Source: a virus (taxonomy: Duplodnaviria; Heunggongvirae; Uroviricota; Caudoviricetes). Taken from it: a DNA stretch of 64,000 bases. The translations under genes and the position numbers were made by a program. This document shows positions 1 to 64,000 of this stretch, in pieces. Every line of letters starts with the position of its first letter. The stretch's first letter is position 1. The notes under the pieces were generated by a model. The model was not told the DNA's origin. It did no database searches and saw nothing but the letters and a program-made list of their open reading frames with translations. The stretch lies in the IMG/VR virus record IMGVR_UViG_3300035501_000173, one strand, 5' to 3'.

Positions 1-3000
1 GATGCTTTTATAGAGATTTTAGAAAAATCAGAAGAGCCTGTAAAAAATGTACAGGCTCTTCTGACTACGTTTATTTAGAAAACATTTAGGACGGAAGAAC
101 TTAATCCTATTAAAGATGAAGTTATTAGGGAGTTTAATTTAAGTAAAAGATCGGATCAAATATCAGATTATAGAGATTTATTTGGTAATGATGCAGTAGC
201 AAATGCTATGGACTCTGTAAATGAGGAAATGGTTAATATTATTGTAGGAAAATATTTAAATCCAGAAGCCTATACTTAGGAAGATGATATTAAATCAAAA
301 ACAGATGAACTAGAGCATAGTTCAGAAAAGAAAGCTATCTTAAAAAATTCTAGTACATTTATCGATGATACTTATGGCGGACAATCATTAGCTAAAATGG
401 ATATGATGCAAAAGTTCCAATCTTTAATTGGAAATAGTACAATGTTCATGAAAGATTCTAATGGTGATGTCATAGAAATTGCTACTGGTAAATAGTTAAG
501 CTAGAATTTATATCGTTTACAACAAGAATTATATTCTGATATTATAAGAGATTTAAAAGAACTTCGAAAGGTAGATTTACCTGAAAATGTTTTTGATGGG
601 TTTGAGTAGGTAAAAGCCATTATGGATCAATACTATAATTGGAATCCTACCATCATTAATAATTCTAGAAGCCGTAACACCGCTCTCTTCCAAAAAAGCT
701 ATAGAACTTTTAATAACTACTTTATATTAAGTCATTTTGATCAACTTCTACAATCTCAATGTCCTGGACTTGTAGATATAGACCAAAGATATTTTGGATA
801 GCTTCGACAAATAGCTGATGGTAAATATTTTGCCCATAATAAGAATGAAAATTTGGGAACTAGTTGGGGAGATGATACAGAATTATCTGATGGTGTTGGG
901 GAGTTAAATCAAAGTATGAAAACCTTCTTAGGTAATCTTTGGTTATTTAGTAAGGATGGTACTAAAACTCGTTTACTCAAAGTACAAGAAATTGCAGATG
1001 CTTGGTGTGATTTAAAGAATCTTGTATTTCACCCAGAACTAAGATAGCTGGATGTTAATGGTAAAATAGTATGGGGATTTGCCAATACAACAGATGGTAG
1101 AAAGTTTATTAAAGAATATCTTACCGATTCTGCTGGAAACGTACTTACAGTACATGACTTAGTAACTGATATGGTAGATGATCCTACTAAATTAGACATG
1201 TTGCTTAAACTAGCTACATCTGATGTATTTGCAAAAAGAATGCAATTACCCATTACTAAACAGTTAATATATAAGTCTATGTACGCTTAGATGTGTGATA
1301 TTAACTTAGGCGCTGGAATATATCCTTAGAAACTTGACCTAGATGGTAATGTCTATCAAGCATTTCATAATAGCAAGGGACGAAATATAATTACAATCAA
1401 TGATAAAACTCCCGGATACTATAACCATCTACGTCAATTTTTAGATAATATTGAACGTATGAATATGAACCAATTACGTATGAAAGATACAGGTGAGTAT
1501 GAAAATGTTCGATTAAGTTAGGGAGCTAAAGACGCAAACACATTATAGTATATAGGTAATATAGCTGCTACATATTCTGCATTATTAGGAAGTAAGCATG
1601 GTTTATACAGTAATGCAGAATCTGATTATTCTAATGAAATTAAATTAGGAACTATAACGATTGATCGTTCGGGATTATCACTGGAGAAACGTAGTGATAA
1701 GTATATTACCTTCACAGATGGTAAAGTTACTTTTAAAGTTGGAAGTAACTTAAAGGTTTCTATTAAATAGAAAAATGGTAACTTTACTAACTTTTCAGAT
1801 TAGTCAACTTTAGCTGATGCCCAATGGGACGTAATTAAAGAAATACTACAAATACAGGACTATCCTAAAGAAGCTTTTATAAACCAAAGCGCTTCTAATC
1901 TTATCACTGCAGAAACTTTGATAAGTCTTGCTGGAAATGTTATGTATAATTATGGAGTATCCAGTATATTACAAAATCGTAATGATCTTGATGATTTTAA
2001 TATTGATGAGGAAGTAAAAGGATATTTTACTACTGAGGGTACTTATAAGTTAACTAAGGATAAGCAAGAATTACAACCATTTAATCCTAAAAATAATACC
2101 AAAATTAATAATCTAATGGATACCATTGACTAGCTCAATGGTAAGATTAGAGATGCTGTTACAAAAGGAGCTGATGGTAAGATGATTAATACTATTACTA
2201 CATCATAGTTGGCTTCTAAAGCTACACAACAATGGCATCGTGATGCTAAACAATTGGGAGATGATTATGCTTGTAAAGATTTCTCTTTACATGATATATA
2301 TAAAGGATTTGAAATAGCTCGTGATGTAAAACAAAACCTTGATAGTAAGAAAGTAATTGAATTTAGTCCTGCTGAAAACTTTGCTTTTGGTTTTATTTCT
2401 GATTATGCAACTCCTATGAATGATACGGATAAAACTATTAGAGTCCTACCATTAATTATTTCAGATAAGGAGCGCATTCTTAAAATAAAACTAGATCTAA
2501 ATAAAAAAGTTTAGTTTAAGAACTCTAAAGGATAGTCTGTAGAAGAACAACTTTGCAACCTAACTTAGGAAGATTTGTACGACTACATTAAATAGCAACT
2601 AGGAGGTTTTTATGAGCATTAGTATAATCAAATAAAAGGGCGTTACGATAGATTAAAAAATTATGTCACCAATCCAGATGGTACTATTAATTTAGCACAA
2701 TCTCAAACCTTTGCAAGTCAAACTGAAAATTAGGATTTAAGAGAAATGCTCATAATGTTAGATGGTAATGATACATCTGGTGTAAATTATAATACTCTAT
2801 TTACTGAAAATGGTATTCTTAATTTTAAAGGAATTAATCAATTAATAGACTAGTTTATTTCAGACCACTCTGATGAAGCTCAAAATTTTGATATAGACGA
2901 AGAGGCTGTAAAGTTAGCAAGAAAATATGATTTAAATTATCCCACTACTTAGCTATTACTTAAAGGGGTTATTAATGAAATTAAATTAGAGGATGATACG

Positions 3001-6000
3001 ACTTTAGAAAGACAAAAGATTATAGACAAAATAATCAAAAGTCGTAATGATGATTTATAGGATCGAGCCATTGAAGCTGCTAAAAATCTAATTAAAGAAT
3101 TACAATTAAGAGCGCAACTTAAAGGTGATTCAATTGATATTGTGGAAAATTCATTCTATAATATTGATAAAGGTCACTTTGTTCCTAATTATGGTTTAGT
3201 TGATCAACTATACCGTTGGGGTAAAATTGATTAGGTTGCGGCAGAAAGTATGTTACCTACTGGATTACTGGCAACTTCACATAGTTATGGTGCAGAAGCT
3301 GGTAAAGAGCATTTGAAATTCTTTAAAGCTAAATCATTCCAAGTTGTATCTGATATACTTCAAGAAAATGGATATATCAACTTATTTGCACCTGATGGCA
3401 AAAGAATTCCTGGAGCATTACGTAAGTTAGGAAACAAGGAAATTGCGGGGACATTAGATGCGAAAAACGGTTTAGGAAAATGGTCACAAGGTGGAAAACT
3501 AGCTTTAGCAGCTATTCGTTATAGAGAACTTTATGAAGGTGGTATTAAAGAGAAAGCACAACAAATTACAGACCTTAATCAATTAAGTGATATAGGACTT
3601 GTTTAGCAAGCTTTTAAATTTATTAAGTATCTTAATTCTTATAAGTACGGTGTTGTAACGGGACTTACGATAGACGAAGCGGCAAAAAGTATTAGTGATA
3701 ACTATTCTACTATGCGGGAATGCTATAGTTTAGATGATTATTTACGTAATCCTAAATTTAGTTTACTGACTTTAGAGAATGCTATTAATGACTACTTTAA
3801 ATGGTAGGATATTGAACGTGGTATAGCTAATTACAATTCTGATAATGGGAATGTAGATATGTATGCTGAGGTTCGCAAAAATGTTTTCGAGAACGATAAA
3901 ATAGAAATCGAGAAACAGTACAATAAGCGAATTGAGGATAGCAATACTAAATATGATAGTAATATTGCCAGCATAGATGAACAAATGGGGCTTATTACTA
4001 GTGTTGAAGAGTCTGAACGATCCGATGCTGAAAAAGAACGTCTTGTCGATTTAATTGCGGAAAAAGAGCAGTTAAAAGAAGCTAAAGCCGAAGCCGAAAA
4101 GAAATTAAAAGAATCACTTAAAGAAACAATTACTAAAGTAACTGACCGTTATAACAAAGTATTAGAGCAAGTTCCTGCTTACATAAAAGCTGTTTAGGCA
4201 AATCCTAATTTTGCCCATACCGCTGAAATAGTAATTAATCCTGATTTGGAAAAGTATAATGCTTTTAGTTTTCTGTATGGTCAAGAATATACTATAGCTA
4301 CAGTAGGAACGCACTTAAACCATCCTGGTATGAAAAATAAGGATGATTTAAAAGCTTTTGAAAGTCTTTCTTGGGCACAGCAAGTAAAACGTAATGTATC
4401 TTTAACCGCTGCTAAACATTTATATTCTTTAAACTCTTTAAATGGTTTTGGAACTTATTGTAAAATTGCACAGATAGTTTCTGAATCTGATGCAGTTTAT
4501 AATCTTACAGGAGCATAGGATGAAATGCTTAATGATGATGGTGCTAACTACACTAATGGTGTTACTCACCGTCTTGAAAATTATTCATTAGGTAGTGACG
4601 CTGTAGGAGTTGATAAAAAGAACTTTTTCCACATGGAAGATGGTGCTTCTGGTACTGGATTTATTGGCAAGAATGCAACTTTCGTAGGTACGAATTTACG
4701 TATCAGAAACTCTAAGGCCTATAGATTATAGAATTTCCAAATGCTTCGAGGAGCTGTAGGTTACTTAAATCCTTACTTAACTAATGGTGGTTTAAATATT
4801 ACAGAAAGCTTTGAAACTTATTACGATAGTAATACTAGAAAGTGGGAGTTCTCTAAAATGAACTACGAGGACTTTGATTATAAAATTCCCACGTCTTATA
4901 AGCCACATATTTAGTATGAAGTTTAGCTTGAGGATGGTTCTTGGACTGCAGCTAATGGGCTATTACAAGGTTATAATGTTCGTGTAATAGGAGATTCTAT
5001 TAAATTTAAGGATGGTTATACAACTTTTAAATTCTCTAATGTATCTTAGATTGATTCTACTGGAGAGGTTAAATCATTGCCTAATGCGGCAAGCTTTAAT
5101 TTTAGAGTTAAATTGGATAATGTACACGATATTTGGGAATTTTTTGGTGGTGCTTATTCTGGAAAAGCTAAAGAACAGGTTATAAATGGAGATTTGATAT
5201 TAACAATGGATGAAAATAGTTATGATGAATCTTCATTTGATTTAACTACATGGGTTGTAAATAATGTAGGAAAACGAAGAGAAGGTGTTGGTATGGATGT
5301 TAAAGTAGAATCACAAACGCAAGTAGACCAATACTTAAAAGATTCTATGATACATTATTTATCTTCCATTGAAACTATTAAATAGGGTTAGAATAAAATC
5401 AATAAGCGTTCTGATATACGAAATGAAAACTATATTCCATTATTTATGGAAATGGATATGCACGATGCAGGAGTGCAATTAAATGCAGAACACCATTCCG
5501 ATGATTCAGTTCTTTCCATGATGACTTAGGTTTTAAATGCCTTAGGAGCTAGAGGTTATACTTCTTAGGAAGCAGATAAAACTTATCAAGCTTTGCAAGG
5601 TCTTACTAATGCTGCATTGTAGGAATACATTGATTATTCAAGAGCTGGTGATTCGCCACAAAAACGTCAACACTTAGAGAATTTCATAGCACATATAATT
5701 GGTGATACTATTCAAGCTAATAGTACTTTAGATGAAGGTACTTTAGCTGGTGCTTTAATGCACCAAGCATAGAAGTTATTAAGTCGTAATAAGAACTTTA
5801 AATTTGAAGAAGTTCGTTAGTACTTACCTATTGATGATCCAGCCTTACTTAGAAATATGATTTCTAAATTAGCTTCTGGGTTAACAAAAAGATGTATTCG
5901 TGTTAAATTCCCAGGGTCTATGGATGTCATGTCCCCGTCAAACTCTATCTATAGATTATATGACGGTAAAATGTTATCCGAGTATAATGGAGATTTAACA

Positions 6001-9000
6001 GCTTTAACAGAAGCTGATAAAAAGGCTCCTATATTAAAACCCCATGAAATAAAAATAGACAGAGTATATCATATAGAAGGTTGTCCCGGAGCTGATAGTA
6101 GAGGTTATATAAAAATTAATTACCCTACCGATTACTGGCAAGTTCGTCGTTTCCTAGCAACTGCGGAAGGGCAAAAAGTAGAAGTCAGAGAAGTTCTTTC
6201 AGAAGGAAGAGAGCTTGCTTCGTTTGGTATAACTTTTGAAGCTATTGACGAAAATGGTCATAGGAATACTTATAATATGTGGGATTTAGCTACAGCTCGA
6301 GATATGTTTATTAAAGACAAGCTCGAATTGGAGAATGGAAATTCCGATTATAAGTAGAATCATGCACAAAGAATGCAAGATTTGCAAAATGCTTTATTTG
6401 CTTTAAGTGATAATCCAAATGTTAAAACCACTTAGGTTATTGATTATGATGCTAATGGTAATGTAATCTATAAAACAGTACGTATTGCAAAGGAAACTGT
6501 TAAGAAACAACCTTATGAAATTATTATGTCTCAGCTTTATAAAACTACTTTTGGTTTAAGGGCTGGGGATTCTATAGGAAATATTATTAATGATAAGTTA
6601 TTCTTCTTTAAGAGAGCTGTTGAGAATTGGGAGAATGATAAGAACAGACTTCCAGAAGAAGCTTATGATGTGCAACTAAAACAAATTAGTGGTAAGCACA
6701 TTAATTTACTATATGATACAGAGTCTAATAATCCTGATGGTTTTGAGGAGTTACAATTTGATCCTTATATTGATTAGCAAGGTACTATATGGCTTACTAA
6801 CAATAAAGGTGATAAAATAATGAAATTGTCTTCTAAAGATGATGTAGTTCTAAGTAATGGTTCTGGTGATATTATTATTAAAACCAAAGATTTAAAATGG
6901 TATTGTGATAATAGTAAATATGTAGACTTAACTATATCTTCTGGGCGTGATGAAAATACTCTACAAGAAATACTTGGTATATTAAGAGAATCTGATAGTA
7001 AGCAATTAAAGAGCCTGTTTAACCGTCTTGATACTTTATGGGAGTCAAGAGATAGGAAAGAAGCTTTTGAAGACAAAACTCCAGAAGAGCAAGCAGAAGA
7101 AAGGGCTAAATTTGACCATAAGTTTATATCTGTAGGACGTTATAATTTTGAAAGCACTAAAAAAGCTTTACATAACTTTTTAAATAATCGTTATATAGAT
7201 GATGAAATAAAGTATGAATTATTGGATTATGCTCTTAATAGTGATAAGGATACTTTTAATGAGGATAAGTTACGTGAAGATGTTGAATCTTACGGATTAC
7301 GTGACAGTATTGCAGACCAACTTATTAAAATGCGTAAAGGTCATATAGGTTCTATCTTTAGAAATTCTAAATATATAGGAACATCTTTCCAAAAATCTTT
7401 GGAAGTACTTGCAGCTCGTATTCCCGCACAATGTATGCAATCCTTTATGTCTATGAAGGTTGCTGGATTTGATACTAGTGGTTTGAATACAGCTTATGTA
7501 AGCCGTTTCTAGACTTGGTTACAAGGTTCTGACTACGATATAGACAAGGTTTCATTGCTTGGATTTAAATTTAGAAATGGGCACTTCATTACGTGGTCAA
7601 ATTTCATGGATTTAACTTCTACAGCAACTCTTAAAGCTTCTGAAGAACTTTCTTATCCTACTAACCTAGCTGCAGAGGTTCTTGAAAATGATGCTATTAA
7701 TAAAACAAGCCTAAATGAGGATGCTCTTGAAAATGTTAGACTTGATACTAGTATTGATAAAGAAAACCGAGAAGGGGTTAGAACTTTATATGTTCAAGTA
7801 GGAGCAGAAGAAGTACCTTTATTAGAAGTACGTGATGCCTTTAAATAGAATAAAATTAAAGAGTTTACTGATACTTATAATGATATTAAATCTGAATATG
7901 ACGATATAAGTATAGAGAAGGGTGATGCAGAAGCAAAAACTTACTTAAAAAGTAAATATAAAGAAGTACTTGGTTAGGAAGCAGGTCGAAAATAGGTTAA
8001 AACTCTACTTAAAGAGTTAGAAGACCATTATAAGTTCGTAGGGCAAAAGGAATAGGTAAAAGAAAATAAAAAAGCTGGAATTTTCACAATAAATCCTATA
8101 GCAGATGCTGAAACTCTTGCTAATTACGAAACTCAAATTCAAAGAGTTGTTTATGGAGTTATCCCAACTGGTGGTGTAGTATCTATAAATGGTGCTGATA
8201 GTACAGTTATTAATGATATGTTAGTAAAGTATGGCTTTTCTCTTAACCAAAACGTACTAACATAGACTGGTGAGAATGTTTCTGTAGCTAAAGACTTCTA
8301 TGATTATATTACACGTGAGGATTAGATTGCAGGAATTCCTGTCAGTGAGAATTTGGATTCTAGAATTATTATTAAAAATGAATCTGGTTACACCCTTAAC
8401 TACTATCCTGGAGAATTTGCGGATGAGAAAGTACAAGTTGCTAAAATTAAAGCCCTTGCTAAATTTATTGATGCTGTAAATAAATTTGGTGGTATTCCTA
8501 AACTATCTATTACGGAAGATTTAGACGAAGAAACTAAAGAAGCTTATGAGGAACATAATAATGCTTTATAGCAATTGATGGATGAAATCAATGAGCATAA
8601 CTTGTATTTAAAAGATGGCAAAGACTATAGTCAAGATGCTCTTTTAAACTTCGTATCTTCTAATATGTATAATGTGGGCACAAACCCTAGTAACCTTATC
8701 TAGGGTACACAATCCGTAGATGCTAAAGATGGTTCTGTAAATAGAATTAAAAAATTAGCTAACGAGGGCGACTACAAAACTAAGCTTAAACGCTATGATC
8801 CAGGTTCTATTACTAGCTTATGGAATATGGAAGCTTTAACTATTGGTGGTAAAAAGAATACTGGTATTGTTGCTGCCAATCTAAAAGTATTTGAAGGATT
8901 AACTCAATATACTAACATGCTTCTTAATGAGGGTACTCATGAAGAGTTACAAGACTTGCTTGCACATCGTAATATTGCTGGAAAGGATATTCATTTACTT

Positions 9001-11733
9001 GCAAATGTTTACCAGCAGAATAAACATAATTTCACTACTCGTGAAATTTAGGAAGCTCTTGATGCTGTTGACCAAACTCTCGATGCTTACTTGGAATATT
9101 CTGGATTCTTGTCATTGTCTACCGACAATGCTAAAGACCCTACACTTGCCAAAATTAACGCTGGTGAGAAATTATTAGGTTTATACTTATGTGGTGTAGC
9201 AGTAGGTATTGATGTTCCCAGCTTAGTTAAAATATTAACATCTAAAGCAGCCGCAGAATCTGTAAAATTATTAACTAGTAATATGTTTAATAATGCACAA
9301 GGATTCTTTGATGTTAATGCTTTAGATCGGTATCTAGCATCTGGCCCAATTTAGGTGGTAGATGAGTTTAATGTTAGTATGCTTAACTAGCCAGTTCTTA
9401 AAGCATGGATAATAAGTGTTTGGAATAGAGAACACAAAAAGGCAGATTCCCAATTAAGTGCTAGTAGTAAAATAGGTAGAAAACACCTTTCTCATGCCAT
9501 ACAAAAGGATGGATGGCAAAAGTTTAATGACGCTTTAGTAGATTCTCTTAAAAATATTACAAAGGAAGTACATAAAGGTGATGATGCTTTAGAGGTAGCT
9601 GAATAGTTAGAAAATGGTAATCAAAATAATGATTCATCAGAAGTAAAGGAAGAGAGTGCAACTACTGAAAAAGCAAAAGAGAATCTTTGGGCTGTTTACA
9701 ATCTTCTGAAAAAGGTTCAAACTTAGGTAAGAGATTTTGCTAAATCCTAGGAAACTATTAAAGATTGTTGGGTATAGTTACCTAATGGTAGATGGGTTCA
9801 AGCTTGGAGTCAAATTAGACGTTTAAATTAGGTAGCAAATGAATTTAAAAGATTCTCTCAAGTAGCTAAATTAAATTAGCAACTTCCTAATGCTATGGAT
9901 GAGCAACTTGCTTGGATTCGTAAATTTGAAAAAGGTATTGCATCACGAATTTCTGAAATAAGTAAGTAGGAGTTGGACAATCACCCCGAAATGTAGCAAG
10001 CTATAGACGAATTAGAATAGCTAAATAAAGAGTTATATGCTTAGATGATGCAATAGGGAATACTTTCAGGAGAATAGTTTGACCGTTTGAAATATTCCGT
10101 AAGTTTGAGTAAATTTGTAAATGATGCAGAATACCAAAAAAAGATATGTAGTATCTATGGTAAGTTAAAGTATGTTGTAAATGTTTATGATGCAATGGCT
10201 AAACTTCCACATTACTTAGGATATGCTAGAACTCTTGCAGCACTTAGTGAAACTATGGGAGAAACATCTAAAATATACCAAACTGTAAATTACATTTCTC
10301 AAAATGTTATAAAGAGTCTTGGTGATGAATAGCATCGTAAGAAAGAACTTACTCGTTTAATAGACTGGGTTAATGATTGTCTTACTAATGATTTCTTGTT
10401 AAATCGAGGAACTAATCTTACAATTAAGTCTGGATCTAAGTATTATGAAAAAAGTTATGGTCTTACTACTGGTATAGACCCTACTTTAAAAACAGTTGGT
10501 GAGGGTGCTACTTCCACCATACAATTAGGAACTTTGGAAGGCAATATGTCATTTAAATATATAATGGAAAATGAAGTATTGCCGGATTTAAAAGAGAAGT
10601 ATCCTGCATTTGATTTAATAAGAGACTTAAATCAAATTAAGTTTGATAAAACTAATGATAGAAATACATTAGTAAAAATGGCAACTAAGTCTACTATGCT
10701 TCCTAGATCTGAACAAGAAATACAAACTTTAGCTAAGTACAAGGAAGATCTCATAACTTTATCTAATATTAGGTTATCTCAATTTAACGGAGAAATTAAT
10801 TTAGTAGATGCTTTATTTGCTTACAATTTAATTGTAAATAAAGGTAAGGTATCTGGAAATTCTCTTACTAATTTGTTTGAGGATTATGCAATGAGTTAGG
10901 GTAAGTAGTAGACTGATGGGTAGCCTTCTGCTTTTATAGAAGATTATTATAATTCAAGACGAGTTCCAAACGAAAGCTTACTTGAAGAATTAGCATTTTC
11001 TGATAACTAGGTACAGAACTTCTTAATGGCTACAGCATAGTATGATCCTACTTATAAATCTAAAGCAGAGTATATCTACATACGAAATCCTTTTACTAGA
11101 TAGTATGTACTAGCTCAGAAAATAAACAAAGAGGAGATTAGAGCGCAATACACTGATGAGGATTTAGGTGTAGAAGATTACGGAATTGATGATGTTGCCG
11201 AAGATTATATTAATGAGGATTATTCTGATTATGATGACGATGATTACGAAGGTTCAGACTCATCAAATTATAAGAATCAGCGTGCTTGGGAGGCAGGAGT
11301 TGAAGTATAGGGTTATAAAATACTTGGAGTTTCTTCTACTGTGGACGCTTTTAATAATTTTGCAACAGCAATTTATGGAAAGTAGGAAGTCGAAAAAGTC
11401 TTTGATAATATAGAAATTAGTGAGGATGGTAAATAGATAAAATCTATTACTTATAAGTCTGGTGATGATCCAGACGCTCGCACTCTTACGTATGATGATT
11501 TATTTGAAGGTACTTCGGATATAAGATCTGAAAGACGTAAAGCCTTAGAAAAGGAATTAGGAATCAAAGCAAAAGATACTCCAGAATCTAAGCTAGAAAA
11601 AGTACTTATTAATTTTGGTTTAGTAACTAAAGATGCTGATGGTAACATACAACTAGTTTAGAATACTAATGCAAACCCTACAGTAACTTTAGGAGATGTT
11701 ATAAAAATGATTAAAACAGGTAAACCATGCTAA
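1..11733 (+). CDS. Giant protein, 5'-partial in window (>3,900 aa). It is translated with TAG as a sense codon (likely Gln) and ends at TAA 11731-11733. Function unknown; plausibly a virion, cargo or tail-associated protein.
   Basis: Frame 1 is open from nt 1 to 11733 with no TAA or TGA but about 80-100 in-frame TAG codons. All track ORFs 853..10899 lie in this same frame (start mod 3 = 1). The translation is coherent and protein-like across the TAG positions. No canonical RNA polymerase DxDGD motif was seen by eye. Confidence 0.7.
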
Positions 11734-11734
11734 T

Positions 11735-12820
11735 ATGGCAGGATGTATGAATAAAAATGATAGAGGATACCAGTCGTTAAGTAGAATGGCTGGTATCCCT
11801 TCTATGGTATTAGACGTTTATTGTCAAAAGTATTTAGATTCATTTAATAGATTACCTAACTTAGATGAATTACCCCTTGTGGATTCATCTAAGCATTTAA
11901 ATGAATCTTTAAAAACAAAATAGATTGGAGATTCAAGTTTTGCTAGTAATGAAGCTATACAAAAAACTACAGGAGCACAGTCCTTAGGAGAAGCGCAAGT
12001 AAAGCTTAATAATACGTATAGAGATTTACAAGTAAACTTAGTGGAAGTTACAGATAAATCATCTTTACTTGAAGTATAGCATAGACCTAGTGTATTTAAA
12101 GAACTTAATCAAGAATATACAGGGGAAAATTTTGATGTTCAATCTGATACTGACAAACGTGTAGTTCTGCGAAATATGCTTGGTAAACTAAAAGATTTTT
12201 ATGGCATTAAAATTAATGAAGTTACGTCTAAACAATTATGTGAAGGTGACTTTGCTAATATAATACCAGATGCTAAAACCGCTAAAGCCTTTATTTATAA
12301 TAACGAAATATATATAAATACGGATATTGCAGATATAGATGCACCTATACATGAATTAATGCACATATTTTTAGGTGGTATGCGCTATACTAATCCGACT
12401 ATATATTTTAATTTAGTGTCTAAAGCATAGCAGTTTAAGAATTTACAAAGTCTAAGTAAGGTATATCAAGATAGAACTCAATCTGATTTTTTAGAAGAAG
12501 CTTTTGTTTCAGAGTTTTCTAAGCTTTGCGCTGGTATGCACAGTGAATTTGATTCTTGGTCTGCTGAGGATCTTAACCCGTTATTATATGAAGTCCGTAG
12601 AAATATGGACTCAGCTTTAATGGGTAATAAAAGTGTTAATAGTATTGATCCTAATGAACTTTTTAAAGCAAGTTTCTTAGATATTGCTATGCGCACAAAA
12701 TCTCCTGAATTAAATAGAAGCGATTTTAGTATTCTAAATCTCGCTGAATTACATAGACAGAATGCGAATATTAAATCTAAGATGCTAAAAGATGGTGACT
12801 TAGTTGAAAAATGTGATTAA
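11735..12820 (+). CDS. 361-aa protein with an HExxH zincin-like motif (…DAPIHELMHIFLGG…). It carries 3 in-frame TAG codons and a TAA stop. Possible metallopeptidase.
   Basis: The ATG lies 1 nt after the gene-1 stop. Track ORFs 11735, 12176 and 12536 share a frame and are separated only by TAG. The HELMH motif was seen in the translation. Confidence 0.55.
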
Positions 12821-12822
12821 GT

Positions 12823-15800
12823 ATGGCTTGTAAATTTATATATAAAGGCAATAGAGTTTTTAATTCTGAAATTGCACTTGATGAGTTTCTTATTAATAGT
12901 AAGAAGTATTAGGAAGGTTCTGATATTGTATTTGAGTTAAGTACAATTTAGAAACAGCGGGGTGCTAGAATTAAACAACGTGGTAAGGCAGCTGATAAGT
13001 TAATTACTCATAATCCTGTAATATTTGATACAGATTTATTCGAGGATTATGAAATGAATGAGTTCGGTTCTGATAACTATGGCGTTACATTCGCTCTTAA
13101 ATAGTATGTAGATGCGGAAGGTCACCCACTTTTTCCTATATTTAATCTGGAAAACTACTGGCAACATAAAATGCCAGACTGGTAGAAACAAGAATATTGG
13201 ACTAAAGGTTATTAGGATGATACAGGTGAAGTACATAAATGTGATAAGTACGAGTATCAAGCTGTTTGGGGAGATAAAGATCCTAATGATATTACAGCAG
13301 CTCCTACTAATGACTAGTTGGAAGTTGGTAAAAAAGTAATGGAGAGAGTTTGGCCTATGCAAGGTTTTATGGGTACTGGTGTACATAGAATGATTGCAGC
13401 TTATTGGAAATGCTAGACAGCTCATAAAGGTAGGGCTAGTGCTACACAAGTTAAAGCAGAAATGACCAAAGCTCTAGATTTTCAATTAATAGGAAGTGGT
13501 AATAACAATCCTTTATTATCAGAATTTAAAGGCATTAAATACTCAGATTTTCTTTCTGATAAAGTAGATGATACTTACTCAAAATGTAGAGCTATTCACG
13601 ATGAACTTAATTCAAAGTTTTTAACAGATGAGTAGCGTAAATCTGGTATGGAATTGTATTTCTTACCTGAAACCGCCATTACTACAGAAGTTGATGACTT
13701 TGAACATCCCGATAAGAAGAGAAACTTATTGGGTAATGTAGACTTATTTGTAATTGATCCGTCTGGTAACATTCACATTATTGACTACAAAACTTCACCT
13801 AAAGAATATAATGAGTACAACTCAGCTAAAATTAGAACATTCTACTATTAGTTAGCTACCTATAGACGTTTGACAGAGCGTATGGGTTTTGCATTAGACC
13901 ATAATTCTAATGTGTATGTAATACCTATTAAGTTTGAAAACTTCTAGATTGATCCAGAACAAACTGATGTTACAAAGCTTTGTAAATTTGATAATCTTAA
14001 ATTACGTGAGGGAAGTTCTGGTATTTTAGAGCGTTTGGAAGTTAAGGCAAGTCTTAGTTCTACAGGTGTAAACTCCGATACTATTAATAGTAACTTGGAT
14101 AAAATCATTCCTATTAAGAATACTAAAATCATGGCTGATGGTGATATTCTGGATGATGTTAAAACTTAGATGAAAGCCTGGTTTCCAAGTTTCGGTAAGT
14201 ACAATGAAATTACTAAAGAGTATGTTGTCAAGATGCTTAAACGTAAAGGTCGTGATAAGATAAATCCGAACAGTTTGAAATATACTTATAAGGTTGGTAA
14301 GAAAACTGTAATTACTGATAGCTTTGAAGCTCTTGTAGATGGGGTATACTAGGAATATTAGAAGATGGAAGAACACGTTATGGATAGAACTTAGGGTGTT
14401 AAAACCATCTTACAAGAAGCTATAAATAATAAGGAAAATGTAGTCATTGATACAGGATATGCTCATAGCTCTCGTAAATTTGCAAGAGAAAGTTATCTAG
14501 AAAATTTGTTAAACCCTTATACTACTGGAGAATATGAAATCCTTGATGATTATAATGAAGCCACAGAACGTCTTGGAATAATATTACTTAAAAATATACA
14601 TACCAATAAAATTGATGTATTAGTAGTAGATACTAGTAAACATGCTTTTGATGATGAAATAGCACTAGGTGGTACTGAGAATAGTCCAGGACGTAATAAG
14701 ACTTTAACAGGAACTTTTATTTCTGATGTTACTGCAAGAAATAAACCTAATGAGCTAGTACTTGATAGTACTTATGGTAATATTAGAATGATGGAAGTTA
14801 TGTAGGCTTTAAATAATATGTCTGCTTTATTTAATAGTGATTCCGCAGGAATGGAATCTACATTAGGAGAGATTAAAATGTTTAATCAATTTCATAATGA
14901 TGGTTGGACAGCTTCTAATGAACAACTTCTTTACAACTTTAAAGAATTACATAAGGCTAATAAAACAGAAGACTAGATTCATTTAGGTAAGGATATAAAA
15001 ATGTGTAGTTAGCTCGATCTTATTAAGCATAGGTGTAATGAGATTATGGCAAATCCAGAACATGATAGAAAATGGAATGGTATTCAAACTGCTATAGATA
15101 ATACACAAAACTTTACAGTTAATCCTATTATACTTAAATCTCAGCTAATCGGATTAGCACATGACATTGAAGAGAAATTTAAGTTAAAGAATGATACTAA
15201 TGCTAGAAACTTGGAAGGTGATAAAGCAGAAGCATATAGTTTCTTAGCAAACTTATATTCTGCTATTGCAGAAATTGATGGTATTCATTTTAAATAGCAA
15301 ATTAAAGACCATTCTGCTTTCTTAAATTAGTCTGGTGTAAAAAGAATTTTCAAAGAGGGTTGGTCTGGAAATAGTCTTGATAATCCAGGAATGCTTGATT
15401 CTGACACCCTTAATAAGATGGGTCAACGTCTTAATGAAGCCTACTAGCTGACTCGTGACGAGATCCAAAATATTTCAAAGAAGATTTATACATTGAGTAA
15501 AAAATTGAAGGAGGAAAACAACTTCGGATATTTGAAATCTCGAACTATCGGAAATGAAGCATCTATTTACAAAAATTTATATGATGATACTTATGAAGAT
15601 GATTTAGTATTTAAAAACCCATTTGATTCTCACGGAGTAACATTGTCTGAAACTGAAAAGGAGTTTTTAAAGCAATCATTGCTTTTAATCAATCATAATC
15701 GTTATGGAGATGTAAATACTATGGATGACCTAGAATTAGCTATTATGCAGGATCCATATAAATATCTCCGAGTACCATTAACTGAGGGTACTAATGCTTC

Positions 15801-17790
15801 TAAAGTTGCATATAAAGGTATGTGGGAAACCATTAAGGAGAAGTTTAAAAACCTTATCCCTACAAAACTTAATATGCAAAGAATGTTTAAAGGTTTGCTG
15901 GTGGATGAAACTTTATTGGATAACGAGGATGTTCGTAATAAGTATCAAAATAAGGATGCGGAACTTTGGGAAATGAATACTGCATTTGATGCTGGTGAAA
16001 CTGAATAGGCTAGAAAATCCATGTTAGCTAATTATGGTAAGAATTATTTTGAGCATAATCTAGAATTACTTACCATGAAACATGCTTATGCTTATACATT
16101 AAAGAATAATATTAATAAAATATTTCCACTATTTAAAGCATGTGCTTTACAACTAGAAATGGGTGGTGCTATAATGAATACTCGTTTCGCAGAAGACATT
16201 TAGTACTTACATGACTTTATTACTAATAAAGTACTTAATATGTCTATCTAGGATCCTAAATGGAGAACTGCTTAGTACGTATGTGGTAACTTAATGTCTG
16301 GAGCTTCTAAACTAGCATTAGCTTTTAACCCAAAACAATTTTATCAAGCTATTGATGGTTTATGGAAAGATATTTCTTTAGTGATAAGACAAAATGAATA
16401 CGATCAAGCTTTCAGTCAGTAGAATATGAAAGATTCTTTCTGGTGGGTTTACAGAGATTTAACCCATAATTGGGGTGACGGTAAATCATTGGCTTAGGTT
16501 CTTAATGAATAGTATGGTATTAATGATATGGATATGAATTCCTACATTGATAAAACTAAACCTAATCAATTTGGTATCTTTAATTTGGATAATGTAATGT
16601 TCCATTTCGCGTCACGTCCAGACTTCTATAATAGAATGACTATTTTTGGAGCTCAGATGAGACATGATGGTTGCTTTGAAGCACACGACGAAGACGGTAC
16701 ATATCATTGGGAAAAAGACTTGCGCTATAATATCTATGCTAAATATTGTAAGGATGAAAGTGCTGTCCCAGCTTCTTTAAAAGCTGAATATAATAAGCAG
16801 AAAGCTCGTTATAAAGCTGCGGCTACACAATTTCAAGCAGAGGGTGCTAAATTTAAGAATTCTGATGGTGAAATGGAGGATTTTGTTGTAGACCTCTCTA
16901 ATCCAAAGCCATTACCTAGAGCGTACACAGTTAAAGAAGCTGAAAGTATTAAATCTTTAGCAGATTTAATTTATGGATATTATTCTCATGAAAAGAAATC
17001 TATGATTCAATCAACGACTGCTGGAGCTTTATTTATGCAAATGAATACATTCTGGTCTTCTAAGAAAAACTAGTGGTTTTTACCAGGAGGAGTACGTATG
17101 TAGGGTACATATGAACATTATTCTGAAACTTAGGAAGATGGAACTAAAAAGTATTATTACCAAGATGAGAATGGTAATATTACAGATTAGGAAACGGATA
17201 CACCATTCATGGTTTGGAAGGGTCGTTATTAGGAAGGAATCATGGTAACATTAGCTAATATTTTTAATGATACTTTCTATGGTGATGAAACTGGTAAGAA
17301 AGGCTTAGGTAATGCTATTGATAAGTATTGGAACGCAACTGATGAAAACCTTCGTAATGCTTATAGAAATAATTTAAAGTAGTTACTATATGATTTATTA
17401 ATGTTTCTATTCTTAGGAATGCTTATTGCACCTGCTTTAGAGAATGCTGCGAAAGCTCATGCTAAAGAAGTGGGTAATGGTGACTTAGGTGATGCTATGA
17501 TAAATAATGCTACGGTGAATTTAACTTCTATGTTATCTACATCTACAGATGATTTTAACGCACTTAAATCTATTTTTGGTAGAGGTGTACAATGGACACC
17601 ATTCTCTATATCTACACTTACAAACTCTTATTAGAGAGTAAGTTCAGCTGTATCAGGTAATAGTGATTGGTATGATGCTATTGTTAAAATGTCCGCAGCA
17701 GGAAGAACATAGGAGAATATGTTTGATTACATAAAAATAAATACACTCGGTCGAAAGATTGGAGACAATGGAGTAGTAAAAGAGGATTGA
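12823..17790 (+). CDS. Large protein of 1,655 aa translated through many in-frame TAG codons. It ends at TGA 17788-17790 and has a hydrophobic segment near its C-terminus (LLYDLLMFLFLGMLIAPAL). Function unknown; virion or cargo protein candidate.
   Basis: The ATG at 12823 follows TAA 12818-20. The frame is continuous through track ORFs 13648, 14170, 14506, 15046, 15493, 16021, 16528 and 17401, with only TAG interruptions. The first TGA is at 17788. Confidence 0.65.
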
Positions 17791-17840
17791 AAAAAAAATG
17801 GGCGACAACTTAGGAAAAATCCTAAGCTGCCGCCCATTTT
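17790..17840. terminator. Bidirectional rho-independent terminator between the convergent blocks.
   Basis: The sequence is an A-run, then atgggcgacaacttagg (17799-17815), loop aaaaat, cctaagctgccgcccat (17821-17837), then tttt. The stem is 17 bp with 2 mismatches and has A/T runs on both sides. Confidence 0.8.
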
Positions 17841-17851
17841 AATATTTAAAA

Positions 17852-18469
17852 TTACGTTAACAAGTCAAAGTTGTTAATCAAGTCATTTCTTAATAGAAAT
17901 TTATCTAATTTAGAAATGCTTGCATTTAATTCTGTTGCTTTTACAGAAAGATCCTCTAAAGAACCATCATTTTTTACAATAAATGAAAAACCTTTATAAT
18001 CATCTAATTCAGTTTCACTTGTATGTTTTTGCTCACTCTCGGAACCGTCTGAAAAATCGCGATTAACCCGGATTACAAGCCCACCAGCCGATTCAATTCC
18101 TTCGACCTCACTCTTGTACCTTACGTCAGAAATAAAGGCTATATCAGGCTGCTGTGAAGCAATTTCTCCAAACAGCCTTTTAACCCAAAAATTAGTTCCA
18201 AAAGTTTCTCTAAATGCTGTTCCAACCTTTTGTAACAACACTCGATTAGTAGCGTCCCAAAAAAGATTAAAAGACTTTTTAAATTCTCTACTATCGAATA
18301 AACTAGGCTCCACTCCAAAAGCTTCGCCCGCAATGTTCTTTAAGACTCTAGCAAAACTATACTTCTTACATATTATTTCAGGGTGAGTCACTGAAAAGGT
18401 TCCTATTAACATATCAGCAAGAGTATCCTTACCTGCATTCATTTTTCCAGAAATACCTATAATCAACAT
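17852..18469 (-). CDS. Deoxynucleoside monophosphate kinase (T4 gp1-like P-loop kinase).
   Basis: Walker A motif GISGKMNAGKDTLAD. The NFWVKRLF, SDVRYKSE and VKNDGSLEDL segments mirror recalled T4 gp1 regions. Confidence 0.65.
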   Translation of the reverse strand: MLIIGISGKMNAGKDTLADMLIGTFSVTHPEIICKKYSFARVLKNIAGEAFGVEPSLFDSREFKKSFNLFWDATNRVLLQKVGTAFRETFGTNFWVKRLFGEIASQQPDIAFISDVRYKSEVEGIESAGGLVIRVNRDFSDGSESEQKHTSETELDDYKGFSFIVKNDGSLEDLSVKATELNASISKLDKFLLRNDLINNFDLLT

Positions 18470-18708
18470 TTAATTTCCATTTTCTGTTGTAAAGCTATAT
18501 TATCTCCGATACTTTGAGGTTTTATATCTTTAAATGATTGAGGATTGAGATTCCAATCTGGCGTTTCTGTAGGTAAAGAATAACCAGCATCCTGAATATC
18601 TATAATCAAGTCAACTGCTTCTAAAGCAGCCTCTTTATTTCCTTCAAAGAGGATAGTACTAAGCAATTCCCTAACCTTAGCAATTACTTCTTTTTTAGTA
18701 AATAACAT
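18463..18708 (-). CDS. Hypothetical protein.
   Basis: ORF of 81 aa, tightly packed in the minus-strand operon. Confidence 0.45.
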   Translation of the reverse strand: MLFTKKEVIAKVRELLSTILFEGNKEAALEAVDLIIDIQDAGYSLPTETPDWNLNPQSFKDIKPQSIGDNIALQQKMEIKC

Positions 18709-18710
18709 AA

Positions 18711-18893
18711 TTAAAATGAGTCTATATCAGTTATATCATAATCTTTATCTTCATCCACAGAAGCTGTAGTAACAGCTCCTACCCCAGGTAGCAATTTATC
18801 GGATACAGTAATACCTTTATCAGGAAACTGCCTATGAAGCTTAATAATTGCATCCAATTGTGCTACCGTTAAATAAATTTTACTTTCCATCAA
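18711..18893 (-). CDS. Hypothetical protein.
   Basis: ORF of 60 aa in the operon. Confidence 0.4.
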   Translation of the reverse strand: MMESKIYLTVAQLDAIIKLHRQFPDKGITVSDKLLPGVGAVTTASVDEDKDYDITDIDSF

Positions 18894-19284
18894 TTAATTC
18901 ACCTAGTTTTTTACATACATAATTAAGCATAGTTTCATCAGTAAGTCTGTTGATAGCACTGTCATTATCAACAACTTCTTGGAGGATGTCTTCAATACCT
19001 TTAATTATTTCTTTTAAGTTTGGTTCATCTACAAAAGATTCTTTATAATTAACCTTTTGACTAAAATCCCCAATTATTCTTTTTAAGTCAGATATACCAT
19101 CAATCGACCAGTGACCTCCTTCTGGCAAACTTATTCTTATAAAAGGAGATACTCCGTTATTTTCAGTTTCTAATTGAATGGTTTGCCAATTATCATCATC
19201 CTCACAGCAATCCCCCGGTTGGGTATATTGAGCTATTACTTTTTCAACCTCTACACCTTCATACTTATTCTGAAAATCAATCAT
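18880..19284 (-). CDS. Hypothetical acidic protein.
   Basis: ORF of 134 aa. Confidence 0.5.
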   Translation of the reverse strand: MIDFQNKYEGVEVEKVIAQYTQPGDCCEDDDNWQTIQLETENNGVSPFIRISLPEGGHWSIDGISDLKRIIGDFSQKVNYKESFVDEPNLKEIIKGIEDILQEVVDNDSAINRLTDETMLNYVCKKLGELIDGK

Positions 19285-19520
19285 ATTCTTAAATTATTTT
19301 ATGTTTTTGTAACCATGAAACTCTTGCAAAGTAAGCTTTGTTACCATACTCACTTTGTAATATTGAACTATCTATAAAGAAACAATTCTCCAAGAAACCT
19401 TCTTTAGTCATTAATATTCCTTTTGGGTCATTAACAGGAACAAATAGATCGCAATTATTCAAATTCATTTTTCGTCTTATTAGATTATTGTAGTAGTATA
19501 AAGAATATTTATCTAAAACC

Positions 19521-20171
19521 TCAACATTCGTGCCAAGCTCTTAAGAAATCTTCTCTAGATATTCTTTCCACGTGTCCTAGATAATCCCGTACACTACATA
19601 TATTATTTATAGTGAGTTGTTCAAATTCGGGAGTAATAACTTTCACCAATCGTTCGTATTCTTTGCAATCGTAATCAAACTTTTGAATATAAAGTCTATA
19701 CTTTTCAAACTTTGGTAAATAGGGTAAAGTGATTGGAAAGTTTTCATCTAACCAATCCAAGAAAATTAAGTTTACAGATTCTTCTGTTTCAGATACTGTA
19801 TTTATACCAATAGCTCTTTTAAAATCTTTATATACCGTAGTACCATCCTCGCAGTTACATTTAATTATGGGATAATCTCTATTGCAGGGAGTTTCAAATA
19901 TTACACCATCTATATTGGATTTGACTTTAAGATCATCATAAAAGTCTTCTGCTGTAATAGGACTTAATGGTAAATGCAGTAAGAGTCGCCGGAATATATT
20001 AGCCATTCTAACTTTTGTAAAACTAGAAGGGCCGATTATAAAGTTATCGGTTAGTTCTTCATACGCGTTTAAAACCATTTTATAAATATCTTCTGCATGT
20101 ACATCAGCTGTTTTATTATATGTAATAGCTTTAATTACCTCTAATTCTGCCCATTGCTTATTAGTATCCAT
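19521..20171 (-). CDS. Hypothetical protein.
   Basis: ORF of 216 aa. Confidence 0.55.
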   Translation of the reverse strand: MDTNKQWAELEVIKAITYNKTADVHAEDIYKMVLNAYEELTDNFIIGPSSFTKVRMANIFRRLLLHLPLSPITAEDFYDDLKVKSNIDGVIFETPCNRDYPIIKCNCEDGTTVYKDFKRAIGINTVSETEESVNLIFLDWLDENFPITLPYLPKFEKYRLYIQKFDYDCKEYERLVKVITPEFEQLTINNICSVRDYLGHVERISREDFLRAWHEC

Positions 20172-20733
20172 TTTCAGTCTCTATATTTTTTACATTATTA
20201 AATATAATATCTTCTCTAGTCCAGTATTTAGGAATTTTTTGAAGTCTTTCTACATTATACCATAAATAGAGTACTTGACCCTCTCCAATTTCATTCCAAG
20301 CGGTTTCAATTTGTACCGAGTTAGATTCAGAATCTACTTTAGTAACTTTACCTATGTAATCAAACGTATCACTACTATGTATAGGTTTTACAATTACAGT
20401 ATCATCAACCCTAATTTTAGTACGATCTAGAATTTCATTTTCTAAATGTAATTCAAAATCTTTATACCATTCATGTAAAATAGCTTCATAAGGAGAGTCT
20501 TTGTAACCAATTTTTTCTATAAATGATAAGACACTACGTTTGAATCCAGAACTCTCCTCAACATAAAATATAGTAGGGTTATTAATAAGTACGGATAAAA
20601 TATTCCTACTAAAAAATAAACCATTCTTTATGTAGAAGAAAAGTGAGTTTCCCCAGCGTTCAAAATCTATTTCGTAATTATGATTATTAATTGTATATTT
20701 CATACTATGCACATTAAAATTATTAAAGTCCAA
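20161..20733 (-). CDS. Hypothetical protein.
   Basis: ORF of 190 aa with an 11-nt overlap on its neighbour. Confidence 0.55.
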   Translation of the reverse strand: MDFNNFNVHSMKYTINNHNYEIDFERWGNSLFFYIKNGLFFSRNILSVLINNPTIFYVEESSGFKRSVLSFIEKIGYKDSPYEAILHEWYKDFELHLENEILDRTKIRVDDTVIVKPIHSSDTFDYIGKVTKVDSESNSVQIETAWNEIGEGQVLYLWYNVERLQKIPKYWTREDIIFNNVKNIETENGY

Positions 20734-20854
20734 AATAAAACTAATATTGTAGCTAAAGTTACTGTAGACTGGAGATATTCTCCTTTATATATACTATACA
20801 GAAGATCTCCAGTCATAAGTAAAGCCACAACTATATATCCAGATAAAAGTCCTA

Positions 20855-21019
20855 TCATACTAAGAATTTAGCTAGAATACATTCCAAGCATCCCCAGAAT
20901 ACAACTCCCCAATTTATAAATAAGAATAATACTAAAATTGCACTATCTCTAATAGATAATATTAGCATTGCTGCAGTGCCTAATAGTATTGACATTATTA
21001 TAAGTGCTACAAATACCAT
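20855..21019 (-). CDS. Small hydrophobic membrane protein (~54 aa), below the ORF-track cutoff.
   Basis: Manual translation gives MVFVALIIMSILLGTAAMLILSIRDSAILVLFLFINWGVVFWGCLECILAKFLV with a TGA stop. Confidence 0.3.
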   Translation of the reverse strand: MVFVALIIMSILLGTAAMLILSIRDSAILVLFLFINWGVVFWGCLECILAKFLV

Positions 21020-21025
21020 AGTCTT

Positions 21026-21691
21026 TTATTTTATTGGAGATGCAGTTCTGTTACCTACACAATCATCACAGTATGGGGAGATCCAACCTTTAGTTATCCA
21101 TTTAGCAGGTTTACCACACAAAACACAAGTTCTAGAAGATATATCTTCATATTTCTCTACAACTTCATCAGTACCTTTGGTACCATTCACATCATACCAT
21201 CTAAGATAACCAAACTTCTCTTTAATTTGCGATATTCTGTATTTAAATAATCCAGAATACCCTGCATCTTTAATTAAGGCTTCTTTAATTTCTTTACAGA
21301 TTTCCAAACCAAAGGCTTTTCTCCATCCTGTGTCGAGTGCGTCCAGTTCAGTGTAAGAAGGTAAGCAGTGGAAGGTTTGTAGTGGATAATCATGGATCCA
21401 TTCTAATACTTTTGCATAATAATATTTGGGTTTATTCGTAACCAATTTTCTGAAAGGATCTGTTGCGTTTCCAAATTCACCAACCCATTTTGTAGAATCC
21501 TTATATAATCTTTTGATGTATTGTTGCATCTTATAAGAATACCAATGAGTTCCAGTAAAACGATTCCTAGGGTAAAGGAAAGGAAACCGAATACACAATA
21601 TAATATTGTCAACATAAGTCTTAAATTTAGTTTTCATCTTAGATAATGTATTAAAAATAATAGTATTGCTTCTAGCATAGCTAAAACACAT
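21026..21691 (-). CDS. Hypothetical protein with a C-terminal Cys cluster (CVLCGK…CDDC).
   Basis: ORF of 221 aa. Confidence 0.55.
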   Translation of the reverse strand: MCFSYARSNTIIFNTLSKMKTKFKTYVDNIILCIRFPFLYPRNRFTGTHWYSYKMQQYIKRLYKDSTKWVGEFGNATDPFRKLVTNKPKYYYAKVLEWIHDYPLQTFHCLPSYTELDALDTGWRKAFGLEICKEIKEALIKDAGYSGLFKYRISQIKEKFGYLRWYDVNGTKGTDEVVEKYEDISSRTCVLCGKPAKWITKGWISPYCDDCVGNRTASPIK

Positions 21692-21900
21692 AAATTTTGA
21701 TGTTTCTTACAAAAACCTAATGCTTTACCTTGTATTAGCAATACAATAACTATAAGTAAATTAATTACTAAATCAATAATATTTAAAAATATAGTATCAA
21801 ACAGTAAAACCTTACTACCGTAAGTTATGACCATTGTTATAGGCCCAAACTTTACGGATAGTAAGGTTAATTTTTTAGTCAGAATCGTTGGGATCTTCAC
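21634..21900 (-). CDS. Small membrane protein; the true start may be internal.
   Basis: ORF of 88 aa with hydrophobic segments. It overlaps its neighbours. Confidence 0.3.
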   Translation of the reverse strand: MKIPTILTKKLTLLSVKFGPITMVITYGSKVLLFDTIFLNIIDLVINLLIVIVLLIQGKALGFCKKHQNLCVLAMLEAILLFLIHYLR

Positions 21901-22028
21901 GGTTATTAAAAACTATTTTATCCATAAATTCTTTTTGTTGTTTGATGGTTTCTTTTAAATCTTTTATTGTAGTATCTTGTTTAACCATAGGATTTATTAA
22001 TTGTTCCAAATGGTAAATAATTTCCGGA

Positions 22029-22961
22029 TTAGTTTGAGCTATTATTCCCAGTTTCTGGAACAAACTGTTGAGCGGTAGCGTATCCATATTTAATAAGATA
22101 ATCCTTAATTTGTTTTGCAAGAATCTGAGCTTCTGGATGTGGTTTATTACCTTTACTAGGATATGCTCTAAGATTACAGAAGTGAATCCAGTCAGATATA
22201 AAAGCTGTATGATACAATTCAGTTTTAGTATCTAATGGAAGTATTTCTCTAGCCTCTTCTGGTTTAGCTCCTAGTTCAATTAAATGTTCGTAAGCTAAAT
22301 TAGCAGCACAATTAGCAAAGTAAAACCAATCCACTTTAGATAATTTACGACTACCAGTAAGAAGTATATCAAAATACTCAAGTAGATTACACTCTTGCTC
22401 TGTAACCCATAAAGGTTTGTAGATATTTAGAGCACTCTCAGATCCAGATTTAGCATAATTACAGAATCTGGTAGACTCTTCCATAATTGAATTCTTTCTA
22501 TGTCTATTATATTCTCTAGAAATACTTATAGAAGTAGTAAAATGAAATGTAAGTCTTTTTTCAAAGTCTTCTGTAGGCTGTTCTACTAAATATTTAGACC
22601 ACTCAGACCAAGGAATTCTATTCTCTTGCAATACTCTTAGATTAGTTGTAACTAACTTATACATACGATATGTACCCTGTTCATACCAATCTACAACCTT
22701 TGTATATGGATTACCAAGAATATCTATAATAGATCCAGTTAAGGACTGCAATGGTATCTTTAAATATACAGTTCCATGTTCTAACGGCGAATAATGTCCA
22801 GAATTTATAAGATGTTCTACAAAGGGTTTAGCTGATGTTTCAGTAATTTTATCACCACTATTCCAACAACACCTTCCTACACGTTCAATCTGTTTATAAA
22901 TACCATTCTCTCCTAAATCCTGATAAACTACTTCTAATTTTGGTTCAATTAATTTAATCAT
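22029..22961 (-). CDS. thyX: Flavin-dependent thymidylate synthase ThyX.
   Basis: The ThyX signature RHRxxSxxxxSxR is present exactly as NRHRKNSIMEESTR. The HYSPLEHG-type N-terminal region is also present. Confidence 0.75.
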   Translation of the reverse strand: MIKLIEPKLEVVYQDLGENGIYKQIERVGRCCWNSGDKITETSAKPFVEHLINSGHYSPLEHGTVYLKIPLQSLTGSIIDILGNPYTKVVDWYEQGTYRMYKLVTTNLRVLQENRIPWSEWSKYLVEQPTEDFEKRLTFHFTTSISISREYNRHRKNSIMEESTRFCNYAKSGSESALNIYKPLWVTEQECNLLEYFDILLTGSRKLSKVDWFYFANCAANLAYEHLIELGAKPEEAREILPLDTKTELYHTAFISDWIHFCNLRAYPSKGNKPHPEAQILAKQIKDYLIKYGYATAQQFVPETGNNSSN

Positions 22962-22965
22962 ACGT

Positions 22966-23184
22966 CTAATAAGTATATTTAGTTTTTGCTAAAATCCAAC
23001 CCTCAGCATCAGGAAGATCTGATTGCCTTAGAATTTCATCTACAGTAAAATTATTTGCTTTAATAGAATCTTTTACAGTGGATTCTGTCCAATCCACCGT
23101 AAAAGTTTTCCGTAAAGTCATTTCTATAGTTACCTCTATTGGATTTTTCATAGTAATTATAAACTTAGAAATGTTAAAACACAA
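22966..23184 (-). CDS. Hypothetical protein.
   Basis: ORF of 72 aa. Confidence 0.4.
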   Translation of the reverse strand: MCFNISKFIITMKNPIEVTIEMTLRKTFTVDWTESTVKDSIKANNFTVDEILRQSDLPDAEGWILAKTKYTY

Positions 23185-23195
23185 GTTAATAAATA

Positions 23196-23498
23196 TTAAT
23201 CTGAAACACTTTCTTGTAGAAGTTCTGCCACTACATCAATATTGTTCATGATTTGCCAAAATATATCAACTTTTTCAGATTCAGTTTGTGAAGGCCAATC
23301 AGATAATACTATTTCGTATTCACAACGTGACCACCATTGATAACGAGCATGTCTTTCCACAAAAAGTTTAAAATCATCAAGAGTTCTTGGCTTATCACCC
23401 TCTTCTTTATAACATTTTACTAAATAAGGTATTACGTTATAAGTTTCAAACTTCTTATGATTTATATTATAAATAATTGTATTAAATGTTCTTTTCAT
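23196..23498 (-). CDS. Hypothetical protein.
   Basis: ORF of 100 aa. Confidence 0.45.
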   Translation of the reverse strand: MKRTFNTIIYNINHKKFETYNVIPYLVKCYKEEGDKPRTLDDFKLFVERHARYQWWSRCEYEIVLSDWPSQTESEKVDIFWQIMNNIDVVAELLQESVSD

Positions 23499-23499
23499 A

Positions 23500-23961
23500 T
23501 TATTCCGAATAATTTTCTAAATTACAACAAACATCATCAACAGTCCAACCAGAACAATCTTTTAACATAAGTTCTTTTTGAGAATCTGTAAGATACTTTT
23601 TCTCCTTTAAGTCTTTAGCTAATTCATGTGGTAATTCTATCTGCTCTTGCACTAGCTCTTGCAGGTCACAATCATCGAAGTTATAACTCTTATAACAAGT
23701 ACCATCTTCGTAGTCTTCCTCTACATCAACTGCATAATCTGTAGTATATACCTTAACAGTTTTACTAATAGTTAAAGACACTGTGACCTCAAGTTCTATT
23801 TCAGGTTGCTCATGCCAATTATAAGGAGCATCAGGGTCATTCCACGCCCCTGCAGGATAATAATCAGATTCTTTCATATTAAATTTAGAAGTTTTAGTAA
23901 CTGGTGTAATGTTATAAGTATTAACACAAATATTAAGTAATCTCCAGAATGTTTTTTCCAT
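23500..23961 (-). CDS. Hypothetical acidic protein.
   Basis: ORF of 153 aa. Confidence 0.5.
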   Translation of the reverse strand: MEKTFWRLLNICVNTYNITPVTKTSKFNMKESDYYPAGAWNDPDAPYNWHEQPEIELEVTVSLTISKTVKVYTTDYAVDVEEDYEDGTCYKSYNFDDCDLQELVQEQIELPHELAKDLKEKKYLTDSQKELMLKDCSGWTVDDVCCNLENYSE

Positions 23962-24129
23962 CTATCTTCATCGTAGAGACTAAAATATATAGCACTACAA
24001 CATATTATAATATATGTAATTAACGTTATCATAATTTTATTTTATAATATGCCCACACTAACAAAGCAATTGGTGTTGTAAATACCCCTAATAAAAATCC
24101 TACTATAAATCCTACCATATTTAAAGTAA

Positions 24130-26166
24130 TTAATGTATCCAATGATAACCGATTTCTGCTTCTGCTGGTATTGGAAGTTTCTTACATAGCGCCGCAGTTG
24201 CATTTTCCATACATTCCTTTAATTTACTAAAGGCAGCATCCGCAATTTCTTTAGGAGCCTCTACAACAGCTTCATCATGTACTAAATCACATAGTAATAC
24301 AGTTCCAAAATAATTATTTTCAAGTATCCATTTAAAATACAGACTCATAGCTAACTTTAAACAAGCTATTCCAGTACCTTGTGTAGGAGAATTAAGTGCC
24401 AATCTATCCCACTTAGAAGCTGCCATATTATGCTCTGCTAATTCTGTTAAAGAATACTCTCGAATTCTTACATATTCAGGTAGATCTTCGATTGCTCGCC
24501 ACTTCTTAAAGTCTTGCCAATATATTTTATGACCTGTATATTTACAAATAACTATATAACCATGAGTTCTTACAAAAGCAGAACCTTTAGCTTTAAAAGC
24601 TGCAATACCTTTAAAACCATCATTATAAGCAGCAGCAATCTCCTTAGCTTCTTGCATAGAACAACCTAAAGAATTGCTAATAGCTTTAGCAGAACCACCA
24701 AATTGTTGTGAAAACTCTACAGGTTTAGCCTTCTTTCTAAGATCAGGTCTCAGAGCTTTAATATCCTTTACTTCAATATTAGCTAAATCTTTTGGAAAAC
24801 ATGCTTTTGCAGTTAGAGAATGTATATCCCCACTACCATGTAAATACTCTTCAATCATTGCAGGTTCATTGTATATATCTGCACCTAGTCTACTTTCTAG
24901 TGCTGAATAATCACAAGAACACATTAGATTTCCAGGTTCACATACAAAGGAACTTCTAGTAGGTTCATCTGCTGGTAAGTTTTGTATTTGTACATAGCAA
25001 CATCTATCGGGAGATATATGCTTATATTTAGCTAAATCTGTGTTTTTAGACATTATACCACCTCCACAAGACATTCGTCCTGAGGAAGCACCTAATTGTT
25101 TAAATTGGGTATGTATACGTCCAGTAACAGGATTAATAGCATCTATATAAACTTTACCATAAGTAGAACAAACTTTTTGTGCACCTTTATAATCAAAATA
25201 GTGTTTAATAAAATCATCACATATTCCCTTCTGCTTAGACAGAACACCTTCCACTATAGAATCCTTTTTACCACCAGTAATTTTATCATCTACTTTGGTA
25301 TTAAATCCCAGTAAATGAACTAACTCCATTACTTGACTTGGACTATTCCAATTAATAGTAACAACAGGATCAAATTGGTCATTAAACATATTCATAGGAT
25401 CATAAGAAGTAAACTTTCTAAGAGCTTCTTTAGTTACTGATTCGTCGAGTAACCATTGATTAAGCTCCTTTAAAGATTTATTCATAGATTCTTCATCTAA
25501 TTGCATCTTATGTTCCCATTTAGTAACATCCAGTTTAATACCACACCATTCCAAATAAGCTATAACAGGTACAAAAGCATTTTCTAATTTAGCTGCATTT
25601 ATACAAGTTTTTTCTGAACACTCTGATAATTGTTGCTTATAAATATCTTCAAGATAAACAACATCTCCAGCAGCATATTTAATTACAGCGGGATCTAAAC
25701 CTCTCCAGATGATTTCACCTCTAGTGGTTTTATCAATGTCTACATTTAATCTTCTAAGAGCAACATCTTTAAGACTATATCTAAAGTAACGAACATCATA
25801 TCCTAGATGTAATAATTGTTCTACAATCATTGTATCCCAGCATTTTCTAGGAATGATTTTGAACTTGTATAGGAATTGAATATCAAACTTTAGATTATGC
25901 CCAATTAAGAATTTAGTTTCTAGAAGTGTTTTATAGCTTAATATATCTACAGTAGTGGTATCTACAACTATTTGAATATCAGCCTCTCTATTACCAAATT
26001 GTACACACAATATATCACATAAATGAGGATCTCTTCCTGAAGTTTCGGAATCAAATTGAACCGTACTCCAAGAAGAGATCATTTTTACAGAGTCTTCTAC
26101 ACTTAGTTTTTGGTATAAATCATCCTGCTTGAATAATTCGTCTTGTCTACTTACTAAGTATATCAT
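24130..26166 (-). CDS. DNA polymerase I-like (family A) with 3'-5' exonuclease domain.
   Basis: Exonuclease motifs QFDSETSG and LIGHNLKFDIQFL. Polymerase motif A DYSALESR, motif B RRKAKPVEFSQQFGG and motif C LVHDE. Confidence 0.9.
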   Translation of the reverse strand: MIYLVSRQDELFKQDDLYQKLSVEDSVKMISSWSTVQFDSETSGRDPHLCDILCVQFGNREADIQIVVDTTTVDILSYKTLLETKFLIGHNLKFDIQFLYKFKIIPRKCWDTMIVEQLLHLGYDVRYFRYSLKDVALRRLNVDIDKTTRGEIIWRGLDPAVIKYAAGDVVYLEDIYKQQLSECSEKTCINAAKLENAFVPVIAYLEWCGIKLDVTKWEHKMQLDEESMNKSLKELNQWLLDESVTKEALRKFTSYDPMNMFNDQFDPVVTINWNSPSQVMELVHLLGFNTKVDDKITGGKKDSIVEGVLSKQKGICDDFIKHYFDYKGAQKVCSTYGKVYIDAINPVTGRIHTQFKQLGASSGRMSCGGGIMSKNTDLAKYKHISPDRCCYVQIQNLPADEPTRSSFVCEPGNLMCSCDYSALESRLGADIYNEPAMIEEYLHGSGDIHSLTAKACFPKDLANIEVKDIKALRPDLRKKAKPVEFSQQFGGSAKAISNSLGCSMQEAKEIAAAYNDGFKGIAAFKAKGSAFVRTHGYIVICKYTGHKIYWQDFKKWRAIEDLPEYVRIREYSLTELAEHNMAASKWDRLALNSPTQGTGIACLKLAMSLYFKWILENNYFGTVLLCDLVHDEAVVEAPKEIADAAFSKLKECMENATAALCKKLPIPAEAEIGYHWIH

Positions 26167-26438
26167 TTATTTGAATACATTAAAGTGTCAGTCCATTCAC
26201 CCCATTTATAAACTTCAAATGTAGGTAAATTATCACCTTCATATTTTAACTCAGTTTCTGGTAAATATTCATACTCACTTATTTCATATGATATACCTTC
26301 TGACATTAGACAATCTTCAAAATCATATAAAGCTTTACATTCTTTAGCGATTTCTTTGATCTTTTCTTCTGTTACATCATCAACATCAATTTCAACTCGC
26401 TTCCAGATTTCTACCTTTTCATCAACACATATTTTCAT
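26163..26438 (-). CDS. Hypothetical acidic protein.
   Basis: ORF of 91 aa with an ATGA overlap. Confidence 0.45.
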   Translation of the reverse strand: MKICVDEKVEIWKRVEIDVDDVTEEKIKEIAKECKALYDFEDCLMSEGISYEISEYEYLPETELKYEGDNLPTFEVYKWGEWTDTLMYSNK

Positions 26439-26697
26439 CCAAGTACTCTTTTAACGAATCCATAATAGTATTAATAATATCCCAGTAATCATCATCCGAT
26501 ATATCATAATAATCCTCTATAATTTCAGCTAAATAAAAATCACTATTATTATCAAGTTCATTTATAATAGATTTTTTACTTATTTCTGTACCATTATTGT
26601 CTAGTTCTTCTGTTATTCTATTAACCAATTTAGCTAAATCAATAATTGCAGATGTATAAACAAGGACAGAATAATCAACTATAATTTCAGATTTCAT
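26422..26697 (-). CDS. Hypothetical acidic protein.
   Basis: ORF of 91 aa. Confidence 0.45.
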   Translation of the reverse strand: MKSEIIVDYSVLVYTSAIIDLAKLVNRITEELDNNGTEISKKSIINELDNNSDFYLAEIIEDYYDISDDDYWDIINTIMDSLKEYLDENMC

Positions 26698-26714
26698 AAT
26701 AATTTAATTTTAAT

Positions 26715-27020
26715 TTATACTTCAAAACATTGTTCTGGTAACCAATGACCATTCTTAAATACATTACAAGCAAAGTAATCATCCCCAGGCTCTTCTGATA
26801 AACACCTAAAATAAATATCTTTAGTGCCTTCTGGGATAGCATCAAGAACTCTTTCTGGAAAATCCCAATTAGAGCAAAATTCGCCTTCTATAAAGTTTAA
26901 ACTTTCATCCTCAAATGTAATTTCGTAATAAGCTAAGGATAAATCTTCAAAAGTTTGTTTCCATTGAGCTATATTTTCACTTTCTAGATAAAATCTATTT
27001 GTACATATATTTGCCATCAT
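26715..27020 (-). CDS. Hypothetical protein.
   Basis: ORF of 101 aa. Confidence 0.45.
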   Translation of the reverse strand: MMANICTNRFYLESENIAQWKQTFEDLSLAYYEITFEDESLNFIEGEFCSNWDFPERVLDAIPEGTKDIYFRCLSEEPGDDYFACNVFKNGHWLPEQCFEV

Positions 27021-27253
27021 TTTACTATTTTATAAGTTACATTTTCTTCATTCCAACCTTCTAAATCAGTTCCTGATATACCAATACCTCTAGACTGTAG
27101 AAACTTTATTAAAGTATTTATTATGTCTTTAGGCTTTTGTATATTTTCAGAATATCTCTTTAAAAAGTCTTCATCCGATTCTCCTTCATTTTGTTCAAAA
27201 TAAAGGGTTCTATTCATATTCAAGCTTACTTGAATTCCTTTATACATACTCAT
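27017..27253 (-). CDS. Hypothetical protein.
   Basis: ORF of 78 aa. Confidence 0.4.
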   Translation of the reverse strand: MSMYKGIQVSLNMNRTLYFEQNEGESDEDFLKRYSENIQKPKDIINTLIKFLQSRGIGISGTDLEGWNEENVTYKIVK

Positions 27254-28110
27254 AACAACGCTTCAAATTTAGTTCTGTCTTTAGTTTGAAAATCCTTAAT
27301 AAGTTTATGATGAATTTGTCTAATCCTCTCAGAACTTAATGCAAACTTACGGGATATTTCATTATAATCCATTTCATTACACCCTTTAAGACCATACAGC
27401 ATACAAATAATATCATGGTCACGACTACTTAATTTCTCAAGTATTTGCGATATTCTATCTGCGATATAATTATTATTAGTAATAGCTTCTGGATTATCTG
27501 AAATTGGATTAGGAATGCAATCTCCAATAGTGCAATCTTCTGAATCATCAATACTAGGAGCATCAATACTTACACAGTTATTTGTAGAAGTTTGTACATC
27601 TCTAATCATATCCTCGGTAAATCCTGATAATTCTGAAAGTTCTTCAACAGAAGGCTCACGTTCATTTAACTGCTTAAACTTAGCTGTTAATTTATTTAGC
27701 TTAGTTTTAGGTTCTATTTGAGAAGTCGGAAGTCTTACATTATTTCCTGTATAATAAATAGATTTTAATATAGCTTGTCTAATCCACCATACAGCATAAG
27801 AAATAAATCGAAAGCCTCTTCTTTCATCAAACTTTGTAGCTGCTACAACCATTCCAGCATTTCCCTCAGCAACTAAGTCTTCCAAAGGAACACCTCTACC
27901 TTGATACTGTTTAGCAACAGTAATAACAAATCGAAGATTGGCAGATACTAATTTATTAAGAGCATTCTTATCACCCTCTCTAATTCTTTTAGCTAATTCA
28001 CACTCCTCTTCTTTACTAATCATTTCAATATGACTTACATCTTTTAAATACATATTAAAAGATTCCGTATTTCTAGGGGTGATACTTTTAGTTATATTAA
28101 TAGCTTTCAT
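27250..28110 (-). CDS. Sigma-70 family RNA polymerase sigma factor, phage-encoded.
   Basis: Region 2 reads LEDLVAEGNAGMVVAATKFDERRGFRFISYAVWWIRQAI and region 1.2/2.1 reads EEECELAKRIREGDKNALNKLVSANLRFVITVAKQY. The C-terminal region 4 helix-turn-helix reads MDYNEISRKFALSSERIRQIHHKLIKDF. Confidence 0.85.
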   Translation of the reverse strand: MKAINITKSITPRNTESFNMYLKDVSHIEMISKEEECELAKRIREGDKNALNKLVSANLRFVITVAKQYQGRGVPLEDLVAEGNAGMVVAATKFDERRGFRFISYAVWWIRQAILKSIYYTGNNVRLPTSQIEPKTKLNKLTAKFKQLNEREPSVEELSELSGFTEDMIRDVQTSTNNCVSIDAPSIDDSEDCTIGDCIPNPISDNPEAITNNNYIADRISQILEKLSSRDHDIICMLYGLKGCNEMDYNEISRKFALSSERIRQIHHKLIKDFQTKDRTKFEALL

Positions 28111-28355
28111 TCGTTCCTATAAATTTTAGTAGTATGCCAATTATTTTTACGATATGTGTCACGTACTTGTTCTATATAATCTCTAGCTAGTGCTACACTT
28201 GCAAATTCACGTGTGCGAAGGCAAGCTGGTATATCATACGGAGTTGGGGTACACTCAAGTTTCCAACCATTCCAATGGTGACGCTCTACTAAATAACGAG
28301 CGTCACCATTATCATTTACTTGTCTAAGTATTCTAAATTTAAGCATTATCCTCAA
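28107..28355 (-). CDS. Hypothetical protein.
   Basis: ORF of 82 aa overlapping both neighbours. Confidence 0.4.
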   Translation of the reverse strand: MRIMLKFRILRQVNDNGDARYLVERHHWNGWKLECTPTPYDIPACLRTREFASVALARDYIEQVRDTYRKNNWHTTKIYRNE

Positions 28356-29715
28356 TATTTACAGAATTGTCAGCAAGTTCTTGTTTAACAAAAGCAAAAC
28401 ATTTTAACTTAAAAGCTTCAGAACGCATATTTTCTACCTTAATAACTAGTCCTTCATGAGGAACTTTATTATTACAACTAGGTGAAGGTTCTTCCATATA
28501 AAAATCTTTGTTATTAGTGAGGAAATTTATAAAATTCTCACAATAACTTAGATTATCATCATAGCCATTCATACCCCAAGTAAGCTTACCAGCTTCTCCG
28601 TAGTAATATTCAGTTACTGGAATTAAACCATTATTCTTACACCATTGTTGTACTTCTTTAGCAGAAAACTCATGTACTTTACCATCCTCATTAGTTAAAG
28701 TAATTCTATATACTCGTACTTTAAAGTTTATTTCTGGTTCGAATGATACTTTACCATTTTCATCAGTTTTTGGAGGGCAACATCCATAATCATAATTCTT
28801 CTGAATGAAATTACCATTAGGTAAGTATCCAACTATCTCGTAATATAAGGACATACCTTTCCAGAGTTTGTCTTTAACATACTCATGTGCATACTTCCAT
28901 ATATCACAAGTTTCTTCAACACCTTGATATCTATTCTTAATTACATTCTTAGAAGAATATAAATATTCATAGCTTCTCCAGTTAATACACCAATCACCTA
29001 TTGTATTAGATAACCAGTTTATTAGCTTATCTCGCCAAGATAACTTGCTCTTACAAAGTAAATATGCTGACACTCCGCTAGTACCATGAATTTTCTCAGT
29101 AATACTAACTATATCATCATAATTTACTACATAAGGACATTTTTTAATAAGGACTGTTTGATAGTGTAGTCTAAATTGTCCATCAAGGAGGAGGTCAAAT
29201 CCTCCGGAATCCTTAACTTCTTTAAATTTAGATACTTGTACTTGGTTTCTTGCTTTCTTACATATCCAGATTGATCCTCCTTTAAATTCGATTGTGTCGA
29301 ATTCTTTGTTTTCGTCTTTACTTGACTCATAATCACTTATAGTTGTATAATTTTGTAACCATTCTAAGAGTATCTTATACTCTATTAAAAAGCCTTCTGA
29401 AACTAAACCCTTCAATTTAATAGCAGTTACTTTACCATTATCCTCAAAGAATCCTTTCTTACTAGTATCTGCATTAAGATTAGAATGCCTATACAAGTTT
29501 GTAAATTTCAGAAAATCAGGATTAATAGTAGATAAAGTTGGAAAATATACATACAAACCAGTAGGAGAATCAACACTAACAATAACTCTATAACCATCAA
29601 CAGTAGCAACCTTTAATTTAGTTACTTCGGGATTTGGATGATTAGAAAATTCTGTAATGTTAATAATCTTAGCAAGATAGTTAATATCTGCATTAGTACT
29701 TTTTATTAATTCCAT
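28339..29715 (-). CDS. Rnl2-family RNA ligase with an N-terminal extension domain.
   Basis: Nucleotidyltransferase motif I EKIHGTSGV, the KxHG form specific to the Rnl2 family. Motif IV reads HEGLVIKVE and motif V reads KLKCFAFVK. Confidence 0.55.
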   Translation of the reverse strand: MELIKSTNADINYLAKIINITEFSNHPNPEVTKLKVATVDGYRVIVSVDSPTGLYVYFPTLSTINPDFLKFTNLYRHSNLNADTSKKGFFEDNGKVTAIKLKGLVSEGFLIEYKILLEWLQNYTTISDYESSKDENKEFDTIEFKGGSIWICKKARNQVQVSKFKEVKDSGGFDLLLDGQFRLHYQTVLIKKCPYVVNYDDIVSITEKIHGTSGVSAYLLCKSKLSWRDKLINWLSNTIGDWCINWRSYEYLYSSKNVIKNRYQGVEETCDIWKYAHEYVKDKLWKGMSLYYEIVGYLPNGNFIQKNYDYGCCPPKTDENGKVSFEPEINFKVRVYRITLTNEDGKVHEFSAKEVQQWCKNNGLIPVTEYYYGEAGKLTWGMNGYDDNLSYCENFINFLTNNKDFYMEEPSPSCNNKVPHEGLVIKVENMRSEAFKLKCFAFVKQELADNSVNIEDNA

Positions 29716-29717
29716 AT

Positions 29718-30032
29718 TTACCCTTTATTTTCAAAGCAAAGATTATCTAGATTATAAGACGCTAAAGTATTAAACCAAGCCATATAACTTTCATCTTCCA
29801 ATTCTTCTGGAGTTAGTTTATTAACATTTATGTTAACCCAATAATCATCGTTACCTTCTAAATCCTCGTACATCCCATATTCATCATGTGCATCGTCTAA
29901 GAATTCGTCTGGATTAATATTTAACCTCTCAGTGTGTTCATCTTCTGTCATTTCAGATTCAGAATAACCTGCATAGTGTAAACTAAAACGATCATCACCG
30001 TTCAGTTCAGATGTAATAAGAAATTTATTCAT
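29718..30032 (-). CDS. Hypothetical acidic protein.
   Basis: ORF of 104 aa. Confidence 0.45.
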   Translation of the reverse strand: MNKFLITSELNGDDRFSLHYAGYSESEMTEDEHTERLNINPDEFLDDAHDEYGMYEDLEGNDDYWVNINVNKLTPEELEDESYMAWFNTLASYNLDNLCFENKG

Positions 30033-31224
30033 AATCTCTAATAGATTTTAATACTGGTTGTAATGGAGTACCAGCATCTGAGTAATAAAAATACTTTACA
30101 GTAGCCATTTTACCAATCAATTTATCTAAATTATCACGATATTGTTGCTTAATTTCTCTAGAACCCATAGGTTTTGCTTTAAATGGGATTCCATCGGAAG
30201 TTATTAGCTCAAAACACATATCTTCATCACGAAGACCTTCAGATAATCCTACAATCTCGTATTCAGAATCAAAATAATGCTTGATTTTTATCATATCATT
30301 CGTGCGACCATTAGGTCTATACACTTTTTCAGGATCTCTGATAACAAGACCTTCCCAACCTTCACTTACGTATTGATCGTGTAGTTTATTCATATTATTC
30401 CAGCCAGTAACTTGTACATGAGGAACAAATTGAATAGGTAATTCACCTTCTTCAAAGTCGTAATCAGGTTGAAATTGTAAATTAAGTGTATCTCGGATTT
30501 CCATTAGAACTTTTAGACGCTCTTTAAATGTCTTAGTAGTATCTACAATATCATACAAATAATATTGTAACCAATCCATATCATAAGCATTCTTTTCCAT
30601 TCTAGCGGCACCACTAATCTGCTGCAACGACTTGCCATGTCTATATAATTCTCCGTCTAAAATTAAATTAGGATGTTCAGTAAACAATTTAACTAATCCA
30701 GGATTTTCTGTAATATGATGAGTAGAGTAATCGTAATGCTCTCCGCCTCTGGAAGCAGTATGTATAGCCCCATCTCGGAAGTACATGAGCATTCTAACAC
30801 CATCAATCTTTCTTGAAGCATACCAAACTTTATTATAGATTTTTTGATTAGTCACTTTATCAGCTTGCTTAGCAAGCATAGGTTTCATAACCCCAGCTTG
30901 ATTAGTAGCTTGATCTCCAACAATTTCACGTAATTGATCTGAAGTGTAAGTATCTGGATCATCATCTAGTTCTTTATAACCTTTATCCTTATACTCCTTG
31001 AGTTTAGAATTAAACTGAAGTCTGGCTTGTTCTGTAACAGTTCTATTAGCTTTACCGCAAGTAATTGTAATAGGAGGTTGTTCTGTTAGTTTACCACCAA
31101 ATATTCCCGTAGTTCTATTTAGAATAAATCCATGAACGTCGTCATCCCAATGAACTTCAAGTTGTACTTGTCTTATTTTATTCTTTGAGTCTATAGATAC
31201 TAAATATTTATTAAGTTGATCCAT
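30025..31224 (-). CDS. ATP-dependent DNA ligase.
   Basis: Motif I KIDGVR, motif III LILDGELY, motif IV EGLVIRD and motif V MIKIK. Confidence 0.75.
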   Translation of the reverse strand: MDQLNKYLVSIDSKNKIRQVQLEVHWDDDVHGFILNRTTGIFGGKLTEQPPITITCGKANRTVTEQARLQFNSKLKEYKDKGYKELDDDPDTYTSDQLREIVGDQATNQAGVMKPMLAKQADKVTNQKIYNKVWYASRKIDGVRMLMYFRDGAIHTASRGGEHYDYSTHHITENPGLVKLFTEHPNLILDGELYRHGKSLQQISGAARMEKNAYDMDWLQYYLYDIVDTTKTFKERLKVLMEIRDTLNLQFQPDYDFEEGELPIQFVPHVQVTGWNNMNKLHDQYVSEGWEGLVIRDPEKVYRPNGRTNDMIKIKHYFDSEYEIVGLSEGLRDEDMCFELITSDGIPFKAKPMGSREIKQQYRDNLDKLIGKMATVKYFYYSDAGTPLQPVLKSIRDYE

Positions 31225-31235
31225 TATAAAATACT

Positions 31236-31544
31236 TTATGATTCTGATTCTTTTGTATCTTGTTCGTATACAGACTTAGGTACTAGTTCTATGCCGTTAC
31301 CTGTAAAATCTTTTGGCAAATAAGTAAAGAATACACCTATCTTACCCTTTTGAGCAATATCAAGTATATTCTTCTTATTTTCATCAGATAAATAGCCTTC
31401 TACTAATATAGAATAAGCAGTACGTTCTTTAATAAAGCGTTCACCTACATAAGATGTTACAGCTTTAATACAATCTGGTATTAGATCAAAGGCGTCCGTA
31501 GCTCCCGCTACGAACACCACTTGAATAAATACTAAATCACTCAT
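31236..31544 (-). CDS. Hypothetical protein. Start trimmed to the internal Met (MSDLVF…), which has an ATGA overlap with the upstream gene.
   Basis: Track ORF 31236..31682 overlaps 31537..31794. The N-terminal 46 aa look like out-of-frame read-through. Confidence 0.4.
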   Translation of the reverse strand: MSDLVFIQVVFVAGATDAFDLIPDCIKAVTSYVGERFIKERTAYSILVEGYLSDENKKNILDIAQKGKIGVFFTYLPKDFTGNGIELVPKSVYEQDTKESES

Positions 31545-31794
31545 CCAATTCGTCTTCATCATAATCACCCGGTGTACCACTTTCGTCACTATACCAATCA
31601 TAATCGTAGAAAACTTTAGCATCATTGTTAAGCTCTTTACAAGAAATCCAGATGTTAGGTTTTCCAGCGTTATTACTAACAAAATTATTAATTACTTGTT
31701 TCATTTCTCTTTCAGCATCATCCTTATCAGTGGTAATGTACAAGGGGTTAGGCTCCCCATGAAACATAATTTGAACTGTATATAAAGTCATCAT
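31537..31794 (-). CDS. Hypothetical acidic protein.
   Basis: ORF of 85 aa with an acidic C-terminus. Confidence 0.45.
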   Translation of the reverse strand: MMTLYTVQIMFHGEPNPLYITTDKDDAEREMKQVINNFVSNNAGKPNIWISCKELNNDAKVFYDYDWYSDESGTPGDYDEDELDE

Positions 31795-31824
31795 AATTTT
31801 AAATTTTATTAAATTAATCTTTTA

Positions 31825-32028
31825 TTACCAATCATAACTTTTAATATTTTTATTTACTTTATGGTACTTAAAATTATGGTTAGCAATTATACATTCTAAT
31901 AAATAATTTTCAACATCTCCATCTCTAAGATAAAAATTAATAATATTAAATATATAATCTTTATTTTTAGAGTTGAAATGTTGACCTGTAGAATGTATAA
32001 ATTGATAAAAGAAATCTTCTGCCGTCAT
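31825..32028 (-). CDS. Hypothetical protein.
   Basis: ORF of 67 aa. Confidence 0.35.
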   Translation of the reverse strand: MTAEDFFYQFIHSTGQHFNSKNKDYIFNIINFYLRDGDVENYLLECIIANHNFKYHKVNKNIKSYDW

Positions 32029-32213
32029 TTATCCCCAGTATGTCCGAAACCTCCAGCACCTCTTGTAGTTTCATCAAGTGAATTTACAGGAACCCACTGA
32101 ATCTTAGAAACTTGCTCTAAAGTAATTTGAGCTATACGATCTCCATGACGTACTACAAAATTATTATCAGGATCAGTATTTATTAAAATAACTCCAATTT
32201 CACCGCGATAATC
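32025..32213 (-). CDS. dut: dUTPase, exon 2 (motifs 3-5: DYRGE, GDRIAQ, RGAGGFGHTG).
   Basis: The C-terminal dUTPase motifs are present. This fragment lies in the same frame as exon 1 and is separated from it by a 1.09-kb insert. Confidence 0.7.
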   Translation of the reverse strand, partial: DYRGEIGVILINTDPDNNFVVRHGDRIAQITLEQVSKIQWVPVNSLDETTRGAGGFGHTGDK

Positions 32214-33305
32214 CATTTATGTTATCCTAAAGACTCTTTATTCTTTAGTTCTGCAGTTTCATTAGTTATATCTGCAGGTCGGACTATATCTTCTCCAACA
32301 ATATTTATAATTTGTTGGAGCAGGGCACTCGTGGTAGCATTACTATCCTCGCTAAGGACTCGGCTACTAGTCTCTGAACCTTCAAGAGTATTACTACTCA
32401 AGCTTGGCTGCTGATTGTCCACCTCTGGAGTTTCCAGCAATTCACCCTGTTTTAAGACGCCAATTATCGCTTTATATTTTTCAGATCGTTCATGTGCTTT
32501 AGTATTATGGTATGTAGTATGTTCAGAACGTGTTAGTATTTGAAGATTTTCTAAACGATTGTCTGTTTTTATTTCATTTATATGATGCACATCATATTCA
32601 TCTTTTAGAACAATCCATCCATTAACATTCTCAAAATACTTAGGATCAAACTTATCATGATTTCTTTCAATTACTAATCTATGCTGTCTAACTCTAGATC
32701 CTTGAACACTTTTATCACAGGGTTTTGGATGTCCTGGACAATACTCTAACACGTAACCTAAATTAGAAATTGTTTCTTTACCCTTAAAACTTGCATTTTT
32801 ATCACCAGTAAGTCCATATTGATGATTATTTTCTCCTAAATATGTAGTTTCTCTTAATTTGTTACTACATTCTTTACTACAACAAATTTGCGTTTTAACT
32901 TTTTTTATTCTACTAGGTTTCGCATAGAATTGGTTACCGCAAATAGGGCAAGTACAATTTAACTCAGTCTTTTTTCTAAATAAAGCTGAGCAAGTAGTGC
33001 TACAACATTGATAGGTCTTTGCACGACTCGGAGTAACGTATTCTATTTTACCACAATAAGCACATATTACTTCTATTTTATCTACAGCATTCTTTTCATT
33101 CGGTTTTCCTTTACTGTGTTCATCCGAACATTGTTTACAACAATATTTTCGATGAGCACTTTTCTTTCCTAAGAAAGTTTTTCCACAATTTAAACAAATA
33201 TATTCTACCATACTAATTTTTTTAATATGGTTAAATATAGACAATTTTATTGGAATAACCTAATAAAAATAATAAATTGTGTAGTAACTGTTAATATATA
33301 ATTTT
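32214..33305 (-). mobile_element. Group I intron (~1,092 nt) interrupting dut and carrying an HNH homing endonuclease ORF.
   Basis: dUTPase is split exactly inside motif 3 (…TPGCIDA | DYRGE…). Exon 1 ends in U (GCU), the insert ends in G, and the internal ORF is in a different frame. A stop follows AKIIY immediately after the junction. Confidence 0.6.
32222..33244 (-). CDS. HNH homing endonuclease with N-terminal Cys-rich zinc-ribbon repeats, encoded within the intron.
   Basis: HNH motif HHINEIKTDNRLENLQILTRSEHTTYHN. There are multiple CxxC pairs at the N-terminus. Confidence 0.75.
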   Translation of the reverse strand: MSIFNHIKKISMVEYICLNCGKTFLGKKSAHRKYCCKQCSDEHSKGKPNEKNAVDKIEVICAYCGKIEYVTPSRAKTYQCCSTTCSALFRKKTELNCTCPICGNQFYAKPSRIKKVKTQICCSKECSNKLRETTYLGENNHQYGLTGDKNASFKGKETISNLGYVLEYCPGHPKPCDKSVQGSRVRQHRLVIERNHDKFDPKYFENVNGWIVLKDEYDVHHINEIKTDNRLENLQILTRSEHTTYHNTKAHERSEKYKAIIGVLKQGELLETPEVDNQQPSLSSNTLEGSETSSRVLSEDSNATTSALLQQIINIVGEDIVRPADITNETAELKNKESLG

Positions 33306-33635
33306 AGCGTCTATACAACCTGGCGTGTTAAGAACAGTTATACCGTGTTTAAGAGCTAATCCGCTACGAGGTCTTACTTTTATTTCATAACCTTCTGGAA
33401 TTGCAACGAATAAACCAGTAGGAATAAGTGCTCTACCTCCGGGACGGATAACCACAGCACCACCTTCTGTATAAAATTGATTATCTAAGATACAATCAAC
33501 TCCTTTAACATTAAGTATTCCATGAATATCTGCTCGCACATCCATACCAGCAGAACCATCGGTTTCATAACTAGGAAGTGGATTATTCCATTGTTCATCA
33601 TAATATTGCTTTTGCTTTACTTTTACTTCTACCAT
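33306..33635 (-). CDS. dut: dUTPase, exon 1 (motifs 1-3: [38 protein letters not shown]).
   Basis: N-terminal dUTPase motifs. The track ORF 33291..33635 reads 15 nt into the intron before its stop. Confidence 0.7.
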
Positions 33636-33640
33636 TTTAT

Positions 33641-33892
33641 TTAAGCATTAAAAGTCCATAAATACAAACCTAACCACACAAAAAGACACCCGATTAATAC
33701 AGTTAGCACTTTAAAAGTTTGTACAAACCAAGACATCTCTTCTGGATTACGTTTTATATATTCCCAAATTTCCGGATATTTGTTGTCCGTATCTAATTTC
33801 GCTATATCATCAATACTCATGTTACATACATTAACAGTCATACGTACATACCAGAATATTATAAACAAACCTAAGATTCGTATAACTAACAT
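33641..33892 (-). CDS. Small membrane protein with 2 transmembrane segments.
   Basis: ORF of 83 aa with two hydrophobic helices. Confidence 0.45.
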
Positions 33893-34143
33893 TTATTACG
33901 ATAATAATTAATTATATCATAAATCAATTGTTCTGGATCATTAGCAACATATACTGTTGTATACATTCTACTTATATCACAAGCTAACCCAGATAAAGGA
34001 GCATAATTCTCTTCGTAATCATCAACATGATCTTCAAAGAAATCATCGTCTACAAAATAAGGCTCGCGTGTACTCTCAAGTACTTCACCTATATTTGGAG
34101 TTTGTGTATATTGTACACTACCTAAACTTTTAAAATTAATCAT
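33886..34143 (-). CDS. Hypothetical protein.
   Basis: ORF of 85 aa. Confidence 0.4.
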   Translation of the reverse strand: MINFKSLGSVQYTQTPNIGEVLESTREPYFVDDDFFEDHVDDYEENYAPLSGLACDISRMYTTVYVANDPEQLIYDIINYYRNKC

Positions 34144-34421
34144 AGAAAACCAACATTTAAATTAGAAATTTCTGTAGTTTTAGACACCTCATGATTATTT
34201 CTGTAATAATCAATCACATCTCTTAATGGATTGTAATAATCACTAATATACAGTAATGAATAATGTTGTGCATCACCTGCCCAAAAAATACCACTTTGCC
34301 ATTCCTCACCTTTTTCCTGTTCAAAAATATCTACGTTACCATATATATGATTTCTAATCCACTTTTTATTCACAGCAAACATGGTTATAGCTCCTTTAAT
34401 ATTTCTGGAGTTATTTTCCAT
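34140..34421 (-). CDS. Hypothetical protein.
   Basis: ORF of 93 aa. Confidence 0.4.
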   Translation of the reverse strand: MENNSRNIKGAITMFAVNKKWIRNHIYGNVDIFEQEKGEEWQSGIFWAGDAQHYSLLYISDYYNPLRDVIDYYRNNHEVSKTTEISNLNVGFL

Positions 34422-34469
34422 TTAGGTTTTACTTTTTGCAACTCTTTACAGAATTGTTCTTCAAGTTCT

Positions 34470-34862
34470 TCACAAGTCATTTTGCACTTCGATTGAGGCT
34501 TTAGCCCATTCATCTAAGTCAATATGCAAACAATTATCCAATTTAAAGTAATATTTAGAATTCTGAGTAGTAAAATACTCAGAATTCCAATTAATAGACT
34601 CTATATTAGAAGTTCTATACCACTCACTTCCAGCATCTATGTAAAGAGATACACCTTCGGCAAAGATAGCACACCAACCTTCAAACCTAAAACCATCATC
34701 TTTCCATATAATTATATAACCACAAGAGCTATGCTGAATATTATAGATTTGTTCTGTAGACAAACCCTTTTCAGCTAATTCAATGGAATTACAATGCCAT
34801 AGATTATTAAGAGGTATTAAATTAGATATTGCTATTAAATCCGTAAATTTAAGTTCTCGCAT
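34470..34862 (-). CDS. Hypothetical protein.
   Basis: ORF of 130 aa. Confidence 0.5.
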   Translation of the reverse strand: MRELKFTDLIAISNLIPLNNLWHCNSIELAEKGLSTEQIYNIQHSSCGYIIIWKDDGFRFEGWCAIFAEGVSLYIDAGSEWYRTSNIESINWNSEYFTTQNSKYYFKLDNCLHIDLDEWAKASIEVQNDL

Positions 34863-35136
34863 CCTTTAAGTAATTAATTAAATCTTCTATAGGGTCTTCA
34901 CAAGCTTCTTTGTAAAAGAGTTTATTTAAGTCACCATTCTTCATAACTATAATAAATGGATTTAATCTAGCCCCATACTCACTTTTTAATTTATAAGCAC
35001 TAGTTTTATCCGAGTGATATTCCGTATTTAAAATAGTGAAATAAATAGACTCTTTCTCTTTATTTACAGGTATGATAGCATCTGTAAACTTTTTTGATTC
35101 TTTAGAATTATTGACTACTATAGTTATGTTTAACAT
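34849..35136 (-). CDS. Hypothetical protein, possibly thioredoxin-like without a CxxC motif.
   Basis: ORF of 95 aa. Confidence 0.35.
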   Translation of the reverse strand: MLNITIVVNNSKESKKFTDAIIPVNKEKESIYFTILNTEYHSDKTSAYKLKSEYGARLNPFIIVMKNGDLNKLFYKEACEDPIEDLINYLKDART

Positions 35137-35137
35137 T

Positions 35138-35569
35138 TTAGTCCAAGGGTGTTAAGTAGAAATGATTATAATCTATATTTAAATGATAAGCACCATTAAG
35201 AACATGATCCAGCTCAAAATCACTAAAATAACTAACCCAATCCACCTTAATATAAGGTCTTAAATTAGCAGGTTCTATAACCATAGAGTCTTCATACTCT
35301 TCCTTAAGTTGCTGAATACAATTAAATACTAATTTATCAGCATCTTTACTATCAAGAACTTGAAAGCTTCTAGTTAAGTGCCCATCATTTATAGTTACCA
35401 TATTAGGAAGAATTTCCTCTGTAACTTTTAATGCGTCGAGATTTTCAGTATCAGCATCTATAAATAACAAAGCAGCTACAACTTTATAAGGTTTTTCAAA
35501 TTCCTGCTTTTTAGCAAATTCCATGTAAACTTTAGCTGCTGCCTCATCAACAAAATAGTCTGTAATCAT
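35138..35569 (-). CDS. Hypothetical protein.
   Basis: ORF of 143 aa. Confidence 0.5.
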   Translation of the reverse strand: MITDYFVDEAAAKVYMEFAKKQEFEKPYKVVAALLFIDADTENLDALKVTEEILPNMVTINDGHLTRSFQVLDSKDADKLVFNCIQQLKEEYEDSMVIEPANLRPYIKVDWVSYFSDFELDHVLNGAYHLNIDYNHFYLTPLD

Positions 35570-36006
35570 TTTTGTTTATACTTAGAATCGTTATCAACAT
35601 TTAAAATATACATAGTTTCATAAGTTTCATGAAGCATAACTGCATCATCGCAAAAATCATAAATATCAGGAGAGTTTCTATCCCAGTAATAATCCCAGTC
35701 AATATATTCTCTTATTTCTGCAGGGGTTTTCTCCATTATAGATTCTACAAATTCTTCCTGATATGCAGTTATTTTTTCATCTAGTGCCTCTTCATTAAAT
35801 ACTCTGTAAATATGATCACCATATTCAATATCTTTAGAATTTATATTTAACTCACGAATTTCAAATTTATCATTTTCTTCTAAATCTAAATCGTAAGTTA
35901 AAATTAAAGCAGCGACACATTTATCATAACCGTGTTCATCACACCAATCTAGAATCTCTGTTTCATGCTTTTTCTCTGCTTCTAAATCAATAAGTTCATC
36001 AATCAT
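35566..36006 (-). CDS. Hypothetical acidic protein.
   Basis: ORF of 146 aa. Confidence 0.5.
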   Translation of the reverse strand: MIDELIDLEAEKKHETEILDWCDEHGYDKCVAALILTYDLDLEENDKFEIRELNINSKDIEYGDHIYRVFNEEALDEKITAYQEEFVESIMEKTPAEIREYIDWDYYWDRNSPDIYDFCDDAVMLHETYETMYILNVDNDSKYKQK

Positions 36007-36323
36007 AAGCTAAGTATTATATTGTTTAAATATTCTCTAGTTCCTTTGACGCAAGCTTCTTTTAAATCTTCAATTAAATTTATTATATGTGAAGCTTCAT
36101 CTTCACTCATTTGAATATCTATAGGTTGTAGATGCTCTGGTTCAATTTTTAGATTCCATTTATCTAGTGTTGTAGAAAGCATTCGTAAAACTATTTTTAT
36201 TTTAATGGGATAATTGAATCGAACTTCTTTAACACCTAGAGTTGGAACTTCTGTAACACTTGTCCAATATTTAGTTGGATTCTTAGTAAGCTTTTTAATA
36301 ATAGTTTCTACTGTCTGCAACAT
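36003..36323 (-). CDS. Hypothetical protein.
   Basis: ORF of 106 aa. Confidence 0.45.
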   Translation of the reverse strand: MLQTVETIIKKLTKNPTKYWTSVTEVPTLGVKEVRFNYPIKIKIVLRMLSTTLDKWNLKIEPEHLQPIDIQMSEDEASHIINLIEDLKEACVKGTREYLNNIILSL

Positions 36324-36325
36324 AC

Positions 36326-37705
36326 CTATTGATAAATTAAAACATTCTTTTTAGTTCTAGATAAAGCTACATATTGAAGTTGCCTTCTTACAGCTTCATC
36401 ATTACAACTATTTATATTACGAATATCTACAAATACACTATCAAAGGTACTACCTTGGGATTTATGTGTACTTATAGCATAACTATAGTCAAAAGATTTC
36501 TTTCGGATTAATCTACCATCCACGTATAAATCAATTGGTGTAGTAAAGCTTCCCATCATTTCAAAATATTTTTTCCAATAATAGTTAGCTTTTTGCCTTT
36601 CACCTAGTTGTTTTAGTTGAATTGCTTGTTGTCTGTAACCTTCAATTTTTAAAGATAAAGACTCAAGATAATCTTTAGAAATATCTTTAGATAAAATAGA
36701 TATATTTTCACTACTTTTTGTTAATGAATCATAAAGTTCCATACTAATCCCAGGCAAAGAGCCAAAATTTGGAATATGAATTTCTGTTTTAAAAGGTTCA
36801 TTTACAATAATATAATCCATAGAATTATAAAATTTGAACCCATTAAACTCAAGATTCTCACAACCAATAAGGAATTCACCCTTATGATACTGACAATCTT
36901 TACCAAAGAATGCTTGGTGTATCGCTTGATTGTAAGCCTTAACTCTATCATTCGTATAACATAAAATCTTAGTACTTAATATATCTCCTTTTTTCATAGC
37001 TTTCGCTAATGCAATTTTTGCTTCTTTCAAAAATTCCTTCATATCAGACGTTACAAGAAGACTTCCTTCCTCTCCGATGCAATTATCAAAGTGCTTCATT
37101 GAATGCGTTCTGAGTGTCTGTAACACGTCAATAAAACCATTTTTATCGGACTGTCTGTATATCTTTTGAAGTTCTACACAGGGTTGTGTATGAATAACTT
37201 TTGAAAGAAAATCTTGTTTTACAGGCTGTAATTGTGCAAAATCTCCAGTAAATATAATCTGTGATTCTTGTTCTTGCACTTGTGCAATTAAACAGGAATA
37301 CAAATCATTATTTATCATCGAAGATTCATCACAAATCACAATACCACGCTTAGGAATAGATGTAACATTACCACTACATTTAAACATAAGATTACGAAAA
37401 TCAAGAGCAAAAATGTCGAGATTAGGAGAAAGCGAGAGTAATTTGTGCAATGTAACTGCTTCTCTTTCTGTATATCTTTCAAGCACCAATGCCGCTTTAT
37501 GAGTTGGGGCACATAGTGCGTATTGAATACGATTGCGTTCACACCAATCAATTATATAATTTACTAATACACTTTTACCAGTACCAGCACTACCGTAGTA
37601 GAGACAGGCAGGTTCTTTATGATCATTAATAAATTTTATGACCATATTAAGAGCCTTTTCCTGATCTTCTCCTAAGATAATGCTGGTATCATGTTTATTT
37701 ATCAT
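36326..37705 (-). CDS. SF1 DNA helicase, Dda/RecD-like.
   Basis: Walker A motif GSAGTGKS, a CAPTHKAA motif and the C-terminal motif ISTHKSQGSTFDSVFVD. Confidence 0.8.
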   Translation of the reverse strand: MINKHDTSIILGEDQEKALNMVIKFINDHKEPACLYYGSAGTGKSVLVNYIIDWCERNRIQYALCAPTHKAALVLERYTEREAVTLHKLLSLSPNLDIFALDFRNLMFKCSGNVTSIPKRGIVICDESSMINNDLYSCLIAQVQEQESQIIFTGDFAQLQPVKQDFLSKVIHTQPCVELQKIYRQSDKNGFIDVLQTLRTHSMKHFDNCIGEEGSLLVTSDMKEFLKEAKIALAKAMKKGDILSTKILCYTNDRVKAYNQAIHQAFFGKDCQYHKGEFLIGCENLEFNGFKFYNSMDYIIVNEPFKTEIHIPNFGSLPGISMELYDSLTKSSENISILSKDISKDYLESLSLKIEGYRQQAIQLKQLGERQKANYYWKKYFEMMGSFTTPIDLYVDGRLIRKKSFDYSYAISTHKSQGSTFDSVFVDIRNINSCNDEAVRRQLQYVALSRTKKNVLIYQ

Positions 37706-38040
37706 TTCTTAAATATTGCCGTAATTACGTATTTACCTGATTTAAAAGCCTCAGGGTATCTACCTTCAATTACTTTAGCAGCTTCATCCTTAGAGGCTGC
37801 TTCGCACCATTCACTAAAATCATCCTCAACTTCATGAGTTTCTAAGTTAACAGAATTGACATACACTGTAAACTTAATATTACTCATACTAAGCTTAGTA
37901 GCATCAAACTCTTTTCTCGGAACTTCTTTCTTTTCAGGAATAATATCAGTTTTCTTTAAATAGTATTTCTTACCATTTAAGACATAGTACTTACCACCTT
38001 TAGGGCCTGTAAGAATTTCTACATTTTCTGGAATTTTCAT
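37702..38040 (-). CDS. Hypothetical protein with an N-terminal GPKGGKYY…NGKKYY motif.
   Basis: ORF of 112 aa. Its N-terminus is paralogous to the small ORF at 38970..39140. Confidence 0.45.
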   Translation of the reverse strand: MKIPENVEILTGPKGGKYYVLNGKKYYLKKTDIIPEKKEVPRKEFDATKLSMSNIKFTVYVNSVNLETHEVEDDFSEWCEAASKDEAAKVIEGRYPEAFKSGKYVITAIFKK

Positions 38041-38543
38041 TATACTTTACTTTTAAAATCCGTACAAATAACTCCCCACTTAACATTTGAGCAGGAGTTC
38101 ATTATGATAGTAAGTTTATCACAATCAATACCATCACATCTTTCTAAATAGGGATACTTAGTTTTAATATAAGCATCTAGATTATTTACATTTAGAGTAA
38201 ATGAATCCTTTTCGTAATCGTAACTAATCAGTTTATAAGCTTCGATTATTACTTTATTTAATTTTACAATATCAGAAGGTAACTCTTCTCCTTTACACAG
38301 ATACAAATAATCAATGGCTGTTGGAATAAACAATTCTCCGATAAACTTTGTGTAATATGAGTCTAATAATGCGGGTCTGGAAGGGAAATTTCCAAATAAA
38401 TTATAATTATTGTCTATTAACTCTATTTCATTACCAGATAATCTCCTAACAAAATCCTTTATATACACATAATTATCGTAACCCAAGTAGTGCCCTATCA
38501 GATTATCTAATATATCAACATGATTCATCATTGTATTAACCAT
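38040..38543 (-). CDS. Hypothetical protein.
   Basis: ORF of 167 aa. Confidence 0.5.
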   Translation of the reverse strand: MVNTMMNHVDILDNLIGHYLGYDNYVYIKDFVRRLSGNEIELIDNNYNLFGNFPSRPALLDSYYTKFIGELFIPTAIDYLYLCKGEELPSDIVKLNKVIIEAYKLISYDYEKDSFTLNVNNLDAYIKTKYPYLERCDGIDCDKLTIIMNSCSNVKWGVICTDFKSKV

Positions 38544-38983
38544 TTAAATGTACTATTTGCATTCAGATGATAAGATAACTTATACATATCTACATTAGAA
38601 GTATCTACTTTATAAGAAAGATTACATTCAGTATAAAGTTCATTTATATAAGATAGTAGATCCTCTAAATTAAATAAATACACATTAGTATCTTCTCTCC
38701 GTACAAATACACTATTAGGTAAAGAATCTATGAAAGCACCTTCTAGTTCACCATAAACAACAAAAGAGTTTGATGGTTCATACATAAAATCAAAGAATAA
38801 TTTTACAAGTTCATAATTTACTTGTTCGTTAAGCTTGATTCTAAAAGTATCCAAAGTATCTGCATCTATTTTTACGTAATCCAGAAGATTTAATTCATCC
38901 TTGGACAACGAATCATAGAAGTAAGCAATGTCTGAATAATCCTCAATAAAGTAATCCAGAAATTGATCCTTAGTTAGTTGCAT
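38528..38983 (-). CDS. Hypothetical protein.
   Basis: ORF of 151 aa. Confidence 0.5.
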   Translation of the reverse strand: MQLTKDQFLDYFIEDYSDIAYFYDSLSKDELNLLDYVKIDADTLDTFRIKLNEQVNYELVKLFFDFMYEPSNSFVVYGELEGAFIDSLPNSVFVRREDTNVYLFNLEDLLSYINELYTECNLSYKVDTSNVDMYKLSYHLNANSTFKWLIQ

Positions 38984-39140
38984 TTTTCAAAACGTGTTTA
39001 GCTTGAAACTTAGATTCTGGAGTAGCTTTCTTAGCTACTTTTGCCTTAGCTTCTTTACCTTTTACATAATGTTTCTTACCATTCTCATCCAACCAGTAAT
39101 AACCACCTCTTGGGCCTTTAATCATTTTGTGAGTAATCAT
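38970..39140 (-). CDS. Small basic protein (~56 aa): MITHKMIKGPRGGYYWLDENGKKHYVKGKEAKAKVAKK…
   Basis: Manual translation; the ORF is below the track cutoff. It shares the GP(K/R)GG(K)YY…NGKK motif with 37702..38040. Confidence 0.35.
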   Translation of the reverse strand: MITHKMIKGPRGGYYWLDENGKKHYVKGKEAKAKVAKKATPESKFQAKHVLKNATN

Positions 39141-39146
39141 AATATT

Positions 39147-39659
39147 TTAACATTTAAATTCAACAATTTCTCCACTTTCTAAAGTTGCAGGTACATCTAT
39201 CAGCCTTTGATTACTTGAACCTCTAAAAGGGAGTGATACATCTCTACTATTTAATTCAAATTCCCCATCCACTAGAACATCTATATTGCATAATATTATA
39301 TGCCAATTAGACATTTTAAATATATGCTCAAATGTAAATCCTGTATATACCCAAATATCTTTATTAGGAAATCTTTTTTTAAGTTCTACTAAAAGATCTT
39401 CTAATTCTTGCTGATATTGAGAATTATATAACTTAATAGGCTCTCCTCCAGATAATGTTATACCTTTAATATAAGGTAATTCCAGAATTCTAAATAATTG
39501 TTCTTTAGTTTCTTCTGTAAAAGGTTTTCCATTATCTTCAATCCACGATTCTGGATTATGACACCCTATACAATGATGCGGACACCCAGCAACCCAAAGA
39601 GTTACTCGGCATCCGCATCCGTTATTAATATCAGGATAAGTTATTTTAAGATAGTTCAT
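39147..39659 (-). CDS. nrdG: Anaerobic ribonucleotide reductase activating enzyme (radical SAM).
   Basis: Cysteine cluster VAGCPHHCIGCHNPESW, typical of NrdG. Confidence 0.85.
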   Translation of the reverse strand: MNYLKITYPDINNGCGCRVTLWVAGCPHHCIGCHNPESWIEDNGKPFTEETKEQLFRILELPYIKGITLSGGEPIKLYNSQYQQELEDLLVELKKRFPNKDIWVYTGFTFEHIFKMSNWHIILCNIDVLVDGEFELNSRDVSLPFRGSSNQRLIDVPATLESGEIVEFKC

Positions 39660-39846
39660 AGTCGTGCTCTTCTACGTATTCTTTCATACCTTGTATAACA
39701 GTTTCTGACATAAAAGTTTGCCCTACTAACAAGCCATGTAAAGCTTCTAGTATATCAGTAACTGAACAATCTTCGTAAGCACTTTCCCATGAAAACTTAT
39801 TACTACCTATTTCTAGTGTTAATTTAGTCTTTCTATCCTCGTTCAT
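39646..39846 (-). CDS. Hypothetical protein.
   Basis: ORF of 66 aa with an ATGA overlap with nrdD. Confidence 0.4.
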   Translation of the reverse strand: MNEDRKTKLTLEIGSNKFSWESAYEDCSVTDILEALHGLLVGQTFMSETVIQGMKEYVEEHDYELS

Positions 39847-42800
39847 AGTTCTTTTATATGTTTAACTCGTTGTTCGACCTCCTGTTGCTTACCAACGTTA
39901 AATGACGTCTTGTAGTCTCCGGTTAAATAACCTGTTACACGGCGTAATCGCTTGATATTTTTACTACCACACATAGGACAAGTATCATTCAATTCATCAA
40001 TATAACCACAGTCTTGACAAGAATCATTTGGTACATTAATGGCAAAGTATGGAATATCATGATCCATTGCATAATTAACAATCTCTTCAATAGCTTCTGG
40101 ATTATGCTTAGTAGAAGCAGGTAATTCAACATAAGTTATACAACCTGCACTACTGAAACCAGTAAGTTGTGATTCAATTTCAATTTTCTCAAATGGAGTA
40201 CATTCATGCCATACAGGTACGTGCATACTATTAGTAAAGAAATCACGTTCTGTAATTCCTGGAACTTCACCAAATTGCTTCTTAAATTTCTGCATTGCTG
40301 TGTAACACAAATTTTCAGCAGGAGTATAATAAACACCAAAATTAAGTTTATAAGCTTCTTTGAATTCACTGCACCTCTTCTTAAAGAGAGCTTCTAATTC
40401 TTTAGCTTTATCCATAATTTCTGAATCAGTATGGTCTTTACCGAAAATAATTCTCAAAGCTTCTGATAATCCTAATTGACCAATAGCTAAAGTACCATGT
40501 TTTAATGCTGAACGAATACCTTCTTCAGGTTTATATCCATACATTACATTATTTTGATACATAAACTTAGCTGATGCAGCATCTTGACTACATATCCAAT
40601 CAAATCGTTCAATTAGCATATCTTTTGCTTCATGAATCTTAGTATCCAACAATTCAATAAATTTATTCCATACTAAATCCTTGATATTTATATCTGCATT
40701 ATCCATATTAGATATAGCTTGCAGTTTAGAATTCATTGCAAGTGTAGGAAGTATGATTGTAACAGGACAGATATTACCTCTACCATCTTTAAGTTGACCA
40801 AAACCATTAATATCCCAGCCATTCGCTGTCCTGCATCCCATTGTACTAAAATAAGTGCGAGGATCGTTTATATCATACCCTTCATTACCAGACCAATCTA
40901 CATTGGCATAATTAGGGTATAACCTAAGACTCGTAACCTTAGTAGCTTCTTGGAATATATCATAATTCGGATCTCCAGGTTTTCGATTAACACCTTTCAT
41001 TAATTGAACGATACAGCACGGAAAAATCGGAGTGCTATGATGGCTACCAATACCATTCTTACTTACTTCAAGTAAAGCTAGACTAATAAGACGTCCTTCA
41101 GGTTGTGTACAAGTACCATAATTAATAGAAGTGAATGGTAATTGATTACCACTTCTACTTTGTAAAGTATTTAAATTATGATACATACCTTCAACAGCTT
41201 GATGAATTTCTCGTTTAGTCATATCCAAAGCATATTCATAAGAATTGGGATGCTCTTTATACAAACTATCCTCTATAGACAAATCTGTTTGATCATACTT
41301 CTCATTACGAATATGGTCAATATACTTCAATCCAGTTCTGTAGTGCTTATTAAAAGATAGTCTTACATAAGGAACCATAGTCCAATCTAGATGAGTTGCA
41401 GACACACCACCAAATTGTTGTAAACTTTGTACTTGGAATATTACAGCTAATAATTGAAATGCTGTATTAACACTCTTAGCAGGTCTAACATCAGTTTGCT
41501 TTAGCTTAAACCCGTTAGTAAGTAAGTCGTCTACTGGTATGCTCAAACAGTTTCCTGTTACCATACATCCAGCCAAAGTAAAACTGTGAGTTTCTGGAGC
41601 TTCAACACACCAAGTTACTTGTACAGATCCAGCCGTTATTTTATCTAACCGCCATGGTTTATTTTCTTGCTGTTTAACACATAGTTGAAAATCATAATAA
41701 GTAACATCTTCTTTGTAATTAGTAGATTTTACATGCTCTCTTTTCGACCAAACATGAAACCCTGCAAGAGGTGCGGCAAATTCAATAAATTCTGCTAATC
41801 TACTATCAGTTGTAGAAATAGTATTATTTGCTTTACACCCATCTGCTGAAAAATAGCCTAAGAAAATACTAGCAATAGCATTTTTATCTAGAATATTCCA
41901 AAATTTACCTTCAAGAAAATTTTGTTTATAAGATCCATTACCTCTAGTATGAAGAGTAATATCTCCATTACTATGATGTTGTCGAATACTATAACCAGCT
42001 TTTAAGAAATTACCCAAGTATTCTACTTTATCGGAACATAGTCTTACATTCATTCCACTGTTTGTAATTCTACTTTTATCTTTAGAATACATAAAGTAAT
42101 CACAACCATCGCCTAATACAAATCCAAAACACCATAAAGTATTGTCTAATATAAAATCAGTTGTACTTACAGGCGTTAATATTAGTTTATCACCAACTTG
42201 TATATTATCAGTAATATCCCCATTACTTAAAATCCATCTATGATTTCTAGTACAGGTGACAGTTTTCTTAGTAATTCCAGCACTAAACTCTAAAGTGTAC
42301 ATTTTTTGTTTCTCATATTGATGTACCGTAGCAAATTCCCAATCTCCATTTTTATTTAGAATTTCTACAGGTTGACCGTCTGTAAAACTGTCAAAAGTTC
42401 TTACACCTCTAGAAGTTACAAACTTAGTATCATGGCTATAACAGTTGTGCATCCCCACAGCGTAAGAATCCAAATCATGAATGTATATTTCATTATTTTC
42501 ATGATTATGCTTAGCCATTTCAGACATACAATAATTAAGAGCATAATCTTTAGTTACAACTCTACCTGCTTCACCAATACGTCCACCAAATGAATGCTCG
42601 TCAATATTAGCATTTTGATTTTTTACATTAGAAGCTTCAAGTTTAGATTTAATGCCTTTAATGAGTTTATCTTTTTCAGCACGAAGCATCTTACGTTCTT
42701 CTCTATAAAGAATATAAGCTTTAGCTACATCTGGAAAATCATAATCCATTAAAAGCTCTTCAACCTGATCTTGTATATCCTCAATATTAATCTCATCCCA

Positions 42801-42941
42801 AGTTTGTACTTCATTAGTTATTTCACTAATAACTTTAGAAGCATCTTCGTATCCACACTCTTTAAATGCTGCTGAAATCGCATTTATAATTTTACTCTTA
42901 TCAAATTCAGCTAATGTACCGTCTCTTTTTGTTACTTTCAT
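39843..42941 (-). CDS. nrdD: Anaerobic (class III) ribonucleoside-triphosphate reductase with an N-terminal ATP-cone. It contains a 298-aa intein.
   Basis: ATP-cone sequence at the N-terminus. C-terminal zinc ribbon CQDCGY…CPMCG and glycyl-radical motif RVTGYL. Total length is 1,032 aa, or 734 aa without the intein. Confidence 0.85.
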   Translation of the reverse strand: MKVTKRDGTLAEFDKSKIINAISAAFKECGYEDASKVISEITNEVQTWDEINIEDIQDQVEELLMDYDFPDVAKAYILYREERKMLRAEKDKLIKGIKSKLEASNVKNQNANIDEHSFGGRIGEAGRVVTKDYALNYCMSEMAKHNHENNEIYIHDLDSYAVGMHNCYSHDTKFVTSRGVRTFDSFTDGQPVEILNKNGDWEFATVHQYEKQKMYTLEFSAGITKKTVTCTRNHRWILSNGDITDNIQVGDKLILTPVSTTDFILDNTLWCFGFVLGDGCDYFMYSKDKSRITNSGMNVRLCSDKVEYLGNFLKAGYSIRQHHSNGDITLHTRGNGSYKQNFLEGKFWNILDKNAIASIFLGYFSADGCKANNTISTTDSRLAEFIEFAAPLAGFHVWSKREHVKSTNYKEDVTYYDFQLCVKQQENKPWRLDKITAGSVQVTWCVEAPETHSFTLAGCMVTGNCLSIPVDDLLTNGFKLKQTDVRPAKSVNTAFQLLAVIFQVQSLQQFGGVSATHLDWTMVPYVRLSFNKHYRTGLKYIDHIRNEKYDQTDLSIEDSLYKEHPNSYEYALDMTKREIHQAVEGMYHNLNTLQSRSGNQLPFTSINYGTCTQPEGRLISLALLEVSKNGIGSHHSTPIFPCCIVQLMKGVNRKPGDPNYDIFQEATKVTSLRLYPNYANVDWSGNEGYDINDPRTYFSTMGCRTANGWDINGFGQLKDGRGNICPVTIILPTLAMNSKLQAISNMDNADINIKDLVWNKFIELLDTKIHEAKDMLIERFDWICSQDAASAKFMYQNNVMYGYKPEEGIRSALKHGTLAIGQLGLSEALRIIFGKDHTDSEIMDKAKELEALFKKRCSEFKEAYKLNFGVYYTPAENLCYTAMQKFKKQFGEVPGITERDFFTNSMHVPVWHECTPFEKIEIESQLTGFSSAGCITYVELPASTKHNPEAIEEIVNYAMDHDIPYFAINVPNDSCQDCGYIDELNDTCPMCGSKNIKRLRRVTGYLTGDYKTSFNVGKQQEVEQRVKHIKEL
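41550..42443 (-). mobile_element. Intein with a LAGLIDADG homing endonuclease domain, inserted in NrdD at aa 167-464.
   Basis: Begins with block A-like CYSHDTKF after the extein sequence AVGMHN. Ends with block G-like THSFTLAGCMVTGN followed by the +1 Cys. Two LAGLIDADG-like motifs are present: FGFVLGDGCDYF and LGYFSADGCKA. Confidence 0.7.
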
Positions 42942-43044
42942 AAGTTTATTGTAGTTTATTAATTATTTCGAGCAAATAGAATTAAAATTAACCATTTAAA
43001 GGTTAACTTCAAAACTATTCATAGCTCTTAAATTAGTATTCTAC

Positions 43045-43833
43045 TTATACACCTAGGATTCGTCCAACAAGAAGAGTCTTTTCATAACGAGTAAAGCAAT
43101 CTTTACTCCAGTTATCGGTTATTTGCTGAGTAAAGGCATTGTACACATTCAGCATACTACAGTCATGATTACCTGTAAAATAATCACTATCCTCATTTAC
43201 AAATAACTCCTTATAAGCACTTAATACCATAGTTGTAGCAACCTTCACTTTACCATAACCAGAGGTATAATCCATACCCATAGAGTTACGAATCCAACGT
43301 CCCAAACTTTCATTTATATTTAAATCTGAAGCTTCAAACGTAGTGTCATTAAGCATTCTTAGTGTATTACTGATTGTCTCAGTACGTTCTAGCAATCGCT
43401 TAATAGGTGTAAAATCAAGAGCTGTTTCAGGTTCAATTTCTTGAATATCCAAACCACTAGGAGAGAATACACACAAATTAGTACAAGCAGAGCGTTCTGC
43501 ACCACTGTACAGTTTACAAATAGGCTTACGTACATCCAATCCATATACCATACCAACTACTTGTGTATGACCTTCAAAAGCATACTCATTAGGGAGAACA
43601 GCTTCTATATTAACACGATTAAATGTTAAATCGTCAGTGACTACATTACCAGAATCAGTAAGAGTTATTTGTTCTGGAGTTTTTACTTTAACGGTAAAAT
43701 TATTGGTATACTTAGAAAGTCTATCAATAAAAGGCTCCAAGTAATCAGCAGTCTTAAAATAGTCTTTCTCCTTAATTCTAGTTGCCTTACCTTGAAGAAT
43801 TTCCTCTAAGGTAAATACATGTTCGTTTGTCAT
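43045..43833 (-). CDS. Hypothetical protein.
   Basis: ORF of 262 aa. Confidence 0.55.
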   Translation of the reverse strand: MTNEHVFTLEEILQGKATRIKEKDYFKTADYLEPFIDRLSKYTNNFTVKVKTPEQITLTDSGNVVTDDLTFNRVNIEAVLPNEYAFEGHTQVVGMVYGLDVRKPICKLYSGAERSACTNLCVFSPSGLDIQEIEPETALDFTPIKRLLERTETISNTLRMLNDTTFEASDLNINESLGRWIRNSMGMDYTSGYGKVKVATTMVLSAYKELFVNEDSDYFTGNHDCSMLNVYNAFTQQITDNWSKDCFTRYEKTLLVGRILGV

Positions 43834-43839
43834 AATTCT

Positions 43840-45402
43840 TTAAAAGTTTTGAAATTCACCACGTAAAATGTTATCTCCTTGAATAATATCATAAGACACT
43901 CCATAAGAGTTTCTAGAGAAATTAAATGCACTGTAATCACTTGCACCATACAAACTCAATACATTTCTATAATCGAATTTAAAGCAAGAAGAGTAAGCAC
44001 TTGAATGTAAGTCGCCTTTAATAATGTGAACATTCTTACTTTGTTCATTATTATTATCAAGAACTTCATACAAGAAGCCTCTAGACTTATCATCCAAATT
44101 AAGAGGAAGACCTCTTTTCATAAATTTCTGATCTTTGCCATGAGTTAAATAGAAACTATGAACTCCTTCTTCAAATTTACCTAAGAAAGTATCAAACAGT
44201 ACAGTTTCATACCCAAGAGAATTTAAAGCAGCAAACAATGCTTTAGTAGCAACATATTCAAATGCGCCAGTATGATTACCACATCTTACTGAATAAAAGC
44301 GAATACATGGAGCTACTTCAAGCTTCTTTAATTGCTCTACAAACTTCATCATTACTGAAATATAGACATTAGCTTGTTCAAAACCATCCATATTCTCAGG
44401 CATGTAATGATCAAGTCTATTAGTCATATTAGCAGGCCCACAACAATCCATCATATCACCCATTAAGCAAACATTTAATCTGTCTACTTTACCAAGTGTT
44501 TCAAGTCTTGCTGCAACTTGATGAAGTCTGCGATAAACTTCATTCATTCCATAATTCTTATTTTCATCATATAATGTACCAGATTCTACTGCTGCACCTA
44601 CGTGCATATCAGCTAAGTAAAGATTGAGACTTCTACCATAAGAAGTTTCTTTCTCAACTGCAGGGCAATCTGGAATATTAAGAACTTTGAATGAAAGATT
44701 CTCTTGTTTAGTAAGTTGCTTCTTTAATTCTATATTCTCTTTAGCATACTTCTTACAAAGATTACTTGTATCTCGTATAGCATCCTCTTCTGCTTTACGC
44801 ATAAAGTCATTCTCCTTCTCACGACTTTGCATAGCGCGTAATTCATCAATGCTTAATTCCTCAATCATATGAGGAGGGAATGGAGAACTTGCTTTATAAA
44901 TACCAAAAGCAGAAAGAATTCTTTTAAAATCAACTAAAGATAAATCAGGGAAGTGTCGTACAATTTCACGTTGTGTTAGTGATACTCCGTAATATGAATA
45001 TAATCTATATACAGTAAACATCTCCTCTCTACTAAGTTTACCAATAAGAGGAGTTTTGTTCTTACGATATATCTTATAAGTATAATACACTATTTTACCA
45101 TCGGAGTTACGTTCATAACCAACTTCGGTGGCATTTAGTGATTCTACTTCTTCTACAGAGACCGGTTCTTCTGACTCAATCTTATCATATTGTTCATTCT
45201 TATTAACTATAGAATTATATAAGTTAACTACTTCGTTATAAGATTCTGTAGAGTGATCCATAGTCCTGCGGTATTCGTGCATACGATCATAGATTGACTG
45301 TTTCTTAATATCGTTAGCAGAGCAATATGCAGAAATAGACAGACCACTATCTTTAATAGCTTTAAGAGTTTCAATAAATGATAAAATTGTTTTTTCTTTC
45401 AT
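43840..45402 (-). CDS. Calcineurin-like metallophosphoesterase with an N-terminal domain of unknown function (~250 aa).
   Basis: Motifs LADMHVG (DxH), LMGDMMDC (GDxxD), RCGNHTG (GNH), LTHGKD and IKGDLHSS. Confidence 0.5.
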   Translation of the reverse strand: MKEKTILSFIETLKAIKDSGLSISAYCSANDIKKQSIYDRMHEYRRTMDHSTESYNEVVNLYNSIVNKNEQYDKIESEEPVSVEEVESLNATEVGYERNSDGKIVYYTYKIYRKNKTPLIGKLSREEMFTVYRLYSYYGVSLTQREIVRHFPDLSLVDFKRILSAFGIYKASSPFPPHMIEELSIDELRAMQSREKENDFMRKAEEDAIRDTSNLCKKYAKENIELKKQLTKQENLSFKVLNIPDCPAVEKETSYGRSLNLYLADMHVGAAVESGTLYDENKNYGMNEVYRRLHQVAARLETLGKVDRLNVCLMGDMMDCCGPANMTNRLDHYMPENMDGFEQANVYISVMMKFVEQLKKLEVAPCIRFYSVRCGNHTGAFEYVATKALFAALNSLGYETVLFDTFLGKFEEGVHSFYLTHGKDQKFMKRGLPLNLDDKSRGFLYEVLDNNNEQSKNVHIIKGDLHSSAYSSCFKFDYRNVLSLYGASDYSAFNFSRNSYGVSYDIIQGDNILRGEFQNF

Positions 45403-45482
45403 ATAGTTTATTTATAATTAGGTAGCATTTACGCCGTTATAGTATTTCATCTTTTTATTTAGTTTATCTATATACGAAAATA

Positions 45483-45512
45483 GGGCGGAATCTCACGACT
45501 CCACCCTACTTT
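45483..45512 (-). terminator. Rho-independent terminator downstream of the GC-rich gene.
   Basis: Minus-strand read is GGGTGGAGTCGTGAGATTCCGCCC followed by TATTTT. Confidence 0.45.
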
Positions 45513-45533
45513 ATGATTCAATTTACTTTATAA

Positions 45534-46136
45534 TTAGTTCTCGTTACCAAATACAATCCAACGACCAGACTTAGCTGACTTAGACGGAGTGTACTCGATA
45601 GTAAATGCAAGAGGCTCACCCTCAGCTACAACCTTACCCTTAGTACAAACGAGCTTGCCATGGAAGCCATTAGAAATCAACTCCTTAGCCTTCTGCTTTG
45701 CATCAGCCTTAGTAGTATCAACTACTGCAAGAGTCTTACCACTTGCGGGGTCGATAATGTTATAAACACTCTTCCACTTACGCTTACCCTGCTCATTCTT
45801 AACATCGGTAACAGTCCAAGGACGCTCACGAGTATCCTTAACAGCAGAATCGAGAGTAATGATATAACCCAAACCCGGAGCACACTTGCCCTTAGCCTGC
45901 ATATAATCAAGCATAAACTGCTTAACATCCTTCTCGGTTACTGCACCAGTGAGCTTAGACAAATACTTGCGATATGCCTGAGTAGCATCACCATTAATAA
46001 TAAACTTCAAATCGGCTGCATTGATTGCCTCTTCCTTAGTTGCACCTACGATTTCCAATTTCTTAAAAGACATTACTGAATTTGTTGCCATAATAGTAAA
46101 TAAATTTAAAACATTAACATTAATCATTCCCATCAC
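45534..46136 (-). CDS. Hypothetical Lys-rich protein with atypical GC-rich, host-like codon usage. The true start is possibly at M16 (MATNSVMSF…, nt 46091).
   Basis: ORF of 200 aa. It strongly prefers AAG, CGT, GGT and CTC codons, unlike the rest of the window. Local GC is about 40-43% against about 30% elsewhere. Confidence 0.6.
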   Translation of the reverse strand: MMGMINVNVLNLFTIMATNSVMSFKKLEIVGATKEEAINAADLKFIINGDATQAYRKYLSKLTGAVTEKDVKQFMLDYMQAKGKCAPGLGYIITLDSAVKDTRERPWTVTDVKNEQGKRKWKSVYNIIDPASGKTLAVVDTTKADAKQKAKELISNGFHGKLVCTKGKVVAEGEPLAFTIEYTPSKSAKSGRWIVFGNEN

Positions 46137-46229
46137 TCATTGACAGGTTTTGTATCTGATTATTTAACCAGCGTGATACAATAATACCCATTATCACGAA
46201 TTTTCAAAATCTACTTATGTAAAAATTTG

Positions 46230-46568
46230 TTAAAATGGTAGCTGGTCACGAAGTAGTTTTGTAATTTGTGCAGGCATGTCTTTTGCTTTCATACCCAAGT
46301 CTGGAAACTTTTTACACCCATCAGAAAACCACTCACAAACTAAAGAAAGAACCTCTATTAGATTGTCATCAATAGGTTCTCCCTTAGTACACATGCGAAT
46401 CACTTCGTAATGTGTTATTCCAGGTTTTTTCTGCTTAAGAGCATTTGTAAGATAACAAATAGTACTAATAAGTCCTATTTTATCTCCTAAATCTTCAGAA
46501 GCAGGAATTCCAAAGAATAATTCATGTTTTAGGCGATATTGCCAATCTTTATATCTATTCGTATCCAT
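46230..46568 (-). CDS. Hypothetical protein.
   Basis: ORF of 112 aa. Confidence 0.5.
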   Translation of the reverse strand: MDTNRYKDWQYRLKHELFFGIPASEDLGDKIGLISTICYLTNALKQKKPGITHYEVIRMCTKGEPIDDNLIEVLSLVCEWFSDGCKKFPDLGMKAKDMPAQITKLLRDQLPF

Positions 46569-47598
46569 AAGCTTTATACCAAGCGATTAATTTAAGTAAC
46601 CAGATAAATTCAACTACCCCAGCTTTATACCAGTGCTTTTTCATAGAAACAACACTACTATTAAACTTGTCTGTAGTTTCAACTACTAAAAAATTACCAC
46701 TAACAGAAGGATTTTTCAAATCATACTTATCAGCACCAAGCTGTAATAACCAAGTATAGAAAGCAATCTCTCTATAATAATGGAAATTCTTAACGGCATA
46801 ATTAAATCCATCTAAAGGCTTTCCAGTAGTTTTAACATCATTAATCACAATAGAATTATTTAATTGATCAATGGTGTAATTATCCAGTTTAGCTTTTAAC
46901 TTCATAATGAAAGGTTCTACATCAGGTAGATTTACTTCTACATCTAATAGTATAGTAGTTTCATTATAGCTAGGAAGCTCATTATCTAGAATGTCTTTAG
47001 GATGTAACAATTTCTGTATAGCTTTATTAGCTTCTATAGAACTCATTACATTCTGCAATCTATCTAATGAATTAGCATCCAAATAAATTGGCTTACGAGT
47101 ATCAGTAGAAGATTGCTCAAATTTAAACCTTTCTTTAAAATAAGGCTTGATAGTTGCTTTAACTTTGCTTAATTGATTTGCTGTTAAGAAACCATGATAA
47201 TAATCAACTGTACTAGCAGCATCTCTAATTTTTTCATCGTCAGGCAATTCTCCAGTTTTACTTGCATATCCCCAAAGTAAATCAGCCATCATTCCTACCT
47301 TAGCGGAAGGAGCTTTAACGTCTTCACAAAGGAAAAAGGTGTCAGGTTGCAAGCTGAGTTCATGCACTGCCGAACCAAAAGCTAAACTAGATGAAAACTT
47401 GTTATGTTTTGATAGCCCTTCAAAGAAATCTTTAGGACAACCTCCTTGCATTGGGTTAATTAAACCCATTCTTGAGTTACTAATGTAATCTGCATACTCT
47501 TTACCAAAATATACAGAATCATCAATATCAGTTATCTTTAAAGTTTCTACTAAAGGCTTAATAGTTACTTTAGATAACATTTGCTTATTTGGAATCAT
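46555..47598 (-). CDS. Hypothetical protein, possibly a PD-(D/E)XK (YqaJ or lambda-Exo-like) exonuclease.
   Basis: D…EVN…KLKAKLD…INDVKTTGK arrangement resembling a D/ExK nuclease core. This is a weak call. Confidence 0.3.
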   Translation of the reverse strand: MIPNKQMLSKVTIKPLVETLKITDIDDSVYFGKEYADYISNSRMGLINPMQGGCPKDFFEGLSKHNKFSSSLAFGSAVHELSLQPDTFFLCEDVKAPSAKVGMMADLLWGYASKTGELPDDEKIRDAASTVDYYHGFLTANQLSKVKATIKPYFKERFKFEQSSTDTRKPIYLDANSLDRLQNVMSSIEANKAIQKLLHPKDILDNELPSYNETTILLDVEVNLPDVEPFIMKLKAKLDNYTIDQLNNSIVINDVKTTGKPLDGFNYAVKNFHYYREIAFYTWLLQLGADKYDLKNPSVSGNFLVVETTDKFNSSVVSMKKHWYKAGVVEFIWLLKLIAWYKAYGYE

Positions 47599-48113
47599 AT
47601 TAACGCTCTAAAGTTAGGTAGTATATCTGCCTTGAATAACTCATAGGCATCTTCTATCTCATACTTATCAAGTGAATACACCCTTCCAATAGGCCCCCAA
47701 TCTTCATTAGATTCAGAATCCATAAGAAGACAGGGAACTCCAGCTAAATTCATAGCTATGAAATTAGATACAGAATCGTCTACAAAGACATCAACTCTAC
47801 CTTTAATTACATCAGCTTTGTTTTTTCGCTGGCTACATATTTGATATACAGGAGCTTCTGGGTAAGAATGCTCTTGTAACCATTGCTTTGTCCACGGTTT
47901 CGGATTAACTCGCTTACTGCAATACAAAGCTACATCAAAATTAGGTTTATGTTTTTCTGGCAAACCTAACCAAAAATCTTTGTCTTTAATCAAAACTCTT
48001 TGTACGTGTTTTGTAATTACACTATCACTAGCAGGCATACCAAATCTTTCGATATAGCATCTCCACCAGTAATTACATGTATCATCACAATCTAATCCAA
48101 TGCGTAACTTCAT
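47595..48113 (-). CDS. HAD-like phosphatase or 5'(3')-deoxyribonucleotidase-like protein.
   Basis: N-terminal sequence IGLDCDDTCNYW, with a DxDxT-like motif. Confidence 0.3.
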   Translation of the reverse strand: MKLRIGLDCDDTCNYWWRCYIERFGMPASDSVITKHVQRVLIKDKDFWLGLPEKHKPNFDVALYCSKRVNPKPWTKQWLQEHSYPEAPVYQICSQRKNKADVIKGRVDVFVDDSVSNFIAMNLAGVPCLLMDSESNEDWGPIGRVYSLDKYEIEDAYELFKADILPNFRALI

Positions 48114-48130
48114 AATTTCGTCTACAATGG

Positions 48131-48418
48131 CTAATTAACTTCTATAACTTTAAAATTCTTATTAATATCAGTTTCTACTTCTTTATCGTATGGATATACG
48201 TAAAAAGCGTGCTGCAAATCTTCCCAACAGGATTCATATTCTAATTGAAATCCTTCTTTTGTAGCCCACTTAGAACGTTTTTTATCACGTCTGCACATAT
48301 CCAAATAATGCTGAAATTCCTCCTCGAAAGTTAGAACCTCAGCATTTTGTATTTTAGGTTTACACCTATGCAGTACTAATAATTTATGTTCCTTACGATA
48401 AGTTTCATCAAAGTTCAT
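48131..48418 (-). CDS. Hypothetical protein.
   Basis: ORF of 95 aa. Confidence 0.45.
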   Translation of the reverse strand: MNFDETYRKEHKLLVLHRCKPKIQNAEVLTFEEEFQHYLDMCRRDKKRSKWATKEGFQLEYESCWEDLQHAFYVYPYDKEVETDINKNFKVIEVN

Positions 48419-49433
48419 GTTTTAACAATTGATAAAATAATGTATCAGGTAATACAACTAACTAATGATTTAAATCGTTTTCTACACTTTGCTAAATTAA
48501 AATTTCAACATCTTTTAAATCGTTTATAATATAAGGTATTTCTAACAGTTTAATTTTATTATCTTTGCAGAATTTTCTAATATAATTGTCTCGAATTTGC
48601 TAATCTTCTAATTTTAATTCTCCTCCAAACTATTTAACTGGCACATAATGCTAAATCCCATTATATTCTATAAATATATTACAGTCTGGTAAATAAAAAT
48701 CAACATAACAATATCCAGATACACGAATATCTTTTGGAGCTTGAATTCTATACTGCGAAACATAATTAATATTTAAGTTTTTTAAAACTGTTTCCACTAA
48801 AAATTCACCCTTAGACTAATTACATTTAGGACACCTTGCATGATTATGTAGGTGGTCATGAGCATTCTAAGTAATTTCTCCATGTATAGGGCAAATATAT
48901 GTAATTTTGTTCTCAATTCCAGTATATATTGTATTAGAATAATTATAATCAGGATTTAATTTCTGACATCTAGAAATAAATTCTTCTTGCGACATTAATA
49001 ATTTTTCAGATATACTTTTTCTACCACATTTTGAACATCCTTTCCCAGACAAATGATTTGCAGGATCCTGTAAAAATTCACCATGTTCAGGACATATTAT
49101 TATACCTTTAGTTCTGCAATTAATATAATTAAATTTACTATAATCATACTTATTATTATGAACTGCATTAGCATCTTTTATAAAACTATCTATATCTTTA
49201 GCTCTATCATTACTTAGTTTCTAAAATTTACATTTTGGGCAACCCTAGCCTTTTGTATGAGCATCCGGTGTTTGCCAAAATTCTCCATGTTCATTACCAT
49301 TAACGTCAAGTTCATGACAAATTATACACACTTTATCTTTTTTAGTATGATACTCAGCTTTAGAATAATCATATTTATTACCATGAGCTTCCTAAGCCTA
49401 CTCTACAAATTCAGCGGTTGTTAACTTTCTCAT
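48408..49433 (-). CDS. Freestanding homing-endonuclease-like protein with tandem Zn-ribbon repeats and a C-terminal Vsr/DUF559-like PD-(D/E)XK domain. It is written with about 11 in-frame TAG sense codons.
   Basis: Manual translation through TAG gives MRKLTTAEFVEqAqEAHGNKYDYSKAEY…CIICHELDVNGNEHGEFWQTPDAHTKGqGCPKC, with the repeat (NKYDYSK…HGEF…GCxKC) occurring three times. The C-terminus reads GYCYVDFYLPDCNIFIEYNGIqHYV…IRKFCKDNKIKLLEIPY. There is no TAA or TGA until 48408-10. Confidence 0.55.
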
Positions 49434-49959
49434 TTTTTAATAAATTGTATAAAACCTCTTTGGGCAATATTACATAATCAGTAGATATAGAATTAACTTT
49501 TTGTTTCCTCCAAAATACAACTAATGGTCTATCCTTTAAAGGGCAACCTTCAGTAATGGTTTCAATATTTGGAGTATTTAAAGTTGCTTTACATTGAATA
49601 TAAAATGGAAGTTTATCTTCAGTTTCAGCAATATCTACCTTAGAGTTATCTAAATTTCTATCTTGGGATCTAGAAGATACTAATCCTGCATAACCTAATT
49701 CGGTTAATTCTTTGATAATATCTAGTTCAAATCTATTTCCTTTAGATTTACTCTTTTTTGCTTGATAAGCCCTAAATGTAGTGTTATCAACCCATTTACA
49801 AGAAATTTTATCTTTCTTACCTGTAGAACCTTCTCTAGATTTATTACATCTAATTTTAATAGATGCCTCTGACAATCCAGATTCAGTGCTTGCAGCTACT
49901 AAATTGGGATAAGTTTTTACAACACCATCTTTATAGGTAATAATTACACTGGTATTCAA
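49411..49959 (-). CDS. Hypothetical protein, possibly a nuclease or DNA-binding protein.
   Basis: ORF of 182 aa with the segment KGNRFELDIIKELTELGY. Confidence 0.45.
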   Translation of the reverse strand: MNTSVIITYKDGVVKTYPNLVAASTESGLSEASIKIRCNKSREGSTGKKDKISCKWVDNTTFRAYQAKKSKSKGNRFELDIIKELTELGYAGLVSSRSQDRNLDNSKVDIAETEDKLPFYIQCKATLNTPNIETITEGCPLKDRPLVVFWRKQKVNSISTDYVILPKEVLYNLLKNEKVNNR

Positions 49960-50978
49960 TTCTTTCTATGATTTCTTAGCCATTTTATAAATTGAGTTAT
50001 TAAATCAAGTGTGAGTTGTCGTCCTCTATTCTTATACAAGTCACTAATATCTTTTGCTTCATACTTTCTAGGAATCCATGTATAAATAAGTTCTGGATGT
50101 GCCTGCTTAATTTTTCGCATACCAGTCAAACCTGCTAAATCGTTATCATAAAGTACTACAATATGCTTGAAACGCTTTTTTAATTGTTCCAATACTGTAT
50201 CAGAAATAAAGAGATTTTCACTATTAGGAGCAATAGCATTAATCCCAAACTCATACAACAACATGCAGTCCTTCATAGACTTCGTAATTACTAGCAGATT
50301 ACCTTTCTTAGGAAGCATTTCAAAACCCTGTATTTTCTTAGCAGGCCAATTAGTAAGAAATCTAATACCACTACTTTTATTTTGTGGATAATAGATTCTC
50401 CATAATTCTTTACCGTCTAACTTGCCTCCATAATATCCAAACACTCTCATAGAAGAAGTAACAATACTAAATAAATTATCATTAAGGAATACAGACTTAC
50501 AAGAAAACACTCTAAACTTATTTAGAGTCTTCTTAGTAATACCATATTGTAACCACCAATCTAATTCATCTTTAGTATAGTCCTTTATCTCTACTTGAAT
50601 TTTAGACTTACCTGCATCTTCAAATTTTTTAGTATTTGTCGTGCGGATTCCAGGGTTTACTTGTAAGTGCTTAAACGACTTTAAGCCTAAGTCATTAGCA
50701 ATGGTACACAGAGCTTGATAAAATGTCAAGTCATGTATAGCCATTACTAATGAAAAGCAACTATAAAAATCTCCTGTTGCAAAGTCATGTAAGTATAACT
50801 CACCTTTACTATTGCGATAAAAACCACATGTAGGTTTATTATCATTTCTTAGTCTACTTCGTATCAGTTTCTTACTAATATTAGGTATTCCTAAGTAATA
50901 ACAGAATATTTCTTCCTCAGTAACTTTTGATAAGATAAATTCCTTAGTTATAGATTCTCCAAATGTAAATTCAAACAT
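49956..50978 (-). CDS. DnaG/TOPRIM-like DNA primase.
   Basis: C-terminal TOPRIM DxD motif VVLYDNDLAG. N-terminal Cys/His cluster CGFY…H…C. Confidence 0.4.
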   Translation of the reverse strand: MFEFTFGESITKEFILSKVTEEEIFCYYLGIPNISKKLIRSRLRNDNKPTCGFYRNSKGELYLHDFATGDFYSCFSLVMAIHDLTFYQALCTIANDLGLKSFKHLQVNPGIRTTNTKKFEDAGKSKIQVEIKDYTKDELDWWLQYGITKKTLNKFRVFSCKSVFLNDNLFSIVTSSMRVFGYYGGKLDGKELWRIYYPQNKSSGIRFLTNWPAKKIQGFEMLPKKGNLLVITKSMKDCMLLYEFGINAIAPNSENLFISDTVLEQLKKRFKHIVVLYDNDLAGLTGMRKIKQAHPELIYTWIPRKYEAKDISDLYKNRGRQLTLDLITQFIKWLRNHRKN

Positions 50979-51032
50979 AGTTCATATTAACAATTTAGAG
51001 TAAATATAACTAACTCAGTTTATATTTCAAAA

Positions 51033-51746
51033 TTAGAGTCCTGCGAGCATGTCTTGAAGATCATCTGTAGCTGCAGCATCAATATCAGAGTTATCAGTAG
51101 TCTGATCCAATGCTTTATCAGCAGGCATCGCAGTTGGAGTAGCTGATTCAAACTCCTGACGTTTCTTCTCCTCACTAGGAGTAAAACCGAGTCCCTTCTC
51201 TTCAAGAGCTAAAAAGTTATTGCTTACATAAGCATCACCACTCTCTTTATTAATGGAAGTGTAATATGGAAGAGCGGCGTAAGTCACACCATCTTTTACT
51301 CTACCAACGAGCTTTAGATATACATCCTTACCCTTCTTCTCATTAAGAAGTTTCTGTGCCATAGTAGCTACATCTTTAAAAGACTTTGCATTACCAACAA
51401 CTTTCTTCAACTTCTCAAAACCCTCCTTATTAATAATAGCCAAGCAGTGTGCAAAGAACATCATTGCTCTATCAGCATTAGAAGGATTCTCACCACCCCA
51501 ATTATTAGGAGTACGTTCAACATCTTGACCCTTTACATCAGGGAGGAATAGGTTCTCTTCATAATACCCATGCTCTCCTTCAAAACGTACTTTAAAGATG
51601 TCGTAATCAGTACCATTCTTTTCAGAATGAAGTACATCTACCTTACTCTCTACAAACTTAACCTTGTTAATAGAGAAAGGACGTAAACGCTTATCAGAAG
51701 CAACACCTGTGGTATTAGTAAGACCACCAAAATTAAAACTACTCAT
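51033..51746 (-). CDS. Putative ssDNA-binding protein with an acidic C-terminal tail.
   Basis: 237 aa ending …DIDAAATDDLQDMLAGL, found in the replication module. OB-fold is not verified. Confidence 0.35.
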   Translation of the reverse strand: MSSFNFGGLTNTTGVASDKRLRPFSINKVKFVESKVDVLHSEKNGTDYDIFKVRFEGEHGYYEENLFLPDVKGQDVERTPNNWGGENPSNADRAMMFFAHCLAIINKEGFEKLKKVVGNAKSFKDVATMAQKLLNEKKGKDVYLKLVGRVKDGVTYAALPYYTSINKESGDAYVSNNFLALEEKGLGFTPSEEKKRQEFESATPTAMPADKALDQTTDNSDIDAAATDDLQDMLAGL

Positions 51747-51784
51747 TTTCTTTCTAATTTAAATTAAACTACAAAAATTTTTAA

Positions 51785-52387
51785 TTACAAACTTGCTAAC
51801 ATGGCTTGAAAATCATCACCATCAATCTCTTCTGCATCTTCTGGAATATCATCATTTAATTGATCCAAGTTCTCAGATAAACCTTCTGGAAGATCTACAT
51901 CTTCTACAAGATTATCATCACTTTCTACAGGTTCTGGAGTTTTATCGCCTTTAAGAATAAATGTTCCATCCTCTGTAGCTTCCAAAGTAAATACAGTACC
52001 ATAAGCTGCAAGTGCATCATGATTAGCACCTCTACAAGCTACGGTAAAAGATTTAGTAAGACGATTACCTGACTTACATTTAAATGCTTCATCAGTTCCT
52101 AATACAGGAGTTTGAACCTTATCAATTTTTCTAAACTTGATATTAAGCTTAGCTTCGGGTTCTACACCCATAAGTTCAACAGCTGCTGTATTTAGCGTGT
52201 ACTTATTATCTGCTAGTATAAGTTGAGGTTCAGAAGATTCACCTTTCTTTGCCTTCTTGGGTTTAGCGGCAGTAGCTGGAATCAAGTCTTTAACTTCTCC
52301 AGTATTAGGATTAACTGCTACAAACTTATTTGCACTCTCATCAAACATCAAATTCCACGCTTCCATATTAGTCTTCTCCATTTTCAA
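51785..52387 (-). CDS. Hypothetical protein with an acidic C-terminal tail (…DGDDFQAMLASL) paralogous to the tail of the SSB-like neighbour.
   Basis: ORF of 200 aa. Confidence 0.5.
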   Translation of the reverse strand: MKMEKTNMEAWNLMFDESANKFVAVNPNTGEVKDLIPATAAKPKKAKKGESSEPQLILADNKYTLNTAAVELMGVEPEAKLNIKFRKIDKVQTPVLGTDEAFKCKSGNRLTKSFTVACRGANHDALAAYGTVFTLEATEDGTFILKGDKTPEPVESDDNLVEDVDLPEGLSENLDQLNDDIPEDAEEIDGDDFQAMLASL

Positions 52388-53063
52388 ATTTGTTAATTGT
52401 ATCTATAACGAGCTTCATGTTAGGTTCAATGTACTTATCAGCAAAACATCCAGCAACAGTACGACATGTATCATTACCATTAGTTTTAGTTCTAAATCTA
52501 TACTGAACTTCATCATTTTCATCTTTAACTACGTCTGAGTAAATTATGTAACTGAACAAACCATCCAATACTACAGTTTTATCTAGCATTTTACCAGATG
52601 AATATAGCTTGTAAGTAGGTTCCATATCTGTACCATCATTAATAATATGAGAAATAATTACTACAGTCAAATCATCTCGGAGTTTATCAGCTCCTGTCAT
52701 AAGATCATAATAATTCTTAGCTTGTTGTGTAAACTTCTCAAAACCTTTTACAAGAGCATTCTCCATAATTTCATTACTTAAACAGTAATTAATATCATCA
52801 AGAACAATAACTTTAATATCCTCTCTAGTAGAAGATACAAGTTTCAAGATTTTACCAATATTCTCATAATTATTACTAACATACCAATTTCCTTCAAGCT
52901 TACCTCCATTAGTTGTTACCTTCTTATATTTCTTACGAAATCCAGGTATTTGTAACTGTTTGTTAGTACAGCTAACAATAAAAGTTTCTTCAGGATCTAA
53001 GTATCTTAATGATGTACTCTTACCAGTATTACTGAATCCAGCTACGCAAATTACATTGCTCAT
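52368..53063 (-). CDS. P-loop NTPase.
   Basis: Walker A motif VAGFSNTGKSTSL and a Walker B-like motif IVLDDINY. Confidence 0.5.
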   Translation of the reverse strand: MSNVICVAGFSNTGKSTSLRYLDPEETFIVSCTNKQLQIPGFRKKYKKVTTNGGKLEGNWYVSNNYENIGKILKLVSSTREDIKVIVLDDINYCLSNEIMENALVKGFEKFTQQAKNYYDLMTGADKLRDDLTVVIISHIINDGTDMEPTYKLYSSGKMLDKTVVLDGLFSYIIYSDVVKDENDEVQYRFRTKTNGNDTCRTVAGCFADKYIEPNMKLVIDTINKFENGED

Positions 53064-54182
53064 TTACATTACAAATTTAAAAGGTTGTTTGCTGTTATCT
53101 AATACTACTTCTTTTATCTCTTCTTCTTTATCTATAGAATCTCCAATGATATAGGCTGGACTAGTAAATAGTGACCAGTCATTTACTTCCTCAGGTTTAG
53201 GCATATCATGCCAATAACCCATCTTACCAAAGAAATTCACACCTAATTCAATACTAGATGCTCCATCACGAGCTTTTTGTACTGTAATTACACGAAAATT
53301 ATCTTGCAATATTTTAATATCATACTTACTGTATGTTGCAAGCTTTTCTCTATGTGGATTAAAAATTGAGATAGCTACCTCACAATCCTGTGCTGGATTA
53401 CCAGAATCCTTTATATCGTTCAATGTAAGATTATTTAAACCTTGCTTCCTTCTCTCGATATTAGCGGAATCTCTATTAGTCTGCATAATCACTACGGGAC
53501 TAATACCACAAGCATTTCTCAACATTACTAATACTCTTGATACTGCATCTATTTCATTCTTTAATTGTGAAGCAGATGCTTTTACTAAACCAATATGATC
53601 TATAACCACATTATGAATTAGTTCTGGATCATTAGGAGCATACAGAATTTCTGCTTCGTCCCCTTTACCCTTAATATCAAGCTTACCAGTATTTTTTAAT
53701 TCATTTACTAACTTATTATACAAATAAGTAGCTGTACAAGTTTTATCATAGATTTTCACAATCTTCTTAGCTTGTTGCAGCCAGGGTTTACTCTCTTTTA
53801 GTAGGTCGTAATACTCATCACAGAGTCTATAGTTCTTCTTCCGAGAAAATATCTCTTTAGAAGATAATTCAATACCATAAGTATCGAATATATGCAAGCA
53901 TAATAGTCTTGCCCAAATAGTCTTCTCCGCCATTTCGAGCGAAAAATAAGTTACTTTAAACTTACCATCGTTAAAATGCTCTATCATCGGACTATATACA
54001 TAAGAAAACAAAGTTAATGAACTCTTACCATTACCAGTACCCGAATAGATTAGAGTATATGTTTTAGGACACACTCCATCTACCAAGCCTTCTAGTTTTG
54101 AAAGTCCCATTGAAAAACCTTGATTCTTACCTTCTCTACCTCTATCAATTTCTTGAAAGAGGTCGTCAATTGCGTCTATCAT
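53064..54182 (-). CDS. DnaB-like replicative helicase (RecA-like C-terminal domain).
   Basis: GFSMGLSKLEGL segment, Walker A motif YSGTGNGKSS and the DnaB H1a motif FSLEMA. Confidence 0.55.
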   Translation of the reverse strand: MIDAIDDLFQEIDRGREGKNQGFSMGLSKLEGLVDGVCPKTYTLIYSGTGNGKSSLTLFSYVYSPMIEHFNDGKFKVTYFSLEMAEKTIWARLLCLHIFDTYGIELSSKEIFSRKKNYRLCDEYYDLLKESKPWLQQAKKIVKIYDKTCTATYLYNKLVNELKNTGKLDIKGKGDEAEILYAPNDPELIHNVVIDHIGLVKASASQLKNEIDAVSRVLVMLRNACGISPVVIMQTNRDSANIERRKQGLNNLTLNDIKDSGNPAQDCEVAISIFNPHREKLATYSKYDIKILQDNFRVITVQKARDGASSIELGVNFFGKMGYWHDMPKPEEVNDWSLFTSPAYIIGDSIDKEEEIKEVVLDNSKQPFKFVM

Positions 54183-54787
54183 ATCATTTTAACTGCATTG
54201 TAATCAATGTTAGCAATATCACCATTACGAAGAGCTTCAAGTTCTTCCCAACGACGATCTACTACAAAGCTAGCTAACGTGAATTGAATGAATTGTGTAT
54301 TCTCTTTCGCCCAATTTAATAACTCCATAATCTTATTATGTGTTTCAGTATTCCAATTAATGGCTTTACCATAAGCACGATAAAAATCTTCTAGAGAATC
54401 AAACTTACGTGATATACCTCTAAGAGGCACACACGTTCCATTTATATTACCAAACATAGGATAGTTCTCAAACAATTCTTTTCCTAGCTCAAAAGAAGCT
54501 TTACAAAAGCCTCTCAGGAAAACTTTATTAAATTCAACAGCGATTGGGTCAAATGATTGTCCTTTTGCCGGAATTTTATAAGTCTTGTTGATTATACCTT
54601 TAGTTTGTAATGTAACTAGTATAGAACGAAAGTCACCGCGAACATCTTCGGGCAATGCGAAGTAGCGGTATAAATAAGAATCATCTTCTTCTTGTGCTAA
54701 AAGCAGAATTCGTATGACAAAAAGTTCATTAGGATTTAGGTGATATTTAGTAAATATACCCAATTCCTCATCAATCGTGTTAATCAA
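54179..54787 (-). CDS. Hypothetical protein.
   Basis: ORF of 202 aa. Confidence 0.5.
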   Translation of the reverse strand: MINTIDEELGIFTKYHLNPNELFVIRILLLAQEEDDSYLYRYFALPEDVRGDFRSILVTLQTKGIINKTYKIPAKGQSFDPIAVEFNKVFLRGFCKASFELGKELFENYPMFGNINGTCVPLRGISRKFDSLEDFYRAYGKAINWNTETHNKIMELLNWAKENTQFIQFTLASFVVDRRWEELEALRNGDIANIDYNAVKMI

Positions 54788-54899
54788 AACAGAATATTTA
54801 ACTTAAATAGTATTAATATTCTGTAGAATTGTTTATACCTCTTTCGAGGGCTTAGATACTACATAGTGGAAATAGGGTTATCTTAGACTTAATCTCTAT

Positions 54900-55259
54900 T
54901 TATGCACGGTAGTGCTCTATGGCTTCAATAATTAAATCACGATTCTGTACATCCTGCGGAACGAAACTATCAGGCTCTACAGTAGATGCAACTAATTTAC
55001 TTATTTTTATTTGTGTATCATAGTTGTATTTGCCAAGCCAACACAAGTAAGATGTTAAACATTTACGCCTGTGTTGTACCCGTTCTACTAAGTCTGGCAG
55101 TATCTTATCCTTAAATGCTTTTTCAATGATAAACTTTACATTAACTGATTTAGTCAAATCCCATAACTTAGGATCATCAATATCAAATGTTACTTTCATT
55201 TTAGAAACGGAATGTAAATTTTGAAATTGGTTTCTTATAAGTTTCATAAGGTTCACCAC
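54900..55259 (-). CDS. Hypothetical protein.
   Basis: ORF of 119 aa. Confidence 0.45.
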   Translation of the reverse strand: MVNLMKLIRNQFQNLHSVSKMKVTFDIDDPKLWDLTKSVNVKFIIEKAFKDKILPDLVERVQHRRKCLTSYLCWLGKYNYDTQIKISKLVASTVEPDSFVPQDVQNRDLIIEAIEHYRA

Positions 55260-56481
55260 GTAACACCTTCATAAGGTTATCAGCATCAATAGGAATGGAT
55301 GTAGTATCTTTGTGTGATTTCTCAAACCAAGATGTTTCTACAGTATTATTGAGTACAAAAGTAAATACTTCTGCAATCTTATTACCTTCCTTTCTAATAG
55401 CTCTTCCCTTACGTTGTATGTAACGTGTTGGTGAGGAATCATAACCTAGCATCACTGCTACATTAATTCCTGGAACATCTAGTCCTTCGTCAGCTTTTTT
55501 AACTGTATTAAGCACACCAGAGGACATTTTCGTAAATTCTTCGATAGTGATCCTACCTTTCTTTTTTGAATCTTTCCCTGTATATACATAGCCAATCCCA
55601 ATGGACTCAGCAATATCAGTAGTAGCAGAAAAAGTGATGATCTTTGCATTTGGACGAAACTTGATAATTTCACGAGTTAATTCGATTTTCTTAGGGTGAT
55701 TATTTATATACTTCTTTCTTGCTTGTAGTACTCTAGCAAAAGCAGTAGCATGATAAGTAATCAACTTCAGGGCATCTTTTTTATTTAGTTCTGGATTTAG
55801 AGCACATATATGCTCTCTATAGGCTAAACGAGCTTTATACCCATTCTTACCTAACATTTCCATTGCTACATCAAAATTATACATGAAAAATTCGAAGTGT
55901 TTATTAAACTCTGCTGAGAGATTTTTATACACATCTATATCATCTACATCTAACATTATTTTATATTCAACACTTTCAGCTACCCAGCCATTAGCAATAG
56001 CTTCTAGACTAGTTATTTTATCTACAACAGGACAATACTTATATAGTAATTCATGTTTACCATCAAGTCTTTCCATAGTTGCCGATAAAGCAAGAATAAA
56101 TCTGTATTTCACTTTATTAAATAAGGTGATATTTAAATCACTAGCATAACGATGCGCCTCATCTAATATTAGTAAATCTACATTATATTCATTCTTAATA
56201 AGTGTATTTATAATAACAACCTCAGATGTAAGTCCTAGTCCTTGTTTATCCAACTGTGTTATCCACTGTTTTTGCAAAGTCTCCGTAGGAACGACAACTA
56301 ATATACGTAATCCTGGAAATTTCTTATTAAGAACTGTGGCTCCCATAAGGGCAATTCTTGTTTTACCCATTCCGGTGGGAGCTAATATGGCTCCCTTACA
56401 TTTATTAGCTATCCAATATTTTAAAGATTCTTTTTGACGTTCAGTTCTAGTAAGTTTAGGAAATAAATCCTGTTCTTCCAT
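55201..56481 (-). CDS. SF2 DEAH-box helicase.
   Basis: Motif I APTGMGKT, motif II LILDEAH and motif III SAT. Confidence 0.7.
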   Translation of the reverse strand: MEEQDLFPKLTRTERQKESLKYWIANKCKGAILAPTGMGKTRIALMGATVLNKKFPGLRILVVVPTETLQKQWITQLDKQGLGLTSEVVIINTLIKNEYNVDLLILDEAHRYASDLNITLFNKVKYRFILALSATMERLDGKHELLYKYCPVVDKITSLEAIANGWVAESVEYKIMLDVDDIDVYKNLSAEFNKHFEFFMYNFDVAMEMLGKNGYKARLAYREHICALNPELNKKDALKLITYHATAFARVLQARKKYINNHPKKIELTREIIKFRPNAKIITFSATTDIAESIGIGYVYTGKDSKKKGRITIEEFTKMSSGVLNTVKKADEGLDVPGINVAVMLGYDSSPTRYIQRKGRAIRKEGNKIAEVFTFVLNNTVETSWFEKSHKDTTSIPIDADNLMKVLRGEPYETYKKPISKFTFRF

Positions 56482-56482
56482 T

Positions 56483-57349
56483 TTACTCTAACGCAATATT
56501 CTTTATCTCACATATTTGCTTAATTTCTTTAATCTTTTGCTCCCACAATTCTGCTTGCTTGTGAGCCTCATCCTCCAAACGAGGTAATACTTTATTCTTG
56601 AGAGTACTTAAAGCAATCTCACTAATATTCTCATAACGCTCATTCTTTAGATTATACATAGCTCTAAACTCCAAATAAGACAAACCGCCATTATAATCAG
56701 TATGAAGTTTTGTATCAGGTCTCAAGTCAAGATTATCAATTACTTGCTGAAGTCTATCCAATGGCTTACCATCAGCATCCTTCTTAGATAAGTAATCCTT
56801 AATCTCGTCTTTAGTAAACCAAAGACCCAATTTAGTAAGAAAGTTATTAGTAATATGCTTTCTCTTAAATACTCCTAAAGCAGAAAGACAGGCACTGAGT
56901 ACAATATCAATACTTAGATTCTTATACTCATCTGGGATCTCTATTAAATGGTTGACCGAAACCTTAGAGTAGGCACTTCTAGGAAGCTGCTCTTTTACCT
57001 CATCAGTATTCAAGTAATCAGTAAGAGATTTACGAAAATCGAGTGGAATAATTCCTTGCTTACGCAAATAACGCATGTACAACTCTGCATTACAACGAAC
57101 CTCTTGGTCACGAATGATATTAATCAATTCATAACGTCCTGGATCGTCTTTATCCGTGCTATTAAGCATAGACTGACAATGTGCATAGCATCTTTTCAAC
57201 TCATCTTCAGAAGCGTCTATAAGTTTAAACTCTTCTTGAACTCTCTTACCGTTAACAAACTTCTTAGGGCCTTTCCATACAAAGTTGTTTACATCACTCT
57301 TCTTACTTTCGATAGCTGCGGTCAGCTTATCTCCCAAAACTGTTGACAT
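56483..57349 (-). CDS. Hypothetical protein.
   Basis: ORF of 288 aa. Confidence 0.55.
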   Translation of the reverse strand: MSTVLGDKLTAAIESKKSDVNNFVWKGPKKFVNGKRVQEEFKLIDASEDELKRCYAHCQSMLNSTDKDDPGRYELINIIRDQEVRCNAELYMRYLRKQGIIPLDFRKSLTDYLNTDEVKEQLPRSAYSKVSVNHLIEIPDEYKNLSIDIVLSACLSALGVFKRKHITNNFLTKLGLWFTKDEIKDYLSKKDADGKPLDRLQQVIDNLDLRPDTKLHTDYNGGLSYLEFRAMYNLKNERYENISEIALSTLKNKVLPRLEDEAHKQAELWEQKIKEIKQICEIKNIALE

Positions 57350-57359
57350 ATATTAATTA

Positions 57360-57680
57360 TTATAGTTTATATTCATGATTTTTATCTATTACTTGCTTGT
57401 TAACGAATTTAATAAAATGTATTCCAGTATAATTATATGGTACAAAAGTATTACCATTAAACCAAGTATCTTTACCCGCTTCAACTTCTTTAAAAGTGAG
57501 GAAACCTTCCTCACCATTATACATTTCACGGTGATCCCAGTTAGGAAACTTTGTACACATAATATAACGGCTACCAAGTCTTGTTACTTCGTTATTATCT
57601 AACACATCAAAAACATAAGTAGTATAACCCAAAGAGTCTCCTTCTTGTGCTAATAATCTAACTCTTGTTGTGTAAATCAT
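57360..57680 (-). CDS. Hypothetical protein.
   Basis: ORF of 106 aa. Confidence 0.5.
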   Translation of the reverse strand: MIYTTRVRLLAQEGDSLGYTTYVFDVLDNNEVTRLGSRYIMCTKFPNWDHREMYNGEEGFLTFKEVEAGKDTWFNGNTFVPYNYTGIHFIKFVNKQVIDKNHEYKL

Positions 57681-57689
57681 AACTAAATA

Positions 57690-57860
57690 TTAAGATTCTC
57701 TCGTTTTATCTACATAATCAATACAACCTGCAATAGCAAAATCAGTCTTCATATTCTCAAATCCTCGAAAACATGGAGCCTTTTCACATTTAGCGCAGGA
57801 GCGATTATAATACATAATTTTAGAGGTTCTATTAGTTGGTAATCCTTTCTTTACAGGCAT
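57690..57860 (-). CDS. Small Cys-rich protein (~56 aa): MPVKKGLPTNRTSKIMYYNRSCAKCEKAPCFRGFENMK…
   Basis: Manual translation; the ORF is below the track cutoff. Confidence 0.3.
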   Translation of the reverse strand: MPVKKGLPTNRTSKIMYYNRSCAKCEKAPCFRGFENMKTDFAIAGCIDYVDKTRES

Positions 57861-58225
57861 ATAAGAACAATTAAGACAATGTTAAGAATACAACTACCAA
57901 TAGTAGCACTAGTAGCTGTTTTTACTTTTTTCTTCATCTTACTATTCTCATTTACGAGATTACTATTAATAGCTTCACAGTTATTATAACGCAATATTTG
58001 TAAAGAATCTAATTCTTCATACTGCCTTACTAGCGAATCATTCTTACTAAGTAGAACCTGATTAACAGAGTCTACTTTAGTAAGATAATCATATTGGTTA
58101 AATATGAGATTAGTTTGCTTTAATTGTAAGGGAGTCACCTGAAAACTTTGAGCGTAGGAATTCGGTGTAATACAACCAATCAGAATCACTAGATTGATTA
58201 ATAATTTCTTGAGCTTTTTCTTCAT
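57851..58225 (-). CDS. Lipoprotein-like protein (signal plus LIGC lipobox) with a coiled-coil and a C-terminal transmembrane segment. Candidate spanin-like protein.
   Basis: N-terminus MKKKLKKLLINLVILIGC. It overlaps the next ORF by 116 nt in another frame. Confidence 0.4.
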   Translation of the reverse strand: MKKKLKKLLINLVILIGCITPNSYAQSFQVTPLQLKQTNLIFNQYDYLTKVDSVNQVLLSKNDSLVRQYEELDSLQILRYNNCEAINSNLVNENSKMKKKVKTATSATIGSCILNIVLIVLICL

Positions 58226-58421
58226 ACTTTACTTTAATTAAAGTTTTTGTACTATAAATAGTATCTATCTGCTGTTTTAAGGTTTCTATATTATTATAGA
58301 TTGTATCAAGTACAACCTCTTGAACAACAGTAGGCTTTTTAGAAGCTCGTCCTACGTAATAGAAACTAGTAGCAATAACACACCAGCTTACTAAAACTCC
58401 GATAACAACTTTTGTTTTCAA
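58110..58421 (-). CDS. N-terminal transmembrane plus coiled-coil protein, candidate i-spanin-like.
   Basis: N-terminus MKTKVVIGVLVSWCVIATSFYYV. Confidence 0.4.
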   Translation of the reverse strand: MKTKVVIGVLVSWCVIATSFYYVGRASKKPTVVQEVVLDTIYNNIETLKQQIDTIYSTKTLIKVKYEEKAQEIINQSSDSDWLYYTEFLRSKFSGDSLTIKAN

Positions 58422-58424
58422 GTT

Positions 58425-58913
58425 TTATAGTTTCTTTACAATCTTATATTCCGCCGCAGCCTTTTCTTTAGCTAGCTTAGCCAATAACTTTGTCTCATAT
58501 TTAACTCGTGCATTATTATAGCCAATAACTACAGTTTCTGGATGTTTCTCAAAGAATTCCATCTCATGCTTAAGAATTGCTTCTACTACTGGAGTATTAA
58601 TCAATCCTATATTATTAACATAGAATACATGCACAGGTCTTTTAAGAGCCTTACCAATAGCAATCTCCTTACCTAGAGCCTCATTAAAGTCATCTTGAGG
58701 AGCACATACTGAAAACCCAATGCTAAGTCTTTTCTTAACTACGTCTTCTGGAGAATAATCCCATGCTGTTAATTTAGTAACCTTATACTCAATACCAATA
58801 GGAAGTACTTCACTAACAGCAGCAATTACATACTTACGTTCGTTACCTGCGTAGTCTACAAAAGAACCTACACGAGTCTCAATTGTTGATTTTTTCATTT
58901 TCGTTGTACTCAT
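58425..58913 (-). CDS. Hypothetical protein.
   Basis: ORF of 162 aa. Confidence 0.5.
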   Translation of the reverse strand: MSTTKMKKSTIETRVGSFVDYAGNERKYVIAAVSEVLPIGIEYKVTKLTAWDYSPEDVVKKRLSIGFSVCAPQDDFNEALGKEIAIGKALKRPVHVFYVNNIGLINTPVVEAILKHEMEFFEKHPETVVIGYNNARVKYETKLLAKLAKEKAAAEYKIVKKL

Positions 58914-59041
58914 TAATAAATCGAAATAATCTGTAACCTTTCCCTTTAACTATACGAGTTTTAGTATTCTTTATCTTAGTTTTGGTTTTTATGTATTTAG
59001 ACGAATATAGTCCAATCCAACCATCACCTTCAAAATATACA

Positions 59042-59515
59042 TCAATCTCGTACAACATCAGGATTATCTTTTTTAGCAGCTTTACGAGCTTCTTTACGAG
59101 CTTGCTTTTCTGCTTCTTTCTCTGCGTCTTTAATAGCTTGATTCTCAGAACTTACTGTCAGAATTGCGGATTTAACTTTAACTAAGTCATTCCAAGATTC
59201 TTGTGGTAAATCAAATAAAGCTAGTAACGCATTCTTCTCTCGCACCCAAGCGTTAAAATATTCAACTAAAGAAAGATCTCCTTTGCCAGCATAGATAGAT
59301 TTTTTATTACTTACTCTATACTGGATAATTGCTTTAACAGCACTTACAAGAGGCATACCATATCCATAGATTTTAAACTCTACAGATTCATTATCCTTTC
59401 CTTTATTAACTACTTTTGCTAAGTACAAATCGAACAAGCTACTAGCTTCATCCAACGATTTCAACGCAAAGTCATTACCTTTAATAATAATACCTTTTTG
59501 TTGAGATTCTGCCAT
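59042..59515 (-). CDS. Hypothetical protein with a Lys/Ala/Glu-rich C-terminus.
   Basis: ORF of 157 aa. Confidence 0.5.
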   Translation of the reverse strand: MAESQQKGIIIKGNDFALKSLDEASSLFDLYLAKVVNKGKDNESVEFKIYGYGMPLVSAVKAIIQYRVSNKKSIYAGKGDLSLVEYFNAWVREKNALLALFDLPQESWNDLVKVKSAILTVSSENQAIKDAEKEAEKQARKEARKAAKKDNPDVVRD

Positions 59516-59516
59516 A

Positions 59517-59792
59517 TTAAAATTCTTTAAATAATACTGAATTAACTTTTATCTGCTCATGCCCAGCATAAATAAATCCCCAATGTAAGGATACTACAAA
59601 TATGTTGAGAATAGGCACTAGTGAAGTTAGTACGAGAAATATTGCCAGTACAATAGGAAATTTAAACTTCCTATATACAGGTTGGTTATTCTCGTCCATA
59701 TGATCTAAGAAATAAGTTCTAAACAACAATAGATATGTTGAATAGAGGCAGGCAAAAACACAAACCCACCAAAGAATTATTCCAGCATTCAT
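59517..59792 (-). CDS. Small multi-transmembrane protein, holin candidate.
   Basis: 91 aa with 2-3 hydrophobic helices. Confidence 0.4.
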   Translation of the reverse strand: MNAGIILWWVCVFACLYSTYLLLFRTYFLDHMDENNQPVYRKFKFPIVLAIFLVLTSLVPILNIFVVSLHWGFIYAGHEQIKVNSVLFKEF

Positions 59793-59864
59793 AAGTTCAA
59801 GTTTTCACTGCTAAATAAACAACTGCAATAAATATTACTAAAATAAAAATTTTTAGTACTATCA

Positions 59865-60680
59865 TTACTTAACACCAATCATTAAATTAGTTCCATTAGT
59901 TCCAGTAAGAGTAGTAGGAAGTTTACCATCCCACTTCTCAATCCAGTCTTCCGCTACAATTCTTTCACTTAACGATTCAGCAATAGTACGATTGTAGTAT
60001 GCTTCACCATCAGCTTTAATTCTCATAGCTTCAGCTTTTCCTTTAGCTTCTGCAATAGCTATTTTAGCATTTGCTTCAGCCTCTTTCACTTCATTTTCTG
60101 CTTTAAGAGATGCTTGAACAGCTCTATTCTTAGCATCAATCATTTCAGCTAATGCTGACGGAGGTGTAATTGCTGATGTAAATTCATCTACAATAAAGCC
60201 TTCTTTTTGCATAGAGATTTCCAAACGATGTCTTACATCGGCCTCAAATTGTGCTCTATGGGACATTAATGAATCTGAAGTATAAGCATTAGCACATGTT
60301 CTATATGCTTCATATATACAAGTGCGAATATAACCAGTTTCCAACTCCTCTATAGGCTTACGATACTTTCTAAAAATATCACAAGCTTTTGCAGGATTAA
60401 TGTGGTATGCTATTTGAGGATCCATTGTAAATGTGGACGCATCTTTAGCATTTACCGTAAATGGTTCATAGTGTTTTCTTTGTACAGTAATGGGATACGT
60501 AAATACAGATTCAGCCCAAGGCCAATAAAATACCCATCCACTACATGTTCCTTCTACACCACCATAATTTTCACTAGAGCTAGACCATTTATGAAACTTA
60601 ATTCCTACAGATCCAGAATCTACAGCTGTACAACTAGTTAATGCAAGAATACTTGCAAATGCAAAATACTTAATTTTCAT
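59865..60680 (-). CDS. Lipoprotein (LTSC lipobox), possibly SPFH/band-7-like.
   Basis: Signal peptide MKIKYFAFASILALTSC. The C-terminus is an Ala/Glu/Lys-rich helix. Confidence 0.5.
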   Translation of the reverse strand: MKIKYFAFASILALTSCTAVDSGSVGIKFHKWSSSSENYGGVEGTCSGWVFYWPWAESVFTYPITVQRKHYEPFTVNAKDASTFTMDPQIAYHINPAKACDIFRKYRKPIEELETGYIRTCIYEAYRTCANAYTSDSLMSHRAQFEADVRHRLEISMQKEGFIVDEFTSAITPPSALAEMIDAKNRAVQASLKAENEVKEAEANAKIAIAEAKGKAEAMRIKADGEAYYNRTIAESLSERIVAEDWIEKWDGKLPTTLTGTNGTNLMIGVK

Positions 60681-60834
60681 TCTTCTTTAAATACTTAAAT
60701 GTTCGTCGTCCTCTATCATCTTTATTGTACCACAATACAATACTTCCGTCATCTAGTACATCTACGTACGGTTCATAATACAATCCAAGAATTATCAAAA
60801 CTCCTAGAATTGCTCCAATTAAACATACAATCAT
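60670..60834 (-). CDS. Small membrane protein (~54 aa).
   Basis: Manual translation gives MIVCLIGAILGVLIILGLYYEPY… It has an ATGA overlap with the upstream small ORF. Confidence 0.3.
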   Translation of the reverse strand: MIVCLIGAILGVLIILGLYYEPYVDVLDDGSIVLWYNKDDRGRRTFKYLKKNEN

Positions 60835-60944
60835 TTTCTTTTAACGCTACCAGGTCTTGTTGAAGCTGCTTGATCCTTATTATTCAAACGATCCCAAGCT
60901 GCTTGGCGTGCTTTGAGGCGTGCAACCATTTTCTTGTACTTCAT
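60831..60944 (-). CDS. Tiny basic peptide (37 aa) with GC-rich, host-like codons.
   Basis: Manual translation gives MKYKKMVARLKARQAAWDRLNNKDQAASTRPGSVKRK. Confidence 0.25.
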   Translation of the reverse strand: MKYKKMVARLKARQAAWDRLNNKDQAASTRPGSVKRK

Positions 60945-60961
60945 AAAACGAATTTAATAAA

Positions 60962-61396
60962 TTAGTTAATAATCTCATGACTTGCTTCTACAGCTAATCT
61001 ATCACAATAGTTATTCCAGTAAGTATGTTCTTTATCATCTTTCTGGTGTCCACGTATATGAACACCAGTAATATTAGGACATAGCTTACTAAGAGTTTCC
61101 CAATCCTTATCAAATAATTGCCAAAGTTGTACATTTCTCTTTCTTTTGAAATTTTTGAATATACAACCTAAACAATATTCTGAATCAGAATAGATTGTAA
61201 TGGATTCTACAGGCTTTTTAAATGCTCTTATAGCCATTAAAATAGCTAAGATTTCGGCAGTATTATTAGTGCCACCTTTCCAACCTTTAGAAAACTCCAT
61301 TACTTTAACTCCATTCTTTAGAATAACGAATGCGCTCCCACCTTGTTTGCGGGAAGACGAATATGCTCCGTCTGTGTATATAACATAATCGTTCAT
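60962..61396 (-). CDS. rnhA: Ribonuclease H (RNase HI family).
   Basis: YTDGAY…GGSAFV, TNNTAEILAILMAI and YSDSEY motifs. Confidence 0.75.
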   Translation of the reverse strand: MNDYVIYTDGAYSSSRKQGGSAFVILKNGVKVMEFSKGWKGGTNNTAEILAILMAIRAFKKPVESITIYSDSEYCLGCIFKNFKRKRNVQLWQLFDKDWETLSKLCPNITGVHIRGHQKDDKEHTYWNNYCDRLAVEASHEIIN

Positions 61397-61647
61397 TTTA
61401 AAAACATTTTGGCTTCACTCATATTACTACGATGTTTCTCTACAAATGCAGCTCTATCCTCAGAACTGTAGAAATATAACACACAGTCTGGTTCATCCAA
61501 ACCATCTCCGTACAACCAATCATTGATTCTGTTATACCATTGTACCGTATAATAACGATTTCTAGGAGTAGCATTATTAATATACTTCTGCCAAGCTTCA
61601 ATTACTTTCTCTAAACAGTACAAATTACCTTTAAGATTTTCTTTCAT
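61393..61647 (-). CDS. Hypothetical protein.
   Basis: ORF of 84 aa. Confidence 0.45.
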   Translation of the reverse strand: MKENLKGNLYCLEKVIEAWQKYINNATPRNRYYTVQWYNRINDWLYGDGLDEPDCVLYFYSSEDRAAFVEKHRSNMSEAKMFLK

Positions 61648-61694
61648 ATTATTTTAGTTTATATAAAAATAGCTGGATGTTACTCCAGCTTTAG

Positions 61695-61766
61695 TTGAAT
61701 ACAGAGGAGTCGAACCTCTACTAGTAGAACCAAAATCTACTGTGCTAGCCATTACACAAGTATTCA
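61695..61766 (-). tRNA. tRNA-Gln (anticodon UUG).
   Basis: Manual cloverleaf: acceptor TGAATAC/GTATTCA, D-arm GTGT…GCAC, anticodon stem GTAGA/TCTAC with loop TTTTGGT (anticodon TTG), T-arm AGAGG-TTCGACT-CCTCT. CCA is not encoded. Confidence 0.7.
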
Positions 61767-61804
61767 GTTGGGGCTTGATAGGAATCCGCACAAGCCTAAA
61801 TATC

Positions 61805-62329
61805 TCAGTCTTTTTCGTACTTTCCATTTCGCATAAGCTGATATTCTCTAGCTCTACGAATTTTATGTCCTCTTAATGGACATTTAAGAGTTTTGACTGC
61901 TGCTAAAGCATAGTCTAAATCCTCTTGTTTGAAAGTACTATCATTGACAGTTCTACAATTAAGTAGACGGTGGTAAAATGTTGACCTCGCTACACCATAC
62001 TCTCCACAGTTGTACACTAAACTTCCAAGGCCGTCAATAAAACCTTGTGAATATTTAATTTTACTGGGTAACTTACTAAGAAGCCTATCCACCGATTTGT
62101 TAACCGCTGCAATATCCTGAACGAATAATTGCTCTGCTTTCTCTTTGCTAATTCGTTTATAGGTTTCACCCTTCTTTAAAAGGTGTCCATAACCGATTTG
62201 ACGATGATTGTCTACGACTAATAACAGACCTTCATGCTCTTTAATGAACTTTTGTCCATTAGGAGAGATTTGATGAGCACTAGCGAATAAACAAGTTAAG
62301 AAAAACAGGATAATTAATTTCAATTTCAT
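61805..62329 (-). CDS. Endolysin, GH24 (T4-lysozyme-like) muramidase with an N-terminal signal or SAR sequence.
   Basis: Catalytic motif EGLLLVVDNHRQIGYGH. N-terminal hydrophobic segment MKLKLIILFFLTCLFASA. Confidence 0.7.
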   Translation of the reverse strand: MKLKLIILFFLTCLFASAHQISPNGQKFIKEHEGLLLVVDNHRQIGYGHLLKKGETYKRISKEKAEQLFVQDIAAVNKSVDRLLSKLPSKIKYSQGFIDGLGSLVYNCGEYGVARSTFYHRLLNCRTVNDSTFKQEDLDYALAAVKTLKCPLRGHKIRRAREYQLMRNGKYEKD

Positions 62330-62361
62330 ATTATTTGTAGTTGGTTATTATCTAAAGCTAA

Positions 62362-62416
62362 GTTGGGGGAAGTGTGGGAATCGAACCCACATTATATACC
62401 ATACTTCCAAAATACC
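62362..62416 (-). ncRNA. tRNA-like acceptor/T-arm minihelix or a tRNA 3'-half remnant. It is not a complete tRNA.
   Basis: Minus-strand read is GGAAGT-ATGGTATATAAT-GTGGG-TTCGATT-CCCAC-ACTTCC. This is a perfect T-arm with the TTCGATT loop and a 6-bp acceptor-like stem. No D-arm or anticodon arm lies within a plausible distance. Confidence 0.3.
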
Positions 62417-62566
62417 TTTCTGCCTAGTATTTCTACTATTCTGATACCTATTTAAATTGCGCAATTTTCTCGGTCAGTACCAGTAAAAGACTCCCTACGA
62501 TTTAAAGCTTATTACGTAGTTTACCGTCTTTGCAATGCCGTATGAGATTTCCCAGCGATACCCTTA

Positions 62567-62785
62567 TTAATACAACTGTGCTGAATCCAATAAAATAGAA
62601 TCAACAACTGTTGAATCGACTTGAACTGTGTCTACTGGAATATCACACGTAGTATGAGTCTTAGTAGGAGTCTTAGTATTACAGCTTAACAAAGTAAAAC
62701 CTGCAAACATGCAAAATGCTACACAAAGTGGAGTCCAGTTAAGAATGTTCTCTTTAAAATTCTTTTTCATTTTCCTTCTCTTCAT
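62567..62785 (-). CDS. Small lipoprotein (LLSC lipobox), o-spanin-like candidate.
   Basis: 72 aa with a signal peptide and a cysteine lipobox. Confidence 0.4.
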   Translation of the reverse strand: MKRRKMKKNFKENILNWTPLCVAFCMFAGFTLLSCNTKTPTKTHTTCDIPVDTVQVDSTVVDSILLDSAQLY

Positions 62786-63017
62786 TAATGCTAGAAATTC
62801 TTACTACAGCACCAAAACCTTCTAGCTTTTTATTAAGATGCTGCCATATGTCATAGGATTCTGGGAAGAAGAAATCCCGACAATCTTCAGGAACACAATA
62901 ATTACTTATAATCTGACCAAATCTTTGATTAGGGAAGACATTAATTAAAGCTTCTAATTGCTCTAAAATTAGTAAATTGTACTCTTTTCTAGTTTTAATC
63001 TTTTCCTTATATTCCAT
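62754..63017 (-). CDS. Hypothetical protein.
   Basis: ORF of 87 aa. Confidence 0.45.
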   Translation of the reverse strand: MEYKEKIKTRKEYNLLILEQLEALINVFPNQRFGQIISNYCVPEDCRDFFFPESYDIWQHLNKKLEGFGAVVRISSINEEKENEKEF

Positions 63018-64000
63018 ATCTAAAAATTAATTTAATTAAAGCAAGCATACAGCATAAATACAAGGCTTATAAAAATTATAAGCATTTGTACAATATGCTT
63101 TCACAGCTTTCTTCGCAAAATTTAATACTCTAGTTGTCATAAAAATTCTTTGAATTTAACAATTAACATGGCTATCATTTGAGATAGTCTTTTATCTAAC
63201 CTAGGGAATTTTGTACCGCTAACAGGGAACGATCCTGTGTTTAAAGAATGAAAATCTTTTGTCCTGACCTCTAGACGATAGCGGCTTAGTGGCTTACCTT
63301 TGCAGATAAGCCCCACCTTTTACCAGTTATGCTGTTGGCAAGCACCAGTTATTCTTGTTGAAAACTGACAAAAAAGTCGGCAGTAGTTTTTTGTAGATAA
63401 ACCTGCGAAAACATTTAAGGAATTCGATTATATATTTGATCTTCGAACTCATCATAATATTTGTCCTTACATGGACTATAAGACTCTCTATTAAATGTTT
63501 GATTTCTTCTATTCTTGTGTGAAGAATGTTTACTTGAATGCTTGAGAGCTTCTTGTTTCTTCCTATTCCAACTCATTTTGTTCTTCTATTATATCTAGTT
63601 TTATTAAATCCACTAATACTTCTACTATCTTGGTAGTGAAAGCCTTTAGGCACATCTGTTACCTCTAAAAAATGATTTGCATAGATAGGTTGTGCATCAC
63701 AGCCTACACCTACACAGTAGCTTATTTTTTGAACCATAATAAATTTAAATAAAACTAACTATCTTCACAGACTGTTAGTTTAGTAACTAAAACAATAAAT
63801 ATATATAAAATGACAGTATATTTAGGTGGCACTGCCCCACACTCATTAATCGTAGTACTCCGAATTAACGCGAGTTTCTAATTACTCCTAAACACCTTTA
63901 TAGTTAACAAATACAAGGTTTCTCACACCCTTCATACTGTATTGTTACTAACAGCTAATTTCCCTGTGTTAGTCAGGATACTAGCAAATCACCTACTACT

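Follow-up and report, generated by a model that had tools for sequence, protein, structure and literature searches.

The final 64 kb of a 137,880-bp contig (73,880 + 64,000 bp), the longest contig with an identical lysozyme gene, were analysed; this whole stretch of 64,000 nt is referred to below as the window. Close to its right end, on the minus strand, lies a gene for a glutamine tRNA with anticodon UUG, which is followed by an intrinsic terminator and preceded by a lysozyme gene that is transcribed in the same direction. The features of the window that bear on the function of this tRNA are the following.

1-11733, plus strand: g1, a giant TAG-recoded late ORF with 79 in-frame TAGs (3,921 codons overall, with its start 33 nt before the window)
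11735-12820, plus strand: g2, a TAG-recoded late ORF of 361 aa with 3 in-frame TAGs, from ORF analysis
12823-17790, plus strand: g3, a TAG-recoded late ORF of 1,655 aa (PF12705 family) with 35 in-frame TAGs, which served to assign the meaning of TAG
36326-37705, minus strand: SF1 helicase gene of the early block, ending in a genuine TAG stop
48408-49433, minus strand: homing-endonuclease gene (PHROG 559, E = 1e-65) with 11 in-frame TAGs, inside the standard-code early block
61671-61690, minus strand: intrinsic terminator hairpin AGCUGGA-GUAACA-UCCAGCU with a U-run, from a terminator scan and folding
61695-61766, minus strand: tRNA-Gln(UUG), 72 nt (boundary also called at 61694), from ARAGORN, Rfam RF00005 and folding
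61731-61733, minus strand: anticodon UUG (tRNA positions 36-34), from direct reading of the sequence and the Rfam alignment
61805-62329, minus strand: GH24 lysozyme-like gene, 174 aa, standard code (PHROG 7 endolysin, E = 5e-18; PF00959)
62364-62408, minus strand: tRNA-like minihelix, from folding, a T-arm match and covariation in five family members
63214-63285, minus strand: tRNA-Glu(UUC) (boundary also called at 63213), from ARAGORN and Rfam

The gene at 61695-61766 has the properties of a bacterial-type tRNA. It scored 55.7 bits against Rfam RF00005 (gathering score 29, E = 2.7e-9), and the cloverleaf is its lowest-energy fold (-20.5 kcal/mol, z = -2.4), with all four stems perfect and a canonical T-loop and U33. 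The anticodon loop is UUUUGGU, with G37, and the CCA end is not encoded in the gene. A reading of the DNA made earlier from the sequence alone (the sequence-only reading) had placed an intact tRNA-Gln with anticodon UUG and loop TTTTGGT at this position, and this is borne out, the strand being minus. Its concern that a tRNA finder might reject the fold proved unfounded, as ARAGORN and Rfam both accept it. The terminator starts 4 nt past the 3' end of the tRNA and folds with -13.7 kcal/mol (z = -4.0), a stability that was equalled in none of 200 shuffles. As degenerate tRNA-like elements are present in the same cluster, the gene could be regarded as a decaying or non-functional remnant like these neighbouring fragments. 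This is very improbable in view of the high Rfam score and the intact stems, T-loop and U33. Besides, the gene was invariant (72 of 72 positions) across eight independent assemblies, possesses a terminator of its own and has an ortholog in the nearest relative.

The body of the tRNA contains U1-A72, G2-C71, A3-U70, the discriminator A73, G10, U35, G36 and U38. It differs from the identity set of Escherichia coli GlnRS at A3-U70, A73 and G37. Two of these departures, A73 and G37, were found also in its phage relatives, which have U1-A72, A73 and the UUUUGG loop with G37 in common. The nearest annotated phage tRNAs were all tRNA-Gln of Bacteroidales or crAss-like phages, with 82-86% identity over 65-83% of the tRNA. 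The sequence-only reading had proposed a comparison with the identity elements of host tRNA-Gln. The GTDB genomes were searched with a pattern composed of the D-arm, the loop and the T-loop of the phage tRNA. This pattern occurred at 44 bacterial loci, 32 of which belong to Bacteroidota; ARAGORN called tRNA-Gln(ttg) at 43 of the 44, the remaining locus being cut by a contig end. Judged by these sequence comparisons, the body is that of the tRNA-Gln type of the host phylum (Bacteroidales). Charging by the host glutamine system fits with such a body and is probable. An identical copy of the tRNA was not present in GenBank phages, IMG/VR or the GTDB genomes: searches of IMG/VR, exact as well as degenerate, gave 0 matches each, as did the exact search of the GTDB genomes.

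Similar tRNA-Gln(UUG) genes reside in small tRNA clusters in the replication blocks of LoVEphage, of the uncultured phages cr271_1, cr130_1 and cr111_1 and of phage csAssE-Sib, a 151-kb phage with a Met-Gln-Arg-Cys cluster within its replication block. The carrier phage described here differs from LoVEphage, cr271_1 and the others in that it recodes TAG. A tRNA-Gln(UUG) can also accompany a true suppressor. The related contig L028 has Gln(UUG) beside the opal suppressor Sup(UCA) as separate genes in one phage tRNA block, and the phage-like contig L047 has Gln(UUG) plus a distinct tRNA(CUA) gene. Genes for tRNA-Gln(UUG) are well known from the tRNA clusters of crAss-like phages, and it is expected that they also occur beside TAG recoding.

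The sequence-only reading had taken this tRNA for the only intact one, which does not hold. ARAGORN called a second minus-strand tRNA gene in the window, tRNA-Glu(UUC), and no more than these two; the second outscores the first in Rfam (57.0 versus 55.7 bits). Moreover, the source contig stops at window position 64000, within the tRNA cluster. In other assemblies of the same phage the genes for tRNA-Asn, tRNA-Ala and tRNA-Met follow within 2 kb past the right end of the window. In the direction of transcription the order is Met(CAU), Ala(UGC), Asn(GUU) and Glu(UUC), then two small ORFs with a tRNA-like element after them, and finally the lysozyme gene followed by Gln(UUG). The Met, Ala, Asn, Glu and Gln tRNAs are borne by contigs L005-L016, which belong to this phage, so that the cluster comprises at least five tRNAs.

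Look-ups of exact protein sequences showed that many assemblies, from JGI and from Logan, contain this phage. One contig of 115,126 bp (Ga0376457_0000008, JGI 3300036769) shares 13.6 kb with the window at 100% identity and reaches 73.9 kb to the left of it, so that window position 1 corresponds to its position 73,881. The genome size of this phage is at least 140 kb. All assemblies break at most about 1.6 kb upstream of tRNA-Met, and every one breaks at most about 3.4 kb to the right of an 87-aa gene. JGI metagenome contigs were scanned twice with sequence from beyond the tRNA block and gave 0 matches. For the 166-aa protein encoded beyond tRNA-Met the sole homolog was 46% identical and on a 1-kb contig, with none in IMG/VR. 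Megablast against GenBank phages yielded no match, and neither GenBank nor IMG/VR contained a near-identical genome.

In the part of the cluster outside the window, a match to an HDV-like ribozyme begins at the base after tRNA-Met(CAU) (L005 424-488; also in L007 and L008). With the HDV-F-prausnitzii model it scored 28.5 bits, which is under the gathering score of 44. Theta (HDV-like) ribozymes flank phage tRNAs, and tRNA-Met is among their three commonest partners (Kienbeck et al. 2024, PMC10879173). The match adjoining tRNA-Met here is a candidate for this arrangement, being sub-threshold and to a related Rfam family only. Beside tRNA-Gln or tRNA-Glu no HDV-like element was detected in the window (Rfam, E <= 10), and the ribozyme sequence had 0 matches when IMG/VR was scanned for it. 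Short repeats in the tRNA block, present in two copies, lack colinearity and resemble relics of duplicated tRNAs. The window did not contain an intergenic motif that was suspected of being repeated.

The window is divided into two blocks by a switch of strand and GC skew near 17.8 kb. The plus-strand late block (1-17,790) consists of the three ORFs g1-g3, with 117 in-frame TAGs in total (79, 3 and 35). The ORF that precedes g1, to the left of the window, spans at least 2,226 codons and contains 45 TAGs. Reading TAG as sense increases the share of the window covered by ORFs of 100 codons or more from 72% to 90%, and the longest ORF grows from 1,039 to 3,910 codons. The minus-strand early block (17,852-64,000) is a replication and nucleotide-metabolism module in the standard code, which encodes DNA polymerase A, NrdD/NrdG, ThyX, DNA and RNA ligases, a primase, DnaB, helicases, RNase H, a sigma-70 factor and a dNMP kinase. 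Its genes end with TAA or TGA, and in-frame TAG is essentially absent save in the one homing-endonuclease gene. In the SF1 helicase the UvrD_C_2 match extends to residue 457 of 459, just before the TAG. This implies that TAG, rare as it is in the early block, is a true stop there.

The best GenBank matches of the polA gene were all crAss-like (Kolpuevirus, 47.5%; IAS virus, 38.5%; cr116_1; crAss001). Together with the crAss-like homology of its replication genes, the phage shows two further traits of Crassvirales, namely opposed gene blocks and a late block that ends in giant proteins. This assignment is based on the genes of the window, the capsid, portal and TerL genes lying outside it.

To assign the meaning of TAG, g3 was compared with ten full-length homologs, residues being counted from the six closest. 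Opposite the TAGs of g3, 85 of 201 aligned residues (42%) were Q, against a background of 4.0%, and in 7 of the 35 TAG columns Q was invariant. The spectrum of residues opposite the TAGs matched that opposite the CAA and CAG codons of g3 itself. These three observations confirm, at the level of sequence conservation, that TAG stands for Gln in the late genes of this phage, as the sequence-only reading had supposed. Of all Gln codons of the late block, 39% are TAG.

An anticodon UUG reads CAA, and CAG by wobble. CAA and CAG were counted 158 and 24 times in the late genes and 237 and 65 times in the early genes; CAA thus forms 79-87% of the CAR codons in this genome of 32% GC. The codons of other tRNAs of the cluster (GAA, AAT and GCA) are likewise abundant. 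The anticodons of the cluster match abundant A/U-rich codons, and this is ordinary codon supply in an AT-rich phage. The idea that the tRNA raises the supply of Gln for a Q-rich recoded proteome survives in part: the tRNA matches the dominant CAA, in early and late genes alike, but 'Q-rich' is an overstatement, as Gln accounts for 5.0% of the codons in the late block (TAG counted) versus 2.9% in the early block.

Taken together, tRNA-Gln(UUG) is very likely a canonical, functional elongator tRNA of a large crAss-like phage (Crassvirales) with a Bacteroidales host, and TAG is not its codon. It belongs to a cluster at the upstream end of the standard-code early or replication block and would be transcribed with the early genes up to its own intrinsic terminator. 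It would decode the dominant CAA plus CAG, which is the usual codon-supply role of phage tRNAs. The decoding of TAG as Gln in the late genes would then need a separate agent, for which a dedicated tRNA(CUA) elsewhere in the genome is the likeliest candidate.

Another conceivable function of the cluster, in place of the tuning of codon usage, is counter-defence or takeover. The phage tRNAs would then mainly stand in for host tRNAs that host anticodon nucleases cleave or that disappear after the shut-off of host transcription. An RNA ligase (PF09414/PHROG 968) is encoded in the early block, and in other phages RNA ligase repairs cleaved tRNAs. The location of the tRNAs on the early strand and the presence of tRNA-like elements of decoy size in the cluster would also agree with such a function. 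On the other hand, the anticodon loop does not depart from the Bacteroidales type, the UUUUGG loop being present in host-type tRNAs as well, and the five anticodons fit abundant A/U-ending phage codons, as codon supply predicts. Counter-defence as the main function therefore appears quite unlikely, although the two roles are not mutually exclusive.

The sequence-only reading had also considered that the UUG anticodon might read UAG as a near-cognate codon. In its strongest form this would make tRNA-Gln(UUG) itself the agent of recoding, helped by over-expression and perhaps by neutralisation of RF1. Gln is indeed the right amino acid, and no CUA tRNA was found. Near-cognate insertion of Gln at UAG is known in bacteria and eukaryotes, at a low level. 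Two non-Watson-Crick pairs are needed, one at codon position 1 (U:G36, a mismatch) and one at position 3 (G:U34, a wobble), and a CUG anticodon, which the phage does not have, would be a better near-cognate reader. There are 79 TAGs to be passed in g1, 45 in the ORF upstream of it and 35 in g3. For only 10% of g1 to reach full length more than 97% reading per TAG is required (0.1^(1/79) = 0.971), which is far above reported near-cognate rates. Moreover, the gene is part of the early, standard-code unit in which TAG is a true stop, and the same type of tRNA occurs in non-recoded and TGA-recoded relatives, in bacterial chromosomes and, in L047, beside a separate tRNA(CUA). The number of TAGs in g1 and the occurrence of the same tRNA type elsewhere lead us to reject near-cognate decoding as the mechanism; its probability is minimal.

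The search for a dedicated suppressor gave a negative result in the sequence available, in agreement with the sequence-only reading, which had noticed no CUA suppressor in the window. ARAGORN called no CUA tRNA in the window, whether with default settings, with relaxed thresholds of 80-95% or with introns allowed; the last two settings added only obvious false positives. Rfam at E <= 10 detected no CUA tRNA there, and no tRNA beyond Gln and Glu. A custom scan of the window for CUA anticodon stem-loops revealed only three isolated hairpins, which are not accompanied by a T-arm. With the flanking sequence from other assemblies included, a CUA tRNA was absent from about 73 kb of this phage (the window with its 64 kb plus flanks of 6.75 kb on the left and 2.4 kb on the right). 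The tRNA-Gln gene itself does not have the CUA anticodon of an amber suppressor, but UUG, in the window and in all eight assemblies.

The nearest relative, with a lysozyme that is 65% identical and a longest contig of 153.6 kb (153,638 bp), carries an ortholog of tRNA-Gln(UUG). It is TAG-recoded too: the first gene on the opposite strand past its divergent junction has 17 in-frame TAGs and is clean when TAG is read as Q. The first 19 kb of its early block contain Glu(UUC), Met(CAU), Gln(UUG) and Leu(UAA) tRNAs and two tRNA-like elements. A CUA tRNA was not found from the divergent junction through these 19 kb. The lysozyme homologs P0015 and P0022 were considered as informative relatives as well and were dropped, since they belong to unrelated, non-syntenic phages.

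In code-15 phages such as phAss-1 and the amber-recoding Zeta crAss-like phages the tRNA-Sup(CUA) usually has a body of the Gln type and is located in the phage tRNA block (PMC10607447, PMC12386605). The phage studied here likewise has TAG = Gln in its late genes, but its Gln-type tRNA has a UUG anticodon, which is cognate to CAA and CAG and not to UAG. Suppressors arise from genes of the tRNA-Gln(UUG) kind by point mutation of the anticodon, and in alpha-group crAss-like phages a change of tRNA-Gln(UUG) to UUA has been described as a 'pre-emergent' suppressor, also a crAss-like Gln tRNA in a small block (PMC7886860). In contrast to the alpha-group case, UUG is kept in 8 of 8 assemblies here, and CUA is two substitutions away.

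Because the contig ends inside the tRNA cluster and the genome is at least 140 kb, the lack of a CUA tRNA in the window says little. The 'missing suppressor' is mostly an artefact of the position of the contig end and should not be counted as evidence for suppressor-free recoding. That a canonical CUA tRNA is encoded in the remaining 70-75 kb or so of the genome is moderately likely, slightly more so than not.

The tRNA block contains, in addition, RNAs that are missed by standard tRNA finders. The minihelix at 62364-62408, 36 nt upstream of the ATG of the lysozyme gene, is composed of a 6-bp acceptor-like stem, the linker AUGGUAUAUAAU, a T-arm (GUGGG/UUCGAUU/CCCAC) and a terminal C-CCA; it has neither a D arm nor an anticodon arm. 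A minihelix built in the same way, whose stems differ from these and yet are complementary, occurs in the nearest relative (L079 7735-7774, Rfam tRNA 29 bits). With a pattern that specified nothing but linker and loop, three further instances were obtained from unrelated IMG/VR contigs. In the five distinct instances the stems pair at 6 of 6 and at 5-6 of 5-6 positions with two to four pair types per position, i.e. with compensatory changes, where the chance of a stem pairing 6 of 6 is 0.0036 per instance. The relative also has a tRNA-like gene of 69 nt (50.9 bits), directly upstream of its lysozyme gene, whose anticodon arm is just 13 nt (CAAUA-UAG-UAUUG). This gene does not vary among six assemblies and is missed by ARAGORN. 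Since the minihelix and the 69-nt gene both are devoid of an anticodon loop, they are not suppressors. The minihelices and the anticodon-less gene may represent an undescribed family of small RNAs of gut phages.

In its folding energy the noncoding region 62330-62566 (237 nt) is unexceptional (z = +0.25), and a CUA loop is absent from it. A 17-nt match to the 3' end of tmRNA (E = 0.035), together with a stretch that loosely resembles a tag-coding sequence, had suggested a tmRNA in this region. This candidate was rejected, as ARAGORN called no tmRNA, G3:U70 is absent and the region is too short.

It is conceivable, though rather unlikely, that a canonical tRNA(CUA) is missing altogether from this phage and that UAG is decoded by a divergent tRNA-like RNA or by a host factor, with tRNA-Gln(UUG) still reading CAA and CAG. 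The negative results in about 73 kb of this phage and in the junction and early block of its nearest relative point in this direction, and the 69-nt gene and the minihelices demonstrate that odd tRNA-like genes in tRNA blocks do escape ARAGORN. The literature describes many recoded genomes in which a suppressor was not detectable. CUA suppressors were found in only about 40% of TAG-recoded phage genomes (Borges et al., bioRxiv 10.1101/2021.08.26.457843), recoded crAss-like genomes without a suppressor were described by Yutin et al. 2021 (PMC7886860) and at least one complete amber-recoded Crassvirales genome, that of a Segatella crAss-like phage, is devoid of a CUA suppressor (bioRxiv 10.64898/2026.08.21.746148). 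Like those of Borges et al. and the Segatella phage, the present phage combines ordinary tRNAs with recoded late genes and no CUA tRNA, with the difference that its genome is incomplete and the absence covers about 73 kb only. Some 67 kb of late-block sequence lie beyond the region scanned for a suppressor, as does a few-kb gap beside the tRNA block. The odd tRNA-like elements, moreover, all are without an anticodon loop and hence without CUA, and the amber-recoding Zeta crAss-like genomes tabulated, which are complete, all have a CTA suppressor tRNA (PMC12386605). A dedicated tRNA(CUA) in the remainder of the genome consequently continues to be the preferred explanation.

The tRNA-Gln(UUG) gene is in itself of little import. 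What could be of wider significance is the recoding that surrounds it. As a CUA tRNA was found neither in about 73 kb of this phage nor in the junction and early tRNA block of its nearest relative, the two may belong to a clade of large TAG-recoded crAss-like phages that dispense with a canonical tRNA(CUA) and decode about 2% of their late codons, UAG, as Gln by an unrecognised route, which we consider distinctly improbable. Such a route could involve a non-canonical tRNA-like RNA of the tRNA block; near-cognate reading by tRNA-Gln(UUG) in combination with neutralisation of host RF1 would be the least likely form of it. Should their complete genomes also prove to be without a CUA tRNA, the two phages would be well suited for testing how TAG is decoded in the many TAG-recoded phages in which a CUA tRNA is not detectable.

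The sequence-only reading had taken tRNA-Gln(UUG) for the only intact tRNA in the window; this had to be revised, since a tRNA-Glu(UUC) had gone unreported. Past window position 64000, on contigs L005, L007 and L008 of the same phage, the cluster adds tRNA-Met(CAU), tRNA-Ala(UGC) and tRNA-Asn(GUU). This part of the cluster is a recurrent break point for assemblies of the phage, and an insertion of ~720 nt between tRNA-Met and tRNA-Ala, carrying ORFs of 29 and 81 aa, distinguishes strains.

Window 63213-63285, minus strand: tRNA-Glu(UUC), 57 bits
L005 350-1751, L007 1082-2483, L008 1580-2262: tRNA-Met/Ala/Asn stretch
L008 1180-1232, upstream of tRNA-Met: AT-rich mini-tRNA of 53 nt, Rfam tRNA 30.8 bits
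L005 424-488, L007 1156-1220, L008 1654-1718: HDV-like (theta-type) ribozyme match

The mini-tRNA is composed of an acceptor stem of 7 bp, a single hairpin and a T-arm. Over the T-arm and trailer it shares 78% identity with tRNA-Gln, and to judge from this similarity it may be a decayed paralog of that gene. The first base of the ribozyme match follows directly after tRNA-Met; its score of 28.5 bits lies below the gathering score of 44. Published work names tRNA-Met among the common partners of theta ribozymes.

tRNA-like structures were also found in the tRNA blocks of the phage and its nearest relative (contig L079), among them a minihelix with neither D arm nor anticodon arm.

Window 62364-62408, minus strand: minihelix with C-CCA directly after it; the lysozyme-like gene lies 36 nt downstream
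L079 7735-7774: minihelix of the nearest relative
L090 ~11385-11430: minihelix, unrelated IMG/VR contig
L091 ~4010-4055, minus strand: minihelix, unrelated IMG/VR contig
L092 ~1350-1395, minus strand: minihelix, unrelated IMG/VR contig
L079 9915-9983: tRNA-like gene of 69 nt, Rfam tRNA 50.9 bits

The minihelix consists of an acceptor-like stem of 6 bp and a T-arm whose loop is UUCGAUU, joined by the conserved linker (U/A)AUGGUAUAU(R)A. The stems of this covarying family differ in sequence between the five distinct instances, yet are fully complementary in each. As such the family is absent from Rfam, where the sole matches were a 17-nt tmRNA 3'-end and a borderline tRNA. Just upstream of the window copy lies the hairpin motif UACUAGGCAGAAAKGUA (62413-62429, minus strand), of which a second copy (L008 2120-2136) is located ~58 nt upstream of tRNA-Asn; it was not found in the relatives examined. 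The 69-nt gene of the nearest relative, whose position corresponds to ~62330-62410 of the window, has normal acceptor, D and T arms and an anticodon arm of just 13 nt (CAAUA-UAG-UAUUG; loop of 3 nt). ARAGORN made no call on it. Its sequence is the same in six assemblies, and the ATG of the lysozyme gene follows 17 nt after it.

A separate tRNA(CUA) accompanies Lys(UUU), Glu(UUC) and Gln(UUG) on L047, a phage-like contig of 19 kb and 31% GC binned in an Erysipelotrichaceae rumen MAG. A noncoding stretch of 250 nt on this contig is 79% identical to one on L028, a phage contig with Gln(UUG) and Sup(UCA).

L047 1622-1695, minus strand, and 5219-6912, plus strand: loci given for the tRNAs and the noncoding stretch

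Two giant recoded ORFs follow one another in the late block. Pfam searches matched no family in g2, the neighbour of g1, or in g48.

L017 2-6682, left of the window: recoded ORF of at least 2,226 codons, 45 TAGs
Window 1-11733, plus strand: recoded ORF g1, 3,921 codons, 79 TAGs

The early block holds mobile elements and genes that end in TAG under the standard code.

Window 32251-32536, minus strand: group I intron, Rfam 70.3 bits
Window 32222-33211 and 33291-33635, minus strand: loci given with the intron
Window 27250-28110, minus strand: phage-encoded sigma-70-family factor, regions 1.2, 2, 3 and 4 all matched
Window 28339-29715, minus strand: RNA ligase, PF09414, PHROG 968
Window 48408-49433, minus strand: homing-endonuclease gene, PHROG 559, E 1e-65
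Window 36326-37705, 46555-47598 and 48131-48418, minus strand: TAG-ended genes

The intron, which holds an HNH endonuclease ORF, interrupts the dUTPase gene inside the G-x-ID/DYRGE motif (exon 1 ending ...NTPGCID, exon 2 starting DYRGEIGV... at ~32240). In other phages, such RNA ligases mend tRNAs cleaved by host anticodon nucleases. The homing-endonuclease gene contains 11 in-frame TAGs amid the standard-code block, and its translation could be possible only after TAG suppression becomes active. For the helicase, the domain match places the true end at the TAG. Late suppression would give the TAG-ended early genes short C-terminal extensions, up to the next TAA or TGA.
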